Shown here one piece after another: positions 1 to 64,000 of a DNA stretch of 64,000 nt. Position 1 is the stretch's first letter, and every line of letters starts with the position of its first letter. The notes below the pieces were generated by a model, which saw only the letters and a list, made by a program, of their open reading frames with translations, did not search any database and was not told the DNA's origin. The position numbers and the translations under genes are program-made. The stretch is from Octopus vulgaris (lineage: Eukaryota): the NCBI GenBank assembly GCA_951406725.2, contig OX597827.1:84630001-84694000 (forward strand), given 5' to 3'.

Positions 1-975
1 ACATGTGCTGAGGTTGCAACATCTCCAGTGCTTCCTAGACGATAAGCTAATGTGGCCGCCGTTTGTCTGACACAGCTCATCTCTTTGTTTGACCTACATT
101 TCTGGATCAAGCGTAGACCGAAACCGGGTGCCTGGTGTCGTCAGGCAATCTAGTAAGTAAAAGCTCCACTCAGGTGTTCTACAGAGATTTAGTGGTGGGT
201 AAGTGCGACGACGTTTTTGGGGAGGTTCTGGGCGTCGATGAGAATGAGTTGGATGGTCAGTTCCAGAGGACTTTCGGGCCGGGGCCCATGGAATACTTCC
301 AGAAACCCCTGGCCTGGCAGTGCTACTGAGGGATATTGCCGCTTCGGGATAAACTCTACAGGCATGGAAGTGCCGTCAGCTGGGTTTGCCCGAGGTGCGC
401 ACTCTCGTCCAGTGCCCGAGCATTGCTGACTTGTGGGTTTATGTGGAACACCTGTAGGACGGATCCGGCTATCAGCTGAGTCCACCGTGAAGATCGTTCC
501 CACCGCCTTCCTTTGGTCGGGACGAGCAGGCAGTATTTCTTTGTCACTTGGATTTAACAAAAAAGGTTGTGTGGTAGACCAGGATGAAAGAACTGAAGAC
601 AGACACGTTCCTCTTTAGCCAGCCCTCATCAACTTCTTCAAATTTTACTTGAAAGGGAAAGTAAGGGTGGAGAGGGAAGTGCTTCCTCCAAGTAATTATT
701 TTAAAAGGTGGGTGAATGTAGCGCGAATGGCCCGAATGAACTGGTCACCTCTAGATTGAGATTAGATGAAGTGGAGAGGGATCTTGCCCTAGAGGTCTGG
801 GGGATCGTGGTTTTTGTAGGGTTTCCACGAGTAGCCCTTGGAAACTCTTTTGGTAATTTATTTGTTATAGTTTTTATTGTTATTACATTTTTTACACCAT
901 TAAATCCCATTACTTTTGTGTTGTCTTGTGTTCTGTCCCCGGTCTTTTGTATAAACCCTCAATGATGAATAGAGA
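1..975 (+). mobile_element. Degraded L1/Tx1-like LINE 3' end (ORF2 C-terminus with zf-RVT-like motif, then 3' UTR)
   Basis: Frameshifted translation gives LAWQCY*GILPLRDKLYRHGSAVSWVCPRC..LVQCPSIADLWVYVEHL...LKGKVRVEREVLPPSNYFKRW, resembling the zinc-binding C-terminus of L1/Tx1 ORF2; a T-rich UTR follows. Confidence 0.6.
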
Positions 976-1007
976 AAAGGTTATATATTCAGACTCTTTA
1001 CTTACTG

Positions 1008-1112
1008 AATTCAAATCCCGCCAAGGTCAACTCTACTTTCAGTTCCTTCGGACTCAATACGATAAAGTACCAGTGAAGCCCTGGGCTTGATGGAATCGGC
1101 TAACCCCTCCCG
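1008..1112 (+). mobile_element. Diverged SINE family B fragment
   Basis: ttcaaatcccgccaaggtcaac...aagtaccag...ctggg resembles the B-box and body of the intact copy at 7258-7488. Confidence 0.55.
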
Positions 1113-1641
1113 TCAAAGTTTCCTAAATTAGAAAACATTATGTCTTCAATCTTCACTTCTCAGATTCCTCTCGTACATTGTCTTTAGTCGTCAATCTTCA
1201 ATCTTGGTCAGTCTTTAATATTTATTCATCTACTTCCTATTCAGTCATCCCCCCTCTCTTCCCTCTGACTTCACACCCTCTCCTCTAAAACATAATCTTC
1301 TTTTCTCATTCATTGACATCAATTCTTCGCTAGTCCCCTGTTATCAACCCTACCCACAATGCCATTCTGCTACTTCTCCCCAACTACCCCTCCACTTCCA
1401 CTACCGCTTCATCTTATACCAGTAATTAAGGCAACCACAGCAGTTTTCTATTTTATCCGTGTTATTGTAGTTGCTCCTCTGATTTGTGTTGTTGTTGTTG
1501 TCGCCGATGATGATGACAATGATGATGGATTCTTTTTTTAATGCAATTAAATCTTCAAATTTCACATTTAATTCAGCTTTTGTCTTTTCCATCTTGCTGT
1601 CAAGATGAGGAGGGGATAATGGAGTGGGAAGGAGAGGAAAG

Positions 1642-1644
<3 letters not shown>

Positions 1645-1693
<49 letters not shown>

Positions 1694-1900
1694 AGAAGGA
1701 AAGAAAGAAAGAAAGAAACTGGTCCAACTAAGCGATAGAAACCATGAAAATAATAACAAAGATAAAACTGGGTTGGAAGGAATGAAATGTGTGTGAAAAG
1801 ATAGTCATACTTGTGTGTATGCGTGAATGTGTGTGTGTATGCGTGAATGTGTGTATGTATGTATGTATGTGTGTGTGTGTGTGTGTATGTATGTGTGTGT
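1645..1900. repeat. (GA)n, (GAAA)n and (TG)n microsatellites
   Basis: Directly visible simple repeats. Confidence 0.9.
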
Positions 1901-3004
1901 GTGGTGCGGACCATTAATTATGTCAGTGGAATACAATCTTGAAACCTGTTAGTTTTGCATTGAGAGTTTTGGGAAATGAAAACAACTGGGGATGGAGAGG
2001 TGAGAGGCATGAAGGGAGCGGGGGATGTTGGCAGAGCAACATTACAGCATCATCATCATCAGCAGCAGCAACAACAGCAACGTTTTCTTTTATTTGCCAC
2101 CAGGGCGAAGGATGAGGGCGACAATACAAAGACAATAACAATAATAAGTACAAGTAAATAGCTGGAATGTTCCACTTATTTGGTCAATAGATTTCAGTTG
2201 ATGGGGGTGGGCATGGCGGGGGAGGAACAGCGAAATGCAACAAAAATTCATTTTCACTTTTGCTCTCCTTATTTTTACTTCTTCACTTTTCGATCCTCTT
2301 TTCTCCAATTTTTTCAAATAGTTTTTCACTTCATTTTCTATTACATTCTGTCTTATAGTTTTCTTTTATATTTTATACATTTAAGACATTAGTGGACTTT
2401 TATTATTATTATTATTGTTATTATTATTATTATTACTGTTCTTATTTTAGTATTTTAACGCTTCCTTAGTTTATCTCTCGTTTTTCTATTTATCTTCTTT
2501 TCTATTTTCGTTTAACAAAAACAAATCTCATTATTTTCAGATTTAGTTCGAACGTGGGAAGCTCAACACTGAAAGCTAACGATAAATGCGACCACGCCTT
2601 CCTCCCACCATTAAAAACCTGACTGTCAGTCTGCCCGCCCGCCCGCCCTCTGCACCACCGTCTTACATTACACCCCACTCTCCGATTAAATCTGCTTTTA
2701 AAATAGTTTCAATTATATAAAATAATTAAAATAAATATTTTAAATTGGATAAGAGAGTGTGATTCGATCTGTGACTGATTAACAAAAAACTGACATTCCT
2801 ATATACACGCATACATTTCTGTGTATATGTATACACACACACACTCACACATACATACACACACATCTAATTATCAGTGACTCAATGTCGATGTATATAA
2901 AAATGTAATATGAGCATATGAATATGCGCGCGTGCGTATGCGTGTATATATGTGTGTGTGTGTGTCAAACTTCTATCAATATAATACACACACACACACA
3001 CACA

Positions 3005-3352
3005 TGGCTATGCAATTACGTGGTTTCGAGTTCAGTCCCCCTGTGCGGCATCTTAGCTGAGTATCTTCTACTGTAGTCCTGGGCCGACTAGTATCTTGTG
3101 AGTGAATTCGGTAGACGAAAACTGTGTGGAAGTCTGTCATGAGTATATGCGTGTGTTTGTTCGTCCCTCCACTTGACAACCGATGCTGGTTTGCTTACGT
3201 CCCCGTAACTTAGCGGTTCGGTTTGGAGAGCAAGAGATTAAGTACCAGACTTAAATAGATTTAGTGGGGTCGATTTCTTCGGCTTAACCCCACAAGACAG
3301 TGCCCTAGCATAACCGCAGTTTAATGACACAGAAACATAAAAGAAGGATAAA
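3005..3352 (+). mobile_element. SINE family A, diverged copy
   Basis: gagttcagtccc B-box-like head, shared body, tail cagtgccctagcataaccgcag...gaaac. Confidence 0.75.
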
Positions 3353-3353
3353 A

Positions 3354-3392
<39 letters not shown>

Positions 3393-3548
3393 TGGACTTT
3401 TCTCTGTTTCCGAAGAAGAGCGTCTGCTCGAAACGTTAAACCATCTTTCTTTCCTTCCCTGAGCGTCTGCTAATACATTACATGTACCACATCCTCGCAT
3501 TTTTTTTTTCGTGTTTGTTCTTCTCTTTTGGATTTTTGGGATTTACTA
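3393..3548 (+). mobile_element. Penelope-like pLTR fragment with minimal hammerhead-like motif (3406-3441)
   Basis: gttt-CCGAAGA-a-gagc(gtct)gctc-GAAA-CG-TT-aaac; bounded by (TA)n on both sides. Confidence 0.55.
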
Positions 3549-3577
3549 TATATATATATATATATGTATGTATATGG

Positions 3578-3870
3578 AAAAAAGTCAAGGTAGAAAATGC
3601 TAAAATATTGTATAAAAAAACATTTCAGTACCGGTTTCAGTCATTGAGACGTCTTCAACTGTAAGCATGGAGAACAATTAAATTTTGAAAAAATTAAATG
3701 AAAAGTTGTCCCTTGTATTTGAATACTATGCAAATATTCTTTTTAAAAATTTTCTAATAAGTTTTTAGAAAAGTTTTAATTGTTTTCCATGCTTACAGTT
3801 TTGAAGAAGTTTTTCTGCTAATCACTGAAACCGGTACTGCAAATGTTTTTTATAAATTATTTAAGCATTT

Positions 3871-3872
<2 letters not shown>
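3578..3872. mobile_element. Inverted-repeat mini-element with a hammerhead-like motif in each arm
   Basis: ~3591-3682 is an imperfect reverse complement of ~3775-3872; flanked by (TA)n. Confidence 0.6.
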
Positions 3873-3917
<45 letters not shown>

Positions 3918-3919
<2 letters not shown>

Positions 3920-4298
3920 CACAGGAGTGGTTGTGTGGTAAGTAGCTTGCTTACCAACCACATGGTTCCGGGTTTAGTCCCACTGCGTGGCACCGTAGAC
4001 AGGTGTCTTCTACTATAACCTCGGGCCGACCAAAGCCTTGTGAGTGGATTTGGTAGACGGAAGCGGAAAGAAGCCTGTCGTATATATATATGTATATGTT
4101 TGTGTGTCTGTGTTTGTCCCCTCAACATCACTTGACAGCCGATGGTGGTGTGTTTATGTTCTGGTAACTTAGTGGTTCGGCAAAAGAGACCGATAGAATA
4201 AGTACTGGGCTTACAAAGAATAAGTCCTGGGGTCGATTTGTTTGACTACAGGCAGTGCTCCAGCATGACTGCAGTCAAATGACTGAAACAAATAACAA
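3918..4298 (+). mobile_element. SINE family A (tRNA-like head, internal TA/TG stretch, LINE-like tail)
   Basis: A-box-like tggttgtgtggtaag, B-box-like ggtttagtccc, tail ggcagtgctccagcatgactgcagtcaaatgactgaaac; many copies in the window. Confidence 0.9.
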
Positions 4299-4319
4299 TA
4301 TATATATATATATATATAT

Positions 4320-5336
4320 ATAGCATTAAAGACCCGTCGTTGCCGGGTCATAGTGCTAGTGCATGTATATATGTGTATATATTACATGTACATCTATATA
4401 TATATACATCTACACATAAAATACAAAATACAATGTTATATCTTGATATCGCTAGTGATAACAATACTCAAAATATATAACAGACTGGAATTGTTAGCCT
4501 GTCTCTTGTAATTTCGATCAATTGTATCTTGTCCTCCCTCTTGTATAGAAGTGTGGCTACAATCCAGCCTACCTCTACTTCGGTGGGGGGAATTAAAAAA
4601 TTTTTTCCGGGACGTCCTACGTCCCAGATATAAAGGTAAAAGTAAAATATTTCCACTTTGCAAGTTCGAGTCGAGTACTCCCTTGCACGCTCCGTTGACT
4701 AGAACCTTGCTTCTATTGTGGCGAATTTACCGTCTCTGATTAGATACCTTTCATAGTCGCACCAAGACACTTTTCAAGGGTGCTTTCCTCCATGTGTTCA
4801 AATCTTTTTTTTCTCTACATTGTATACTTTATAGACAATAGTCTTTTCTTTAATTTAATTTTTTATTATCCATCTGGACTATTCCATTTCTACACGCTAA
4901 TTTTATTTTTAATTTATTCCCATTCATGTAAAACCACTTATTCAAGTTCAAGTCATTGATGCAATTTTATACCAATTGCTATTTTTACTTTTGTTATGTT
5001 ACGATTATATTATACTTTAGTTTGATTTTAATTATTACTTACTATATATAATTCAATTGTTATTATTATTTTTATTGTTAAAGTGAAAATATCTGACATA
5101 AAATAGAGAAACGTTTTTGTTTCACTTTTAACACGTAATACTGAAATAGTGGAGAAGATATGATATTGTTATGGGCTCGCTCTAGGCAAGAAGTTGAACA
5201 TTTTTCTTTTGCCGATGTCACTCCCCGGACCCTAAGTAAGGCATGTGTAAAATTTGAATGGAATTGGTTGTGTAGTTCTCAAGTTTTAGGGAAACAGACA
5301 GACAGACAGACATTCTCAGTTTTATATATATAAAGA
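4320..5336 (-). mobile_element. Non-autonomous Helitron-like element
   Basis: Minus strand starts TCTTTATATATATAAAA followed by (TGTC)n and ends in hairpin gacccggcaacgacgggtc, a short spacer and gcta(t); same layout as the Helitron at 36991-37631. Confidence 0.65.
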
Positions 5337-6664
5337 TATACCTGCTACCCTGATACTATCTGAAATATCACTTAATTAACCTCAAATGGAGTATTACCTG
5401 GCCAAGTGGAACATAATAATCATATATAACCTCACATATTGCATGCCAAGTTGTTTGACGCAATGTGTTTACAAAATTGCTACTGAAACGTGTTTAGTTC
5501 TACCCAAGTTATGTATTTAGGTTTATATATATAAATGTGTGGATGTGTACACACACACAACGGGTGTTCTACATACTTTCCATCTACAAGACATTGGTCA
5601 ACTGAGGATACTTTACCCAAGCGCTGTGCTCTGAGGGATGAGGAAATATCAGTATTTCTGGCTAATAACGGACTCACTTCACTTAGTACGGGGGTTGTAC
5701 GAAAGTCAGTATTTTATAAATATTATTTTACTCCAGGTCGATCCTGCTCGTTCGTACCAATAATTAAAATCGCTCCAGTATGACCATCCAGCTGGCTTAG
5801 GTAGCTTATTTCTGATTCTGCATTATTATTCAATGTAGTTTGAGATATCATTCGTTTTTTTAACACGGCAGGGGTTGATTTAGGAATATTTTGGCAGGTA
5901 TTTCTAACGACTTATGGGATGAAGTAGAAGAGTGTTTCTCTCATTTATCTCTGGAGACAAATTATCAATGTTCCCAACAAAAACCTGTTGCTTTCTTTAT
6001 TTGATATCTTAAGTAGAACTGAAGTGGTTTGAACGTCAATATTAATGATGTTGTTATAAACCGTTGTTATTTGCCCACGACGATGTAATTGAACAGATGG
6101 TCATTAGTATACAAACGTAACAGCAATAAAAATTGGTTGTTTTGTACGGTCTTGTTCAACAGTAAAACACACACACACACGTACGTGTATATATTACGTG
6201 CAATTTTGATTATACTACACATGCGCACTATATATAACCCACGCGAACACACACGTCTTGCGATAGGAATATTCTTGATAAACACGCAGGACAACCTTAA
6301 GGTTATTTTGTTTTTATCTGGTCTGATTCGATGATAACGAGACATCTCAACGTCGTCTGAATGTGATTTGATAAACGTTGTGGAGAGATAAGCCCACGGA
6401 AACACAAATATGCATCCGCCTGACTAGGGTGTTAGTGGCACAAAACTGATATAAAAATTATAAGCCAAGAGAAATAAGTCAAGAGGTTTAATGGCATGGA
6501 TGGAAATAAAATCAGCGGGTGTTGATATGCGGGATAACAAACTTAACGGCAATTCTTTGTGACCGCCAAAGAAAAAAGAAGAGGTAATTTACAGAAGTTT
6601 ATAAACAAATTATTATTATGATTAGGATAACACCTTGTTTCACAGAGAACTTAATGAAATCTGT

Positions 6665-6697
6665 GAATATGTTTCGGCCTTATTAATTCTCATCAGC
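6665..6697 (-). ncRNA. Degenerate hammerhead-ribozyme-like motif (probably Penelope-derived)
   Basis: Minus strand CTGATGA-gaattaataaggcc-GAAA-catatt; core present but stem II broken. Confidence 0.35.
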
Positions 6698-7086
6698 GAA
6701 ACCTAATCATCTGCTGGTCGTTAGATCATAGAAATTTTGACTATAGCAAGAGTTGCAATTTTGGACATTAGTAATTTACATAATTAGTGTGAAACGAACT
6801 AATAGCAAGTATCAAAAATGGCATAAATTTGCATTAGTGGTGGTGCAGTGTACGGTGTTGTGTGTGTGACATGGATGGGTGTAGTTGAATGTATGTGTTA
6901 ATTAGATGTAAATGAAGGTGTGTGGGTGGTGCAGGGCTGGGGTTGTTTTGGGACTTTTAGTGATTGTTTCGACCTTCACTAATCCCACCTCGAATCGGAG
7001 AAACATATCAGAACAATAAATAATATCTTAAGTTGAACGCCATATTTGATTATCTTTGGTAAAAACAAAAACAAAAACAAAAACAT

Positions 7087-7697
7087 GGATACAGGTGAAG
7101 GCTGCGTGGTTATGAAGTTCGCTTTGCAAGTACGTAGTTTCGGGTTCAATCCATCTTGAGCAAGTGCCTTCAACAATATCCCCAGGCCGACTAGTGTCTT
7201 GTGAGTGAATTTGGCAGACGGAAACTCCGTGGAAGCCCTTCATATATCTATATATGAGGCGGCGAGCTGGCAGAATCGTTTGCATGCCGGGCGAAATACT
7301 TAGCGGTATTTCGTCTGCCGTTACGTTCTGAGTTCAAATTCCGCCGAGGTCGATTTTGCCTTTCATCCTTTCGGGGTCGATTAAATAAGTACCAGTTACA
7401 CACTGGGGTCGATCTGATCGACTTAATCCGTTTGTCTGTCCTTGTTTGTCCCCTCTATGTTTTGCCCCTTGTGGGTAGTAAAGAAATATATATCTATATA
7501 TGAGTGCGCGCGCGGGAGTCATTGTCTTCCATCACCACTTGACAATTCGTATTAGTGTGTTTGCGCCCCAACCCCATAACTTAGCTGTTCAGCAGAAGTG
7601 ATTGATAAATACCAGAAGATATGCTGAAGGGCGATTTGCACCTTTCGAGACGGTACCTCACTATGGCCGCAGTCCAATAACTGAAACAAGTAAAAGA
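7087..7697 (+). mobile_element. SINE family A, interrupted by a family B SINE
   Basis: Head 7087-7240; body and tail 7504-7697 ending atggccgcagtccaataactgaaacaagtaaaaga. Confidence 0.8.
7258..7488 (+). mobile_element. SINE family B, full length, 15-bp TSD
   Basis: ggcggcgagctggcagaatc...gagttcaaattcc...gtaaagaaata; TSD tatatctatatatga at 7243-7257 and 7489-7503. Confidence 0.92.
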
Positions 7698-7752
7698 CAT
7701 TGATTAGTTACAAGGAATATTTTAAAATATCTGAGTGCATTGTTAATGTGTG

Positions 7753-7813
<61 letters not shown>

Positions 7814-7847
7814 AAGAAAGAGGCTTTTGGAGCCAATTTCGCATGAA

Positions 7848-8062
7848 ATATTGGTTTCAAATGTTTGGCACAAGACCATCTATTTCACGAGGGAAGGTAA
7901 GACGATGAAATTGACCCCAGTATTCAACTGGTACTTATTTTATTGACCCTGAAAGAATGAAAGGCAAAGTCGATCTCGGCAACATTTAAACTTAGAACTT
8001 AAAGACGGATGAAACGATGCAAAGCATTTTGTCCGGCATGCTAATTCTGTCGGCTCACCGCC
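7848..8062 (-). mobile_element. SINE family B variant (different tail), diverged
   Basis: Reverse complement of the B head and body. Confidence 0.8.
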
Positions 8063-8660
8063 TTAATTTCACACGAATTATTGCAATAAATTTTACCCTA
8101 ATTCTCATGCAAATCTGACTTAGGGTAAAAGTTCAATAAATTTATTTAACATTAAATATTTGTCAAATAAAATCAAAGTTGGGTAATCTTTTCTTGATAA
8201 TAATTAAAATTGTGCCCGTCAGAATGCGATTCAAAATGGCTCTCTGCCAGTTTCAACGATGAGTGATTCAGTTGTTTGATCAACGGAAGAATTTATTAAA
8301 GTATTGTATATGTGGCTGAGTATTCCTTTAATGTTGTCCCCAGAGGGAATTAGCGTGATACAGCATGTACCAAAGATGATCGTTTGGCTAGTAGGCACAA
8401 TGAAAATAGTTTCCATCTGATCATTTTTATAGACAATTTTTTTTTTTACTATTACACCTTGAAACTATGGTAGAGACCACCTACCCCAGATTCCATGTAA
8501 TGAGATCGAATCTGGGACATCATTACTACGGAAGAACTTCCCAACTCTTGGACAAACCTGCGCTCATCATGCTGCCCATATACACACTTCCCACACAAAC
8601 TGATAAACAACTGAGAATCATCTCGTTCTTCCCTCTCTCACCTGACACACACTCTCCCTC

Positions 8661-8691
<31 letters not shown>

Positions 8692-10307
8692 TATATCAAG
8701 AGAGAGAGAGAGAGAGACAGACAGACATGTATACATAACTGCATTCACATATGTGTGTATGTAAGTTTACTTTTAGTGCTACTAGTAGCATTTAATCCAG
8801 CACAAGCTGTTACATGGTCAGCCTTCCAGTGACTAAAATCTCCCCTAGGGCCATTTCAGATTGATAAGGTTGCTAAAACCCCAACAGAAGAAAAGACTTT
8901 CATAAAAAGGAAAAAAGTAACTTCCAATATGGGATCAACGAGTACCTTGTTATGTCGTGGGTAGGAGATAGAAATAATCAAGATGGTAGGCAAACAAGTG
9001 CGCTAGAAACTGACTTAGTGATTGATGGTGACCGAGTTGTTGTGAGACATAGGTAGATAGGATTCTGTAGCCTTGTTGGGTTGACCTGTCTCCACTAGCC
9101 TGCTGCTTTGTGGGTAAGTCCATCATGATAAGGTTAGAAATATATCTCCTGAATGGTCAGCTTAAGACAGTTTATGCTAGATTAGATTTCTGACAACGCT
9201 GGGAGGGAGTCATCACGGGCCACGTCTTGGCTCCCTCACATCGGAATAAACCGGGAAAGGCAAATCATTAAAAGTTTCATTGGGTAAATACCTTTACCTT
9301 CAGTGTTGATTATGAAACATCGGTTTCAGGGGTGGAGGTTGTTGCTACGACAGACCGGTATCACGTTTGTAATTTCCTTGCGTGTGAGGGCGCATAGTAT
9401 TTCTGGCATAAGGCATTAGCAGTCGCAATTTCTCTGTTTGGCCGTGATCGTTGCGGTGGGATGCAAGCAGAAGCTTGATCGACCCCAACTGGATCAACTT
9501 GGACGAGCAGGTTTGATGTTGAATGATTCAAAATGCCATACCACTCCTGTATTATCACTGGTGATGCATCCCAGAGTATCCAAAAGACGTATTTTGCAAC
9601 TTTTGTAATTCTGACCGTGAGATACATAATAAGAAAAAAAATTCATTATGTAGTTGGAATCCTGTAACGAAGAATATAAATTATGATACATAATTAAGAA
9701 GGATAAATCCGAGAACCAGAGAGAGAAAATCCATTTCGTTCCCAGTATGGAGTCAAACTGTAAACAGCGGAGATTTGAAATAGGAAAGCTGCAATCACAA
9801 GATTGAAATGTGAATGTGGAATCTCGACATGGAATCAGCGAGGTTCAAAAGATCAGAGCCATACCAAAGAGAGACAGCTAATCAGGAGTTCAAAGCCGAC
9901 ATCCCGCTGATGATAGATCTGTTTGAAACTATGATTAATGAGTTCACCCCAACAGTTATCAGCCTGGCATCCACTGACAACCTGGAAAAATGTGAAATGA
10001 CACGCATGCGCACTAGAATTTCTTTCCTTCCTTTTCATTATCTGTGTGTGTGTATACTCACATACACACATTTATTGCATCAAGAGAAATATGAATATAT
10101 GTCTGCTTTAAAAAGTGTCCACACATTAATGACATTAGTATAATTATATATACAAATCATGTACAATGATACGTGTATACATGCAACACCGGATTAACCT
10201 CTACATCTAACCATATATGTATACAGGTCCGCATTTATCTATCTGCCTGTCTGTCTATCTATTTATCTATCTATCTATTTATATACATACATACATATAT
10301 ATATATA

Positions 10308-10518
10308 GCCCGAAACTTTCGTGACCTCCTGGTCCACGGCACCTAGGCTGGCTCCTTCCCCTGCTCTCGCCCATACTTTCGCACCTACCCCTACTTCTCC
10401 AACACCACCATCCTCACTGGCACTCATCGCCGTCTTACCTGCACCTCCAACAATGTTATTTACTGCATTTCCTGCTCTCTCTGTCCTTCTCTGTACATTG
10501 GTCAAACGGGACGCCGCA
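10308..10518 (+). pseudogene. Penelope-like retroelement GIY-YIG endonuclease fragment
   Basis: Translates ARNFRDLLVHGT*AGSFPCSRP...[28 protein letters not shown], the VIY..C..C..YIGQT motif of PLE endonucleases. Confidence 0.8.
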
Positions 10519-10584
10519 TGGAAACAACCACGGAACAATGTGGTTGTCAAGCAAGCTTTTTAGCACACAGCCACGCCTGCACCT
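10510..10584 (-). mobile_element. SINE family A head fragment
   Basis: Reverse complement ggtgcaggcgtggctgtgtgctaaaaagcttgcttgacaaccac. Confidence 0.7.
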
Positions 10585-10919
10585 GTATGTATGTATGTAT
10601 GTATGCATGCATGCATGCATGCATGCATGCATGCATGCATGTATGTATGTATGTATGTATGTATGTATGTATGTATGTATGTATGTATGTATGTATGTAT
10701 GCATGCATGCATGCATGCATGCATGCATGTATGTATGTATGTATGTATGTATGTATGTATGTATGTATGTATGTATGTATGTATGTATGTATGTATGTAT
10801 GCATGCATGCATGCATGTATGCATGTATGTATGTATGCATGCATGTATGAACACATACATATATATATGCACATATATATACATATACACACATATACAT
10901 ACACACACACATATATATA

Positions 10920-10973
<54 letters not shown>

Positions 10974-11063
10974 TATGTATATACACACACATATATATAT
11001 GTATATACATATATATATAGATAGATCTTTATATATATATATACACATACATAGATATTTTTA

Positions 11064-11127
<64 letters not shown>
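10585..11127. repeat. Compound (TATG)n/(CATG)n/(TA)n microsatellite
   Basis: Directly visible alternating purine-pyrimidine tracts. Confidence 0.95.
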
Positions 11128-11129
<2 letters not shown>

Positions 11130-12268
11130 GTACAACTGTTAAAATTTGGTATAACATAAAAATTTCAGATATTTGTCTTAAACATTCAGACAAGCAAATT
11201 CATAATTCAGATGTATGAGATATTATTCCTTTCAAATAACTACATATTTATATGAAGACAAAGATGATAAAATATTGAAATTTAAGAATATAAACATAAA
11301 AAATAATTTTTTTTTAAATATAAGGAGTACCATGACAGAAATATAGCTAAGTGTCCACAGTTTCATCTGGTCAGCTACAGTGACCACTGGGTACATCCAT
11401 ATTTCTTTTCTTTTTTTCCGTTGCCATATTTTGTGGTGATATGACTAGCAGAGAATGGTGATTCCACCGATGATGCTGCTGACAGTTTCAATGTATTACT
11501 TTCAGACTCCATCGAGTCACGGAAAACGGCCAACGCCCAACACACAAATTTTGGGGTTCTTCCCGTAGAATAATTGGCTTGACGCCGCTCAGAAAATTTA
11601 GAGTTCAACAACAACAAAAACAATAATAATAATAATAATAATTTCCCCTCACGGAGGGATTTGAAACAGGCTGCTTTCAAAAGCAATAAGAACAGTTCTT
11701 CAACAAACAAATAACTTCAGCAAACTTACAAAGCTCACCTTAGTTTCACACAGCCAAGTAGTATAATAACTTCAGGAGAACACATTTTAGACACTTTCAA
11801 AATATAAGAATATAATCATTTCTATACAAAGATTAACTAAGAAATTAAAAGGGTTGACGGGTGAGATTTTAGTTAATCATATAATACGCATACAGGATTT
11901 TGTATACGTGTTATATGGTGTTGATTCAGTAATTATCAACCACCTTAAATTATACTCAATGTTACTTTTCTGAAACGGCCGTAGGTTTGGACTGATCCTT
12001 TCAATCACCTCCTTTAATCTAGTCTAACTATATTTTCTACTTTCATGGTACTCAATATATTTTTTATGTTTATATTCCCATATTTCAATATTTTATCATC
12101 TTTGTCTTCATATAAATATGTGGTTATTTGAAGGGAATAATATCTCATACATCTGAATTATGAATTTGCTTGTCTGAATGTCGAAGACAAATATCTGAAA
12201 TTTTTATCTTATACCAAATTTTAACAGTTGTACTATATACTGGAGCTTTATCTCCATTAAGATTCTCG

Positions 12269-12272
<4 letters not shown>
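11128..12272. mobile_element. Foldback element with ~200-bp inverted repeats, inside (TA)n
   Basis: 11128-11336 is the near reverse complement of 12043-12236; (TA)n on both sides. Confidence 0.75.
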
Positions 12273-12318
<46 letters not shown>

Positions 12319-12725
12319 ATCGCACCTGTGGTGTCCTTAAAAGTAAAGTATATTCGTTGAATCTTCACTCTTCCCAAACAGTAAAACTGTAAAGTTTAAT
12401 ATTGTACTTTTAGCGGAAAATGTTAACTCCAAAATCCAGTGTATTAATTCAATTTTGCGGAGATATCTCAGCTCGGTACATGGACTTGCAACAGACAATG
12501 GTATACACGAGTTCATGCAATTATTAGAAACATAAACTGTCTAAATCAGTTTTGGAAATTTATATTTATGTTTTTATTACTAATTCGCCATGATAACTTC
12601 CTCCGCCTAGCTACATCCTCCATGCACCATATTTATTTACTTGTAGCCTCACCTGTTTACACTCTTACATCAACGAACTTCCACTATTCCAATAAAGTTT
12701 CTTTCTCTTACTGTTCCACATTATA

Positions 12726-12766
<41 letters not shown>

Positions 12767-13204
12767 GCCATGTGATATCCCCTATTTCTTATCGCCCTTT
12801 ACTTTTTTATCCTCCGATTATTTTTAAGCACTGCTTATTTTTAATCACTGTCAATTTTATTTCAGAATTAGCTGCTGTAAGTTTATCTCGCTCTTCTCAT
12901 AAATAATGGAATCCACTGTTTATTTTTTAAACTATCAACTTATTTTCTCTCTTGCCAATCTTCAACACCACCACCCCACCAGATACCGTATAATTGTTTT
13001 TCATAAAAAAAAAATAGCTCTTCCTGTTTCTTCAACATTATTACTTTTTCCTTTCCTCTTCTCCGTTGGTTTTTTTTTCATCATCGCTCGTGATACAGCG
13101 AGAGAGAAGAAACATTTCAAACTAATTAATTCTTCAACAAACTCCAGCAGGGAACGAAACACATTTTACATTTGTGGCATTCAATTACAAAATAATTGTG
13201 TATA

Positions 13205-13426
13205 TTCTTTTCTACTCTAGGCACAAGGCTCGAAATTCTGGAGGATGAGGGGGTGGGGAGCTGTCGATTAGATCGACCCCTGTACGCAACTGGTACTTAA
13301 TTTTTCGACCCCGAAAGGAGGAAAGGCAAAGTCGACCTCGGCGGAATTTGGACTCAGAACGCAGACAGACGAAATACCGCTAATCATTTCGTCCGGCGTG
13401 GTTAACGTTTCTGCCAGCTCGCCGCC
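13205..13426 (-). mobile_element. SINE family B variant
   Basis: Reverse complement of B head/body with tail cttgtgcctagagtagaaaag. Confidence 0.88.
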
Positions 13427-14811
13427 TTGTGTGTATGTATATATTATATGTGTGATGTGTGTATAAGTATATAATGTGTATGTGTGTATATGAAGCTACA
13501 TCCCTCTTTTGCAGGGGTTTCGACCCATAACTCCTTACACTCTAAGGAGAGAGGCTCAGGTCATATCCAGCTCATGACTGCAGGTCATACACCACCCCTG
13601 CATCTTTCTGAGTGGTCAAGGGTTCCCGGAGCAAAAGAACCTTGGATGTCGGAACCACTTCAAAGACACCAGTTGAACGTAGGGTAAATTGTGTCCCTTG
13701 AAGTTGACTTTCATTCCTCCAATAAGAGTTACCAGGCGGTAACCCAATACTCACCTTATATGTGAGTAAATAGATTTAATTTGCTTAAAACTTTGTCACA
13801 TTATTACATATGTTTACTCGCACTAAACTATTTCATTGTATGAGCATAATTATGTAATTGTATGAAATTGTTGACGAAGTCTTTCTTTTATAACTCATTT
13901 TCTCCCTTACATTGATCAATATTGCGACCCTCTTTTTTGCTCCTTATTCTCTTTTCACCCCCGACTTCATTCTCTTGCTGCCACTTCACTGATTTCATAC
14001 TTTGCTACGCGAAGAAATCAAAACGAAATCCTTTCTCCGACGTTTCGCACTTGACTTAGGGGGTTTTCCGCAACCAATTGAAACAAACTTTATATTTGAC
14101 CCATGAAAACAGTTTTTGTCGACCTTCCTACCACTAGTTTCATTGGATTCGATTTGTTTTTTGGCCTATACTCACACATAGATATCAACATATCTACAAT
14201 TACATATCTTCATACGTATACACACACACACACACACACACACACCAAACGTGCGTGTGTTACGTATGGATTTAACGATAGCGATCATTTTCCGTGATTT
14301 ACTCGCATTGGTAGTGATAAGGTTGTTATAACGTTTGATAATATTTAAAATTACACCCCGCCAACTCTCCACCCGACTCAACATCTATAATTCCATCACA
14401 ACAACCCTCAACCATCTTCCACCTCGCATCATCATTGCTCGCTCTTTAAACTTCAAAAGATCTTGCTGTGAATATTTTATCAAAATCCATCACGAGTCCC
14501 CCATCTCCATACTCATCGACACCTTCGCTCCTCCATTCCCCCATCACTCACACACACACATGAACACACACACACGAACACATATATATTATGCCACTCT
14601 TCGTACGCCCTTCTCACCACCACCACCACCACCACTCAGACGCACCTTAATCAAATAACGGATGAAATAATATATAAACATATTTATCCATCATTAAACA
14701 TGAATATAAATCATATGAACTTTCTAAACCACAAACACATCTACTCACCCAACAGCATACATACATACATACATACATACATACATGTACAACCGCATGT
14801 ATATACATACA

Positions 14812-14847
<36 letters not shown>

Positions 14848-15654
14848 TACAAACACATAGACATCTTCAAATACACTTATTTGTCATCCGATGTATGAGC
14901 AGACCTATACACTCATAAGTGAGTGCCTATACATGTATGTATATGAATGCATGTAAACAAATGTACACACACGCACTCACACACATGTCTATATATAGGT
15001 TATGTATATGCGCATATTAGTGCATACATATGTATAGGTATATGCTTGTGTATGCGTGCATATATATATATATATATATGCGTAATGTTTGTGTATATAA
15101 ATATACACATGTATGCGTGTATAGATACATATATATGCGTGATGTGTTTGTGCATGTAAGTATACACGTGTGTGTGTCCCTCTCTCTATATATTTACACG
15201 CATGTATATACTCGTATCCACCTATGCATTATATATATATATATGAAGTAGTTTCTGTGAAGTATTGTGAGGTATACTTTAAAGAATGTAGTTGTGCGAA
15301 GTAAACGATGAAATGAAATGAAATGAAAAGAGAACAAAGTTGCAGTTTTACCTTGTATTTCTATATTTCGTGGTGAAGAGCCCTTCTTCATGACATTCGG
15401 AAAATCGGCGGTTGGAAAAACTTTGTTGCTCAGATGTGTGTGTGGAGGTGGAGAAGTGACAGGAGAGGAAGAAGGAAGGTGATATGCGTGGACTGCTGTT
15501 TATAGGCCCTCCTTATAAACACATTTAAAACAGCTCTTAACAACAGGAAGGAACTACATGAAGCAGAGTGCTTGCTATAGCAAGTACAGTCCGCACATGT
15601 CACCTTCCTTCTTTCTCCCCTGTCCTTCCGCCACACACACACATAAATACACAC

Positions 15655-16030
15655 ATATTCTCTTTTACTTGTTCCAGTCATTTGACTGTAGCCATGTCAG
15701 AACACCACCTTTAGTCGAGCAAATCGACCCAAGGACTTTTTGTAAGCCTAGTACCAATTATATCGATCTTTTGCCGAACCGCTAGGTTACGGGGATGTAA
15801 ACACACCAGCATCGGTTGTCAAGCGATGTTGGAGGACAGACACACAAACACACACGCACACATATATATATACATATATATAGCGGTCTTCTTTCAATTT
15901 CCGTCTACCAAATCCACTCTCACGGCTTTGGTTGGCCCGAAGCTATAGTAGAAGACACTTGCTCAAAGTGCTACGCAGTGGGACTGAACCCAGAACCATG
16001 TGGTTCGTAAGCAAGCTACTTACCACACAT
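15655..16030 (-). mobile_element. SINE family A
   Basis: Reverse complement of the A head, body and tail. Confidence 0.88.
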
Positions 16031-16185
16031 AACGCATATATATATATAATATATATACACACACATATATATATACATATATAAACATATATAAATACAT
16101 ATACACATGTATACATATATGCACATGCATTTATATACATATATATACACACACACATATATATACATATATATACACATATATA

Positions 16186-17638
16186 CAGAAAACAGATTCC
16201 ATCACACTCCAGGGAGAGAAACTAGAAGTAGTTGATAGTTTCCGCTACCTGGGTGACCAAGTTAGTAGTGGAGGTGGATGCACAGAGAGTATCTATTTCT
16301 TTACTACCCACAAGGGGCTAAACACAGAGGGGACAAACAAGGACAGACAAACGGATTAAGTCGATTATATCGACCCCAGTGCGTAAATGGTACTTATTTA
16401 ATCGACCCCGAAAGGATGAAAGGCAAAGTCGACCTCGGCGGAATTTGAACTCGGAACGTAACGACAGACGAAATACGGCTACGCATTTCGCCCGGCGTGC
16501 TAACGGTTCTGCCAGCTCGCCGGTTCTGCACAGAGAGTATCACCACTAGAATACGAATAGCCTGGGCAAAGTTCAGAAAGCTCCTACCCCTACTGGCGAC
16601 AAAGGGTCTCTCTCAGAGCGAAAGGTAGATTGTATGATGCATGTGTGCGAACTGCCATGCTTCACGGTAGTGAAACATGGGCCGTGACTGCAGAGGACAT
16701 GTGTAGACTTGAAAGAAATGAAGCTAGCATGATCCGCTGGATGTGTATTGTCAGTGTGCACGCACGACAGAGTGTAAGCACCCTGAGAGAAATGCTAGAC
16801 ATAAGAAGCATCAAATGCGGTGTGCAAGAGTGACGCTTGCGATGGTATGGTCATGTACTGCGGATGGATGAGGAGAGATGTGTGAAGAAGTGCCGCTCCC
16901 AAACAGTTGAAGGAATCAGGGAGAGAGGTAGACCCAGGAAGACATGGGATGAGGTAGTCAAGCATGACCTCAGAGCGTTGGGCCTCACTGAGGCAATGGC
17001 GAAGGACCGAGATCTCTGGAGATATGCTGTGACTGTAAAGACCGGGCTGCTTCCTGCATCAGTTCCGCATAGCCCCTGCCCATTCAAAGTACCCCGGATC
17101 CCAGAACGTCCCGCTGTGCTTGAGGAGACCTGTTGAGTCAAGCACATGAACATGAACGTCGAAATAAATATCAATGGACATAGTAGTTGTGATGCCTGTG
17201 CCGGTGGGACATAAAAAGCACTATCCGAACGTGGCCGATACCAGCGCCGCCCCGACTGGCTTCTGTGCCGGTGGCACATAAAAAGCACCATCCGAACGTG
17301 GCCGATGCCAGCACCGCCCCGACTGGCTCCTGTGCCGGTGGCACATAAAAAGACCATCCGAACGTTGCCAGCGCCGCCTTGGCTGGCTTCCGTGCCGCTG
17401 GCACGTTAAAAGCTCCAACCGATCGTGACCGATGCCGGACCCCCCTGGCACCTGTGCAGGTGGCACGTAAAAAGCACCCACTACACCCGCGGAGTGGTTG
17501 GCGTTAGGAAGGGCATCCAGCCGTAGAAACTCTGCCAGATCAGACTGGAGCCTGGAGCAGCCCCTGGCTTCCCAGACCCCGGTCGAACCGTCCAACCCGT
17601 GCTAGCGTGGAAAACGGACGTTAAACGATGATGATGAT
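16186..17638 (+). mobile_element. 5'-truncated RTE-clade LINE (RT C-terminus, 3' UTR with tandem repeats, (GAT)n tail)
   Basis: LEVVDSFRYLG...RIRIAWAKFR...MLHGSETW...RLRWYGHVLR...RGRPRKTW...DRDLWR are typical RTE motifs; one in-frame stop; ends ttaaacgatgatgatgat. Confidence 0.92.
16294..16521 (-). mobile_element. SINE family B inserted into the RTE ORF, 15-bp TSD
   Basis: TSD tgcacagagagtatc at 16279-16293 and 16527-16541. Confidence 0.93.
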
Positions 17639-17772
17639 ATATATACATATATATATATACACATGTATATACATATAGACATATATATATACACATATAT
17701 ATACACATATATATATACATATATATACACATATATACATATATATATACATATATACACATATATATACAC

Positions 17773-17819
<47 letters not shown>

Positions 17820-17828
17820 TATACATAC

Positions 17829-17880
<52 letters not shown>

Positions 17881-17884
<4 letters not shown>

Positions 17885-19040
17885 GAAATATGTTACGAAA
17901 AGAAAATATAAAATACACGTGGAAATGTAAGGGTAAAATATAAAAAATCAACGAAAATGCATATTGCAGATAGAAAAAGGCTATTTATGACAAGTAGTGA
18001 GAAATATATACATTTAGATTGACTGAGGTAGTAATACGAGTCAATAAAGGTCATTATTATGAGATGATTATAAGATGATAATAATAATAAAGTAAGAGAA
18101 TAAAACGAACCAGTCGGTTTACGCGAAGGCTATTCATCGTTTGAACAACACCGGTTAATATACGGTGTCAGGTCTAATAGTTCCTGTAAAAAAAAGATTA
18201 TTTGTAAGGGAGGTAAGTAGTTCTGAATTATTTGTAAGGGAGGTAAATATTTCTGGAATTAGAGATGTGAGTGATGTAGGTAGTGTATAGGGTTTAGTGG
18301 TTTAAATTGAAGAGTTAGTGATGTTTTGTATTGAGTTGTATGTTCATATTTAGTTGGGGGAGAAATTTATTGATGAAAAATGCCTCTTTATTCAACCTTT
18401 GTTGCATTGTGGTGTTCTGTGAGCATTGGTAAAAGGGAAATATTTGGAAATTGGGATTAAGATTCCTGGCACATCTTTCTATGTGTTCACTCACCTTTCA
18501 CTGTCTGTATTGTGGGTGACGGCTTTGCTCTTTGTGAATGGTGATTCTTTGACGGAGCGAAATTCCTGTTTGTCCAATATAGAATTTACCACATCCTATG
18601 CGTGTCATGACATAGATTACATTTGCTGAGGCGCAGGTGAAATTTGATTTGATCTTAAATATTTCTCCTTGTGTGAATTGGGATTCTGAACCCTCCAGAA
18701 GGTGGGGGCATGTTCCTCAGTTAGAACGTCCACGTTTTGTCACTTTTGGCTCAGTAGTTAGTGGGTAAAATCTAGCGCTGGTTAATATTCTTTTCAGTGA
18801 CTTCGGTTGCTTTTTGCTTTTTATAATTTTATATGAGCTTAAAATTTCGTTCATTGTTGCTGTCTGCTGTGAGGATGGGAAGGTTTTGGGTGAGGATGTT
18901 GAAGGCTTCGTTGTTTCTGGGGTTATGTGTGGAGATGTACGGGAGTATTTTTAAATCTTGTTTAGTATTTCGGCTAGTTTTCCTTAATCTTTGTATATCT
19001 ATTCCCTTAGCTCTTTTGATGCCTTCGTTTACTAATGAGA
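17881..19040 (-). mobile_element. 5'-truncated Penelope-like element (Neptune-like): linker, GIY-YIG endonuclease and 3' pLTR, in (TA)n
   Basis: Minus translation: LPYISTHNPRN...KQPKSLKRILTSARF...FTCASANVIYVMTRIGCGKFYIGQTGISLRQRITIH...VSEHIERC...FQIFPFY...RLNKEAFFINKFLPQLN, with stops; (TA)n on both sides. Confidence 0.88.
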
Positions 19041-19061
19041 TTGGGTAATCATTTAATCATC

Positions 19062-19093
<32 letters not shown>

Positions 19094-20078
19094 TGTATAT
19101 ATATATATATATATATACGTATGTATGTATGTATATATATATGTATGTATGTATATATATATGTATGTATATATATATGTATGTATGTATATATATATGT
19201 ATGTATATATATATGTATGTATGTATATATATATGTATGTATATATATATGTATGTATGTATATATATACATATGTATGTATGTATCTACATAATGTATA
19301 TGTGTATATATATTTCAAATAATGATCGAAGGTAAATACATACATACATATATATTGTTGAAATTTACAGAAAAGAAAAATACAAGAGTGCTGTAACGCA
19401 GTATATTGTTCTTCTAATCTTCTTTAATGCCTAAAATTGACCTGTTGTGGCTGTTGGAATTGTTCTAAATTCTTGTAGTAGTTTCATCTGTGGTGGGAGC
19501 ATTCAAAATAGGTTTACATTTTGCGATAAGTGTGTGCGTGTGGCTTAGTGAGAGAAGGCTGGACACCGGCCATGACCCTTTGCCTCTTTTTTAGGGTTCT
19601 ATGATTGATGGGAGTTCTGGAAGAATGTATCCTCGGCTCAGAGACTTGGTTTGTAAAGATGACTCTTCTAATAGTAGTAAAGTGTCAGCTGATGCTTATG
19701 TTATACCAAACGATGGATTAACTCTACCACGGAATACATCATCCAGTAAGCAAAAGAATATCAGTGAAACAAGAGAAGCGATGAAAATATCCCCCCATCC
19801 CCCACTCACACACCATGTTTGAATTTGATCAGTGAAGACTGATCAAAATGAAGCTCTTTTCATTGGCTCAGTTAACTCTGAGAGAGAATGACTTCAGTTT
19901 CCAATGTAAAGTGACAAAATCCTCCATTCTTCACTGCATCTCCTCTACTGTCCCACCTCAATGCTTCTATAAACCTTATATCATTGTTGAAAGCTTTAGG
20001 AAAATAACTCTTCTTTAATGATGCCACGGCAACACCCCTGACTGATAACTAACAACACTGAACAATAATTATTATTAG

Positions 20079-20113
<35 letters not shown>

Positions 20114-20400
20114 ACACTATGTAAATGCAATTTTTCCGAATATTTGCTAGTTTTTTTTGGCACAGAAAAGGTCAATAGTACTGGGGAATGGTGTATGTGG
20201 ATTTCCTTAATCAGGTGCGAAGAGAAATGTTGAAGGAGGCCTTCTCCAGTGAATACCTCCCCACTTCTGTTAGCCCTTGTTTCTCTTATCACAAAGCTTA
20301 CGTTTCTTATCGCAAAACACAGAGAAACTTGTTCGACAAAAGTTTACAACCCCAAACCGTACGAGTAAAACTGACATAAACTGAAAGCCTATCCCACCCG

Positions 20401-20520
20401 CTCTTTCCTTCGCTCTCTCTTTCTATCTCTCTTTCCTTCGCTCTCTCTCTCTCTTTCCTTCGCTCTCTCTCTCTTTCCTTCGCTCTCTCTCTCTCTTTCC
20501 TTCGCTCTCTCTCTCTTTCC
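20401..20520. repeat. Pyrimidine-rich repeat of (CT)n interrupted by ttccttcg
   Basis: Directly visible. Confidence 0.85.
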
Positions 20521-20594
20521 CATATCTTCTATTCCATTTATATATATAAAACAAACTCGATAGAGAAGCGCGAATAGAAGAGAAGATATGGGAA

Positions 20595-20631
<37 letters not shown>

Positions 20632-20644
20632 GTGTGTCTGTGTA

Positions 20645-21079
20645 GTCTTTTATATGATTCAGTAATTTTACCGTAGCCATGCTGGAGCACCGCCTTTCGT
20701 CGGATAAATCGACTCCAGGACTTATACTTTGTAAGTCTAGTAATCATTCTAACGGTCACATTTGCCGAAACGCTAAGTTACGGGGGGACATAAAAACACC
20801 AGCATCGATTGTCAAGCGATGGTGGTGGCGGGGGGAAAACAAACATAGACACACCAACATATATACACACATATATGTTATATATTATATGTGGATTTAC
20901 AAGATGGAAACTGAAAGAATATATATATACGACGGGCTTCTTTCAGTTTCCATCTACTAGATCCACTCACAAGGCTTTGGTCGGTACGAGGCTATAGTAG
21001 AAAACACTTGCCCAAGGGACTGAACCCGGAACCGTGTGGTTGGAAGCAAGCTTCTTACCACACAACCACGCCTGCGCCT
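20645..21079 (-). mobile_element. SINE family A
   Basis: Reverse complement ggcgcaggcgtggttgtgtggtaagaagc...ggcggtgctccagcatggctac. Confidence 0.88.
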
Positions 21080-21087
21080 AATCGCGC

Positions 21088-21128
<41 letters not shown>

Positions 21129-21155
21129 CTTGACTATCGAGTAATGTAACATATA

Positions 21156-21202
<47 letters not shown>

Positions 21203-22649
21203 TTATATATAAAGTGAGATAGGGGTTATGAGTGTAACCCACTATGGGATATCAGTTACCCAATATACTAGTGGTGAAGCACCCAAAAGGCAAATGGTTT
21301 TGATCAAACATTTATTTAATTACGAGGATATACTTGTATAACCTATGATTAATAATAAATACCTATTATATATAGGGGTATGTGGATATGATAATGGATA
21401 ACCTTAGATAAATAATAAATAACTATCTTATATCATTAAATGGTTATATAAGTGAATAGATAGGTATTAATGCAGAATTGAAATATGAATAGTTGCATAA
21501 ACGAGTAACAGTAAAATTGTATATTGATCTCTAAAATATTCACAATAATAAACATAAACTAGAAGATAATAATATATGGTCAGATACAGAATATTCTGTT
21601 TTTATTACGGTATTTTATACGACTTAACTTTTGCTACGAATTTAATTGGAAAAGTGTAATAGCTAATGTATAATTGAATGTAAGGATTCGCATTATAGTA
21701 ACGTTATATTTACACGGTGAATTTGATTTTTGCATCTTTCGAAAATCTCTTCCTATTTCTTTCCTATAAACCTTGTCAAATGTGTAATGCATACTTTATA
21801 TTTCTATCGAAAGTTTTGTCTAAATATTTTCCAACCTTTGCCAAATATATAATCCTAACGTATAATACCCATTTAACCAACCAATCCATTTAGGCCACTT
21901 TCTATATATTAGAAATTAGCATAGTTTTCACTTTAAATGGTTTATAATAATATTATTATTTTAGTTATTAGTATGTATGTATATATATATATATGTATAT
22001 GTGTATGTGGGTGTATGTATATGTGTATATGTGTATGTGGGTGTTTATATGTATATGTGTATATATGTATGTATATGTGTATATAGATATGTACGTATAT
22101 ATATATGTATACATAAAGAAGTTATTATGCACGTACGCTGCGAAATATATAATAAACCTTTACATAAATAAATAACGTGAAATACACGAAGGGACGAACA
22201 AAAAGACAAACGGGTCATTCAAAGCCTTCATTCTTCAGTCAGAAACTGAACCCTCATTGCAGATTTCGGCCGTTCAATTCTGAGATCCGCTCTGAATCAG
22301 CCAGCCACAGAAGGAAAGAATGCAACGCAACAGAGACGAACATGAAACGAAAAATCTTTTTTGGAGACAGTAACGGTTAAAAACATGGATGACACAGGCG
22401 CCCTACGGCTTTGAGACAAAAAGAGAGACACAAAAACAATATCAGCAAGCGTGGAAAAATAATTACCTTTTCGGTGATAAGACACATGTTGAACAAGCGG
22501 CCGATGGAAACAGAATGGCTGAGGCAGCAAGTCGCAAGAGGGTGAGAGAGAGAGGCGTTTCGAAGGTGAAGGCGAGACACGACTTCATTGAAACAACCCT
22601 TCCCGCAAAAGCAAATTAAATAAAATTTGAGATTAAATAAAATTAGAGC

Positions 22650-23888
22650 TGACCATGTACGAACCAAAGGAAACCATGGACATGCAGCTTACAAGAAACT
22701 CTCAAAATCTTTCCAGTTTGAACTTCCATAAGGCAAACTGGAAACAAATTGAAAAAGAGATCCTCAAACAAAACTGGCCTAAATGTCTCTCCTCACTGGA
22801 CATCAACATAAAACTTTAACAATTCATGTCTGCAATGCAAGCCATATGCTACAAATGTGTCCCGGAGGACAAAATCCCCAGGGATACAAAAATTCTTATG
22901 AGACGGAGTACAAAAATTTCAAGTCGCCTAAACAAACAAATTGAAATCAATGAAAAATTCTGCTTGAAAATACAACTGCCGGAGATTGAAAAACTGCAAC
23001 TCTCCCACGAAAAAGAAAGAATAGACAAAAACATCTGAGCTATAGACAATATAAAATCAAACCCCAGAGCCTTCTACAAGTTTGCCAAAGAAACAGCTTC
23101 AGTGCACTGCAGGATAGGGCCACTCCTCGAAAAAGATGGTTCACTCACAGGAAACCCAATGAGGATAAGTGAAATACTAAATGAGCAATTCAAAAGTGTT
23201 TTCTCTCCACCCCTAGAACACTTGCAAGTCAGGAATCCAGTTGACTTTTTTTACCGCTGTGAATGTAAAAATAGACAGTGATGATCGATTACATCAATAT
23301 AAAGGAAGACGATGTAATAAAGGCTATAGATGAAATGAACCCAAACTCAGCTACTGGCCCTGATGGATTCCCAGCAATCCTTCTAAAAGTATGTAAGAGA
23401 GTCCTAGCAAGACCACTGTAGTCCCTCTTTCAGAGCTTCCTTGCAACTGGCAAACTTCCAAGAAAACTGAAGGAAGGTAAAATATGCCCTATTCATAAAG
23501 GAAGTAGCAGAGCGGAGGCCAAGAACTACAGACCTATCTCTCTGACGTCACACATCAACAAGGTCATGGAAGAAAATGACTTGCTGCCTGACACCCAACA
23601 CCCAACCTAACTCAGCTCTTGCAATACTATGACTGGGTGCTGAAACAGCTGCTCAACTACTCAAATGTGGAAGTGATATATCTCGACTTTGCAAAGTCGA
23701 TCATGGAATGATATGTCACAAACTGCGTGATCTCAGCATAGTTGGAAAATTGGGAGAATGGCTTCAGAACTTTCTGAAGGATAGAAGTCAGGTGGTAGTA
23801 GCCACTTCTAATGACACGCAAATAGTGAGCGGTGTCCCGCAAGGCACTGTTTTGGGACCTCTACTGTTCATAATGGCCCTCTCAGATG
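22650..23888 (+). mobile_element. Degraded internal ORF2 fragment related to the LINE at 43703-49366
   Basis: Colinear with ~46980-48325 (AICYKCVP, NYRPISLTSH, VIYLDFAK, SGVPQGTVLGPLLF) with deletions and stops. Confidence 0.9.
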
Positions 23889-25379
23889 TTTACATAAATA
23901 CGTCTATAGACGAATGAAATGATACCAACTTCATGTGAATATATAACAGCATAAAGTAGTTTCTATTCCTCTGTTTAAATCCACGTACACATGTGTGCAC
24001 ATGTATGTATGTGCGTGCGCTGTGTAAACATATATGTATGTGTGTGTGTATATATATATAAATGAAAATGCATTAACCAAACAACGATAGCTAAAAAACG
24101 TACACGTATATATGTATACAATCATCTTGTATTCATTATTTTTCTATATAAATACACACGCGCGCGCGCACATCCAGCCATCCATGAAGCCAATCCATCA
24201 AATTCATTCGTATAATACTTTCATCTTGGCAGTTTAGTCCCCCCTGTTCCCAAACTGATTCAACAAGTTATACTATTTATGTGTGTGTGTGTATGTGTGT
24301 GTACATTCATGTATATGCATATATATATATGTGTGTATATACTATCGTGTACGTGTACATGCATAATTGTATATATGTGTGTTTCTGTGTAGGTGTGTAT
24401 GCAATGCGTGTATTTACGCACATACACACGTGTTAGCGTGCGCCTGTGTGTGTGTGTGTGTGTCCCCGTCCTGGAAAGGATCCTATACGATATAAAGATT
24501 CTACAGTAATCTACCTGATGGAGCAGACGCTGTCACAGAAAGAAAAGTTCGTTGTGGTGGCCAATGCTGGAAGTAGCAAAGAAGAGGAGATGGAAATAGC
24601 TGTAATCGCATTGGTCAGTCAACAGGTGACGCTGGGTGTCACTGAGCAGAACTGTCACATGATATGGAAGATGGAGGCAGATGGAGGATTTGGATGATGC
24701 GAATCCGATTAAACCTGCCTCGTCAACGACGATGATTATGTGTGTGTGTGTGTGTGTGTGTGTGCATAAAGAAAGAGAAGGGGTAGAATGACAGTGCAGT
24801 GTTGTATTGTGGTTGTATTCTTCACTAGACTACCCGTGACCCGTTGGGTCCCAGGGAAAGTCTGAGTTTCCCAGCAACGGAGTTTTGTTTCGTCTTTTAT
24901 TCTTTCTTTTCCACCTTATTTCGCATGCTTTCAACGAATGTAACATCGAAATCACGCGTAAGCGGCTCCTTTCCTCAGAAAAGGAAGATTTGACTGCTGT
25001 TTCTTGCTCGACCTCCTACCATGTAACAGGTATTTCGGGTCCTTTTTCACAAATAGCTTTAACGTAGTGGCAGGGCGTGCTAGAAATAGCAACCAAATCT
25101 TTGCCGGTAAGATACGTTGAATGCGCTCGAAAAAAGCCTATGGAAAAAATTATTTCACACCGAGTTAACTGGTCTTTTACGAAATATTTAGCGTATTTTT
25201 AAAGTCATTTTCACTTTATATTTTTTAAATGTACCAGAAATATGTTTTGTAATAGTTTTCACTTCAAAATAATTTTTAAAAAAACATTAAAATATTGTCT
25301 GCTTAAAGAAAGCTGAAATATAAATACTTATTGTACAAACAACTTACATTTACTGTATAAAAGCAAATTGTATTTTTCC

Positions 25380-25652
25380 GTTTTCAAGTCACTGTCTAAT
25401 CGAAAGGTAAGAGTTACTTCCCTTTCAGGATTTAGTTAATTTCGAAGACTTTTCCCATTATACACCGTTTTGTGTACCCCGAAACCCCCTAATATCTCCA
25501 CAACCACTTATCCGATTTACGCGAAATTTGTTTCATTCCGTTCGTATTTACATTCCAGGGAAAACTTAATTCACAGTATTTTCCCATTATGCGTCAGTTT
25601 GGCTGAGTAACATTGCAAGCAAGATTCGGTCTAACTTTTAATGTATTATAGA
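25380..25652 (-). mobile_element. Possible Helitron 5' fragment
   Basis: Minus strand starts TCTATAATACATTAAAA and shares agagttacttccctt with the Helitron at 36991; no 3' end found. Confidence 0.35.
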
Positions 25653-27859
25653 TTGGTTACTGTATTTTTTCACATGTTCTCAATGAAGCGAATATTCTCA
25701 CAGAATAATAATAAGAAATAAAAGACAATATCAGTTTTTAACGATTGGTGCGGTACACTTGTCCTGTCCATCTGTTTGACAAATCTAACTCTGTCTACCA
25801 TTGTCATGAAAATGCATTTAGTATTTCTTTAAGTAACCAACACATAAGTAAATGTGATTTAAAAAACACGCAATAACAACAATAAATAAAACCGAACTCT
25901 ATAAAACGACAGTAAAACATGATCCAAGTGCAAGCCAGTAGTTTCTTATTACTTATTTTGTATTCCGCCACCACCACCACAACCACATTCCTTGACACCC
26001 ATTCCGTTGTGAAGTATTCTATATCACTGAAGTGGTGGCTGTGGAACCCTTCATAAAAATATCTTTATTGCTGTGGCTTGTTTTTTGTTATTGCCTTTCG
26101 GTTGAGATTTGTATGAGATTTGCTTATTTCGCAGCCAATGCCACGTCAACCACGTTCGAAGACGTGACTACAGAACGGATTCAGCTTAAAATGGACGTTC
26201 AGACGGATTATTATTCCCCAATATTCAATTACTTTTAAATCACTTATTCCATTTACTTTGAAATTCTTTTAGTTTCTGATAAACAACACCTCTCCCACCC
26301 TCAACATAGACATATATATATATATGTCCTTATAAATGTAGTCATATGTTTATCTAACACACACACACACAACACACACACAAACACAAACACTCACAGA
26401 CAAAAAAAGTATTTGACATAAATATAAAAGCAAAGAATGTGTGGTGATAGAGTATCTGTGATGTTGGCGGGTCTGGCTGAAGACGTTTTATGGGGCTTTA
26501 CGTGCAATGTAGGGCGCAAGCGAAATCCTGACACTGTTGTTGTTGTTGTTGTTGTTATTGCTGTTGTTATTGCTGTTGTTGTTGCTGATGTTATCAACAT
26601 TATTTTATTTTTGAGGGTGCGGTATTTTCCACACCCAGTTCGTGTGTGTGTGTGTGTGTGTGACTATTGTGATGTGTGGATTGCTAATATAGTGTTTGGT
26701 TGTTGTTGTGGTTAAAGAACATTGAAAGTAGGAAATGTACTTGAGAGAAGGATGTGGGAAGGAAACCAAGCATCGCTGGTGATGAAAGTGATGGAGTTTA
26801 TGGTGGAGCCACCCGCGATTGTCACTGTGATGATAGATGGTCCCCGTAAATCTAGACTCCATTTACGAGACGCTAGGTTTTTAAGGGCACTGCCCTTGGT
26901 TGTCGCTGATGTTTACTGATTACACTTTCACAACACGGGTGGAATAGGAACAACAACAACAACTGCTCCGACATTAATGACAACTGATTGCAAGGAGGAG
27001 TTCTTTGTTGTGATGTTAATGTCGTTCACTAACGAAATTGTGATATTCCTGAAGCATTCGCAGCTTTGATGATGATGATGATTTGGTTGAGAGGAAGAAG
27101 GATGCTAACGATCATTGTGGTGATGATGATGATACACCCGACTAAGCAATTTTGTAGAGATGAAATCTTGTTAGTGGCATTGTAGTTGAGTATTTCTCGT
27201 TCCTCCATTCATAGAATGATGACGAAGGCGAATTGCATAAAGCTAGCCTTACTCACTGGGCCAGTTTTGCTTTCATTAAGAAATAAAAGATGAGATTATA
27301 AACTGCTGGATGCAGGGGATAATCTGAACTTCTGCCGTTGTATTTTTAGCATTCGGCAACACTTGCTAAAGCTGTTGGTGTGACGGCTGGTATTGTTCAC
27401 TCAATGAACCAGAGTGAGTGTTGACTTGCTTGGATTGACGCAAGAGTGTGCCATTTGATGACTGGCCTCAAATGGTTTAGTTTTGCCTGCCAAAGCAGTT
27501 CAGCACGGCGTTACCATTGCACATACAACACCAACTTGGCGCCTCATGTCTTTTAATGATGTTGTTGTTTAACACAAAGTTGGCCCTAATTTAACAAATC
27601 ATAGCCATTCCATGACCATCTTGCCTTTTTACAAATTTAATCTTACCGCAGGTGATTGTATATTATTCCGAGGTAAGTTCGCTACTATTTCTCTCAACTC
27701 GAATTAATCAAGGGAAATACTTTCATTATTTATTGAAGAGAAACTAAACAATACATACACATGTTCGTATATGTGGGTGAATATATATGTGTGTTTACTA
27801 TATGAGTGTGTGTATTATATATGTGTGCTTATATGATTCTTCACTAAATAACAATACCG

Positions 27860-29233
27860 CCACAAGCTCATCCGAAGCAGCCTTTACAAACTTATGCAGC
27901 TGCAGACGTCCAACCTCCTGTTTTATGAGTGCACAAGATCCACATTGGCTCATGTAGCATCGCCGTCAAAGCTAGTCTGAGCAATCACTACTCTAGCTTC
28001 AAATCGCATACAAAATCTAACAGCGCATCGTTATCTCAACTTATCAATAAACTAACGCTTGACTCAACTCCTTTCACTCTCAAACGGTCCATACCCACGC
28101 CATACCTTACAGAGGATATAATAACAAGTGTAATCTCTGCATAGCCGAGGTCATGGCTATTTTGCAATCCACGGACTGTCTCAATGAACGCAGCAGTATA
28201 ATGTTCACCTGTAAACATCGGGCACTAAATCCATTCTCGAAACACAAATAGTTGCAACCCGCCCCGCCGGATCTTGTCTCCCCATAACTCTCATGTATTC
28301 TTTTTCCCACTCATCCACCCTCACAACCACTGCGCATTAAACCAACAATATTTTCCTCCCTTTTTAATTCCTTAATCGTCAATTACAATTTTCTATCCGT
28401 GTTTTTACTTACTACCGAAAATATTCTTCTCTCCTTAAATTTCTACTCCCTCCCCCTCCTATCCCTCCACCCGTAAACGTACACACACATACGCCTTCAC
28501 CATTTCATTCGTTTTTCTTTTTCTTCTTGTACCAATTTATGCCTTTTGACCATAAACCACTGGCCCTGCTTAAACCTCCAACCATACCATGCTTTATTCA
28601 TATGTACTTTTTTTCCTCCACGACCAAAAGTATTCCCCCACCCTCTCCCCTTCAATTTCTCCCCTTCAGATACAAACCTATGATTAAGTTAAATTTCTAT
28701 GATTAAGTTAAAACTACTCTATTATCTACCACCGACCCGTCCAATTCCTCCTTTCTCTCACACCCTTATATTTTATTTCATTGATTTACTTATTTTCTTC
28801 CTTTCTGTTATTTCTCCCCTCATTTATATACCCCTCACACACTGTGCCCTTCACATTCTGATTGAATCTTCTTTGTGTCAGCATGTACCCCCTTGCGACA
28901 ATGTAACCTTTAATCTAATCAAAATATCCTTGGCCTGAAGAGTAGCTGGTGCTATACACCTCACTTGGATTTTAACACTTCCGAGGTTCCACTCGCTATG
29001 AAACATGGATTTCCCATACTCCATTCCGCAATTCTTTTATTCTTTTTCGCACAATTGGGAACGCTGGTTGCCTACCGAGGAATATAAAAGGAACTTTTTT
29101 AAAAACTAATCGTTCTTTGATAAAGACAAAGATCCACAATCTTCTGCTGTTGTTCCTGAAAGTTGTTTTTTTATATTCACTACGGATTGCTCGAAGCTAA
29201 CATTCTTCCTACACCTCGATCCCTGGATCTTAC

Positions 29234-29238
<5 letters not shown>
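27860..29238 (+). mobile_element. Degraded Penelope-like element (Nematis-like GIY-YIG C-terminus, pLTR with hammerhead-like motif)
   Basis: HIGSCS...NHYSSFK...LSQLI...KCNLCIAE...LNERS...CKH at ~27940-28230; CTGAAGA...GAAACATG at 28935-29007. Confidence 0.65.
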
Positions 29239-29280
<42 letters not shown>

Positions 29281-31111
29281 TACATGTGTGTGTTTATATG
29301 TGTTTGTATGAATACCTGTTAATGTTATACGAACTGCTGTTGTTTACGTTGTGTCTCTTTAATCGTTAACTTCGCAGTTCGACAAAATAGGGAATGATAA
29401 AATAACATGGGAATAATGAAGTTGCAATGAGCCATCGAAGTACTTGAAGGCCCTGCCCGATTCATGGCATTGCTTAAAATTACTCACGGTTAAAGCATTT
29501 GTCAATTTATTTCCACAACTTTACTCTGTAGTGTTTATCTTATTGATTGTCGTTTAAACTTGAAAATATTAAAACAGTTGTTCGTTCTTTTTCATTCCAA
29601 TGGCTGAAATTCGCCAGTACCATTACTGCTATTTCTTGCTTCTTCCAGGCACCCGTCCATATCATGATTTCTGTAATTTTCGGCTGCCTAACCGCTTTTG
29701 AAATCATTGTAAAGATTTTCGTACGTCGCTAACAGAACACCTTACTTTCCCTTCAGATTTCTCACTCTGTTCTGTATCAGAATCGTTTTTAACGGAGTAA
29801 GTTTCCCGATGTCCTCTTGTTTATGAATCCTCTTTCACTATTTCTGCAGTATTTTGTGGGTCTGTTTTATTAGTATCAAATTCATCCCCCTTATTTGAAA
29901 TTATGGTGCCAATGGAAATTAAATTTTCTTCATTCTGTTTCTGTTTCACGAATAATTCTGTAATTTTTTCCCGACAACTGAAGCAGCCACTCCATTACTT
30001 CCTAATAAACAGGCGATATTTATTGGCTCTGAGTTTAGATTTTGTATCTTTTTTTCAGCCTCGCCATGCTTCACAACTTCTCAGAAAATGGGCTTCCAAC
30101 ATTTTGTTCAGGTAGGTTTATTTTTTATTTCACGACTTATTGCAATTACCCTCTAACAATCCCGAATATATGATATTTCCCGTTCGTCCTGTTCGTTTTC
30201 TTCTGCATCATTCAGTATTTTTCGTATTAGTATCTAACATAATTCGTCTTAAAATTGCAACTTATATTTTAGTCTGATAGATGAATAAGTAGTACATTAT
30301 TGGATTGTGAGAATATGACATTAACCCAGGGGTTTCCAAAACCCAGGGATGTGATAAAGCGTTAACAAAATTTTGAAGCCAATATTATTTTTTGTATAAA
30401 TTTTAGTTTCAGGGACAAAGTTTCATAAAACCAGTTTTCTAACATTACAGCAGAAATCCATGATTTGTTTTATTTACAGACTTTTAAATTGTTGGATGTT
30501 TTTATTCTATTTTCTCATTGCACATATATTATGAACCCTAAAATTTAATAATGGCTTCAAAAAGTCACTTATTGCTTTACAGTATAAAAAATAAAAGGAT
30601 TTTATCTTTAGAAACTTTAAATCTTCTAACCTGTTTTTCTCTCTGACCGGTATTATCAGTATGAAATATTTGTCTCAAAGAGCTTCGTCAATAATTTTAG
30701 ATAACTGTATCGTACTGACTTAAATAAAAATTAACAAATCCATCCCTAAGCAATACATTTTTGGTTTTCTCTTCAATCCAATTTTTACTACTTTGTCCAT
30801 TGTTTCCATGTTTCTACGAATGTTTGACATTTCTTTTCAACAGCTTCTGTTTTCATATTAATTTCCTCTTTTATAATAATTGCATTGTTTGTATCAAACT
30901 GCTTTGTAGTTTATTTTCAATTCTTTCCAGTTTGAAATTGATTTGATATTTCACTTCTTATTCCTAGAGAAATTGATGTTTGCCCGTTTCTTGTTTAAAA
31001 AATAGAATTATCATGCAATCGCGAAAATATAAATAAATAGATATACAAATAAATAAACAAATCTAACGTGGGTGCTTCTTAGGCAAATGGTTTACCTCAT
31101 TATCCGAAGTA

Positions 31112-31145
<34 letters not shown>

Positions 31146-31389
31146 TTTGTTCCTTTGTAACCCAATTCTTCGTAGAGGGACCTTCATGGCAAGGTGTCTT
31201 GGATAATTTAAATCTGATGGAGCCCATCCGTCTCTAGATCTGGATACAACCGAATTTTCCTAGAGAGAATGAGAAGAGTAAGAGAAACGCTGTTGCATTT
31301 CAAGATTGGAAAGGAACCAACGCTTCTTTGGTCCTCCTTGACATATTTGATCAAAATAATATTTCCCTTCGCTGTTGATAATCGCATCT

Positions 31390-32390
31390 ATTTGGCAAGT
31401 TGTTGATCAGTTAGGTTTCCAAGCAAAGAAACACCCAAAATCATTTTTAACCTCTTCACAATTAATCAACTATTTTCCTTCTCAATAAGCTTACAATGAT
31501 CTGAAAATATGAGAGTCAAATAGAGCAAGGTGTGGAGAGTAAAGATGATGAGGTAAAACTTCCATATTTAGTGCCACAGTCTTTTCTTGAGTGATCTGAG
31601 CAATGTATGGCTTTGCATTATTGTTTAAGAACAACATCCCTTTGCTGTTTACCAACGATGTGGGCTTTGTCTTCATATTTTTGCGCAATGCTTCCATTTG
31701 GTGATAATCTTTCTCCGTATGAACCGTTTCGTTTTGCTTTAACACCTCATGATAGACAATGTCCTTCATAACTCACCGAATACACAACATGTCTTTTGTT
31801 GAGTTAATGATTCTACCCAGGAGAGGGTTGCTAGCAGGTCCACTCGTCAATGACGAGCAAAGGGCAACTCTTTGATTATGCTGAGACCGTGTTTGGATAT
31901 TGTTCCTCGTTCATGAAGGTGTTCTGTGATCAATGCAGGACTTGAACTGAAGTGTTTCGCTAATCCCGTTTAGTTTGCTTTGAATTTTCCATTACTGCGG
32001 TTTCCATTACTACGATATTGACAGATGGAGAGGAATCTGCATGAGAGAAATCTTCCGGTCGAAATCGGTCAAACATCATTGGAATGTCCAAACATTTAAA
32101 GCTTCATTTCCATCGATAGAACGAATATTTCTTGCTTCTTCCAATGCTAAAGATCCCCTTTTGAATTCATATAGCATGCAATGTCTAATATGCTTCTAAT
32201 CGAAGCTCATTTTCAAAGGGTAAAATCAATACGAATGTAACTATTTTGTTATAAAGTAATCTGCAAAGGAAGATAAAGGAAAAACCCACAGAATGTGAAG
32301 ATTTATGCGAATTTCACCATTAGTATTGGAAAAGTATCCTCAAAGTGATCTTGTCAAAAATGCGACAAGACATTCTTTTCAACCTAACCC
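31390..32390 (-). mobile_element. Mariner transposon fossil
   Basis: HIRHCMLYEF N-terminus near 32200; NNNAKPY..MEVLPHHLYSPHLALFDSHIFRSL (degenerate YSPDLAP) at 31491-31769; TIR-like ttaggttgaaaag near 32387. Confidence 0.85.
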
Positions 32391-32441
32391 TGACCCCGAC
32401 AAGAATAAACAATTTCAATAATTTTCATCAAATACTAGAAA

Positions 32442-34052
<1,611 letters not shown>

Positions 34053-35929
34053 GAAATGTTCTTTTTCATTTGCGAGGAAACGCAGGGTCACTGTCTCCAC
34101 TGTAGGCCCTCTAATTGACGAAACTGGCACTCTCCAAGATAATGCCAAATCCATGGCCGAGATACTGCAGAAACAATACTGCTCTGTTTTCAGCAATCCT
34201 GATATGGCCGATCTGGGCTGTATCAGTGTGTCAACCCCCAACACACTATATCGGACATAACGTTTAGTGCCCCTGATGTCTTAGCGGCGATAAACGAAAT
34301 AAAACACAATTCAGCAGTGCCCCGATAGGTTCCCTGCTTGTGTCCTGAAGGTGTGTCGACACCAACTTGCATCTCCCCTTGCTAATCTGTGGAGAAACTC
34401 ACTGGATGCTGGCTATATTCCAAAAACCTTCTGTCCCAGTCTGTTGTCCCAGTTTTCAAAAAGGGAAACAAGTCCCTTGCAGTGAATTACCGTCCGATCT
34501 CACTCACCTCTCATATCATCAAGGTATTTGAGAGGGTGGTGAGATCTCAAATAACCCAATTTCTGGAAAGCAACAGACGGCTGATCTCCAACCAACATGG
34601 GTTCCGTAATGGAAGGGACTGCCTAACGCAGCTCCTGCATCACTTTGAGGACATTTTGAGAGCTTTGGGAGAGGGCTCCAACACCGATGTCATCTACCTT
34701 GATTTCAGTAAGGCCTTCGACAGGGTCGATCACAAGATCCTATTGAAAAAACTATCCAACATTGGTGTCTCTGGAAAGTTACTGAAATGGATTAAGTGTT
34801 TCCTGACAGACAGATCTCAACATGTTGTAGTTGAAGGGGTAAAATCAAGCCCAGCCAAAGTCAGTAGTGGCGTTCCGCAAGGCACTGTGCTGGGCCCACT
34901 TCTTTTCATCATTTACATTAATGACATTAATGACATCATCAAGCACAGCAACATAAAAATCTTTGCAGATGATTCCAAGCTACAGAAGGTCATAAATGAG
35001 GCGAGTGACCGGACAGCCTTCAGTCAGATCTACTGGCTGTTATCCAATGGGCAGAAAAAAACAATATGCTGCTGAACGAGGATAAATTTGAGCTAATCCA
35101 CTTTGGAAAAGAGGATGCCCTGAAACTCCCATACTCCCTTCCTTCAGGTGAAACTCTCGCGGCGTCCAACAACATCAGAGACTTGGGAGTAATTGTGGAC
35201 AACAACATAAGCTGGGCCACTCATATAAACACCAAAGTTGACATGGCCCGCAGAATGTGTTCCTGGATTCTCAGAACTTTCCAGTCGAGAGATATCCACA
35301 CCATTATCCTTCTCTTCTCCACTTTTGCCCGACCCCACCTTGAATACTGTTGTCCACTGTGGTCTCCCCACACAATACAAGGTATCAAAAAGTCGAAGCA
35401 CCTCAAAGGGCAATCACAAAAAAGATAGATGGCATGACAGGCCTCGACTATTGGGATCGACTAGAAAAGCTAAAACTTTATTCTCTCCAACGTCGTCGTG
35501 AGCGCTACATCATCTGCATGATGTGGAAAATATTCCATCAGCATTGCCCAAATGATGTTGGCATCACCTTTAAGGTACATCCAAGGCTTGGGCCCCGTGC
35601 CATCCGCCCAAAACAAAAATCGCACTCTCATCTCATAACAACAATACGGCACAATTATTTCACCTCAATTGGCCCCGCTCTCTTTAACATTACACCAAAA
35701 CACATTAAAACAGAAACTGACCCTATAGGGTTCAAGAAGTCTTTGGACAGATTCCTTCAAGAAATCCCGGATAAACCACCTACACCCGGATATGTCTCTG
35801 TAAACAATAACTCTCTACTTGAGTGGGCCATAGTGCCCAAATTCTGACTTGAAAGACTTCACCAGGTGGTGCTATTAAGTTAGACATGGCCTGGGCCAAT
35901 AATGGCCGAAACCTATCAAAGTATCAAAG

Positions 35930-35931
<2 letters not shown>
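34053..35931 (+). mobile_element. 5'-truncated LINE (second family; RT domain and C-terminus), (TATCAAAG)n tail, in (TA)n
   Basis: NYRPISLTS, QHGFR, YLDFSKAFD, SGVPQGTVLGP, FADD, YWDRLEKLKLYSLQRRRERY; several 1-nt frameshifts; 3' stem-loop ggcca-ataa-tggcc-gaaac. Confidence 0.93.
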
Positions 35932-36990
<1,059 letters not shown>

Positions 36991-36991
<1 letters not shown>

Positions 36992-37631
36992 TAGCAGTAT
37001 CGCCCGGCGTTGCTCGGGTTTGTAAGGGAAATAACTATATAAGCATTTTTAGAGAGTTATAGCCAAAAAATAGCAAAAAATGCAATAAAAATGGAAAAAA
37101 TATGATGGTAAATTTTTTTTTTAAATCGTTGACTCATCGTAGACATTTTTAGAGAGTTACTTCCCTTATATAATAGCGAAAAAATGCATTAAAATGGAAA
37201 AAAAAACGATGGTAAATTTTTTTTTTTAAATCGTAGACTCATGTAGACGCTTTCTTAGCCATTTCTGTTTTGGTGTCTTCAAGCCATGAAGTCGTTGTTC
37301 TAAAAGAACACTGGTCTTCTTGACAACGCATTACGACGTTGATTTCCTTACACTCCCTTCCCCACAGGTGCAGATGTGAGCGTGGACGCCAACTCCGCCG
37401 CCATCGACACACGAAAAATTATGCATTAAAATGGAATAAAAAATGATGTTAAATTATTTTTAAAATCGTAGACTCATCGTAGACGCGCGCTAATATTCAG
37501 ACGGGCTCGATATGAATCACGACTATAAGCTACCCGAATTTGGTTAAACTGTACCGCAAAATGTGGGAGTAGTTAGGAATCTAAATCGAAGGGGACAGAC
37601 ACTCACACAACTACAGTTTTATATATATAGA
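36991..37631 (-). mobile_element. Non-autonomous Helitron H, copy 1
   Basis: Minus strand A|TCTATATATATAAAA...cccgagcaacgccggg-cgatactg-CTAG|T; no TSD. Confidence 0.85.
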
Positions 37632-37689
37632 TATACATAGCGCAGTAGTGGTGAGATATGACAGCAAAGAAAAGCATACATTCACTCTC

Positions 37690-38010
37690 TGCATGCAAGT
37701 AGACTCGGAAAGTTCGTGAGGAACCCATTGACCCAATTTGCTGACTTTTCCGATAGCACACAGGTGTCAATGAATGGTTGAATGACCAAATCCAAGCTTC
37801 TCTGCTAGTTCCTCAACAGTTACGATGATATTTTGTTCCACCAGGGTTTTCAGGATGTCCTTGTCGAGTTCTACAGATCTTTCAGGATGAGGCTCGTCTT
37901 CTAGGCTGTAGTTTATGGCTCGGGATTTCTGGAACCACCATTGACACTGCCTTACGCTTATTGTCCAATCCCCATATACTGCATTAATATTTCTTGTACT
38001 TTGCACACAT
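37690..38010 (-). pseudogene. Mariner transposase HTH fragment (captured), copy 1
   Basis: NINAVYGD..SVRQCQWWFQK...SLEDEPHPER...VTVEELAEKLG..STI. Confidence 0.85.
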
Positions 38011-38297
38011 TTATATTCTGTTATTCTTTTATATGTTTCAGCCTTGAGGTTGTGGCCATGCTGGATCATGTGTGTGTGTGTCTATCTGTCTGTCTGTCTG
38101 TATGTATATATGTATATGTATGTGTGTGAACAATAATATTTTCAACAGATGTGTTGCAAATGTATCTGATTGTTCTCAAGCTTCAATACTGTGTGTGTGT
38201 GTATGTGTGTGTGTGTATGTATGTATGTATATGTATGTATGTATGTATGTATATGTATGTATGTATGTGTGTGTGTGTATGTATGTGTGTGTGTATG

Positions 38298-38336
<39 letters not shown>

Positions 38337-38363
38337 ATGAGTGTATGTTTACTTTATTACTAA

Positions 38364-39434
38364 CTAGCAGTATCGCCCGGCGTTGCTCGGGTTTGTAAGG
38401 GAAATAACTATATAAGCATTTTTAGAGAGTTATAGCCAAAAAATAGCAAAAAATGCATTAAAAATGGAAAAAATATGATGGTAAATTTTTTGAAAAATCG
38501 TTGACTCATCGTAGACATTTTTAGAGAGTTACTTCCCTTATATAATAGCGAAAAATGCATTAAAATGGAAAAAAAACGATGGTAAATTTTTTTTTAAATC
38601 GTAGACTCATGTAGACGCTTTCTTAGCCATTTCTGTTTTGGTGTTTTCAAGCCATGAAGTCGTTGTTCTAAAAGAACACTGGTCTCCTTGACAACGCATT
38701 ACGACGTTGATTTCCTTACACTCCCTTCCCCACAGGTGCAGATGTGAGCGTGGACGCCAACTCCGCCGCCATCGACACACGAAAAATTATGCATTAAAAT
38801 GGAATAAAAAATGATGTTAAATTATTTTTAAAATCGTAGATTCATCGTAGACGCGCGCTAATATTCAGACGGGCTCGATATGAATCACGACTATAAGCTA
38901 CCCGAATTTGGTTAAACTGTACCGCAAAATGTGGGAGTAGTTAGGAATCTAAATCGAAGGGGACAGACACTCACACAACTACAGTTTTATATATATAGAT
39001 ATACATAGCGCAGTAGTGGTGAGATATGACAGCAAAGAAAAGCATACATTCACTCTCTGCATGCAATTAGACTCGGAAAGTTCGTGAGGAACCCATTGAC
39101 CCAATTTGCTGACTTTTCCGATAGCACACAGGTGTCAATGAATGGTTGAATGACCAAATCCAAGCTTCTCTGCTAGTTCCTCAACAGTTACGATGATATT
39201 TTGTTCCACCAGGGTTTTCAGGATGTCCTTGTCGAGTTCTACAGATCTTTCAGGATGAGGCTCGTCTTCTAGGCTGTAGTTTATGGCTCGGGATTTCTGG
39301 AACCACCATTGACACTGCCTTACGCTTATTGTCCAATCCCCATATACTGCATTAATATTTCTTGTACTTTGCACACATTTATATTCTGTTATTCTTTTAT
39401 ATGTTTCAGCCTTGAGGTTGTGGCCATGCTGGAT

Positions 39435-39476
<42 letters not shown>

Positions 39477-39597
39477 TATCTGTCTGTCTGTCTGTATGTA
39501 TATATGTATATGTATGTGTGTGAACAATAATATTTTCAACAGATGTGTTGCAAATGTATCTGATTGTTCTCAAGCTTCAATACTGTGTGTGTGTGTA

Positions 39598-39628
<31 letters not shown>

Positions 39629-39679
39629 ATGTATGTATGTATGTATATGTTTGTGTGTATGTATGTATGTGTGTGTGTA

Positions 39680-39726
<47 letters not shown>

Positions 39727-40193
39727 ATGTATGTATGTATGTATGTATGTATGTATGTATGTATGTATGTATGTATGTTTACTTTATTACTAATTACTCT
39801 CTTCCAAGAACATTTTCACTCACTCTTAGCTCTTAGCTTCCCATACATTTTACTCATGTGTCTATCAGCGTCATAGACAGAATACTTTCACTTTAGTCTT
39901 CCTCAAATCATTCTGTCGCTATTTACTTTCATTTTATTCGTTGCCCACTGTGTGTGTGCGTTTGCGTGTGGTGTAAACCAGACTAAGAAAAGCATTTGAC
40001 ACACACACCAGAATGTGAGTTTTCTGTAAATTTTGCTTAATTGGAGTTTAAATTTTAAAAACTGGACCTGGCATGACGCGATGCATTGTACTCTCAAAAA
40101 TGCTAGGTAAATTGTAATTGAAGAAATCCTATATTGTAGATTTGTATAACTCCCAAAGGGAGGCAGATAAAATCTGCCTTTTATAATAAGAGA
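38364..40193 (-). mobile_element. Nested copy of the composite Helitron (5' module Y 39794-40193, captured DNA 39000-39793, H copy 2 38364-38999)
   Basis: Begins TC and ends CTAG; its flanks rejoin to actttattactaa|ttactctcttcc, identical to the intact internal site 39781-39805. Confidence 0.85.
39058..39378 (-). pseudogene. Mariner transposase HTH fragment (captured), copy 2
   Basis: Same translation as copy 1. Confidence 0.85.
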
Positions 40194-40593
40194 TTACTCT
40201 CTTCCAAGAACATTTTCACTCACTCTTAGCTCTTAGCTTCCCATACATTTTACTCATGTATCTATCATCGTCATAGACAGAATACTTTCACTTTAGTCTT
40301 CCTCAAATCACTCTGTCCGCTATTTACTTTCATTTTATTCGTTGCCCACTGTGTGTGTGCGTTTGCGTGTGGTGTAAACCAGACTAAGAAAAGCATTTGA
40401 CACACACACCAGAATGTGAGTTTTCTGTAAATTTTGCTTAATTGGAGTTTAAATTTTAAAAACTGGACCTGGCATGACGCGATGCATTGTACTCTTAAAA
40501 ATGCCAGGTAAATTGTAATTGAAGAAATCCTATATTGTAGATTTGTATAACTCCCAAAGGGAGGCAGATAAAATCTGCCTTTTATAAAAAGAG

Positions 40594-42375
<1,782 letters not shown>

Positions 42376-43146
42376 GATTGATTGATTGATTGATTCTAGT
42401 TTCAGCTTATGAGCTGTGGCCATGCTGGGGCACCGCCATTTTGTGTTGCTACTTGGTTTCAATTCATGGAGGCTTTCTAGCAGCTGCTATTTGGTGCATG
42501 AGAGAGTTCGATGCAGCTGCCCTCATCTGCCCCTCCTGCCGTGAAGTTGGTTCATCTGGGACACCTGACAGGAAGAGATCCAGCTTCATTTTAAAGACAT
42601 CTGTATCCACCCCATGCAGGTCTCTCAGGTTCTTCGGGAGGATATTGAAGAGCTGTGGGCCTCGGAAGCCCAGGCTATCACAGAATCTTGTCCTACATCT
42701 TGATGGCAGGTTTGGAGTCCTAGGCACCACGCAGTGGCGCCCAGTTCTGGCATTTGCGTAACTCTCGATGCCAAAGTTCAGGACACTTCCCTCCAGGATC
42801 TTCCAGATGTATATTATGGCATATCTTTCCCGCCTACGCTCCAGGGAATATAATTTTAATCTCTTGAGTCTTTCCCAGTAGCTTACATTCTGCATAGAGG
42901 CTATCTTCTTTGTGTAGCTTCGTTGGATCGCCTCAAGTTCTGTGATCAACTTGACACTGGATGGTGACCATAGCAGAGAGCAATAGTCAAAGTGGCTTAG
43001 GACAAGTGTCTTCCAGAGGACCATCATGGTTTCTTGTTCTCTTGTTCTAAAGGTTCTAAGAATCCATCCAGCCAGCCGTCTACATTTCATTGTCAGTTTA
43101 GCAACATGTACATGAAAGGTCGCGCCATCACTCATGTGAATACCCA
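42376..43146 (-). mobile_element. 5'-truncated LINE copy, near-identical to ~48593-49366, (AATC)n tail
   Basis: Protein matches the ORF2 C-terminus apart from about three residues; (TA)n on both sides. Confidence 0.95.
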
Positions 43147-43702
<556 letters not shown>

Positions 43703-44164
43703 GTGATATATGGTTCCGTTTTCAGCAGAGAAAGACGTGATTGCCTTTGCTCTGTGAAAAAGTCTGCATAGAACGGCGAAATAACCCACTGTAGTTGCAA
43801 AACGTAAAACTCTAAGTCATAGAGATCACTACAACACTTTGGTTAAAAATATTTTAAAAAATATATATATAAATATATACATATACACAGTAATTTTCAT
43901 TTTCGCCGAAACGCACATGGTGCAAAAATAACTGAATCAAGTTATCTCCTGCAAGAAAGAAAAAAGAAGCATCTCTCCCGAAAAAAATCCCGTAAACCAA
44001 AAAAAAATTATCCAGACCACATTGTTGGATTAAGTATCAATTTCATCTATTTCATATTTTATTTATTATTCTATTTTATCTTTCACTTAGGCCCACATCT
44101 TAGTTAAAGTTGCGATCGTCATTTGGTTTGTTTACATTTTCAATAACTGTTCTCGATATAATAA

Positions 44165-45355
44165 TTTTCCAGATACTCTATCTTCTAATTAGCCTTAAGA
44201 TTAAATTAAATAACGTTTAATATTGATACCGTCAAATTAGCCTTAGGATTAAATTAAATAACGTTTAATATAGTTTAATATTGTTAATAATTATTGTTAA
44301 TTAGCCTTAAGATTAAATTAAATAACGTTTAATATTGTTTTAATATTGTTAATAATTTTTCAGATACTCTATCTTCTAATTAGCCTTAAGATTAAATTAA
44401 ATAACGTTTAATATTAATAACGTCTAATTAGCCTTAGGATTAATTTAAATAACGTTTAATATTGTTAATAATTATTGTTAATTAGCCTTAGGATTAAATT
44501 AAATAACGTTTAATATTGTTTAATATTGTTAATAATTACTGTTAATTAGCCTTAAGATTAAATTAAATAACGTTTAATATTGTCTAATATTGTTAATAAT
44601 TATTGTTAATTAGCCTTAGGATTAAATTAAATAACGTTTAATATTGTTTAATATTGTTAATAATTATTGTTAATTAGCCTTAAGATTAAATTAAATAACG
44701 TTTAATATTGTTTTAATATTGTTAATACTTCTTCAGATACTCTATCTTCTAATTAGCCTTAAGATTAAATTAAATAACGTTTAATATTACCCACACTCTA
44801 ATATAATATTAACATTGCTAATATATTTTCAGATACTCTATCTCCTGATTAGCCTTAAGATTAAATAACGTTTTTATCCACACTCTAATATAATATTAAT
44901 ATTGCTAATATATTTTCAGATACTCTATCTTCTAATTAGCCTTAAGATTAAATTAAATAACGTTTAATATTAATAACGTCTAATTAGCCTTAAGATTAAA
45001 TTAAATAACGGTTAATATTGCTTAATATTGTATATATAATTTTTCAGATACTCTGTCTTCTAATTAGCCTTAAGATTAAATTAAATAACGTTTAATATTA
45101 CCCACACTCTAATATAATATTAATATTGCTAATATATTTTCAGATACTCTATCTCCAAATTAGCCTTAAGATTAAATAACGTTTTTTTACCCACACTCTA
45201 ATATAATATTAATATTGCTAATATATTTTCAGATACTCTATCTCCTAATTAGCCTTAAGATTAAATAACGTTTTTACCCAAATAACGTTTTTACACAAAC
45301 TTTAATATTGTTAATATTTCTTTTTCAAGTACTCTATCTTCTAATTAGCCTTAAT
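44165..45355 (+). repeat. AT-rich tandem array, about 17 copies of aattagcctta(a/g)gattaaa(ttaaa)taacgttt with a few reused linkers
   Basis: Counted by eye; ends ~60 nt before the ORF1 ATG. Confidence 0.92.
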
Positions 45356-45415
45356 ATCTTCCTGTCTTCTCTCGAACATAATTAGATAGATAAACGGATA
45401 GACGGATTATCCAGC

Positions 45416-46327
45416 ATGTCCAGAGCATGGAGACGTGACGAGCTGGATTTATTCGTACGAGCATGGGAGTGCGCCGGCGGAGATAGCCCTAGCGAGGTGA
45501 TTGCGGCTGCGCTGAAGAGCAGAGGCTACAAGAGGACAGCGGCTCAGATGGAGCGAAAGAGACAGGAATTCGTGCGCTCATATGCGCTTGTACGGTCGCA
45601 CATTGGCGCACTTGATGCCATCTTTGAGAACGAGCGGGGCAAAGATGGCAAGAATGGAGACGATGAAAGAAGTCACCCCCACCTGGTGGACGCCCAGGAG
45701 GAGGTTTTGAATGAGAAACCTGCCCGGGAAGTGAACCCAGGTGCAAGTTCTCCAACCGGCAGCAAGGGCCATGGAGACGGAGAACCCGGTGAAGAGGTAG
45801 AGGGAGGAAGAAGAACTAAAAGAAGGACTGGAAGAGCTAAAGGAAAAGAAAAAGCTCAAGCAGGACCAAAGAGTGAAACAACCAGGAGTAGAAGTGGAAC
45901 CGCAAAGGATGGAACCAAACAGCGCACACGGGTGTGTATGTTCTACCTGAGAGGTTCCTGCTGGCACGGAAAGGAAGGTGCAGGCTGCCGCTTTGCACAT
46001 CGGGGACCCTGCCACAGAGACACGAGGCAGATGGACAAACCATCAACACAAAGAAAAGGGATGGACTACGCACCACCTGCCCCAAAGCGGAGGTACGCAG
46101 ATGTTGTGCGCGCCACAAACAGCCAACATGATGTTGTCGAAAGAGCAGTTGCTGAGCAACAATCTTTTTTGTGCATGGCACAAAAGATTGTACAGCAGCT
46201 GACCTGGCTTCATCAAACCCAAGCCCGCAGGTGGGACTACCCACTATATACCAGACCACCACAGCAAACAGACACAGGATGGACACCGCCGGCAACAACG
46301 TACACCTCACCTCGATACTCCTACTGA
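45416..46327 (+). CDS. LINE ORF1 protein (303 aa): Myb/SANT-like N-terminus, basic linker, CCCH zinc finger
   Basis: W..DE..LFVRAW...IAAALKSRGYKRTAAQ..RK......Y resembles trihelix/Myb-SANT-like domains; C-x7-C-x8-C-x3-H at ~45935-46000; intact ORF overlapping the ORF2 start. Confidence 0.85.
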   Translation: MSRAWRRDELDLFVRAWECAGGDSPSEVIAAALKSRGYKRTAAQMERKRQEFVRSYALVRSHIGALDAIFENERGKDGKNGDDERSHPHLVDAQEEVLNEKPAREVNPGASSPTGSKGHGDGEPGEEVEGGRRTKRRTGRAKGKEKAQAGPKSETTRSRSGTAKDGTKQRTRVCMFYLRGSCWHGKEGAGCRFAHRGPCHRDTRQMDKPSTQRKGMDYAPPAPKRRYADVVRATNSQHDVVERAVAEQQSFLCMAQKIVQQLTWLHQTQARRWDYPLYTRPPQQTDTGWTPPATTYTSPRYSY

Positions 46328-47058
46328 ACATCAGAGGACTGCAAACACTCAGTAACAGGACAAAGATCCCGTTCCTGAGAGACTTTGTTGCATGCAATCA
46401 AGCCTTATGCATAGCACTTACAGAAACGCACCTGAAACCGGACATAGCAGATGCGGAGTTACACATACCACAGTATGCTGTACTACGGACCGACAGGAAA
46501 GAAAGGAGTCATGGAGGTGTTGCTATGTACATCCGTGAGGACCTCACACCCCAGGTCCTCTTGTCATACTCAAACTCGGTGTGTGACACACTAATTGTAC
46601 ATATTAGGCAACTTGATGTAGTTGTGTGTGCTACATATCGCCCTCCAGATGCCCCAAGCCATGTGGGCAAGTTCGAAGACTGCCTTATAAAAATAGAAGA
46701 AATTCTAACCACATTAGAACAACACATAGGTGTGCTTCTTATGGGAGACTTCAATCTGCCCAATGTCAGATGGCCCGAGGGCCTTTCTCTCCCAGGAATG
46801 ACAAGATGTGAACGAGGACAGGCGAGGTCCCTCCTGAACCTCATCAACACCCTGTACATGGAGCAGGTAATACTCCAACCAACCAGGGCAGGTAACACAC
46901 TGGATCTCTGCTTCACAAATGACATGGATCTCATCCATAATGTGGAAGTGACACCGACACTACTCTCGGATCACAACATGATAGAGCTGACAATGTACGG
47001 GCCAAAAGAGAGCACGGACATGCAGCCTACAAGAAACCTCAAAATCTTTCCAGCTTGA
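46279..47058 (+). CDS. LINE ORF2, apurinic-like endonuclease part (ATG at 46279; frameshift near 47037)
   Basis: LLNIRGL, LTETHL, GGVAMYI, YRPP, GDFN, PTR..NTLDL, SDHN motifs. Confidence 0.92.
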   Translation: MDTAGNNVHLTSILLLNIRGLQTLSNRTKIPFLRDFVACNQALCIALTETHLKPDIADAELHIPQYAVLRTDRKERSHGGVAMYIREDLTPQVLLSYSNSVCDTLIVHIRQLDVVVCATYRPPDAPSHVGKFEDCLIKIEEILTTLEQHIGVLLMGDFNLPNVRWPEGLSLPGMTRCERGQARSLLNLINTLYMEQVILQPTRAGNTLDLCFTNDMDLIHNVEVTPTLLSDHNMIELTMYGPKESTDMQPTRNLKIFPA

Positions 47059-49274
47059 ACTACCATAAGGCAAACTGGAAACAAATTGAGAAAGAGATCC
47101 TCAAACAAAACTGGCCTGAATGTCTCTCCTCGCCAGACATCGACGTGAAACTTCAACAATTCATGTCTGTAATGCAAGCCATATGCTACAAATGTGTCCC
47201 AGAGAGAAAGGCCACTGTACACAAGAACAAAATCCCCAGAGAGAGGAAAATTTTAATGAGACGGCGTACGAAATTTTCAAATCGCCTAAACAAACAGATT
47301 GAAAGCAGTGAAAAGTCCCGCCTAAAAATAAAACTGTTGGAAATCGAAAAATGTCTGCAACTCTCCCATGAAAAAGAAAGAGCAGACAAAGAAGCCTGGG
47401 CTATAGAAAACATAAAATCTAACCCCAGAGCTTTCTACAGGTATGCCAAAGAAACAGCTACAGTGCACTGTAGAATAGGGCCACTCCTCGAAAAGGATGG
47501 CACACTTACAGGAAAACCAATGAGGGTAAGTGAAATACTGAATGAGCAATTCAAGAGTGTTTTCACTCCACCCCTTGGGCATCTCCAAATCACCAATCCA
47601 ACTGACTTTTTTACCACTGCAGATATAAAATCAGAGGCGGCGACGATAGATTACATCGATATAAAGGAAGACGATGTAACCAAGGCTATAGATGAAATGA
47701 AAACAGACTCAGCTACTGGCCCCGATGGATTCCCGGCAATCCTCCTAAAAGCATGTAAGAGAGTCCTAGCAAGACCACTGCAGTTCCTCTTTCAGAGCTT
47801 CCTTGCAGCTGGCAAACTTCCAGGAAAACTGAAGGAAGGTAAAATATGCCCCATTCATAAAGGAGGTAGCAGAGCGGAAGCCAAGAACTATAGACCTATC
47901 TCTCTGACCTCACACATCAGCAAGGTCATGGAACGAATAGTCAGAAGGAAGCTGATCACCTTCCTTGAAGAGAATGACTTGCTGCCCGACACCCAACATG
48001 GTTTCCGACCAGGGAGAAGCTGTTTAACTCAGCTCCTACAACACTATGACTGGGTGCTGAAACGGCTGCTCAACCACTCAAATGTGGAAGTGATATATCT
48101 CGACTTTGCAAAGGCCTTTGATAAAGTCGATCATGGAATGATATGTCACAAACTGCGTGATCTCAACATAGTTGGAAAACTGGGAGAATGGCTTCATGAC
48201 TTTCTGAAGGATAGAAGTCAGGTGGTAGTAGCCAATGGGGCCACCTCCATTAACACACAAATAGTGAGCGGTGTTCCGCAGGGCACTGTTCTGGGACCAC
48301 TACTGTTCATAATGGCCCTCTCAGACATGCCCTCAGCCACGCAGAGAGCCACGATCACAAGTTATGCAGATGATACAAAAGTTTCACAGGCAATACAGAA
48401 CCCTGAGGACACTAAACACCTGCAATGTGAGCTGGACGAAATATACAAGTGGGCTGAAAAGAATAGCATGCAGTTCAATGCTGGAAAGTTTCAAGCTTTA
48501 TACTATCAGCATGCAAAACTGAATGCAATACCCAATGAATACACTGGACCCGGAGGGATTGCAATCCCAGAGGCACAATCAGTGCGTGACCTGGGTATTC
48601 ACATGAGTGATGACGCGACCTTTCATGTACATGTTGCTAAACTGACAATGAAATGTAGACGGCTGGCTGGATGGATTCTTAGAACCTTTAGAACAAGAGA
48701 ACAAGAAACCATGATGGTCCTCTGGAAGACACTTGTCCTAAGCCACTTTGACTATTGCTCTCAGCTATGGTCACCATCCAGTGTCAAGTTGATCACAGAA
48801 CTTGAGGCGATCCAACGAAGCTACACAAAGAAGATAGCCTCTATGCAGAATGTAAGCTACTGGGAAAGACTCAAGAGATTAAAATTATATTCCCTGGAGC
48901 GTAGGCGGGAAAGATATGCCATAATATACATCTGGAAGATCCTGGAGGGAAGTGTCCTGAACTTTGGCATCGAGAGTTACGCAAATGCCAGAACTGGGCG
49001 CCACTGCGTGGTGCCTAGGACTCCAAACCTGCCATCAAGATGTAGGACAAGATTCTGTGATAGCCTGGGCTTCCGAGGCCCACAGCTCTTCAATATCCTC
49101 CCGAAGAACCTGAGAGACCTGCATGGGGTGGATACAGATGTCTTTAAAATGAAGCTGGATCTCTTCCTGTCAGGTGTCCCAGATGAACCAACTTCACGGC
49201 AGGAGGGGCAGATGAGGGCAGCTGCATCGAACTCTCTCATGCACCAAATAGCAGTTGCTAGAAAGCCTCCATGA
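47055..49274 (+). CDS. LINE ORF2, reverse transcriptase and C-terminal part
   Basis: GPDG, NYRPISLTS, QHGFR, YLDFAKAFD, SGVPQGTVLGP, YADD, VRDLG; open for 739 aa. Confidence 0.95.
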   Translation: MNYHKANWKQIEKEILKQNWPECLSSPDIDVKLQQFMSVMQAICYKCVPERKATVHKNKIPRERKILMRRRTKFSNRLNKQIESSEKSRLKIKLLEIEKCLQLSHEKERADKEAWAIENIKSNPRAFYRYAKETATVHCRIGPLLEKDGTLTGKPMRVSEILNEQFKSVFTPPLGHLQITNPTDFFTTADIKSEAATIDYIDIKEDDVTKAIDEMKTDSATGPDGFPAILLKACKRVLARPLQFLFQSFLAAGKLPGKLKEGKICPIHKGGSRAEAKNYRPISLTSHISKVMERIVRRKLITFLEENDLLPDTQHGFRPGRSCLTQLLQHYDWVLKRLLNHSNVEVIYLDFAKAFDKVDHGMICHKLRDLNIVGKLGEWLHDFLKDRSQVVVANGATSINTQIVSGVPQGTVLGPLLFIMALSDMPSATQRATITSYADDTKVSQAIQNPEDTKHLQCELDEIYKWAEKNSMQFNAGKFQALYYQHAKLNAIPNEYTGPGGIAIPEAQSVRDLGIHMSDDATFHVHVAKLTMKCRRLAGWILRTFRTREQETMMVLWKTLVLSHFDYCSQLWSPSSVKLITELEAIQRSYTKKIASMQNVSYWERLKRLKLYSLERRRERYAIIYIWKILEGSVLNFGIESYANARTGRHCVVPRTPNLPSRCRTRFCDSLGFRGPQLFNILPKNLRDLHGVDTDVFKMKLDLFLSGVPDEPTSRQEGQMRAAASNSLMHQIAVARKPP

Positions 49275-49382
49275 AGTGAAACCAAGTAGCAACACCAAAT
49301 GGCGGTGCCCCAGCATGGCCACAGCTCATAAGCTGAAACTAGAATCAATCAATCAATCAATCAATCATATATATATATATAT

Positions 49383-49420
<38 letters not shown>

Positions 49421-49421
<1 letters not shown>

Positions 49422-50115
49422 GGCTAGCTGGAGGGAGCTGCATCGAACTTCTCATGAACAAGAGAGAAGGAGATACTGATGGTCCTATGGAAAACATTCG
49501 TCCTCAGCCGCTTGGACTACTGCTCCCAACTTTGGTCACCACACAATATAAAACAAACAGCAGAACTCAAAGCAACTCAGAGAAGCTACACAAAGAAAAT
49601 CGTCTCAATGCAAAATGTCAGCTACTGGGAAAGACTGAAGGTATTAAACCTCTTCTCCCTGGAGCGGAGGCGGGAGAGATATGCAGTGATATACATCTGG
49701 AAAATCCTGGAGGGTCTTGTCCCAAACTTTGGCATTCAAAGTTACTCCAACCGCAGAATGGGCGCCGCTGCATGGTGCCAAGGATTCCAACATCACCATC
49801 AAAATACAGGTCCAGATACTACAACAGCTTGGGTTTCAGAGGACCACAGCTCTTTAACATCCTCCCTAAATGCCTGAGAGACTTACATGGTGTGGATGTG
49901 GGTTTCTTTAAAACTAAACTGGATCTCTTCTTGTTGGGAGTCCCAGATGAACATACCTCACGAAAGGAGACACGGATGCGGGCAGCAGCATCGAACTCCC
50001 TTGTTGATCAAGTGCCACGTATCAGAGGTGGATTCACAAACTAGTGTAGCTCATTCAGCGGTGGTGCCCCAGCATGGCCGCGGCCTTCGGGCTAAAACAT
50101 TTTTAAGGATTTAAG

Positions 50116-50118
<3 letters not shown>
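49421..50118 (+). mobile_element. 5'-truncated LINE, related subfamily, (TTTAAGGA)n tail
   Basis: [19 protein letters not shown]...[12 protein letters not shown]...RAAASNSL; 3' motif ggtggtgccccagcatggccgcggccttcgggctaaaac; (TA)n on both sides. Confidence 0.92.
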
Positions 50119-50146
<28 letters not shown>

Positions 50147-50205
50147 GTTTATATATATATGTATATATATGTATATATATATATATATGTATATATATGT
50201 ATATA

Positions 50206-50266
<61 letters not shown>

Positions 50267-50361
50267 GTATATATATATATATGTATATATATGTATATAT
50301 ATATATATGTATATATATGTATATATATATATATGTATATATATGTATATATATATATATG

Positions 50362-50408
<47 letters not shown>

Positions 50409-50477
50409 GTATATATATATATGTATATGTATATATATATGTATATGTATGTATATATGTATATGTATATATATATG

Positions 50478-50522
<45 letters not shown>

Positions 50523-50646
50523 GTATGTATATATACATATATATATATATATTATATATATGTATATATATATATGTATATATATATGTATATATATATG
50601 TATGTATATATATATGTATATATATATGTATGTATATATATATATG

Positions 50647-50699
<53 letters not shown>

Positions 50700-50732
50700 A
50701 TATATATATGTATGTATATATATATATGTATG

Positions 50733-50763
<31 letters not shown>

Positions 50764-50829
50764 GTATATATATATATGTATGTATATATATATATGTATG
50801 TATATATATATATGTATGTATGTATATAT
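50119..50829. repeat. (TA)n array
   Basis: Directly visible. Confidence 0.95.
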
Positions 50830-51722
50830 GATTGATTCATTGATTGATTCTAGTTTCAGCTCATGAGCTGTGGCCATGCTGGGGCACCGCCATTTGGTGT
50901 TGCTACTTGGTTTTACTTCACGAAAGCTTTTTAGCAACTCCCATTTGGTGCATGAGAGAGTTCGATGCAGCTGCCCTCATCTGCACCTCCTGCCGTGAAG
51001 TTGGTTCATCTGGGACACCTGACAGGAAGAGATCCAGTCCTGCTTTAAAGACATCCGCATCTACACCATGTAGGTCCCTCAGGTTCTTCGGGAGGATATT
51101 GAAGAGCCGTGGGCCTCTGAAGCCCAGGCTATCACAATATCTTGTCCTACATCTTGATGGCAGATTTGAAGTCCTTGGTACTACGCAGTGGCGTCCGGTT
51201 CTGGCATTTGTGTGACTCTCGATGCCAAAGTCTGGGACAAGACCCTCCAGGATCTTCCAGGTATATATTATGGCATATCTTTCCCGCCTACGCTCCAGGG
51301 AATAGAGCTTTAATCTCTTGAGTCTCTGCCAGTAGCTCATATGCTGCACAGAGGCTATCTTCTTCGTGTAGCTTCGTTGGACGCCTCAAGTTCTGTGATC
51401 AACTTGACACTGGATGGTGACCATAGCTGAGAGCAATAGTCAAAGTGGCTGAGGACAAGTGTCTTCCAGAGGACCATCATGGTTTCTTGTTCTCTTGTTC
51501 TAAAGGTTCTAAGAATCCATCCAGCCAGCCGTCTACATTTCATTGTCAGTTTAGCAACATGTACATGAAAGGTCGCGTCATCACTCATGTGAATACGCAG
51601 GTCACGCACTGATTGTGCCTCTGGGATTGCAATCCCTCCGGGTCCAGTGTATTCATTGGGTATTGCATTCAGTTTTGCATGCTGATAGTATAAAGCTTGA
51701 AACTTTTCAGCATTGAACTGCT
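50830..51722 (-). mobile_element. 5'-truncated LINE copy, mosaic, (AATC)n tail
   Basis: Colinear with ~48470-49366; one 1-nt deletion near 51381; (TA)n on both sides. Confidence 0.93.
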
Positions 51723-51780
<58 letters not shown>

Positions 51781-51819
51781 ATATGTGTATATATATATAT
51801 ATGTGTATATATATATATG

Positions 51820-51866
<47 letters not shown>

Positions 51867-51883
51867 GTATATGTATATATATG

Positions 51884-51959
<76 letters not shown>

Positions 51960-52003
51960 GTATATATATATATGTATATATATGTATATGTATATATATA
52001 TAT

Positions 52004-52730
52004 AGTATGACTACAAAATTAGAGAATGGAGAAACATACTTAAATCAATAAAACATCAACTATCCGATGATACTCAATCCATACTTTAATACACCATTAC
52101 ATAGGAGTAAAGGCAATATATAAAATGAAATGAGATATACAGTAATAGTAAAAGTAAAAGTAAAAGTAAAAAGATAAAGAGATATAAGTAAAAAATTATA
52201 AATACAATATGCAAATAAATCAAAACTGACAGCTGTTTCGGCAGTGAGGACAGTCATACCTCATTTAACCTATAAGCCATAAAGGCAGGTATAAATGAGG
52301 CATTAACAAAGATGCCCCACGGCCTCTTCAGAGAATTAAATTAAATTTGTTATAATAGTGAAAAATATTATATAATCATATACATATAAATATAAAAATA
52401 TAAAAAAGTAAAATATAAAAACTTATACATCATAATGCTACACTTGTATAATATAATACATATTTGTACAAAAAGGAAGGTAACCAGAACAAAATAAAAC
52501 AAAATATATAACAGTGTATATATAATATTAATAAGTACCGATATCATACATATTTAGCTAATAGTTTTTTTTATAAAAAAAGGGGGCTAACACATATGGA
52601 GATGAAAAATAATAATAATTAAATCCGTGGTACAGTTCATAAAATTCTAAAGCTATAAAAGTTAATAAAAATTACTATTAATAATAATAATAATAATAAA
52701 AATAATAATAGTAATAATAATAAAAAATAA
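52004..52730 (-). mobile_element. AT-rich Penelope-like pLTR remnant between (TA)n arrays
   Basis: Carries a hammerhead motif at 52224-52335; no ORF. Confidence 0.55.
52224..52335 (-). ncRNA. Hammerhead ribozyme motif with ~90-nt stem II
   Basis: Minus strand ct-CTGAAGA-ggc...gcc-GAAA-CAGCTG-TC-ag; intact core, palindromic stem III, GUC site. Confidence 0.7.
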
Positions 52731-52872
52731 TATATATGTATGTATATGTATGTATATATATATGTATATGTATATATATATATATGTATATGTATATATA
52801 TGTATATGTATATATATGTATATGTATATATATATGTATGTATATGTATGTATATATATATATATATGTATG

Positions 52873-52927
<55 letters not shown>

Positions 52928-53861
52928 GTATGTATATGTAATCACGTACACATTTGCATGCATGTATTCATCCATCCATCCATCCATATGTATATCATTG
53001 TGAAACTTCTAGAATAGTATCTTAGATGAAACTTTGTGTGTGTGCGCGCGCGCGTATCCTGCGTAAGCTGTTCACGTGCACGTAGATTCGTTTAAGCATG
53101 CGTACATGTATTGTGTTAGATAATGTAAATATATGTATCTGTATACATCACACACACAGAGTTGTAGATGCTTCTACATATACTCTGTAGATGTTTCAAT
53201 ACCATTTTAAATATATAATGTATAGGTTTTAAAATTGAAATATCCAACTGTTCTCTTCTTTTACTGATATCTGAGGCGCCATTTCTTGTTCGTTAGAATT
53301 TTCGATTTAATTATAAACGGGAGCGAAAAAAAAATGGACATTTAATGAACTACTAATTTTGTATGTCAACAACGCTTCTTTTACTTATTGAAAAGTCGAT
53401 TAATATTTATTACTTGTCGTTTGGTGGCGCCACAATATGAAGTATGGCGTTATGTGGTTATATCGATATTTTACAGATCCACTTTCTAATATGCCATACA
53501 TTAGTGTCATATTTTATCATACAGAACTGCTGGTCGTTGAGACAGAGTTATAATGATGCTGACGAATAACCACCCCGCCGCCACCGAATCAACAACACTT
53601 CTAAAGCCACCCCTCATGCCACCCCTCATGCCACCTTCACTCTACAACAATAACCACTATAGACACCAATAAAAGCACGACAGACACAAGTATACTACGA
53701 AAGACAAACTAGTAAACTATTACTAGTTTATTTGTCTTTTGCCTTCTCGCCTTATGCTCTATTGAATACTTGATGTGGTTTTACAATCAGGTTTTGACTG
53801 CTATTTCAAGCATGGTGGTATCTCTTAGATACCCTTATTTATATTATATATATATATATGA

Positions 53862-54226
53862 ACTTAGATATGTTTCGACCAAAGATTGGTCCAGGCCATG
53901 TCTAACTTAATAGCACTTAATAACCTAATAGGATTATCTAAATCCTTTTTAAGTCAAGTTTTGTGGTATCATGTCCCATTCAAGTAGAGAGTTCTTGTTG
54001 AGTAAGTTGTATCCAGGTATGAATGTCTTGTCTGGTATTCCCTGAAGAAATCTCTCCAGACCCCGTTTAAAGGCGATGGATCATTTTCCTCTTTGATCAG
54101 TTTTGAGACAATTTTAAACAGGGCAGGGCCTGTTGAGGAAAATAAATTATGTCGCAGTGTACCTATATGTTGTGATCCTGAATTGGGCAGGGAATGTATG
54201 GCCCGTGGTCCCAGCCTTGGATGAAC

Positions 54227-54229
<3 letters not shown>
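53862..54229 (-). mobile_element. Diverged 3' fragment of the 34053-35931 LINE family
   Basis: KVHPRLGPRAI...RHNLFSSTGPALF; tail gtgctattaagttagacatggcctggaccaatctttggtcgaaac; TA runs on both sides. Confidence 0.85.
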
Positions 54230-54278
<49 letters not shown>

Positions 54279-54449
54279 TTCCGCACTAAGGCACGGGTTT
54301 GAGACCCCATAGTCGTAAGCTCAACCGTGATTTTTCTGTTGTGATTTTTGCTACCCAGGTATCGGTTATCTTTTGAATAATCCGTAACAAGATAATTCAT
54401 TTATCCACTTCAATATGTATATATATATATGCATATATATTATAAATAA

Positions 54450-54500
<51 letters not shown>

Positions 54501-54508
54501 ATAAGGAT

Positions 54509-54573
<65 letters not shown>

Positions 54574-54596
54574 AACATATACATATATATAATGTA

Positions 54597-54870
54597 GGCA
54601 CAGGAGTGTTGTGTGGTAAGACGCTTGCTTACCAACCACATGGGCAAGTGTCTCCTACTATAGCCTCATGCTGACCAAAACCTTGTGAGTGGATTTGGTA
54701 GACGGAAGCTGAAAGAAGCCCTTCGTATATAGGTATTTGTTTGTGTGTCTGTGTTTGTCCCCCCATCATCGCTTGACAACCAATGTTGGTGAGTTTACGT
54801 CGCTGTAACTTAGCGGTTCGGCAAAAGAGGTCGAGCGAATAAGTACTAGGCTTACAAAGAATAAGTCCAT
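54597..54870 (+). mobile_element. SINE family A (internal deletion, tail missing)
   Basis: ggcacaggagtgttgtgtggtaag head and shared body. Confidence 0.85.
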
Positions 54871-55009
54871 GCTTCAGGCCTCTTCCTTATCTCTACCTTT
54901 CTTAATCACTTCAGGACAGCCAACTAAAAGCCTTTCTTAGTCGTTCCAAGGAACAAACTCAAGATGATGCCTTTCCAATCTAAAAGACGAATCCCAACGT
55001 CTTTCAGCG

Positions 55010-55660
55010 ACTTTAAGGTGTTTCTTGATTCAACAACGATTATCACTCCCCACTATGGTGACTACTTTTTTCTGTTGACATCGTAGCCACACAAGCATGT
55101 TTCGGGGCCTGTTTTTGACATTTCTCAGAAAGTTTACACCAGCGATTCAACGATCAAACAAATTCCTGACTGGCTGAGATTTCGTTCTGCTTTTGGTCGT
55201 CTGTCCGCAGACGTGGCACAAATTTGACAGTAACATAATGCATTGTTATTTTATTTCTAAATGGTATGGCACGAACTTTTACGTGCGCCTTCTTTTTTGA
55301 AAACTTCTCAGACATTCAAGCAACTGTTTTTAGAGATCACAACACGAAATTTTACAATGATATTGTCGTTCGTTGCTATGGAAGGTCGTTTAGATATAAG
55401 AATGTTCTCGATAGGAAACGCTGGTAGAACTCGTCAAATTTACGCATTGTTTGACCACTTCTCCCCTTCGGTCTGCTGCACCATTAGAAAATTGCTCGAA
55501 AAAGTTCTTTCTAATCTGAAACCAAATTTCCCATACGTTCTGCTCAATCCTTCATTGATTAATTTACGATAAGTTGTTAAGTACACTAAACTAACGTTCA
55601 CCCCAGCACGTGTACATCGGTGACTAACAGACATGGTGACTACTGTAAGTCGAATGGATA
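55010..55660 (-). mobile_element. Mariner transposase fossil (second lineage)
   Basis: Minus-strand remnants RPSIATNDNI, SCHTI, TGPETCLCGYD (degenerate TGDETWVYGYD). Confidence 0.65.
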
Positions 55661-55689
55661 GCAACTTTATTATATGATTAGAACGAATA

Positions 55690-56045
55690 GAGTCTCAATC
55701 CCTCACTCATCCTCTTCAGCCATTATCATCTTTACTGTCCGATACGACACCTTATTGTCTCAGGCAGAATCCACCATTTATCCATCTAATAACTCTCACC
55801 AACCGTTTGTCATTAACTGTGTTTCTTTTATTTTTTTGCTTCTTAATGTAAGACAAGTTTATATTTTGATAAAATCTGTATACCTTATATTAATTTAGTA
55901 ATCTTTACTTACCTCTGAAGAAGATGAATAACTGAAACAAACGTCAACTTTTGTAAGGAAATATCGACTCAATTCAACCAACTCTGTTATTAACCTCGAG
56001 TTCTTTATAAATTATGGTTTCCTTTGATCGCGCAATCAGGTTTCC
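55690..56045 (+). mobile_element. Possible pLTR remnant with degenerate hammerhead motif (55915-55947)
   Basis: CTGAAGA-agatgaataact-GAAAC; stems weak. Confidence 0.3.
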
Positions 56046-56097
56046 CTATTCTATCTCTCTCCATCTCACTCTCTTCTCTTTCTCCGTGCATATATTT

Positions 56098-56135
<38 letters not shown>

Positions 56136-56989
56136 ATAATTTGCCAGCAGAAAATATAGATTAATACTTTGGGGGAAAGGTGCAGTAAATAAAATTACTT
56201 CTGATTCGGTCATTTTCAATGTATGACAGACCACTTCGGTTCGGTTATGAAATGATAGTTTTTCAGCAATCAACTGGTTCAGTAATACAGATAATAAGCA
56301 CCTTAGTAAATTTATTCAGTTTATTATGACAAAGTTGTGTCCGCCGAAGCTTTAGAATTCGCCAGAGTTTTATTCTAATTAGTGATTCTGTTATTATTAT
56401 TGTATTATCAAAAAACCTGTACTCTCTTAACATAATTCTTTTGGAGTTAAACTTCAAAACAGGAATTGTCTGACGGAGCCATGAGACCATTTGATGGGGT
56501 TGATAGTTGGGAACATGTGGTATTGTATGAAAGGGGTTTCACCATGCAGCGTTTGGTTTTTACTTTGAATAGGAACCATCCATTTTGCGAAATACCATTG
56601 GCCTCAAAATGGCTGCGGTAAAGGAAAGATTTAATCAAAGAGTTAGATTTAAAGGTCCACAGTAGAAATGAGTTATTTTGGTTAGATGTAAGTATTATAT
56701 TTAAGTAGTGGTAAATACTGCTCTTTTGATAAACCTAACGAGAAATTGCTCGATATTGATAGAATAGATTCCTCCAAAGTTAGGTCCATAATATTAATAA
56801 ACTGTTGTTTAAAACTATAAAGCCAGGGCACTGTCTTTTTTTTTCTGGCGAAATATACTGCACAAATTCATGAAACGCGCCTCTTGATAGGAAATGGAAT
56901 AGAAGAAGGCAATGCAATATTCAAATTCATTGAAATCCAAAAATAAATTAGATAATTATTTTTAAAAAAAGTATACAGAGGCAGAAACC

Positions 56990-58060
56990 TGCTGTTCAAA
57001 ATTATAACGCCAGGTTTTGAATAATGTTGCAAAAGTAGTATGAAACGGGGACATTTGCTTATCTTTCAATGATATTCTCATGCAATACACCAACAATAGT
57101 GTGTTTGACTACCGTCTCTTCCAAAACACGCGATTTCATGCACTCGATCAACATCTGCAGCAGATGAAGTGGACGCTCTTCCCAGGACTTCTTTATTGCC
57201 GTTTCAAGTTCATCAACAGATGTCTACTGCTTGCGTTCGATGTACACAACATTCATGAGATTTCCCCAGGCATATTCTATAGGATTAAGGTTGGAGCTTC
57301 TTTCTGGTCATGTCACGACTTCAAACCTGATTGCATGGAGGAAATCCAAAGTTGGCTTTTGCATTATGAATAGGAGCGTTGTCCTGAAATATGAAGTTCT
57401 CGCCACATGGCCTTCTTCGTCAATGTAAGCCCTGTCCAAAGTATGGGCGTATCGCACAGCATTGAAACGGCCATCCGTAATGACAAGGGGCAGCTTCTAA
57501 TTGGCAAATACCGCTCCCTACACTATAAGACCTCCTCTGTTACTCTGCTGCTTGAAATAAGACAGAATTTTGTATATATTTGTCTGCCCAGTAATACTTA
57601 TAACCGTCGGGGCACCTAAATTCCATTTTTTCTTATCAGAGGACAGAACCCTGATCCATGCATCATCCCATGTCTGATGGTGCCGAGCAAACTTCAATCT
57701 AACAGCTTTGTGGGAAGGGGACAATAACGGACGCTCTAGCAGATTTTCCAGGTGGAAACCATAGTTCAAAATCGCTCTTCTTACGGCCGATGTCGAGGCT
57801 TCTACTCCTGCTGATGCCTTAGTTTTGGAAACAGAAGATTAGCGTGACTTCTTCACAGCTATGACAATGTCATCCCTTTCTGATGTAGCCCTGGGACGTC
57901 CACCAGCATGAACCCTATTGTAGCCATTGGGGTCTTCCAGATATTTGTTCACTAGCGTTCTGCTTCGCCGAATCTTCTCGGCAATCTCCTAGATGTTCAT
58001 TCCTTCCGCTTCCAGTGCAAGAATCTTCTCTTGCTTTCAGCATACTGGAAAGGAGTTGAA
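56990..58060 (-). mobile_element. Tc1-family (Tc3-like) transposase fossil
   Basis: PLLSPSHKAVRLKFAR..W..VLSSDKKKWNL, QDNAPIH, NLNPIEYAWG. Confidence 0.85.
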
Positions 58061-58990
58061 TATTTTCTGGAACAATCCGGAAAGAAATGAAAATGTATTT
58101 GTGGTTTTATAGTTTTGAAATGTTGATATGCTTGGGAAAATTGGAATATTAGGCGTTGCAATGTGATAATAAAGATACAAGTTTTACATAGTTTTACATT
58201 TCAAAGTATCCATGAAATGCCCTTTCACAATAGATTCTTATGCCCCTTGAGTCCGCTTAAATACAGAACTAAATTTCTAAATAACTTAAAACATGTGGCT
58301 TTGTAGTTTTGAATCGTAGTTTAAGTGCCTGTTCAGCTTATTTTTTGACGTGGAATCTTTCGTGTTGCACATTATTAAAATGATGCAATAAATTTATGGT
58401 CGAAGGAAACTACATTGTCTGCAGAAGAGCACAAATACTAAAATGCGTAGATTTAAAAAACACGAGGATATTTCTCTGAAATATAATGTCGATACAGATA
58501 CCACATCATAAATTGTTGGTCATGAGAGTTGCAAAGGATAAAAATCTTTCGGATGTAATGACGAAGTTGGTTACCCATAAGCGACCCGGTGGCAATAACG
58601 TTATTGGTGTTAAAATTGAAGGCTCTACTGCTTAACTAGCAAGAAATATGGGTAATCGAGAATTTTGAATTTGCTAACGTGTGAATATGGTAACTTAGAA
58701 ATGGCTTCAGAATGGATCATGAAATGACCCGTTATAGAACGAGGAAAGCAAACTATTGCAGCAAAAATTAATAAATTAATTTAAAGTGAAGGGTTTCTAA
58801 TTTTCTAATTATATAACAGGGATGAAACTTGGCCGACCCAAAACAAGAATACGCAACTCTTTAAAGTATCATACACACCTGATTACAGTGCATACATACA
58901 CACATATTTGCAGTATATATACACACACACACATATATATATATACACACATATTCACTATAAATATATTTGTATATACATATATTTACA

Positions 58991-59045
<55 letters not shown>

Positions 59046-59049
59046 CACG

Positions 59050-59952
59050 CACAGATGGGTACCGTTAATCGAAAAATTGACTTCGTTAATCCGTTAACCC
59101 AAAATATAAATTCGTTAATCCGTTAACTTTTATTGAAAACTACAGTTTAATATCACACCGACTTTGTTTCCTCATAACATCCAGAATAATGGATACTTTT
59201 TAACGAAACTTTCACCTAATAATCGCTTATACCCCGTAGATTTTCTGTAAGGATTTGTTGGAAGCAATTTTCCGATGAGGTGGGGAGAGGAGTTTTGGAA
59301 AATTCACAGGACCCGACATTTTCCCCCCTCATAACTTTCTGGAAAATATATATTTTTAAATGAAATTTTATACAAATACCTTTCAAACGGTTTTGGGCAA
59401 AATTTTTGGATGGAGGCGGGGGGAAGAGTTTCTGGAAAACGGAGTTTTGAATCAGACGGCCCACATAAGTTGGGATTTTTCCGTTTTGACAAGGATTTGA
59501 CAAGGATATGTTTTTCACCAAAGTGTTCAGAATGATGGGAGGCATCTTTTCACAAAAACAAAAAAGAAAATTTTGAAAAAGTGCCAAAACTATAAAATCA
59601 ACTTTTTGGCCTTTTTGAGGGCTTTAGAACCCAAAATCTAAAGTTTTTGTTTTTTTCGCTTTAGAGTTAGAAAATGCTGATTTTATGATTTTAAGTTTTA
59701 AAGGACCTAAAGAAGGCTGAAAGAATGACGCGTATCAAAATAGGTGAAGACAATCTGAAAACAATTGAAACTTTTAAACGTTTACCGGTTTTTGCGAAGT
59801 TTTGAGGTTAACGGAGTTGAGTTAACGGAAGCTACATGTAACGGAAGTTAATTAATCTGACAATTATTTTCAAAGTTAACTTAAAAAGTTATATCGTTAA
59901 GGAAAATTTTAACTTCGTTAATTAACGATTAACGGGCTTACGCCCAGCTCTG
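59050..59952. mobile_element. MITE-like element (hAT-like ends) with subterminal CGTTAA/TTAACG repeats
   Basis: Left end cacagatgggta-ccgttaatcg versus right-end reverse complement cagagctgggcgtaagcccgttaatcg; no TSD seen. Confidence 0.6.
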
Positions 59953-59959
59953 TATATAT

Positions 59960-60107
59960 TGTGTGGTAAGAAGCTTGCTAGCCAACCACATGGTTCCGGG
60001 GTCAGTCCCACTGCGTGGCTCCTTCGGAAAGTGTCTTCTACTATAGTCTCGGATCGACCAAAGCCTTGTGAGTGGAATTGGTAGACGGAAACTGAAAGAA
60101 GCCCGTC

Positions 60108-60163
<56 letters not shown>

Positions 60164-60356
60164 ATCTGTGTTTGTCCCTCCATCATCGCTTGACTACCGA
60201 TGTTGGTGTGTGTACGTCCCCGCAACTTAGTGGTTCGGCAAAAGAGACTGACAGAATAAGTACTAGGCTTACAAAGAATACGCCTTGGGATCGATTTGTT
60301 TGACTAAAGGCGGTGCTCCAGCATGGCCGCAGTCAAATGACTGAAACAGATAAGAG
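59960..60356 (+). mobile_element. SINE family A
   Basis: Head, internal (TA)n, tail ggcggtgctccagcatggccgcagtcaaatgactgaaac. Confidence 0.92.
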
Positions 60357-60487
60357 TATATATATATAAATATGTGTGTGTGTGCGCGCGTGTATACACA
60401 TATTTACGGTAAATATATATATAAATATGTTTAGATATATATGTTTACACTTAATATTTTTATAGGTTTATATTTTACACACCGTAA

Positions 60488-61457
60488 TATTCTTTTCTAC
60501 CCTAGGCACAAGGCCCGAAATTTGGGGGAGGGGGCCAGTCAATTAGATCGACCACAGTACACAACTGGTGTTTAATTTGTCGACCCCGAAAGGATGAAAG
60601 GCAAAGTCGACCTCGGCGGAATTTGAACTCAGAACGTACAGACAGACGAAATACCTATTTCTTTACTACCCAGAAAGGGGCTAAACACAGAGACCTCAAA
60701 CAAGGACCGACAAACGGATTATCGACCCCAGTGCTTAACTGGTACTTATTTAATCGACCCTGAAAAGATGAAAGGCAAAGTCAACCTCGGCGGAATTTGA
60801 ACTCAGAACGTAGCGACAGACGAAATACCTATTTCTTTATTACCCACAAGGGGCTAAACACAGAGGGGGCAAACAAGGACAGACATAGGTATTAAGTCGA
60901 TTACATCGACCCCAGTGCGTAACTGGTACTTAATTTATCGACCCCGAAAGGATGAAAGGCAAAGTCGACCTCGGCGGAATTTGAACTCAGAACGTAGCGG
61001 CAGACGAAATACCGCTAAGCAGTTCGTCCGGCGCGCTAACGTTTCTGCCAGCTTACCGCCTTTCGACAGACGAAATACCGCTAAGCAGTTCGTCCGGCGC
61101 GCTAACGTTTCTGCCAGCTCACCGCCTTTCGACAGACGAAATACCGCTAAGCAGTTCGTCCGGCGCGCTAACGTTTCTGCCAGCTCACCGCCTTTCGACA
61201 GACGAAATACCGCTAAGCAGTTCGTCCGGCGCGCTAACGTTTCTGCCAGCTCACCGCCTTTCGACAGACGAAATACCGCTAAGCAGTTCGTCCGGCGCGC
61301 TAACGTTTCTGCCAGCTCACCGCCTTTCGACAGACGAAATACCGCTAAGCAGTTCGTCCGGCGCGCTAACGTTTCTGCCAGCTCACCGCCTTTCGACAGA
61401 CGAAATACCGCTAAGCATTTCGCCCGGCGTCCTAACGTTTCTTCCTGCTCGCCGCCT
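60488..61457 (-). mobile_element. Nest of three SINE B bodies with a 66-bp tandem amplification of the head
   Basis: Three bodies joined at aagaaata|ggtatttcgtc; seven heads at 66-bp spacing (~61000-61457). Confidence 0.92.
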
Positions 61458-61993
61458 TAACATATTGTAATATTAAATAATGATATATTCTTTATGCTTT
61501 ACATATTGTTTATAATATTTTCTATAATTCTGCATACTATATTCAACCCTCACAGTATATATATATATATATATATATTTCCAACATCCTATACAATATT
61601 ATTGCCTTCCATCAGTTACTTCGCATAATTGGCTAAATTAGATCTCCTTTCCTGCTATTAGTTCATTTTAACGAGGATATATATAGGTGTGTGTATGTGT
61701 GAAAGAGAATGTTTGTGTGTGCATTTATACAGACAGACAGACAGACAGACAGACAAACCGAGCATGGAGAATCTGGCACCTTCGATGATTACTGGATGCG
61801 TATCATATAACAAGTGATAGGAGCTAGTTACTTGTACACTTGCCATGAAGTAAAACCTCTTTGGGTCTAATTATTTGAAGTGTGAACGTGAGAGAACGAA
61901 GGGTAATGGTTGACATGGAGATATCTACCTATCTATCTGTCTGTCTGTCTGTCTTTCTATACACACACAATTATGACAGATGAAGAGAGAGAT

Positions 61994-62043
<50 letters not shown>

Positions 62044-62404
62044 ACAGTGGTTATCGTGCTCGTTATTTCCATCCATTCTTAGAGAAGACAATACTATGGC
62101 CACATGTCTACTTCATTACCGATCCGATATAAATCCCATTCTCTTGGGAAACCATTCAAACCACCGTGATATTCAAATGCAACCCCACTAATTCATTTGT
62201 TGATTATGAAGTGATATCGCCTTGTCAACCTATCGGTGTTTATTAAAATATTCATTACCGCTCCGATGACTTCTTGACCGTAAACCCTAGCTGGACATTG
62301 TCCACTTCTAAAATATATAAAGCTAATTTATTATTAGTAAATGAGCCCAAATACAGCATTTATCAGTGGGTATGCTTAGTGCGTATATGTGTGCGTATGT
62401 ACGT

Positions 62405-62520
62405 ATGTAATGTAATGTAATGTAATGTAATGTAATGTAATGTAATGTAATGTAATGTAATGTAATGTAATGTAATGTAATGTAATGGATGGATGTATGT
62501 ATGGATGGATGGATGGATGT
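62405..62520. repeat. (TGTAA)n and (GGAT)n microsatellites
   Basis: Directly visible. Confidence 0.92.
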
Positions 62521-63847
62521 ATACACACTCACACATACACGTATGTTTACATTTCTACAGGTATACATACATGAAATACATGCATAAGCGCATATATACA
62601 TACCTGCGCGCACACACATGCAAAGGTATCGAATATGAAGGAGAGGATAGATTTATTTGACCTTTAACAGTTGATTCTTCCAGTTTTATTCTCTGCCCTA
62701 AATGGAGACTGAACTTAACTATACGATATTGTTACGGTGGTGTACAGCAATGGTTGGTGTGGCTCTGTGTATATGCGGGAGCGTATGCCGATGTTGTTTT
62801 GTGATGTGTGATGGACATTGGAAGCGACTGTTGTAGAGAATGAAGAGAGAGAGAGGAAATTAGTTACGCGAGAGGTATGGTCAGATCATAAATAAAGTAG
62901 AGGCTGCGTTTCTGTTGGCATCGGTGATTGTATATAAATCAGAGGCGTTGCTATCTCTTGTCTGTGGGTAAAAGGTGTTGAGAAGCAACTTCTCCGGCCA
63001 TTATCACTGGCTACAACCAATCAGACGGTAGAGACTGATGGTCGTCTGCCTGCTTCCAATTATAGACGACGGCCTGGCATGCGAGCAGCTACTTTTCAAT
63101 AGTTGTGTATTTATTGCTGACCATATTTTAAAGTGTATAATTACTTTGGTCTCACACACACACGTACATGTGTACACACATACATAAAGGAAGGATGAGA
63201 TTGATGGTTAAGACTAGCGCTCCCTTTTCCTATAATAAGCACATATAAATCTCCTCTTTTGTATAACTATGTTACAATCGAACAAGATTATTAACTGTTG
63301 TACACTTACACATATACCGGGGCACACACGCACACAAACACACATGATAAACTCAGACAACTGCGAACCTATACAGACAGCCATGTAAAGCGGATACACT
63401 GTTAAAGGGAGAAGCTCAAACACAAGCCTGAAAATATATGTATCATGCATACATGCACATATATACATATACTCGCTTACATACATACACACACATATAC
63501 ATGCATGCATACATACATACACGCACGTATATACATACTCGCACACACATACACCCATCTTGCACTCAATTCCGAAATCTCTAAAGCTAATAAAAACAAC
63601 CATTGATAATAATGTTTTTCAGCATGTTGACACTCTTCCTCTGTCCGTCCGTCCGTCCGTCCGTCCGTCTGTCTGTCTCTCTCTCTCTCTCTCCCCCCTC
63701 TCTCCCTCTCCTCAACAACCGCTAATATGGTTTCCGTAAAGCCAGATCCACTGCTGACCAACTCCATTTAGTCACTCACCAGTGGACCTTTAAGTAATTT
63801 GTCAACGACAGCAAAGATTGTGTGGCAGGGAAATCTGCTGTCGAAAC

Positions 63848-64000
63848 TACCCGCCCACGGCCTTCACCCACCCATGGCCTTCACCCGCCCACGGCCTTCA
63901 CCCGCCCACGGCCTTCACCCACCCATGGCCTTCACCCGCCCACGGCCTTCACCCACCCCCGGCCTTCACCCGCCCACGGCCTTCACCCACCCACGGCCTT
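63848..64000. repeat. 17-bp GC-rich minisatellite (cacccRcccaYggcctt)n, about 9 copies, runs off the window
   Basis: Directly visible. Confidence 0.92.

Follow-up and report, generated by a model that had tools for sequence, protein, structure and literature searches.

A LINE must carry its promoter within its transcript, and elements of the CR1 group typically end on their 3' side in short tandem repeats, have no LTRs and leave many 5'-truncated copies. In mouse L1 elements of the L1Md A, Gf and Tf types, tandem monomers of ~200 bp (~650 bp in rat) lie at the very 5' end, are CpG-island-like, and are each sufficient for reporter expression (PMC5381506, PMC7778262). The cow L1 5' UTR contains a T-rich block of short repeats of ~840 bp within a low-GC UTR, and L1 elements of horse, elephant, hyrax and opossum have tandem motifs of 70-100 bp in 2-3 copies in the 5' UTR (PMC5381506). 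Within the CR1 group, vertebrate elements devoid of ORF1 carry 1-5 subunits of 100-500 bp near the 5' UTR (PMC13343379), and PHD-type L2/CR1 subgroups have a 5' region described as 'highly repetitive' (PMC4120745).

The array considered here, located at positions 44165..45354 (+) of a 64,000-nt stretch of the Octopus vulgaris genome (the window, contig OX597827.1), belongs to a young, 5.65-kb LINE of the CR1 group inserted in (TA)n. It resembles the mouse and rat L1 arrays in having tandem units followed by a short unique tether to ORF1, and in a unit content that varies among copies, but differs from them in that modular units of 48-96 nt and 20% GC stand behind a 450-bp leader, in an element of the CR1 group and not in an L1. 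With the L1 elements of cow, horse and elephant it has in common that a block of repeats lies within a long 5' UTR of a LINE, the cow element being closer to it than that of the mouse; those elements, however, are L1s with low-complexity sequence or only 2-3 motif copies, whereas the octopus array is a core-plus-linker structure of 17 units with higher-order repeats. The repeated CR1-group elements have no separate ORF1, in contrast to the octopus element with its full ORF1 and its shorter and more numerous units. In kind, the array would be comparable to a LINE 5' regulatory repeat, in an AT-rich, modular and internal version in a mollusc CR1-group element, and is probably not a mouse-type monomer promoter.

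The 5' insertion site is a (TA)n-type microsatellite outside the element (43149..43711; TRF period 2, 281 copies), and sibling fragments likewise lie in (TA)n. Downstream of the array and ORF1, ORF2 (46156..49274, +), with an apurinic endonuclease and a reverse transcriptase, matches the Pfam families Exo_endo_phos_2 (E 1e-12) and RVT_1 (E 1e-30); it overlaps the end of ORF1 and in this copy has a frame change near 47040-47058, while a relative of 89% identity forms one continuous frame of 1033 aa and relatives carry the endonuclease and the reverse transcriptase in one frame. The ORF2 frame overlaps the final 170 nt of ORF1 (46156-46327), and two relatives, P0002 and P0003, reach into the same overlap. 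The best named relative of ORF2 comes from Argonauta hians. According to the sequence and TRF, the short 3' UTR (49275..49367, +) ends in (AATC)n, after which (TA)n begins; this tail is common to two 5'-truncated siblings of 99% and 94% identity. The placement in the CR1 group is based on domain content and tail, and is made at the level of the group, not of a clade within it. A poly-A tail is said to be a feature of Zenon alone within the CR1 group (PMC13343379), and active CR1 families have been reported in O. vulgaris (PMC13282606).

Four fragments related to the element are present in the window, with identities of 99%, 94%, 82% and 76%; three of them have (TA)n at both ends, and (TA)n runs make up 10% of the window. 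Copies truncated at the 5' end are found at 42375-43149 (-, 99%), 49414-50120 (+, 76%) and 50829-51721 (-, 94%), and a 5'-truncated copy of a more distant LINE family at 34063-35930 (+). The position of truncated copies between (TA)n runs suggests strong targeting of (TA)n and a local insertion hotspot. Four other tandem arrays in the window, at 60542-61458, 17195-17478, 39793-40595 and 63849-64000 (periods 174 and 66, 67, 401, and 17), look SINE-derived or minisatellite-like.

An earlier, sequence-only reading of this locus described about 17 copies of a core with reused linkers, ending ~60 nt before the ATG. This agrees with the 17 copies of the anchor TTAGCCTTA at 44189-45345, which are the only ones on the two strands of the window, and with the tether of 61 nt (45355..45415, +) that leads up to the ORF1 ATG at 45416. 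The array comprises 16 full units of 48-96 nt and a partial 17th; 13 of the cores are long (36 nt), three are short, and one, terminal, is partial. The units measure 48, 54, 64, 79-80, 87-89 or 96 nt and are composed of a few reused modules (core plus linkers), with the 48-64-nt types predominating in the 5' half and the 80-96-nt types in the 3' half. Units 4 and 12 are identical, and a block of 311 nt is duplicated at 44674..45294 (+; TRF period 311, 94%; 288 of 310 positions identical), while the most diverged unit is the last full one, with at most 79% identity to any other. Only 134-167 of the 1191 nt are non-redundant, so that any repeated motif is to be counted once. The array is ~80% AT with one CpG per core, the CpG observed/expected ratio of 1.7 resting on a very low C+G content. 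Both ATG and AATAAA are absent from its 1190 nt, which is compatible with a transcribed leader, the absence of ATG being statistically non-significant (P = 0.17). Thirteen of the 16 unit lengths (44189-45344) deviate by at most 1 nt from a multiple of 16 nt (48, 64, 79-80, 96), the others being 54, 87 and 89 nt; this is a post hoc observation on few independent length classes.

Other copies were surveyed in public sequencing runs. At least 20 of 24 runs, from eight studies and under two organism labels, contain 0.61-0.92 of 66 words sampled from the leader and two units (43704-44300); one of these 20 may be the source sample. The word-positive runs include some of only 45-199 million letters. 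Compared with the O. vulgaris genome of ~2.8 Gb (PMC13282606), such word content in runs of this size would imply many copies or transcription. The region 43690-44300 was mapped in four runs, designated X2, X8, X15 and X19, all of which consist of contigs.

The sequence preceding the array is the 5'-terminal leader of the LINE (43712..44164, +; 453 nt, 31% GC), which probably contains an internal core promoter. In contigs of X8, X15 and X19 other copies have a common sequence from ~43712 onwards and differ upstream of it; one contig carries an (ACAT)n flank there, and one X15 contig begins at 43713. Across this boundary the summed contig depth in X15 rises from 65 to 17,000, a sum that is not equivalent to copy number. 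One leader contig has a depth of 8329 beside variants at 8-31, which indicates many copies, if depth is read in this way. Since three of the four related fragments in the window are flanked by (TA)n, the 5' end of a copy is to be placed where (TA)n stops, at 43704-43712, and the shared boundary near 43712 means that the leader is the front end of the LINE itself, with the array ~450 bp inside. The leader had been called unique, which is correct within the window, but across the organism it belongs to the element, as it is found in other public runs. The absence of a long (TA)n between leader and array, also claimed earlier, has to be qualified by a short TA-like patch within the leader near 43844-43893; this interval is masked as repeat, and X2 has no cover over 43690-43899. 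In single contigs other copies start with CCGG or TTCCGG, directly ahead of the common 5' sequence (window 43708-43725), resembling the GACTTCCGGT 5' termini of zebrafish and lizard L1 (PMC5381506). X2 also contains a diverged leader, with 16 substitutions and 10 gaps over 170 nt at 43909-44080, pointing to a putative second subfamily with a 5' region of its own.

Near the 5' end of the leader there is a DPE-like AGACGTG (43733..43739, +), which matches seven of the eight positions of the downstream element situated at +29 to +36 in the Drosophila LINEs Doc, F, G, I and jockey (PMC1636488). As in these elements the motif lies just inside the 5' end, though at about +22 to +26 from this end, 3-7 nt nearer to it than the canonical +29 position. 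Such 7-mers occur 12 times in ~115 kb of both strands, the 7-mer itself is also present inside ORF1, and the probability of an occurrence in a 9-nt window is ~0.001, calculated post hoc. As a promoter sign the motif is suggestive only.

Both ends of the array were found joined to the element outside this locus. Single contigs bridge the leader to unit 1 in three of the four mapped runs, among 30 of 728 pieces: in X2 at 44010-44199 and in X8 at 44010-44198, each with no differences, and in X19, from the second organism label (organism B), at 43894-44216 with four differences; no crossing from leader to array was seen among the pieces listed for X15. The joint of the last unit to the tether appears in one of the four runs, in a 480-letter contig of X19 (organism B) with two unit pieces followed by the tether from 45355; it continues for at least 255 letters past the tether start, 30 of which are shown. 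The loose ends and joints of contigs from other runs contain linkers and unit orders foreign to this site, with the core anchor kept. Judged from these contigs, the array is a heritable and variable trait of the family and not a local satellite. Long, nearly exact repeats are prone to mis-assembly and the number of units given here comes from one assembly; nevertheless, an unrelated satellite, a locus-specific expansion or an assembly artefact is a barely credible explanation, largely refuted by the presence of both junctions in other runs and under a second organism label. The check proposed together with the sequence-only reading, whether the array is absent from other full-length copies or is an unrelated satellite, thus came out in favour of an array that belongs to the element.

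The explanation to which we give the most weight, although at somewhat less than an even chance, is that the array would act as a copy-variable, enhancer-like cluster of AT-rich protein-binding sites tuning a core promoter predicted at the first bases of the element. An arrangement of this kind is known from the human L1, in which the core promoter occupies the first 100-150 bp and regulatory elements lie downstream of it (PMC7778262). In the octopus element transcription would start near the 43712 boundary, and the array would enter the RNA and with it each full-length insertion. Its units would expand and be reshuffled by slippage, unequal exchange or template switching of the reverse transcriptase, host factors would read the shared core, and the number of units would set the strength of the promoter.

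A promoter of the mouse type, with a separate start site in every unit, would allow copies truncated inside the array to stay active. The order of array, tether and ORF1 is that of the mouse L1, and in all four mapped runs the summed depth over the unit core greatly exceeds that over the leader, as many units per copy or truncation within the array would produce, although summed depth does not stand for copy number. Full-length copies, however, begin ~450 bp ahead of the array, heterogeneous units of 48-96 nt with 20% GC contrast with CpG-island monomers of ~200 bp, and among the loose ends listed, to which 47 further ones have to be added, a single one situated at the start of a unit (X8, 44170) leads to an unrelated flank. 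The earlier reading of the array as a mouse-type monomer promoter does not fit an internal, 20%-GC array, since mouse monomers are terminal and CpG-island-like, and such a function is improbable; truncated copies might still use units as promoters.

TAACGT, described earlier as close to the Myb site YAACKG, occurs in 18 copies, but as a match to only five of the six positions; a true YAACKG is present once, at 45006, and not in each unit, and GGTTAA is likewise present once in the array. When the non-redundant sequence was compared with dinucleotide shuffles, none of the motifs tested was enriched (K50 homeodomain, P = 0.29; Sox, P = 0.22; Fox, TATA, Myb and GT-1 also not enriched). ATTAAA, the variant poly-A signal, has 15 non-overlapping occurrences on the + strand; as a bank of attenuators it was discarded, this number being expected in such AT-rich sequence. 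As RNA, six pieces of the array fold no better than shuffles (z -0.5 to 1.0), the whole-array centroid is mostly unpaired, and Rfam gave no match. A 27-nt core pattern had no match in the metagenome, viral and prokaryote collections.

The array had also been suggested to be a bank of splice acceptors, which would trap upstream transcripts or remove the array so as to shorten the leader of ORF1. YYYCAG|ATACTC is indeed present eight times, as claimed, and branch-like YTRAY words lie nearby, 13 of them on the two strands where 5 would be expected (P = 0.002). The eight acceptor-like sites, however, descend from one ancestral module, YYYCAG in 136 non-redundant nt having P = 0.10 in shuffles, and the excess of YTRAY is a consequence of palindromes rich in TTAA and TAAT, so that the bank is left with no statistical backing (P ~0.1); in addition, no canonical donor lies upstream, GTRAG being absent from both leader and array, and a variant unit in one X2 contig lacks the AG. 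No splice joint was noticed among the contig joints listed, in contigs that drop rare forms and with X2 and X19 only guessed to be RNA. Splicing would also delete the array from new copies, which nevertheless keep it. A function in splicing is therefore very improbable.

The main rival of an enhancer-like cluster is a neutral, tolerated spacer similar to a VNTR, generated by slippage in an AT-rich 5' UTR and persisting in every full-length transcript, from which selection would clear only harmful words such as ATG. Just such a spacer would be expected to contain only 134-167 non-redundant nt, with no motif enriched over shuffles, RNA structure within the range of shuffles and linkers varying freely among copies. 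On the other hand, runs under two organism labels retain the core anchor together with the two junctions, and a useless block of 1.2 kb would make 5' truncation more likely and would be expected to disappear. Conservation of the core could be due to recent homogenisation and not to selection. We consider a neutral spacer unlikely, though a serious alternative to the enhancer-like cluster.

ORF1 proteins are usually viewed as RNA chaperones. The ORF1 of this element (303 aa, 45416..46327, +) is predicted to consist of a Myb/SANT (trihelix-like) domain at residues 1-75, a low-complexity linker, one CCCH finger at ~170-196, which resembles Muscleblind fingers, and a C-terminal helix at 237-274. 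In the predicted structure, residues 1-75 form a bundle of three helices (7-19, 25-35 and 42-75; pLDDT 84-97 by block), with the DNA-binding domains of LUX Myb and GT-1 as best structural matches (Z 7.6, rmsd 2.0-2.6, 55-58 aligned), followed by Zeste, RAD, TRF1 and other Myb/SANT domains; the top 50 matches are mostly Myb/SANT/homeodomain-like, all fold scores have Z < 8, and a Foldseek search with the model of the whole ORF1 found nothing at E 0.001. The Pfam profile Myb_DNA-bind_4 (PF13837) scores 16.6 bits on ORF1, against a cut-off of 27, and matches six of 22 aligned ORF1 members with E up to 0.1 (best 0.0017), while the Atlas scores for a Myb-type domain are 0.79-0.86, at lead level. 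Altogether 32 relatives of ORF1 were found, 11 of which were left out of the alignment of 21 members; among 21 relatives that were looked up, the nine named ones are all from Octopus vulgaris or O. sinensis. Although the relatives are overall only 27-39% identical, helix 3 is kept, being basic and conserved (R40 in 19 of 21 members, Q44 in 19 of 21, K48 in 20 of 21); conserved tryptophans are only two, W5 and W17. Three weak lines of evidence thus agree in predicting a Myb/SANT DNA-binding fold for the N-terminus.

The combination of a predicted Myb/SANT domain and a CCCH finger (window 45416-45640) is common to many Octopus LINE relics annotated as hypothetical genes. The end of one O. sinensis gene model, P0130, annotated as LPIN3, is 62% identical to ORF1 residues 71-138 and is probably a mis-annotation or an exonised LINE fragment. 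ORF1 had no match in viral contigs, and a metagenome scan with the ORF2 alignment, which represents generic reverse transcriptase patterns, yielded two distant loci of 27-32% identity that have no bearing on the element. This type of ORF1 is also missing from two surveys of ORF1 proteins, in that 'myb', 'ccch' and 'sant' do not occur in the accessible text of PMC4120745, nor 'myb' and 'ccch' in that of PMC13343379. Literature searches for ORF1 with CCCH retrieved only papers on host factors, and those for ORF1 with Myb, SANT or trihelix no more than one paper on Ping/Pong and one report of a meeting. Neither the array nor the Myb/SANT-CCCH ORF1 is described in the literature searched, including the accessible parts of PMC13282606, PMC9115989 and PMC10294476; the family may be present in Repbase or Dfam, in subscription papers or in supplements.

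A DNA-binding ORF1 would make the array a candidate operator for the element's own protein, as the sequence-only reading had also proposed: the Myb/SANT-like domain would bind the core DNA and either feed back on transcription or load ORF1 near the nascent RNA. In PIF/Harbinger elements, with their GT1/Myb-like/SANT ORF1, and in Spm, with TnpA, a transposon-encoded domain of this type likewise stands beside repeated cis sequence, and in DNA transposons such domains act on repeats inside the element (PMC9921582). These, however, are cut-and-paste DNA transposons, whereas the octopus domain belongs to a LINE ORF1, is fused to a CCCH finger and is a putative DNA binder. The three-helix fold with its LUX and GT-1 matches, the weak Pfam matches and the basic, conserved helix 3 would suit an operator, but YAACKG and GGTTAA are present once each in the array, the fold scores stay under Z 8 and the profile scores under the Pfam cut-off, and the conservation of helix 3 among such diverged ORF1 proteins would be explained no less well by a ligand common to all of them, for instance the (TA)n target or chromatin, than by a family-specific array. 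We regard an operator as doubtful. The broader model built on it, equally doubtful, is that of an octopod LINE with its own regulator, in which the Myb/trihelix and CCCH protein would bind a copy-variable operator array in a self-tuning loop and might, in addition, direct new insertions to (TA)n. A self-tuning loop of ORF1 and operator in the style of DNA transposons is, to our knowledge, not described for LINEs in the papers searched.

Since LINE 5' repeat arrays arose several times, the array by itself represents a variation on a known theme, and the ORF1 domain is more novel than the array. Nevertheless, the order and the presumably variable number of units would provide a natural allelic series for LINE activity outside mammals, and it is worth mentioning that neural expression of LINEs has been reported in Octopus (PMC9115989). 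If the ORF1 domain binds DNA, this would represent a new role for an ORF1 protein, in autoregulation or in target choice.
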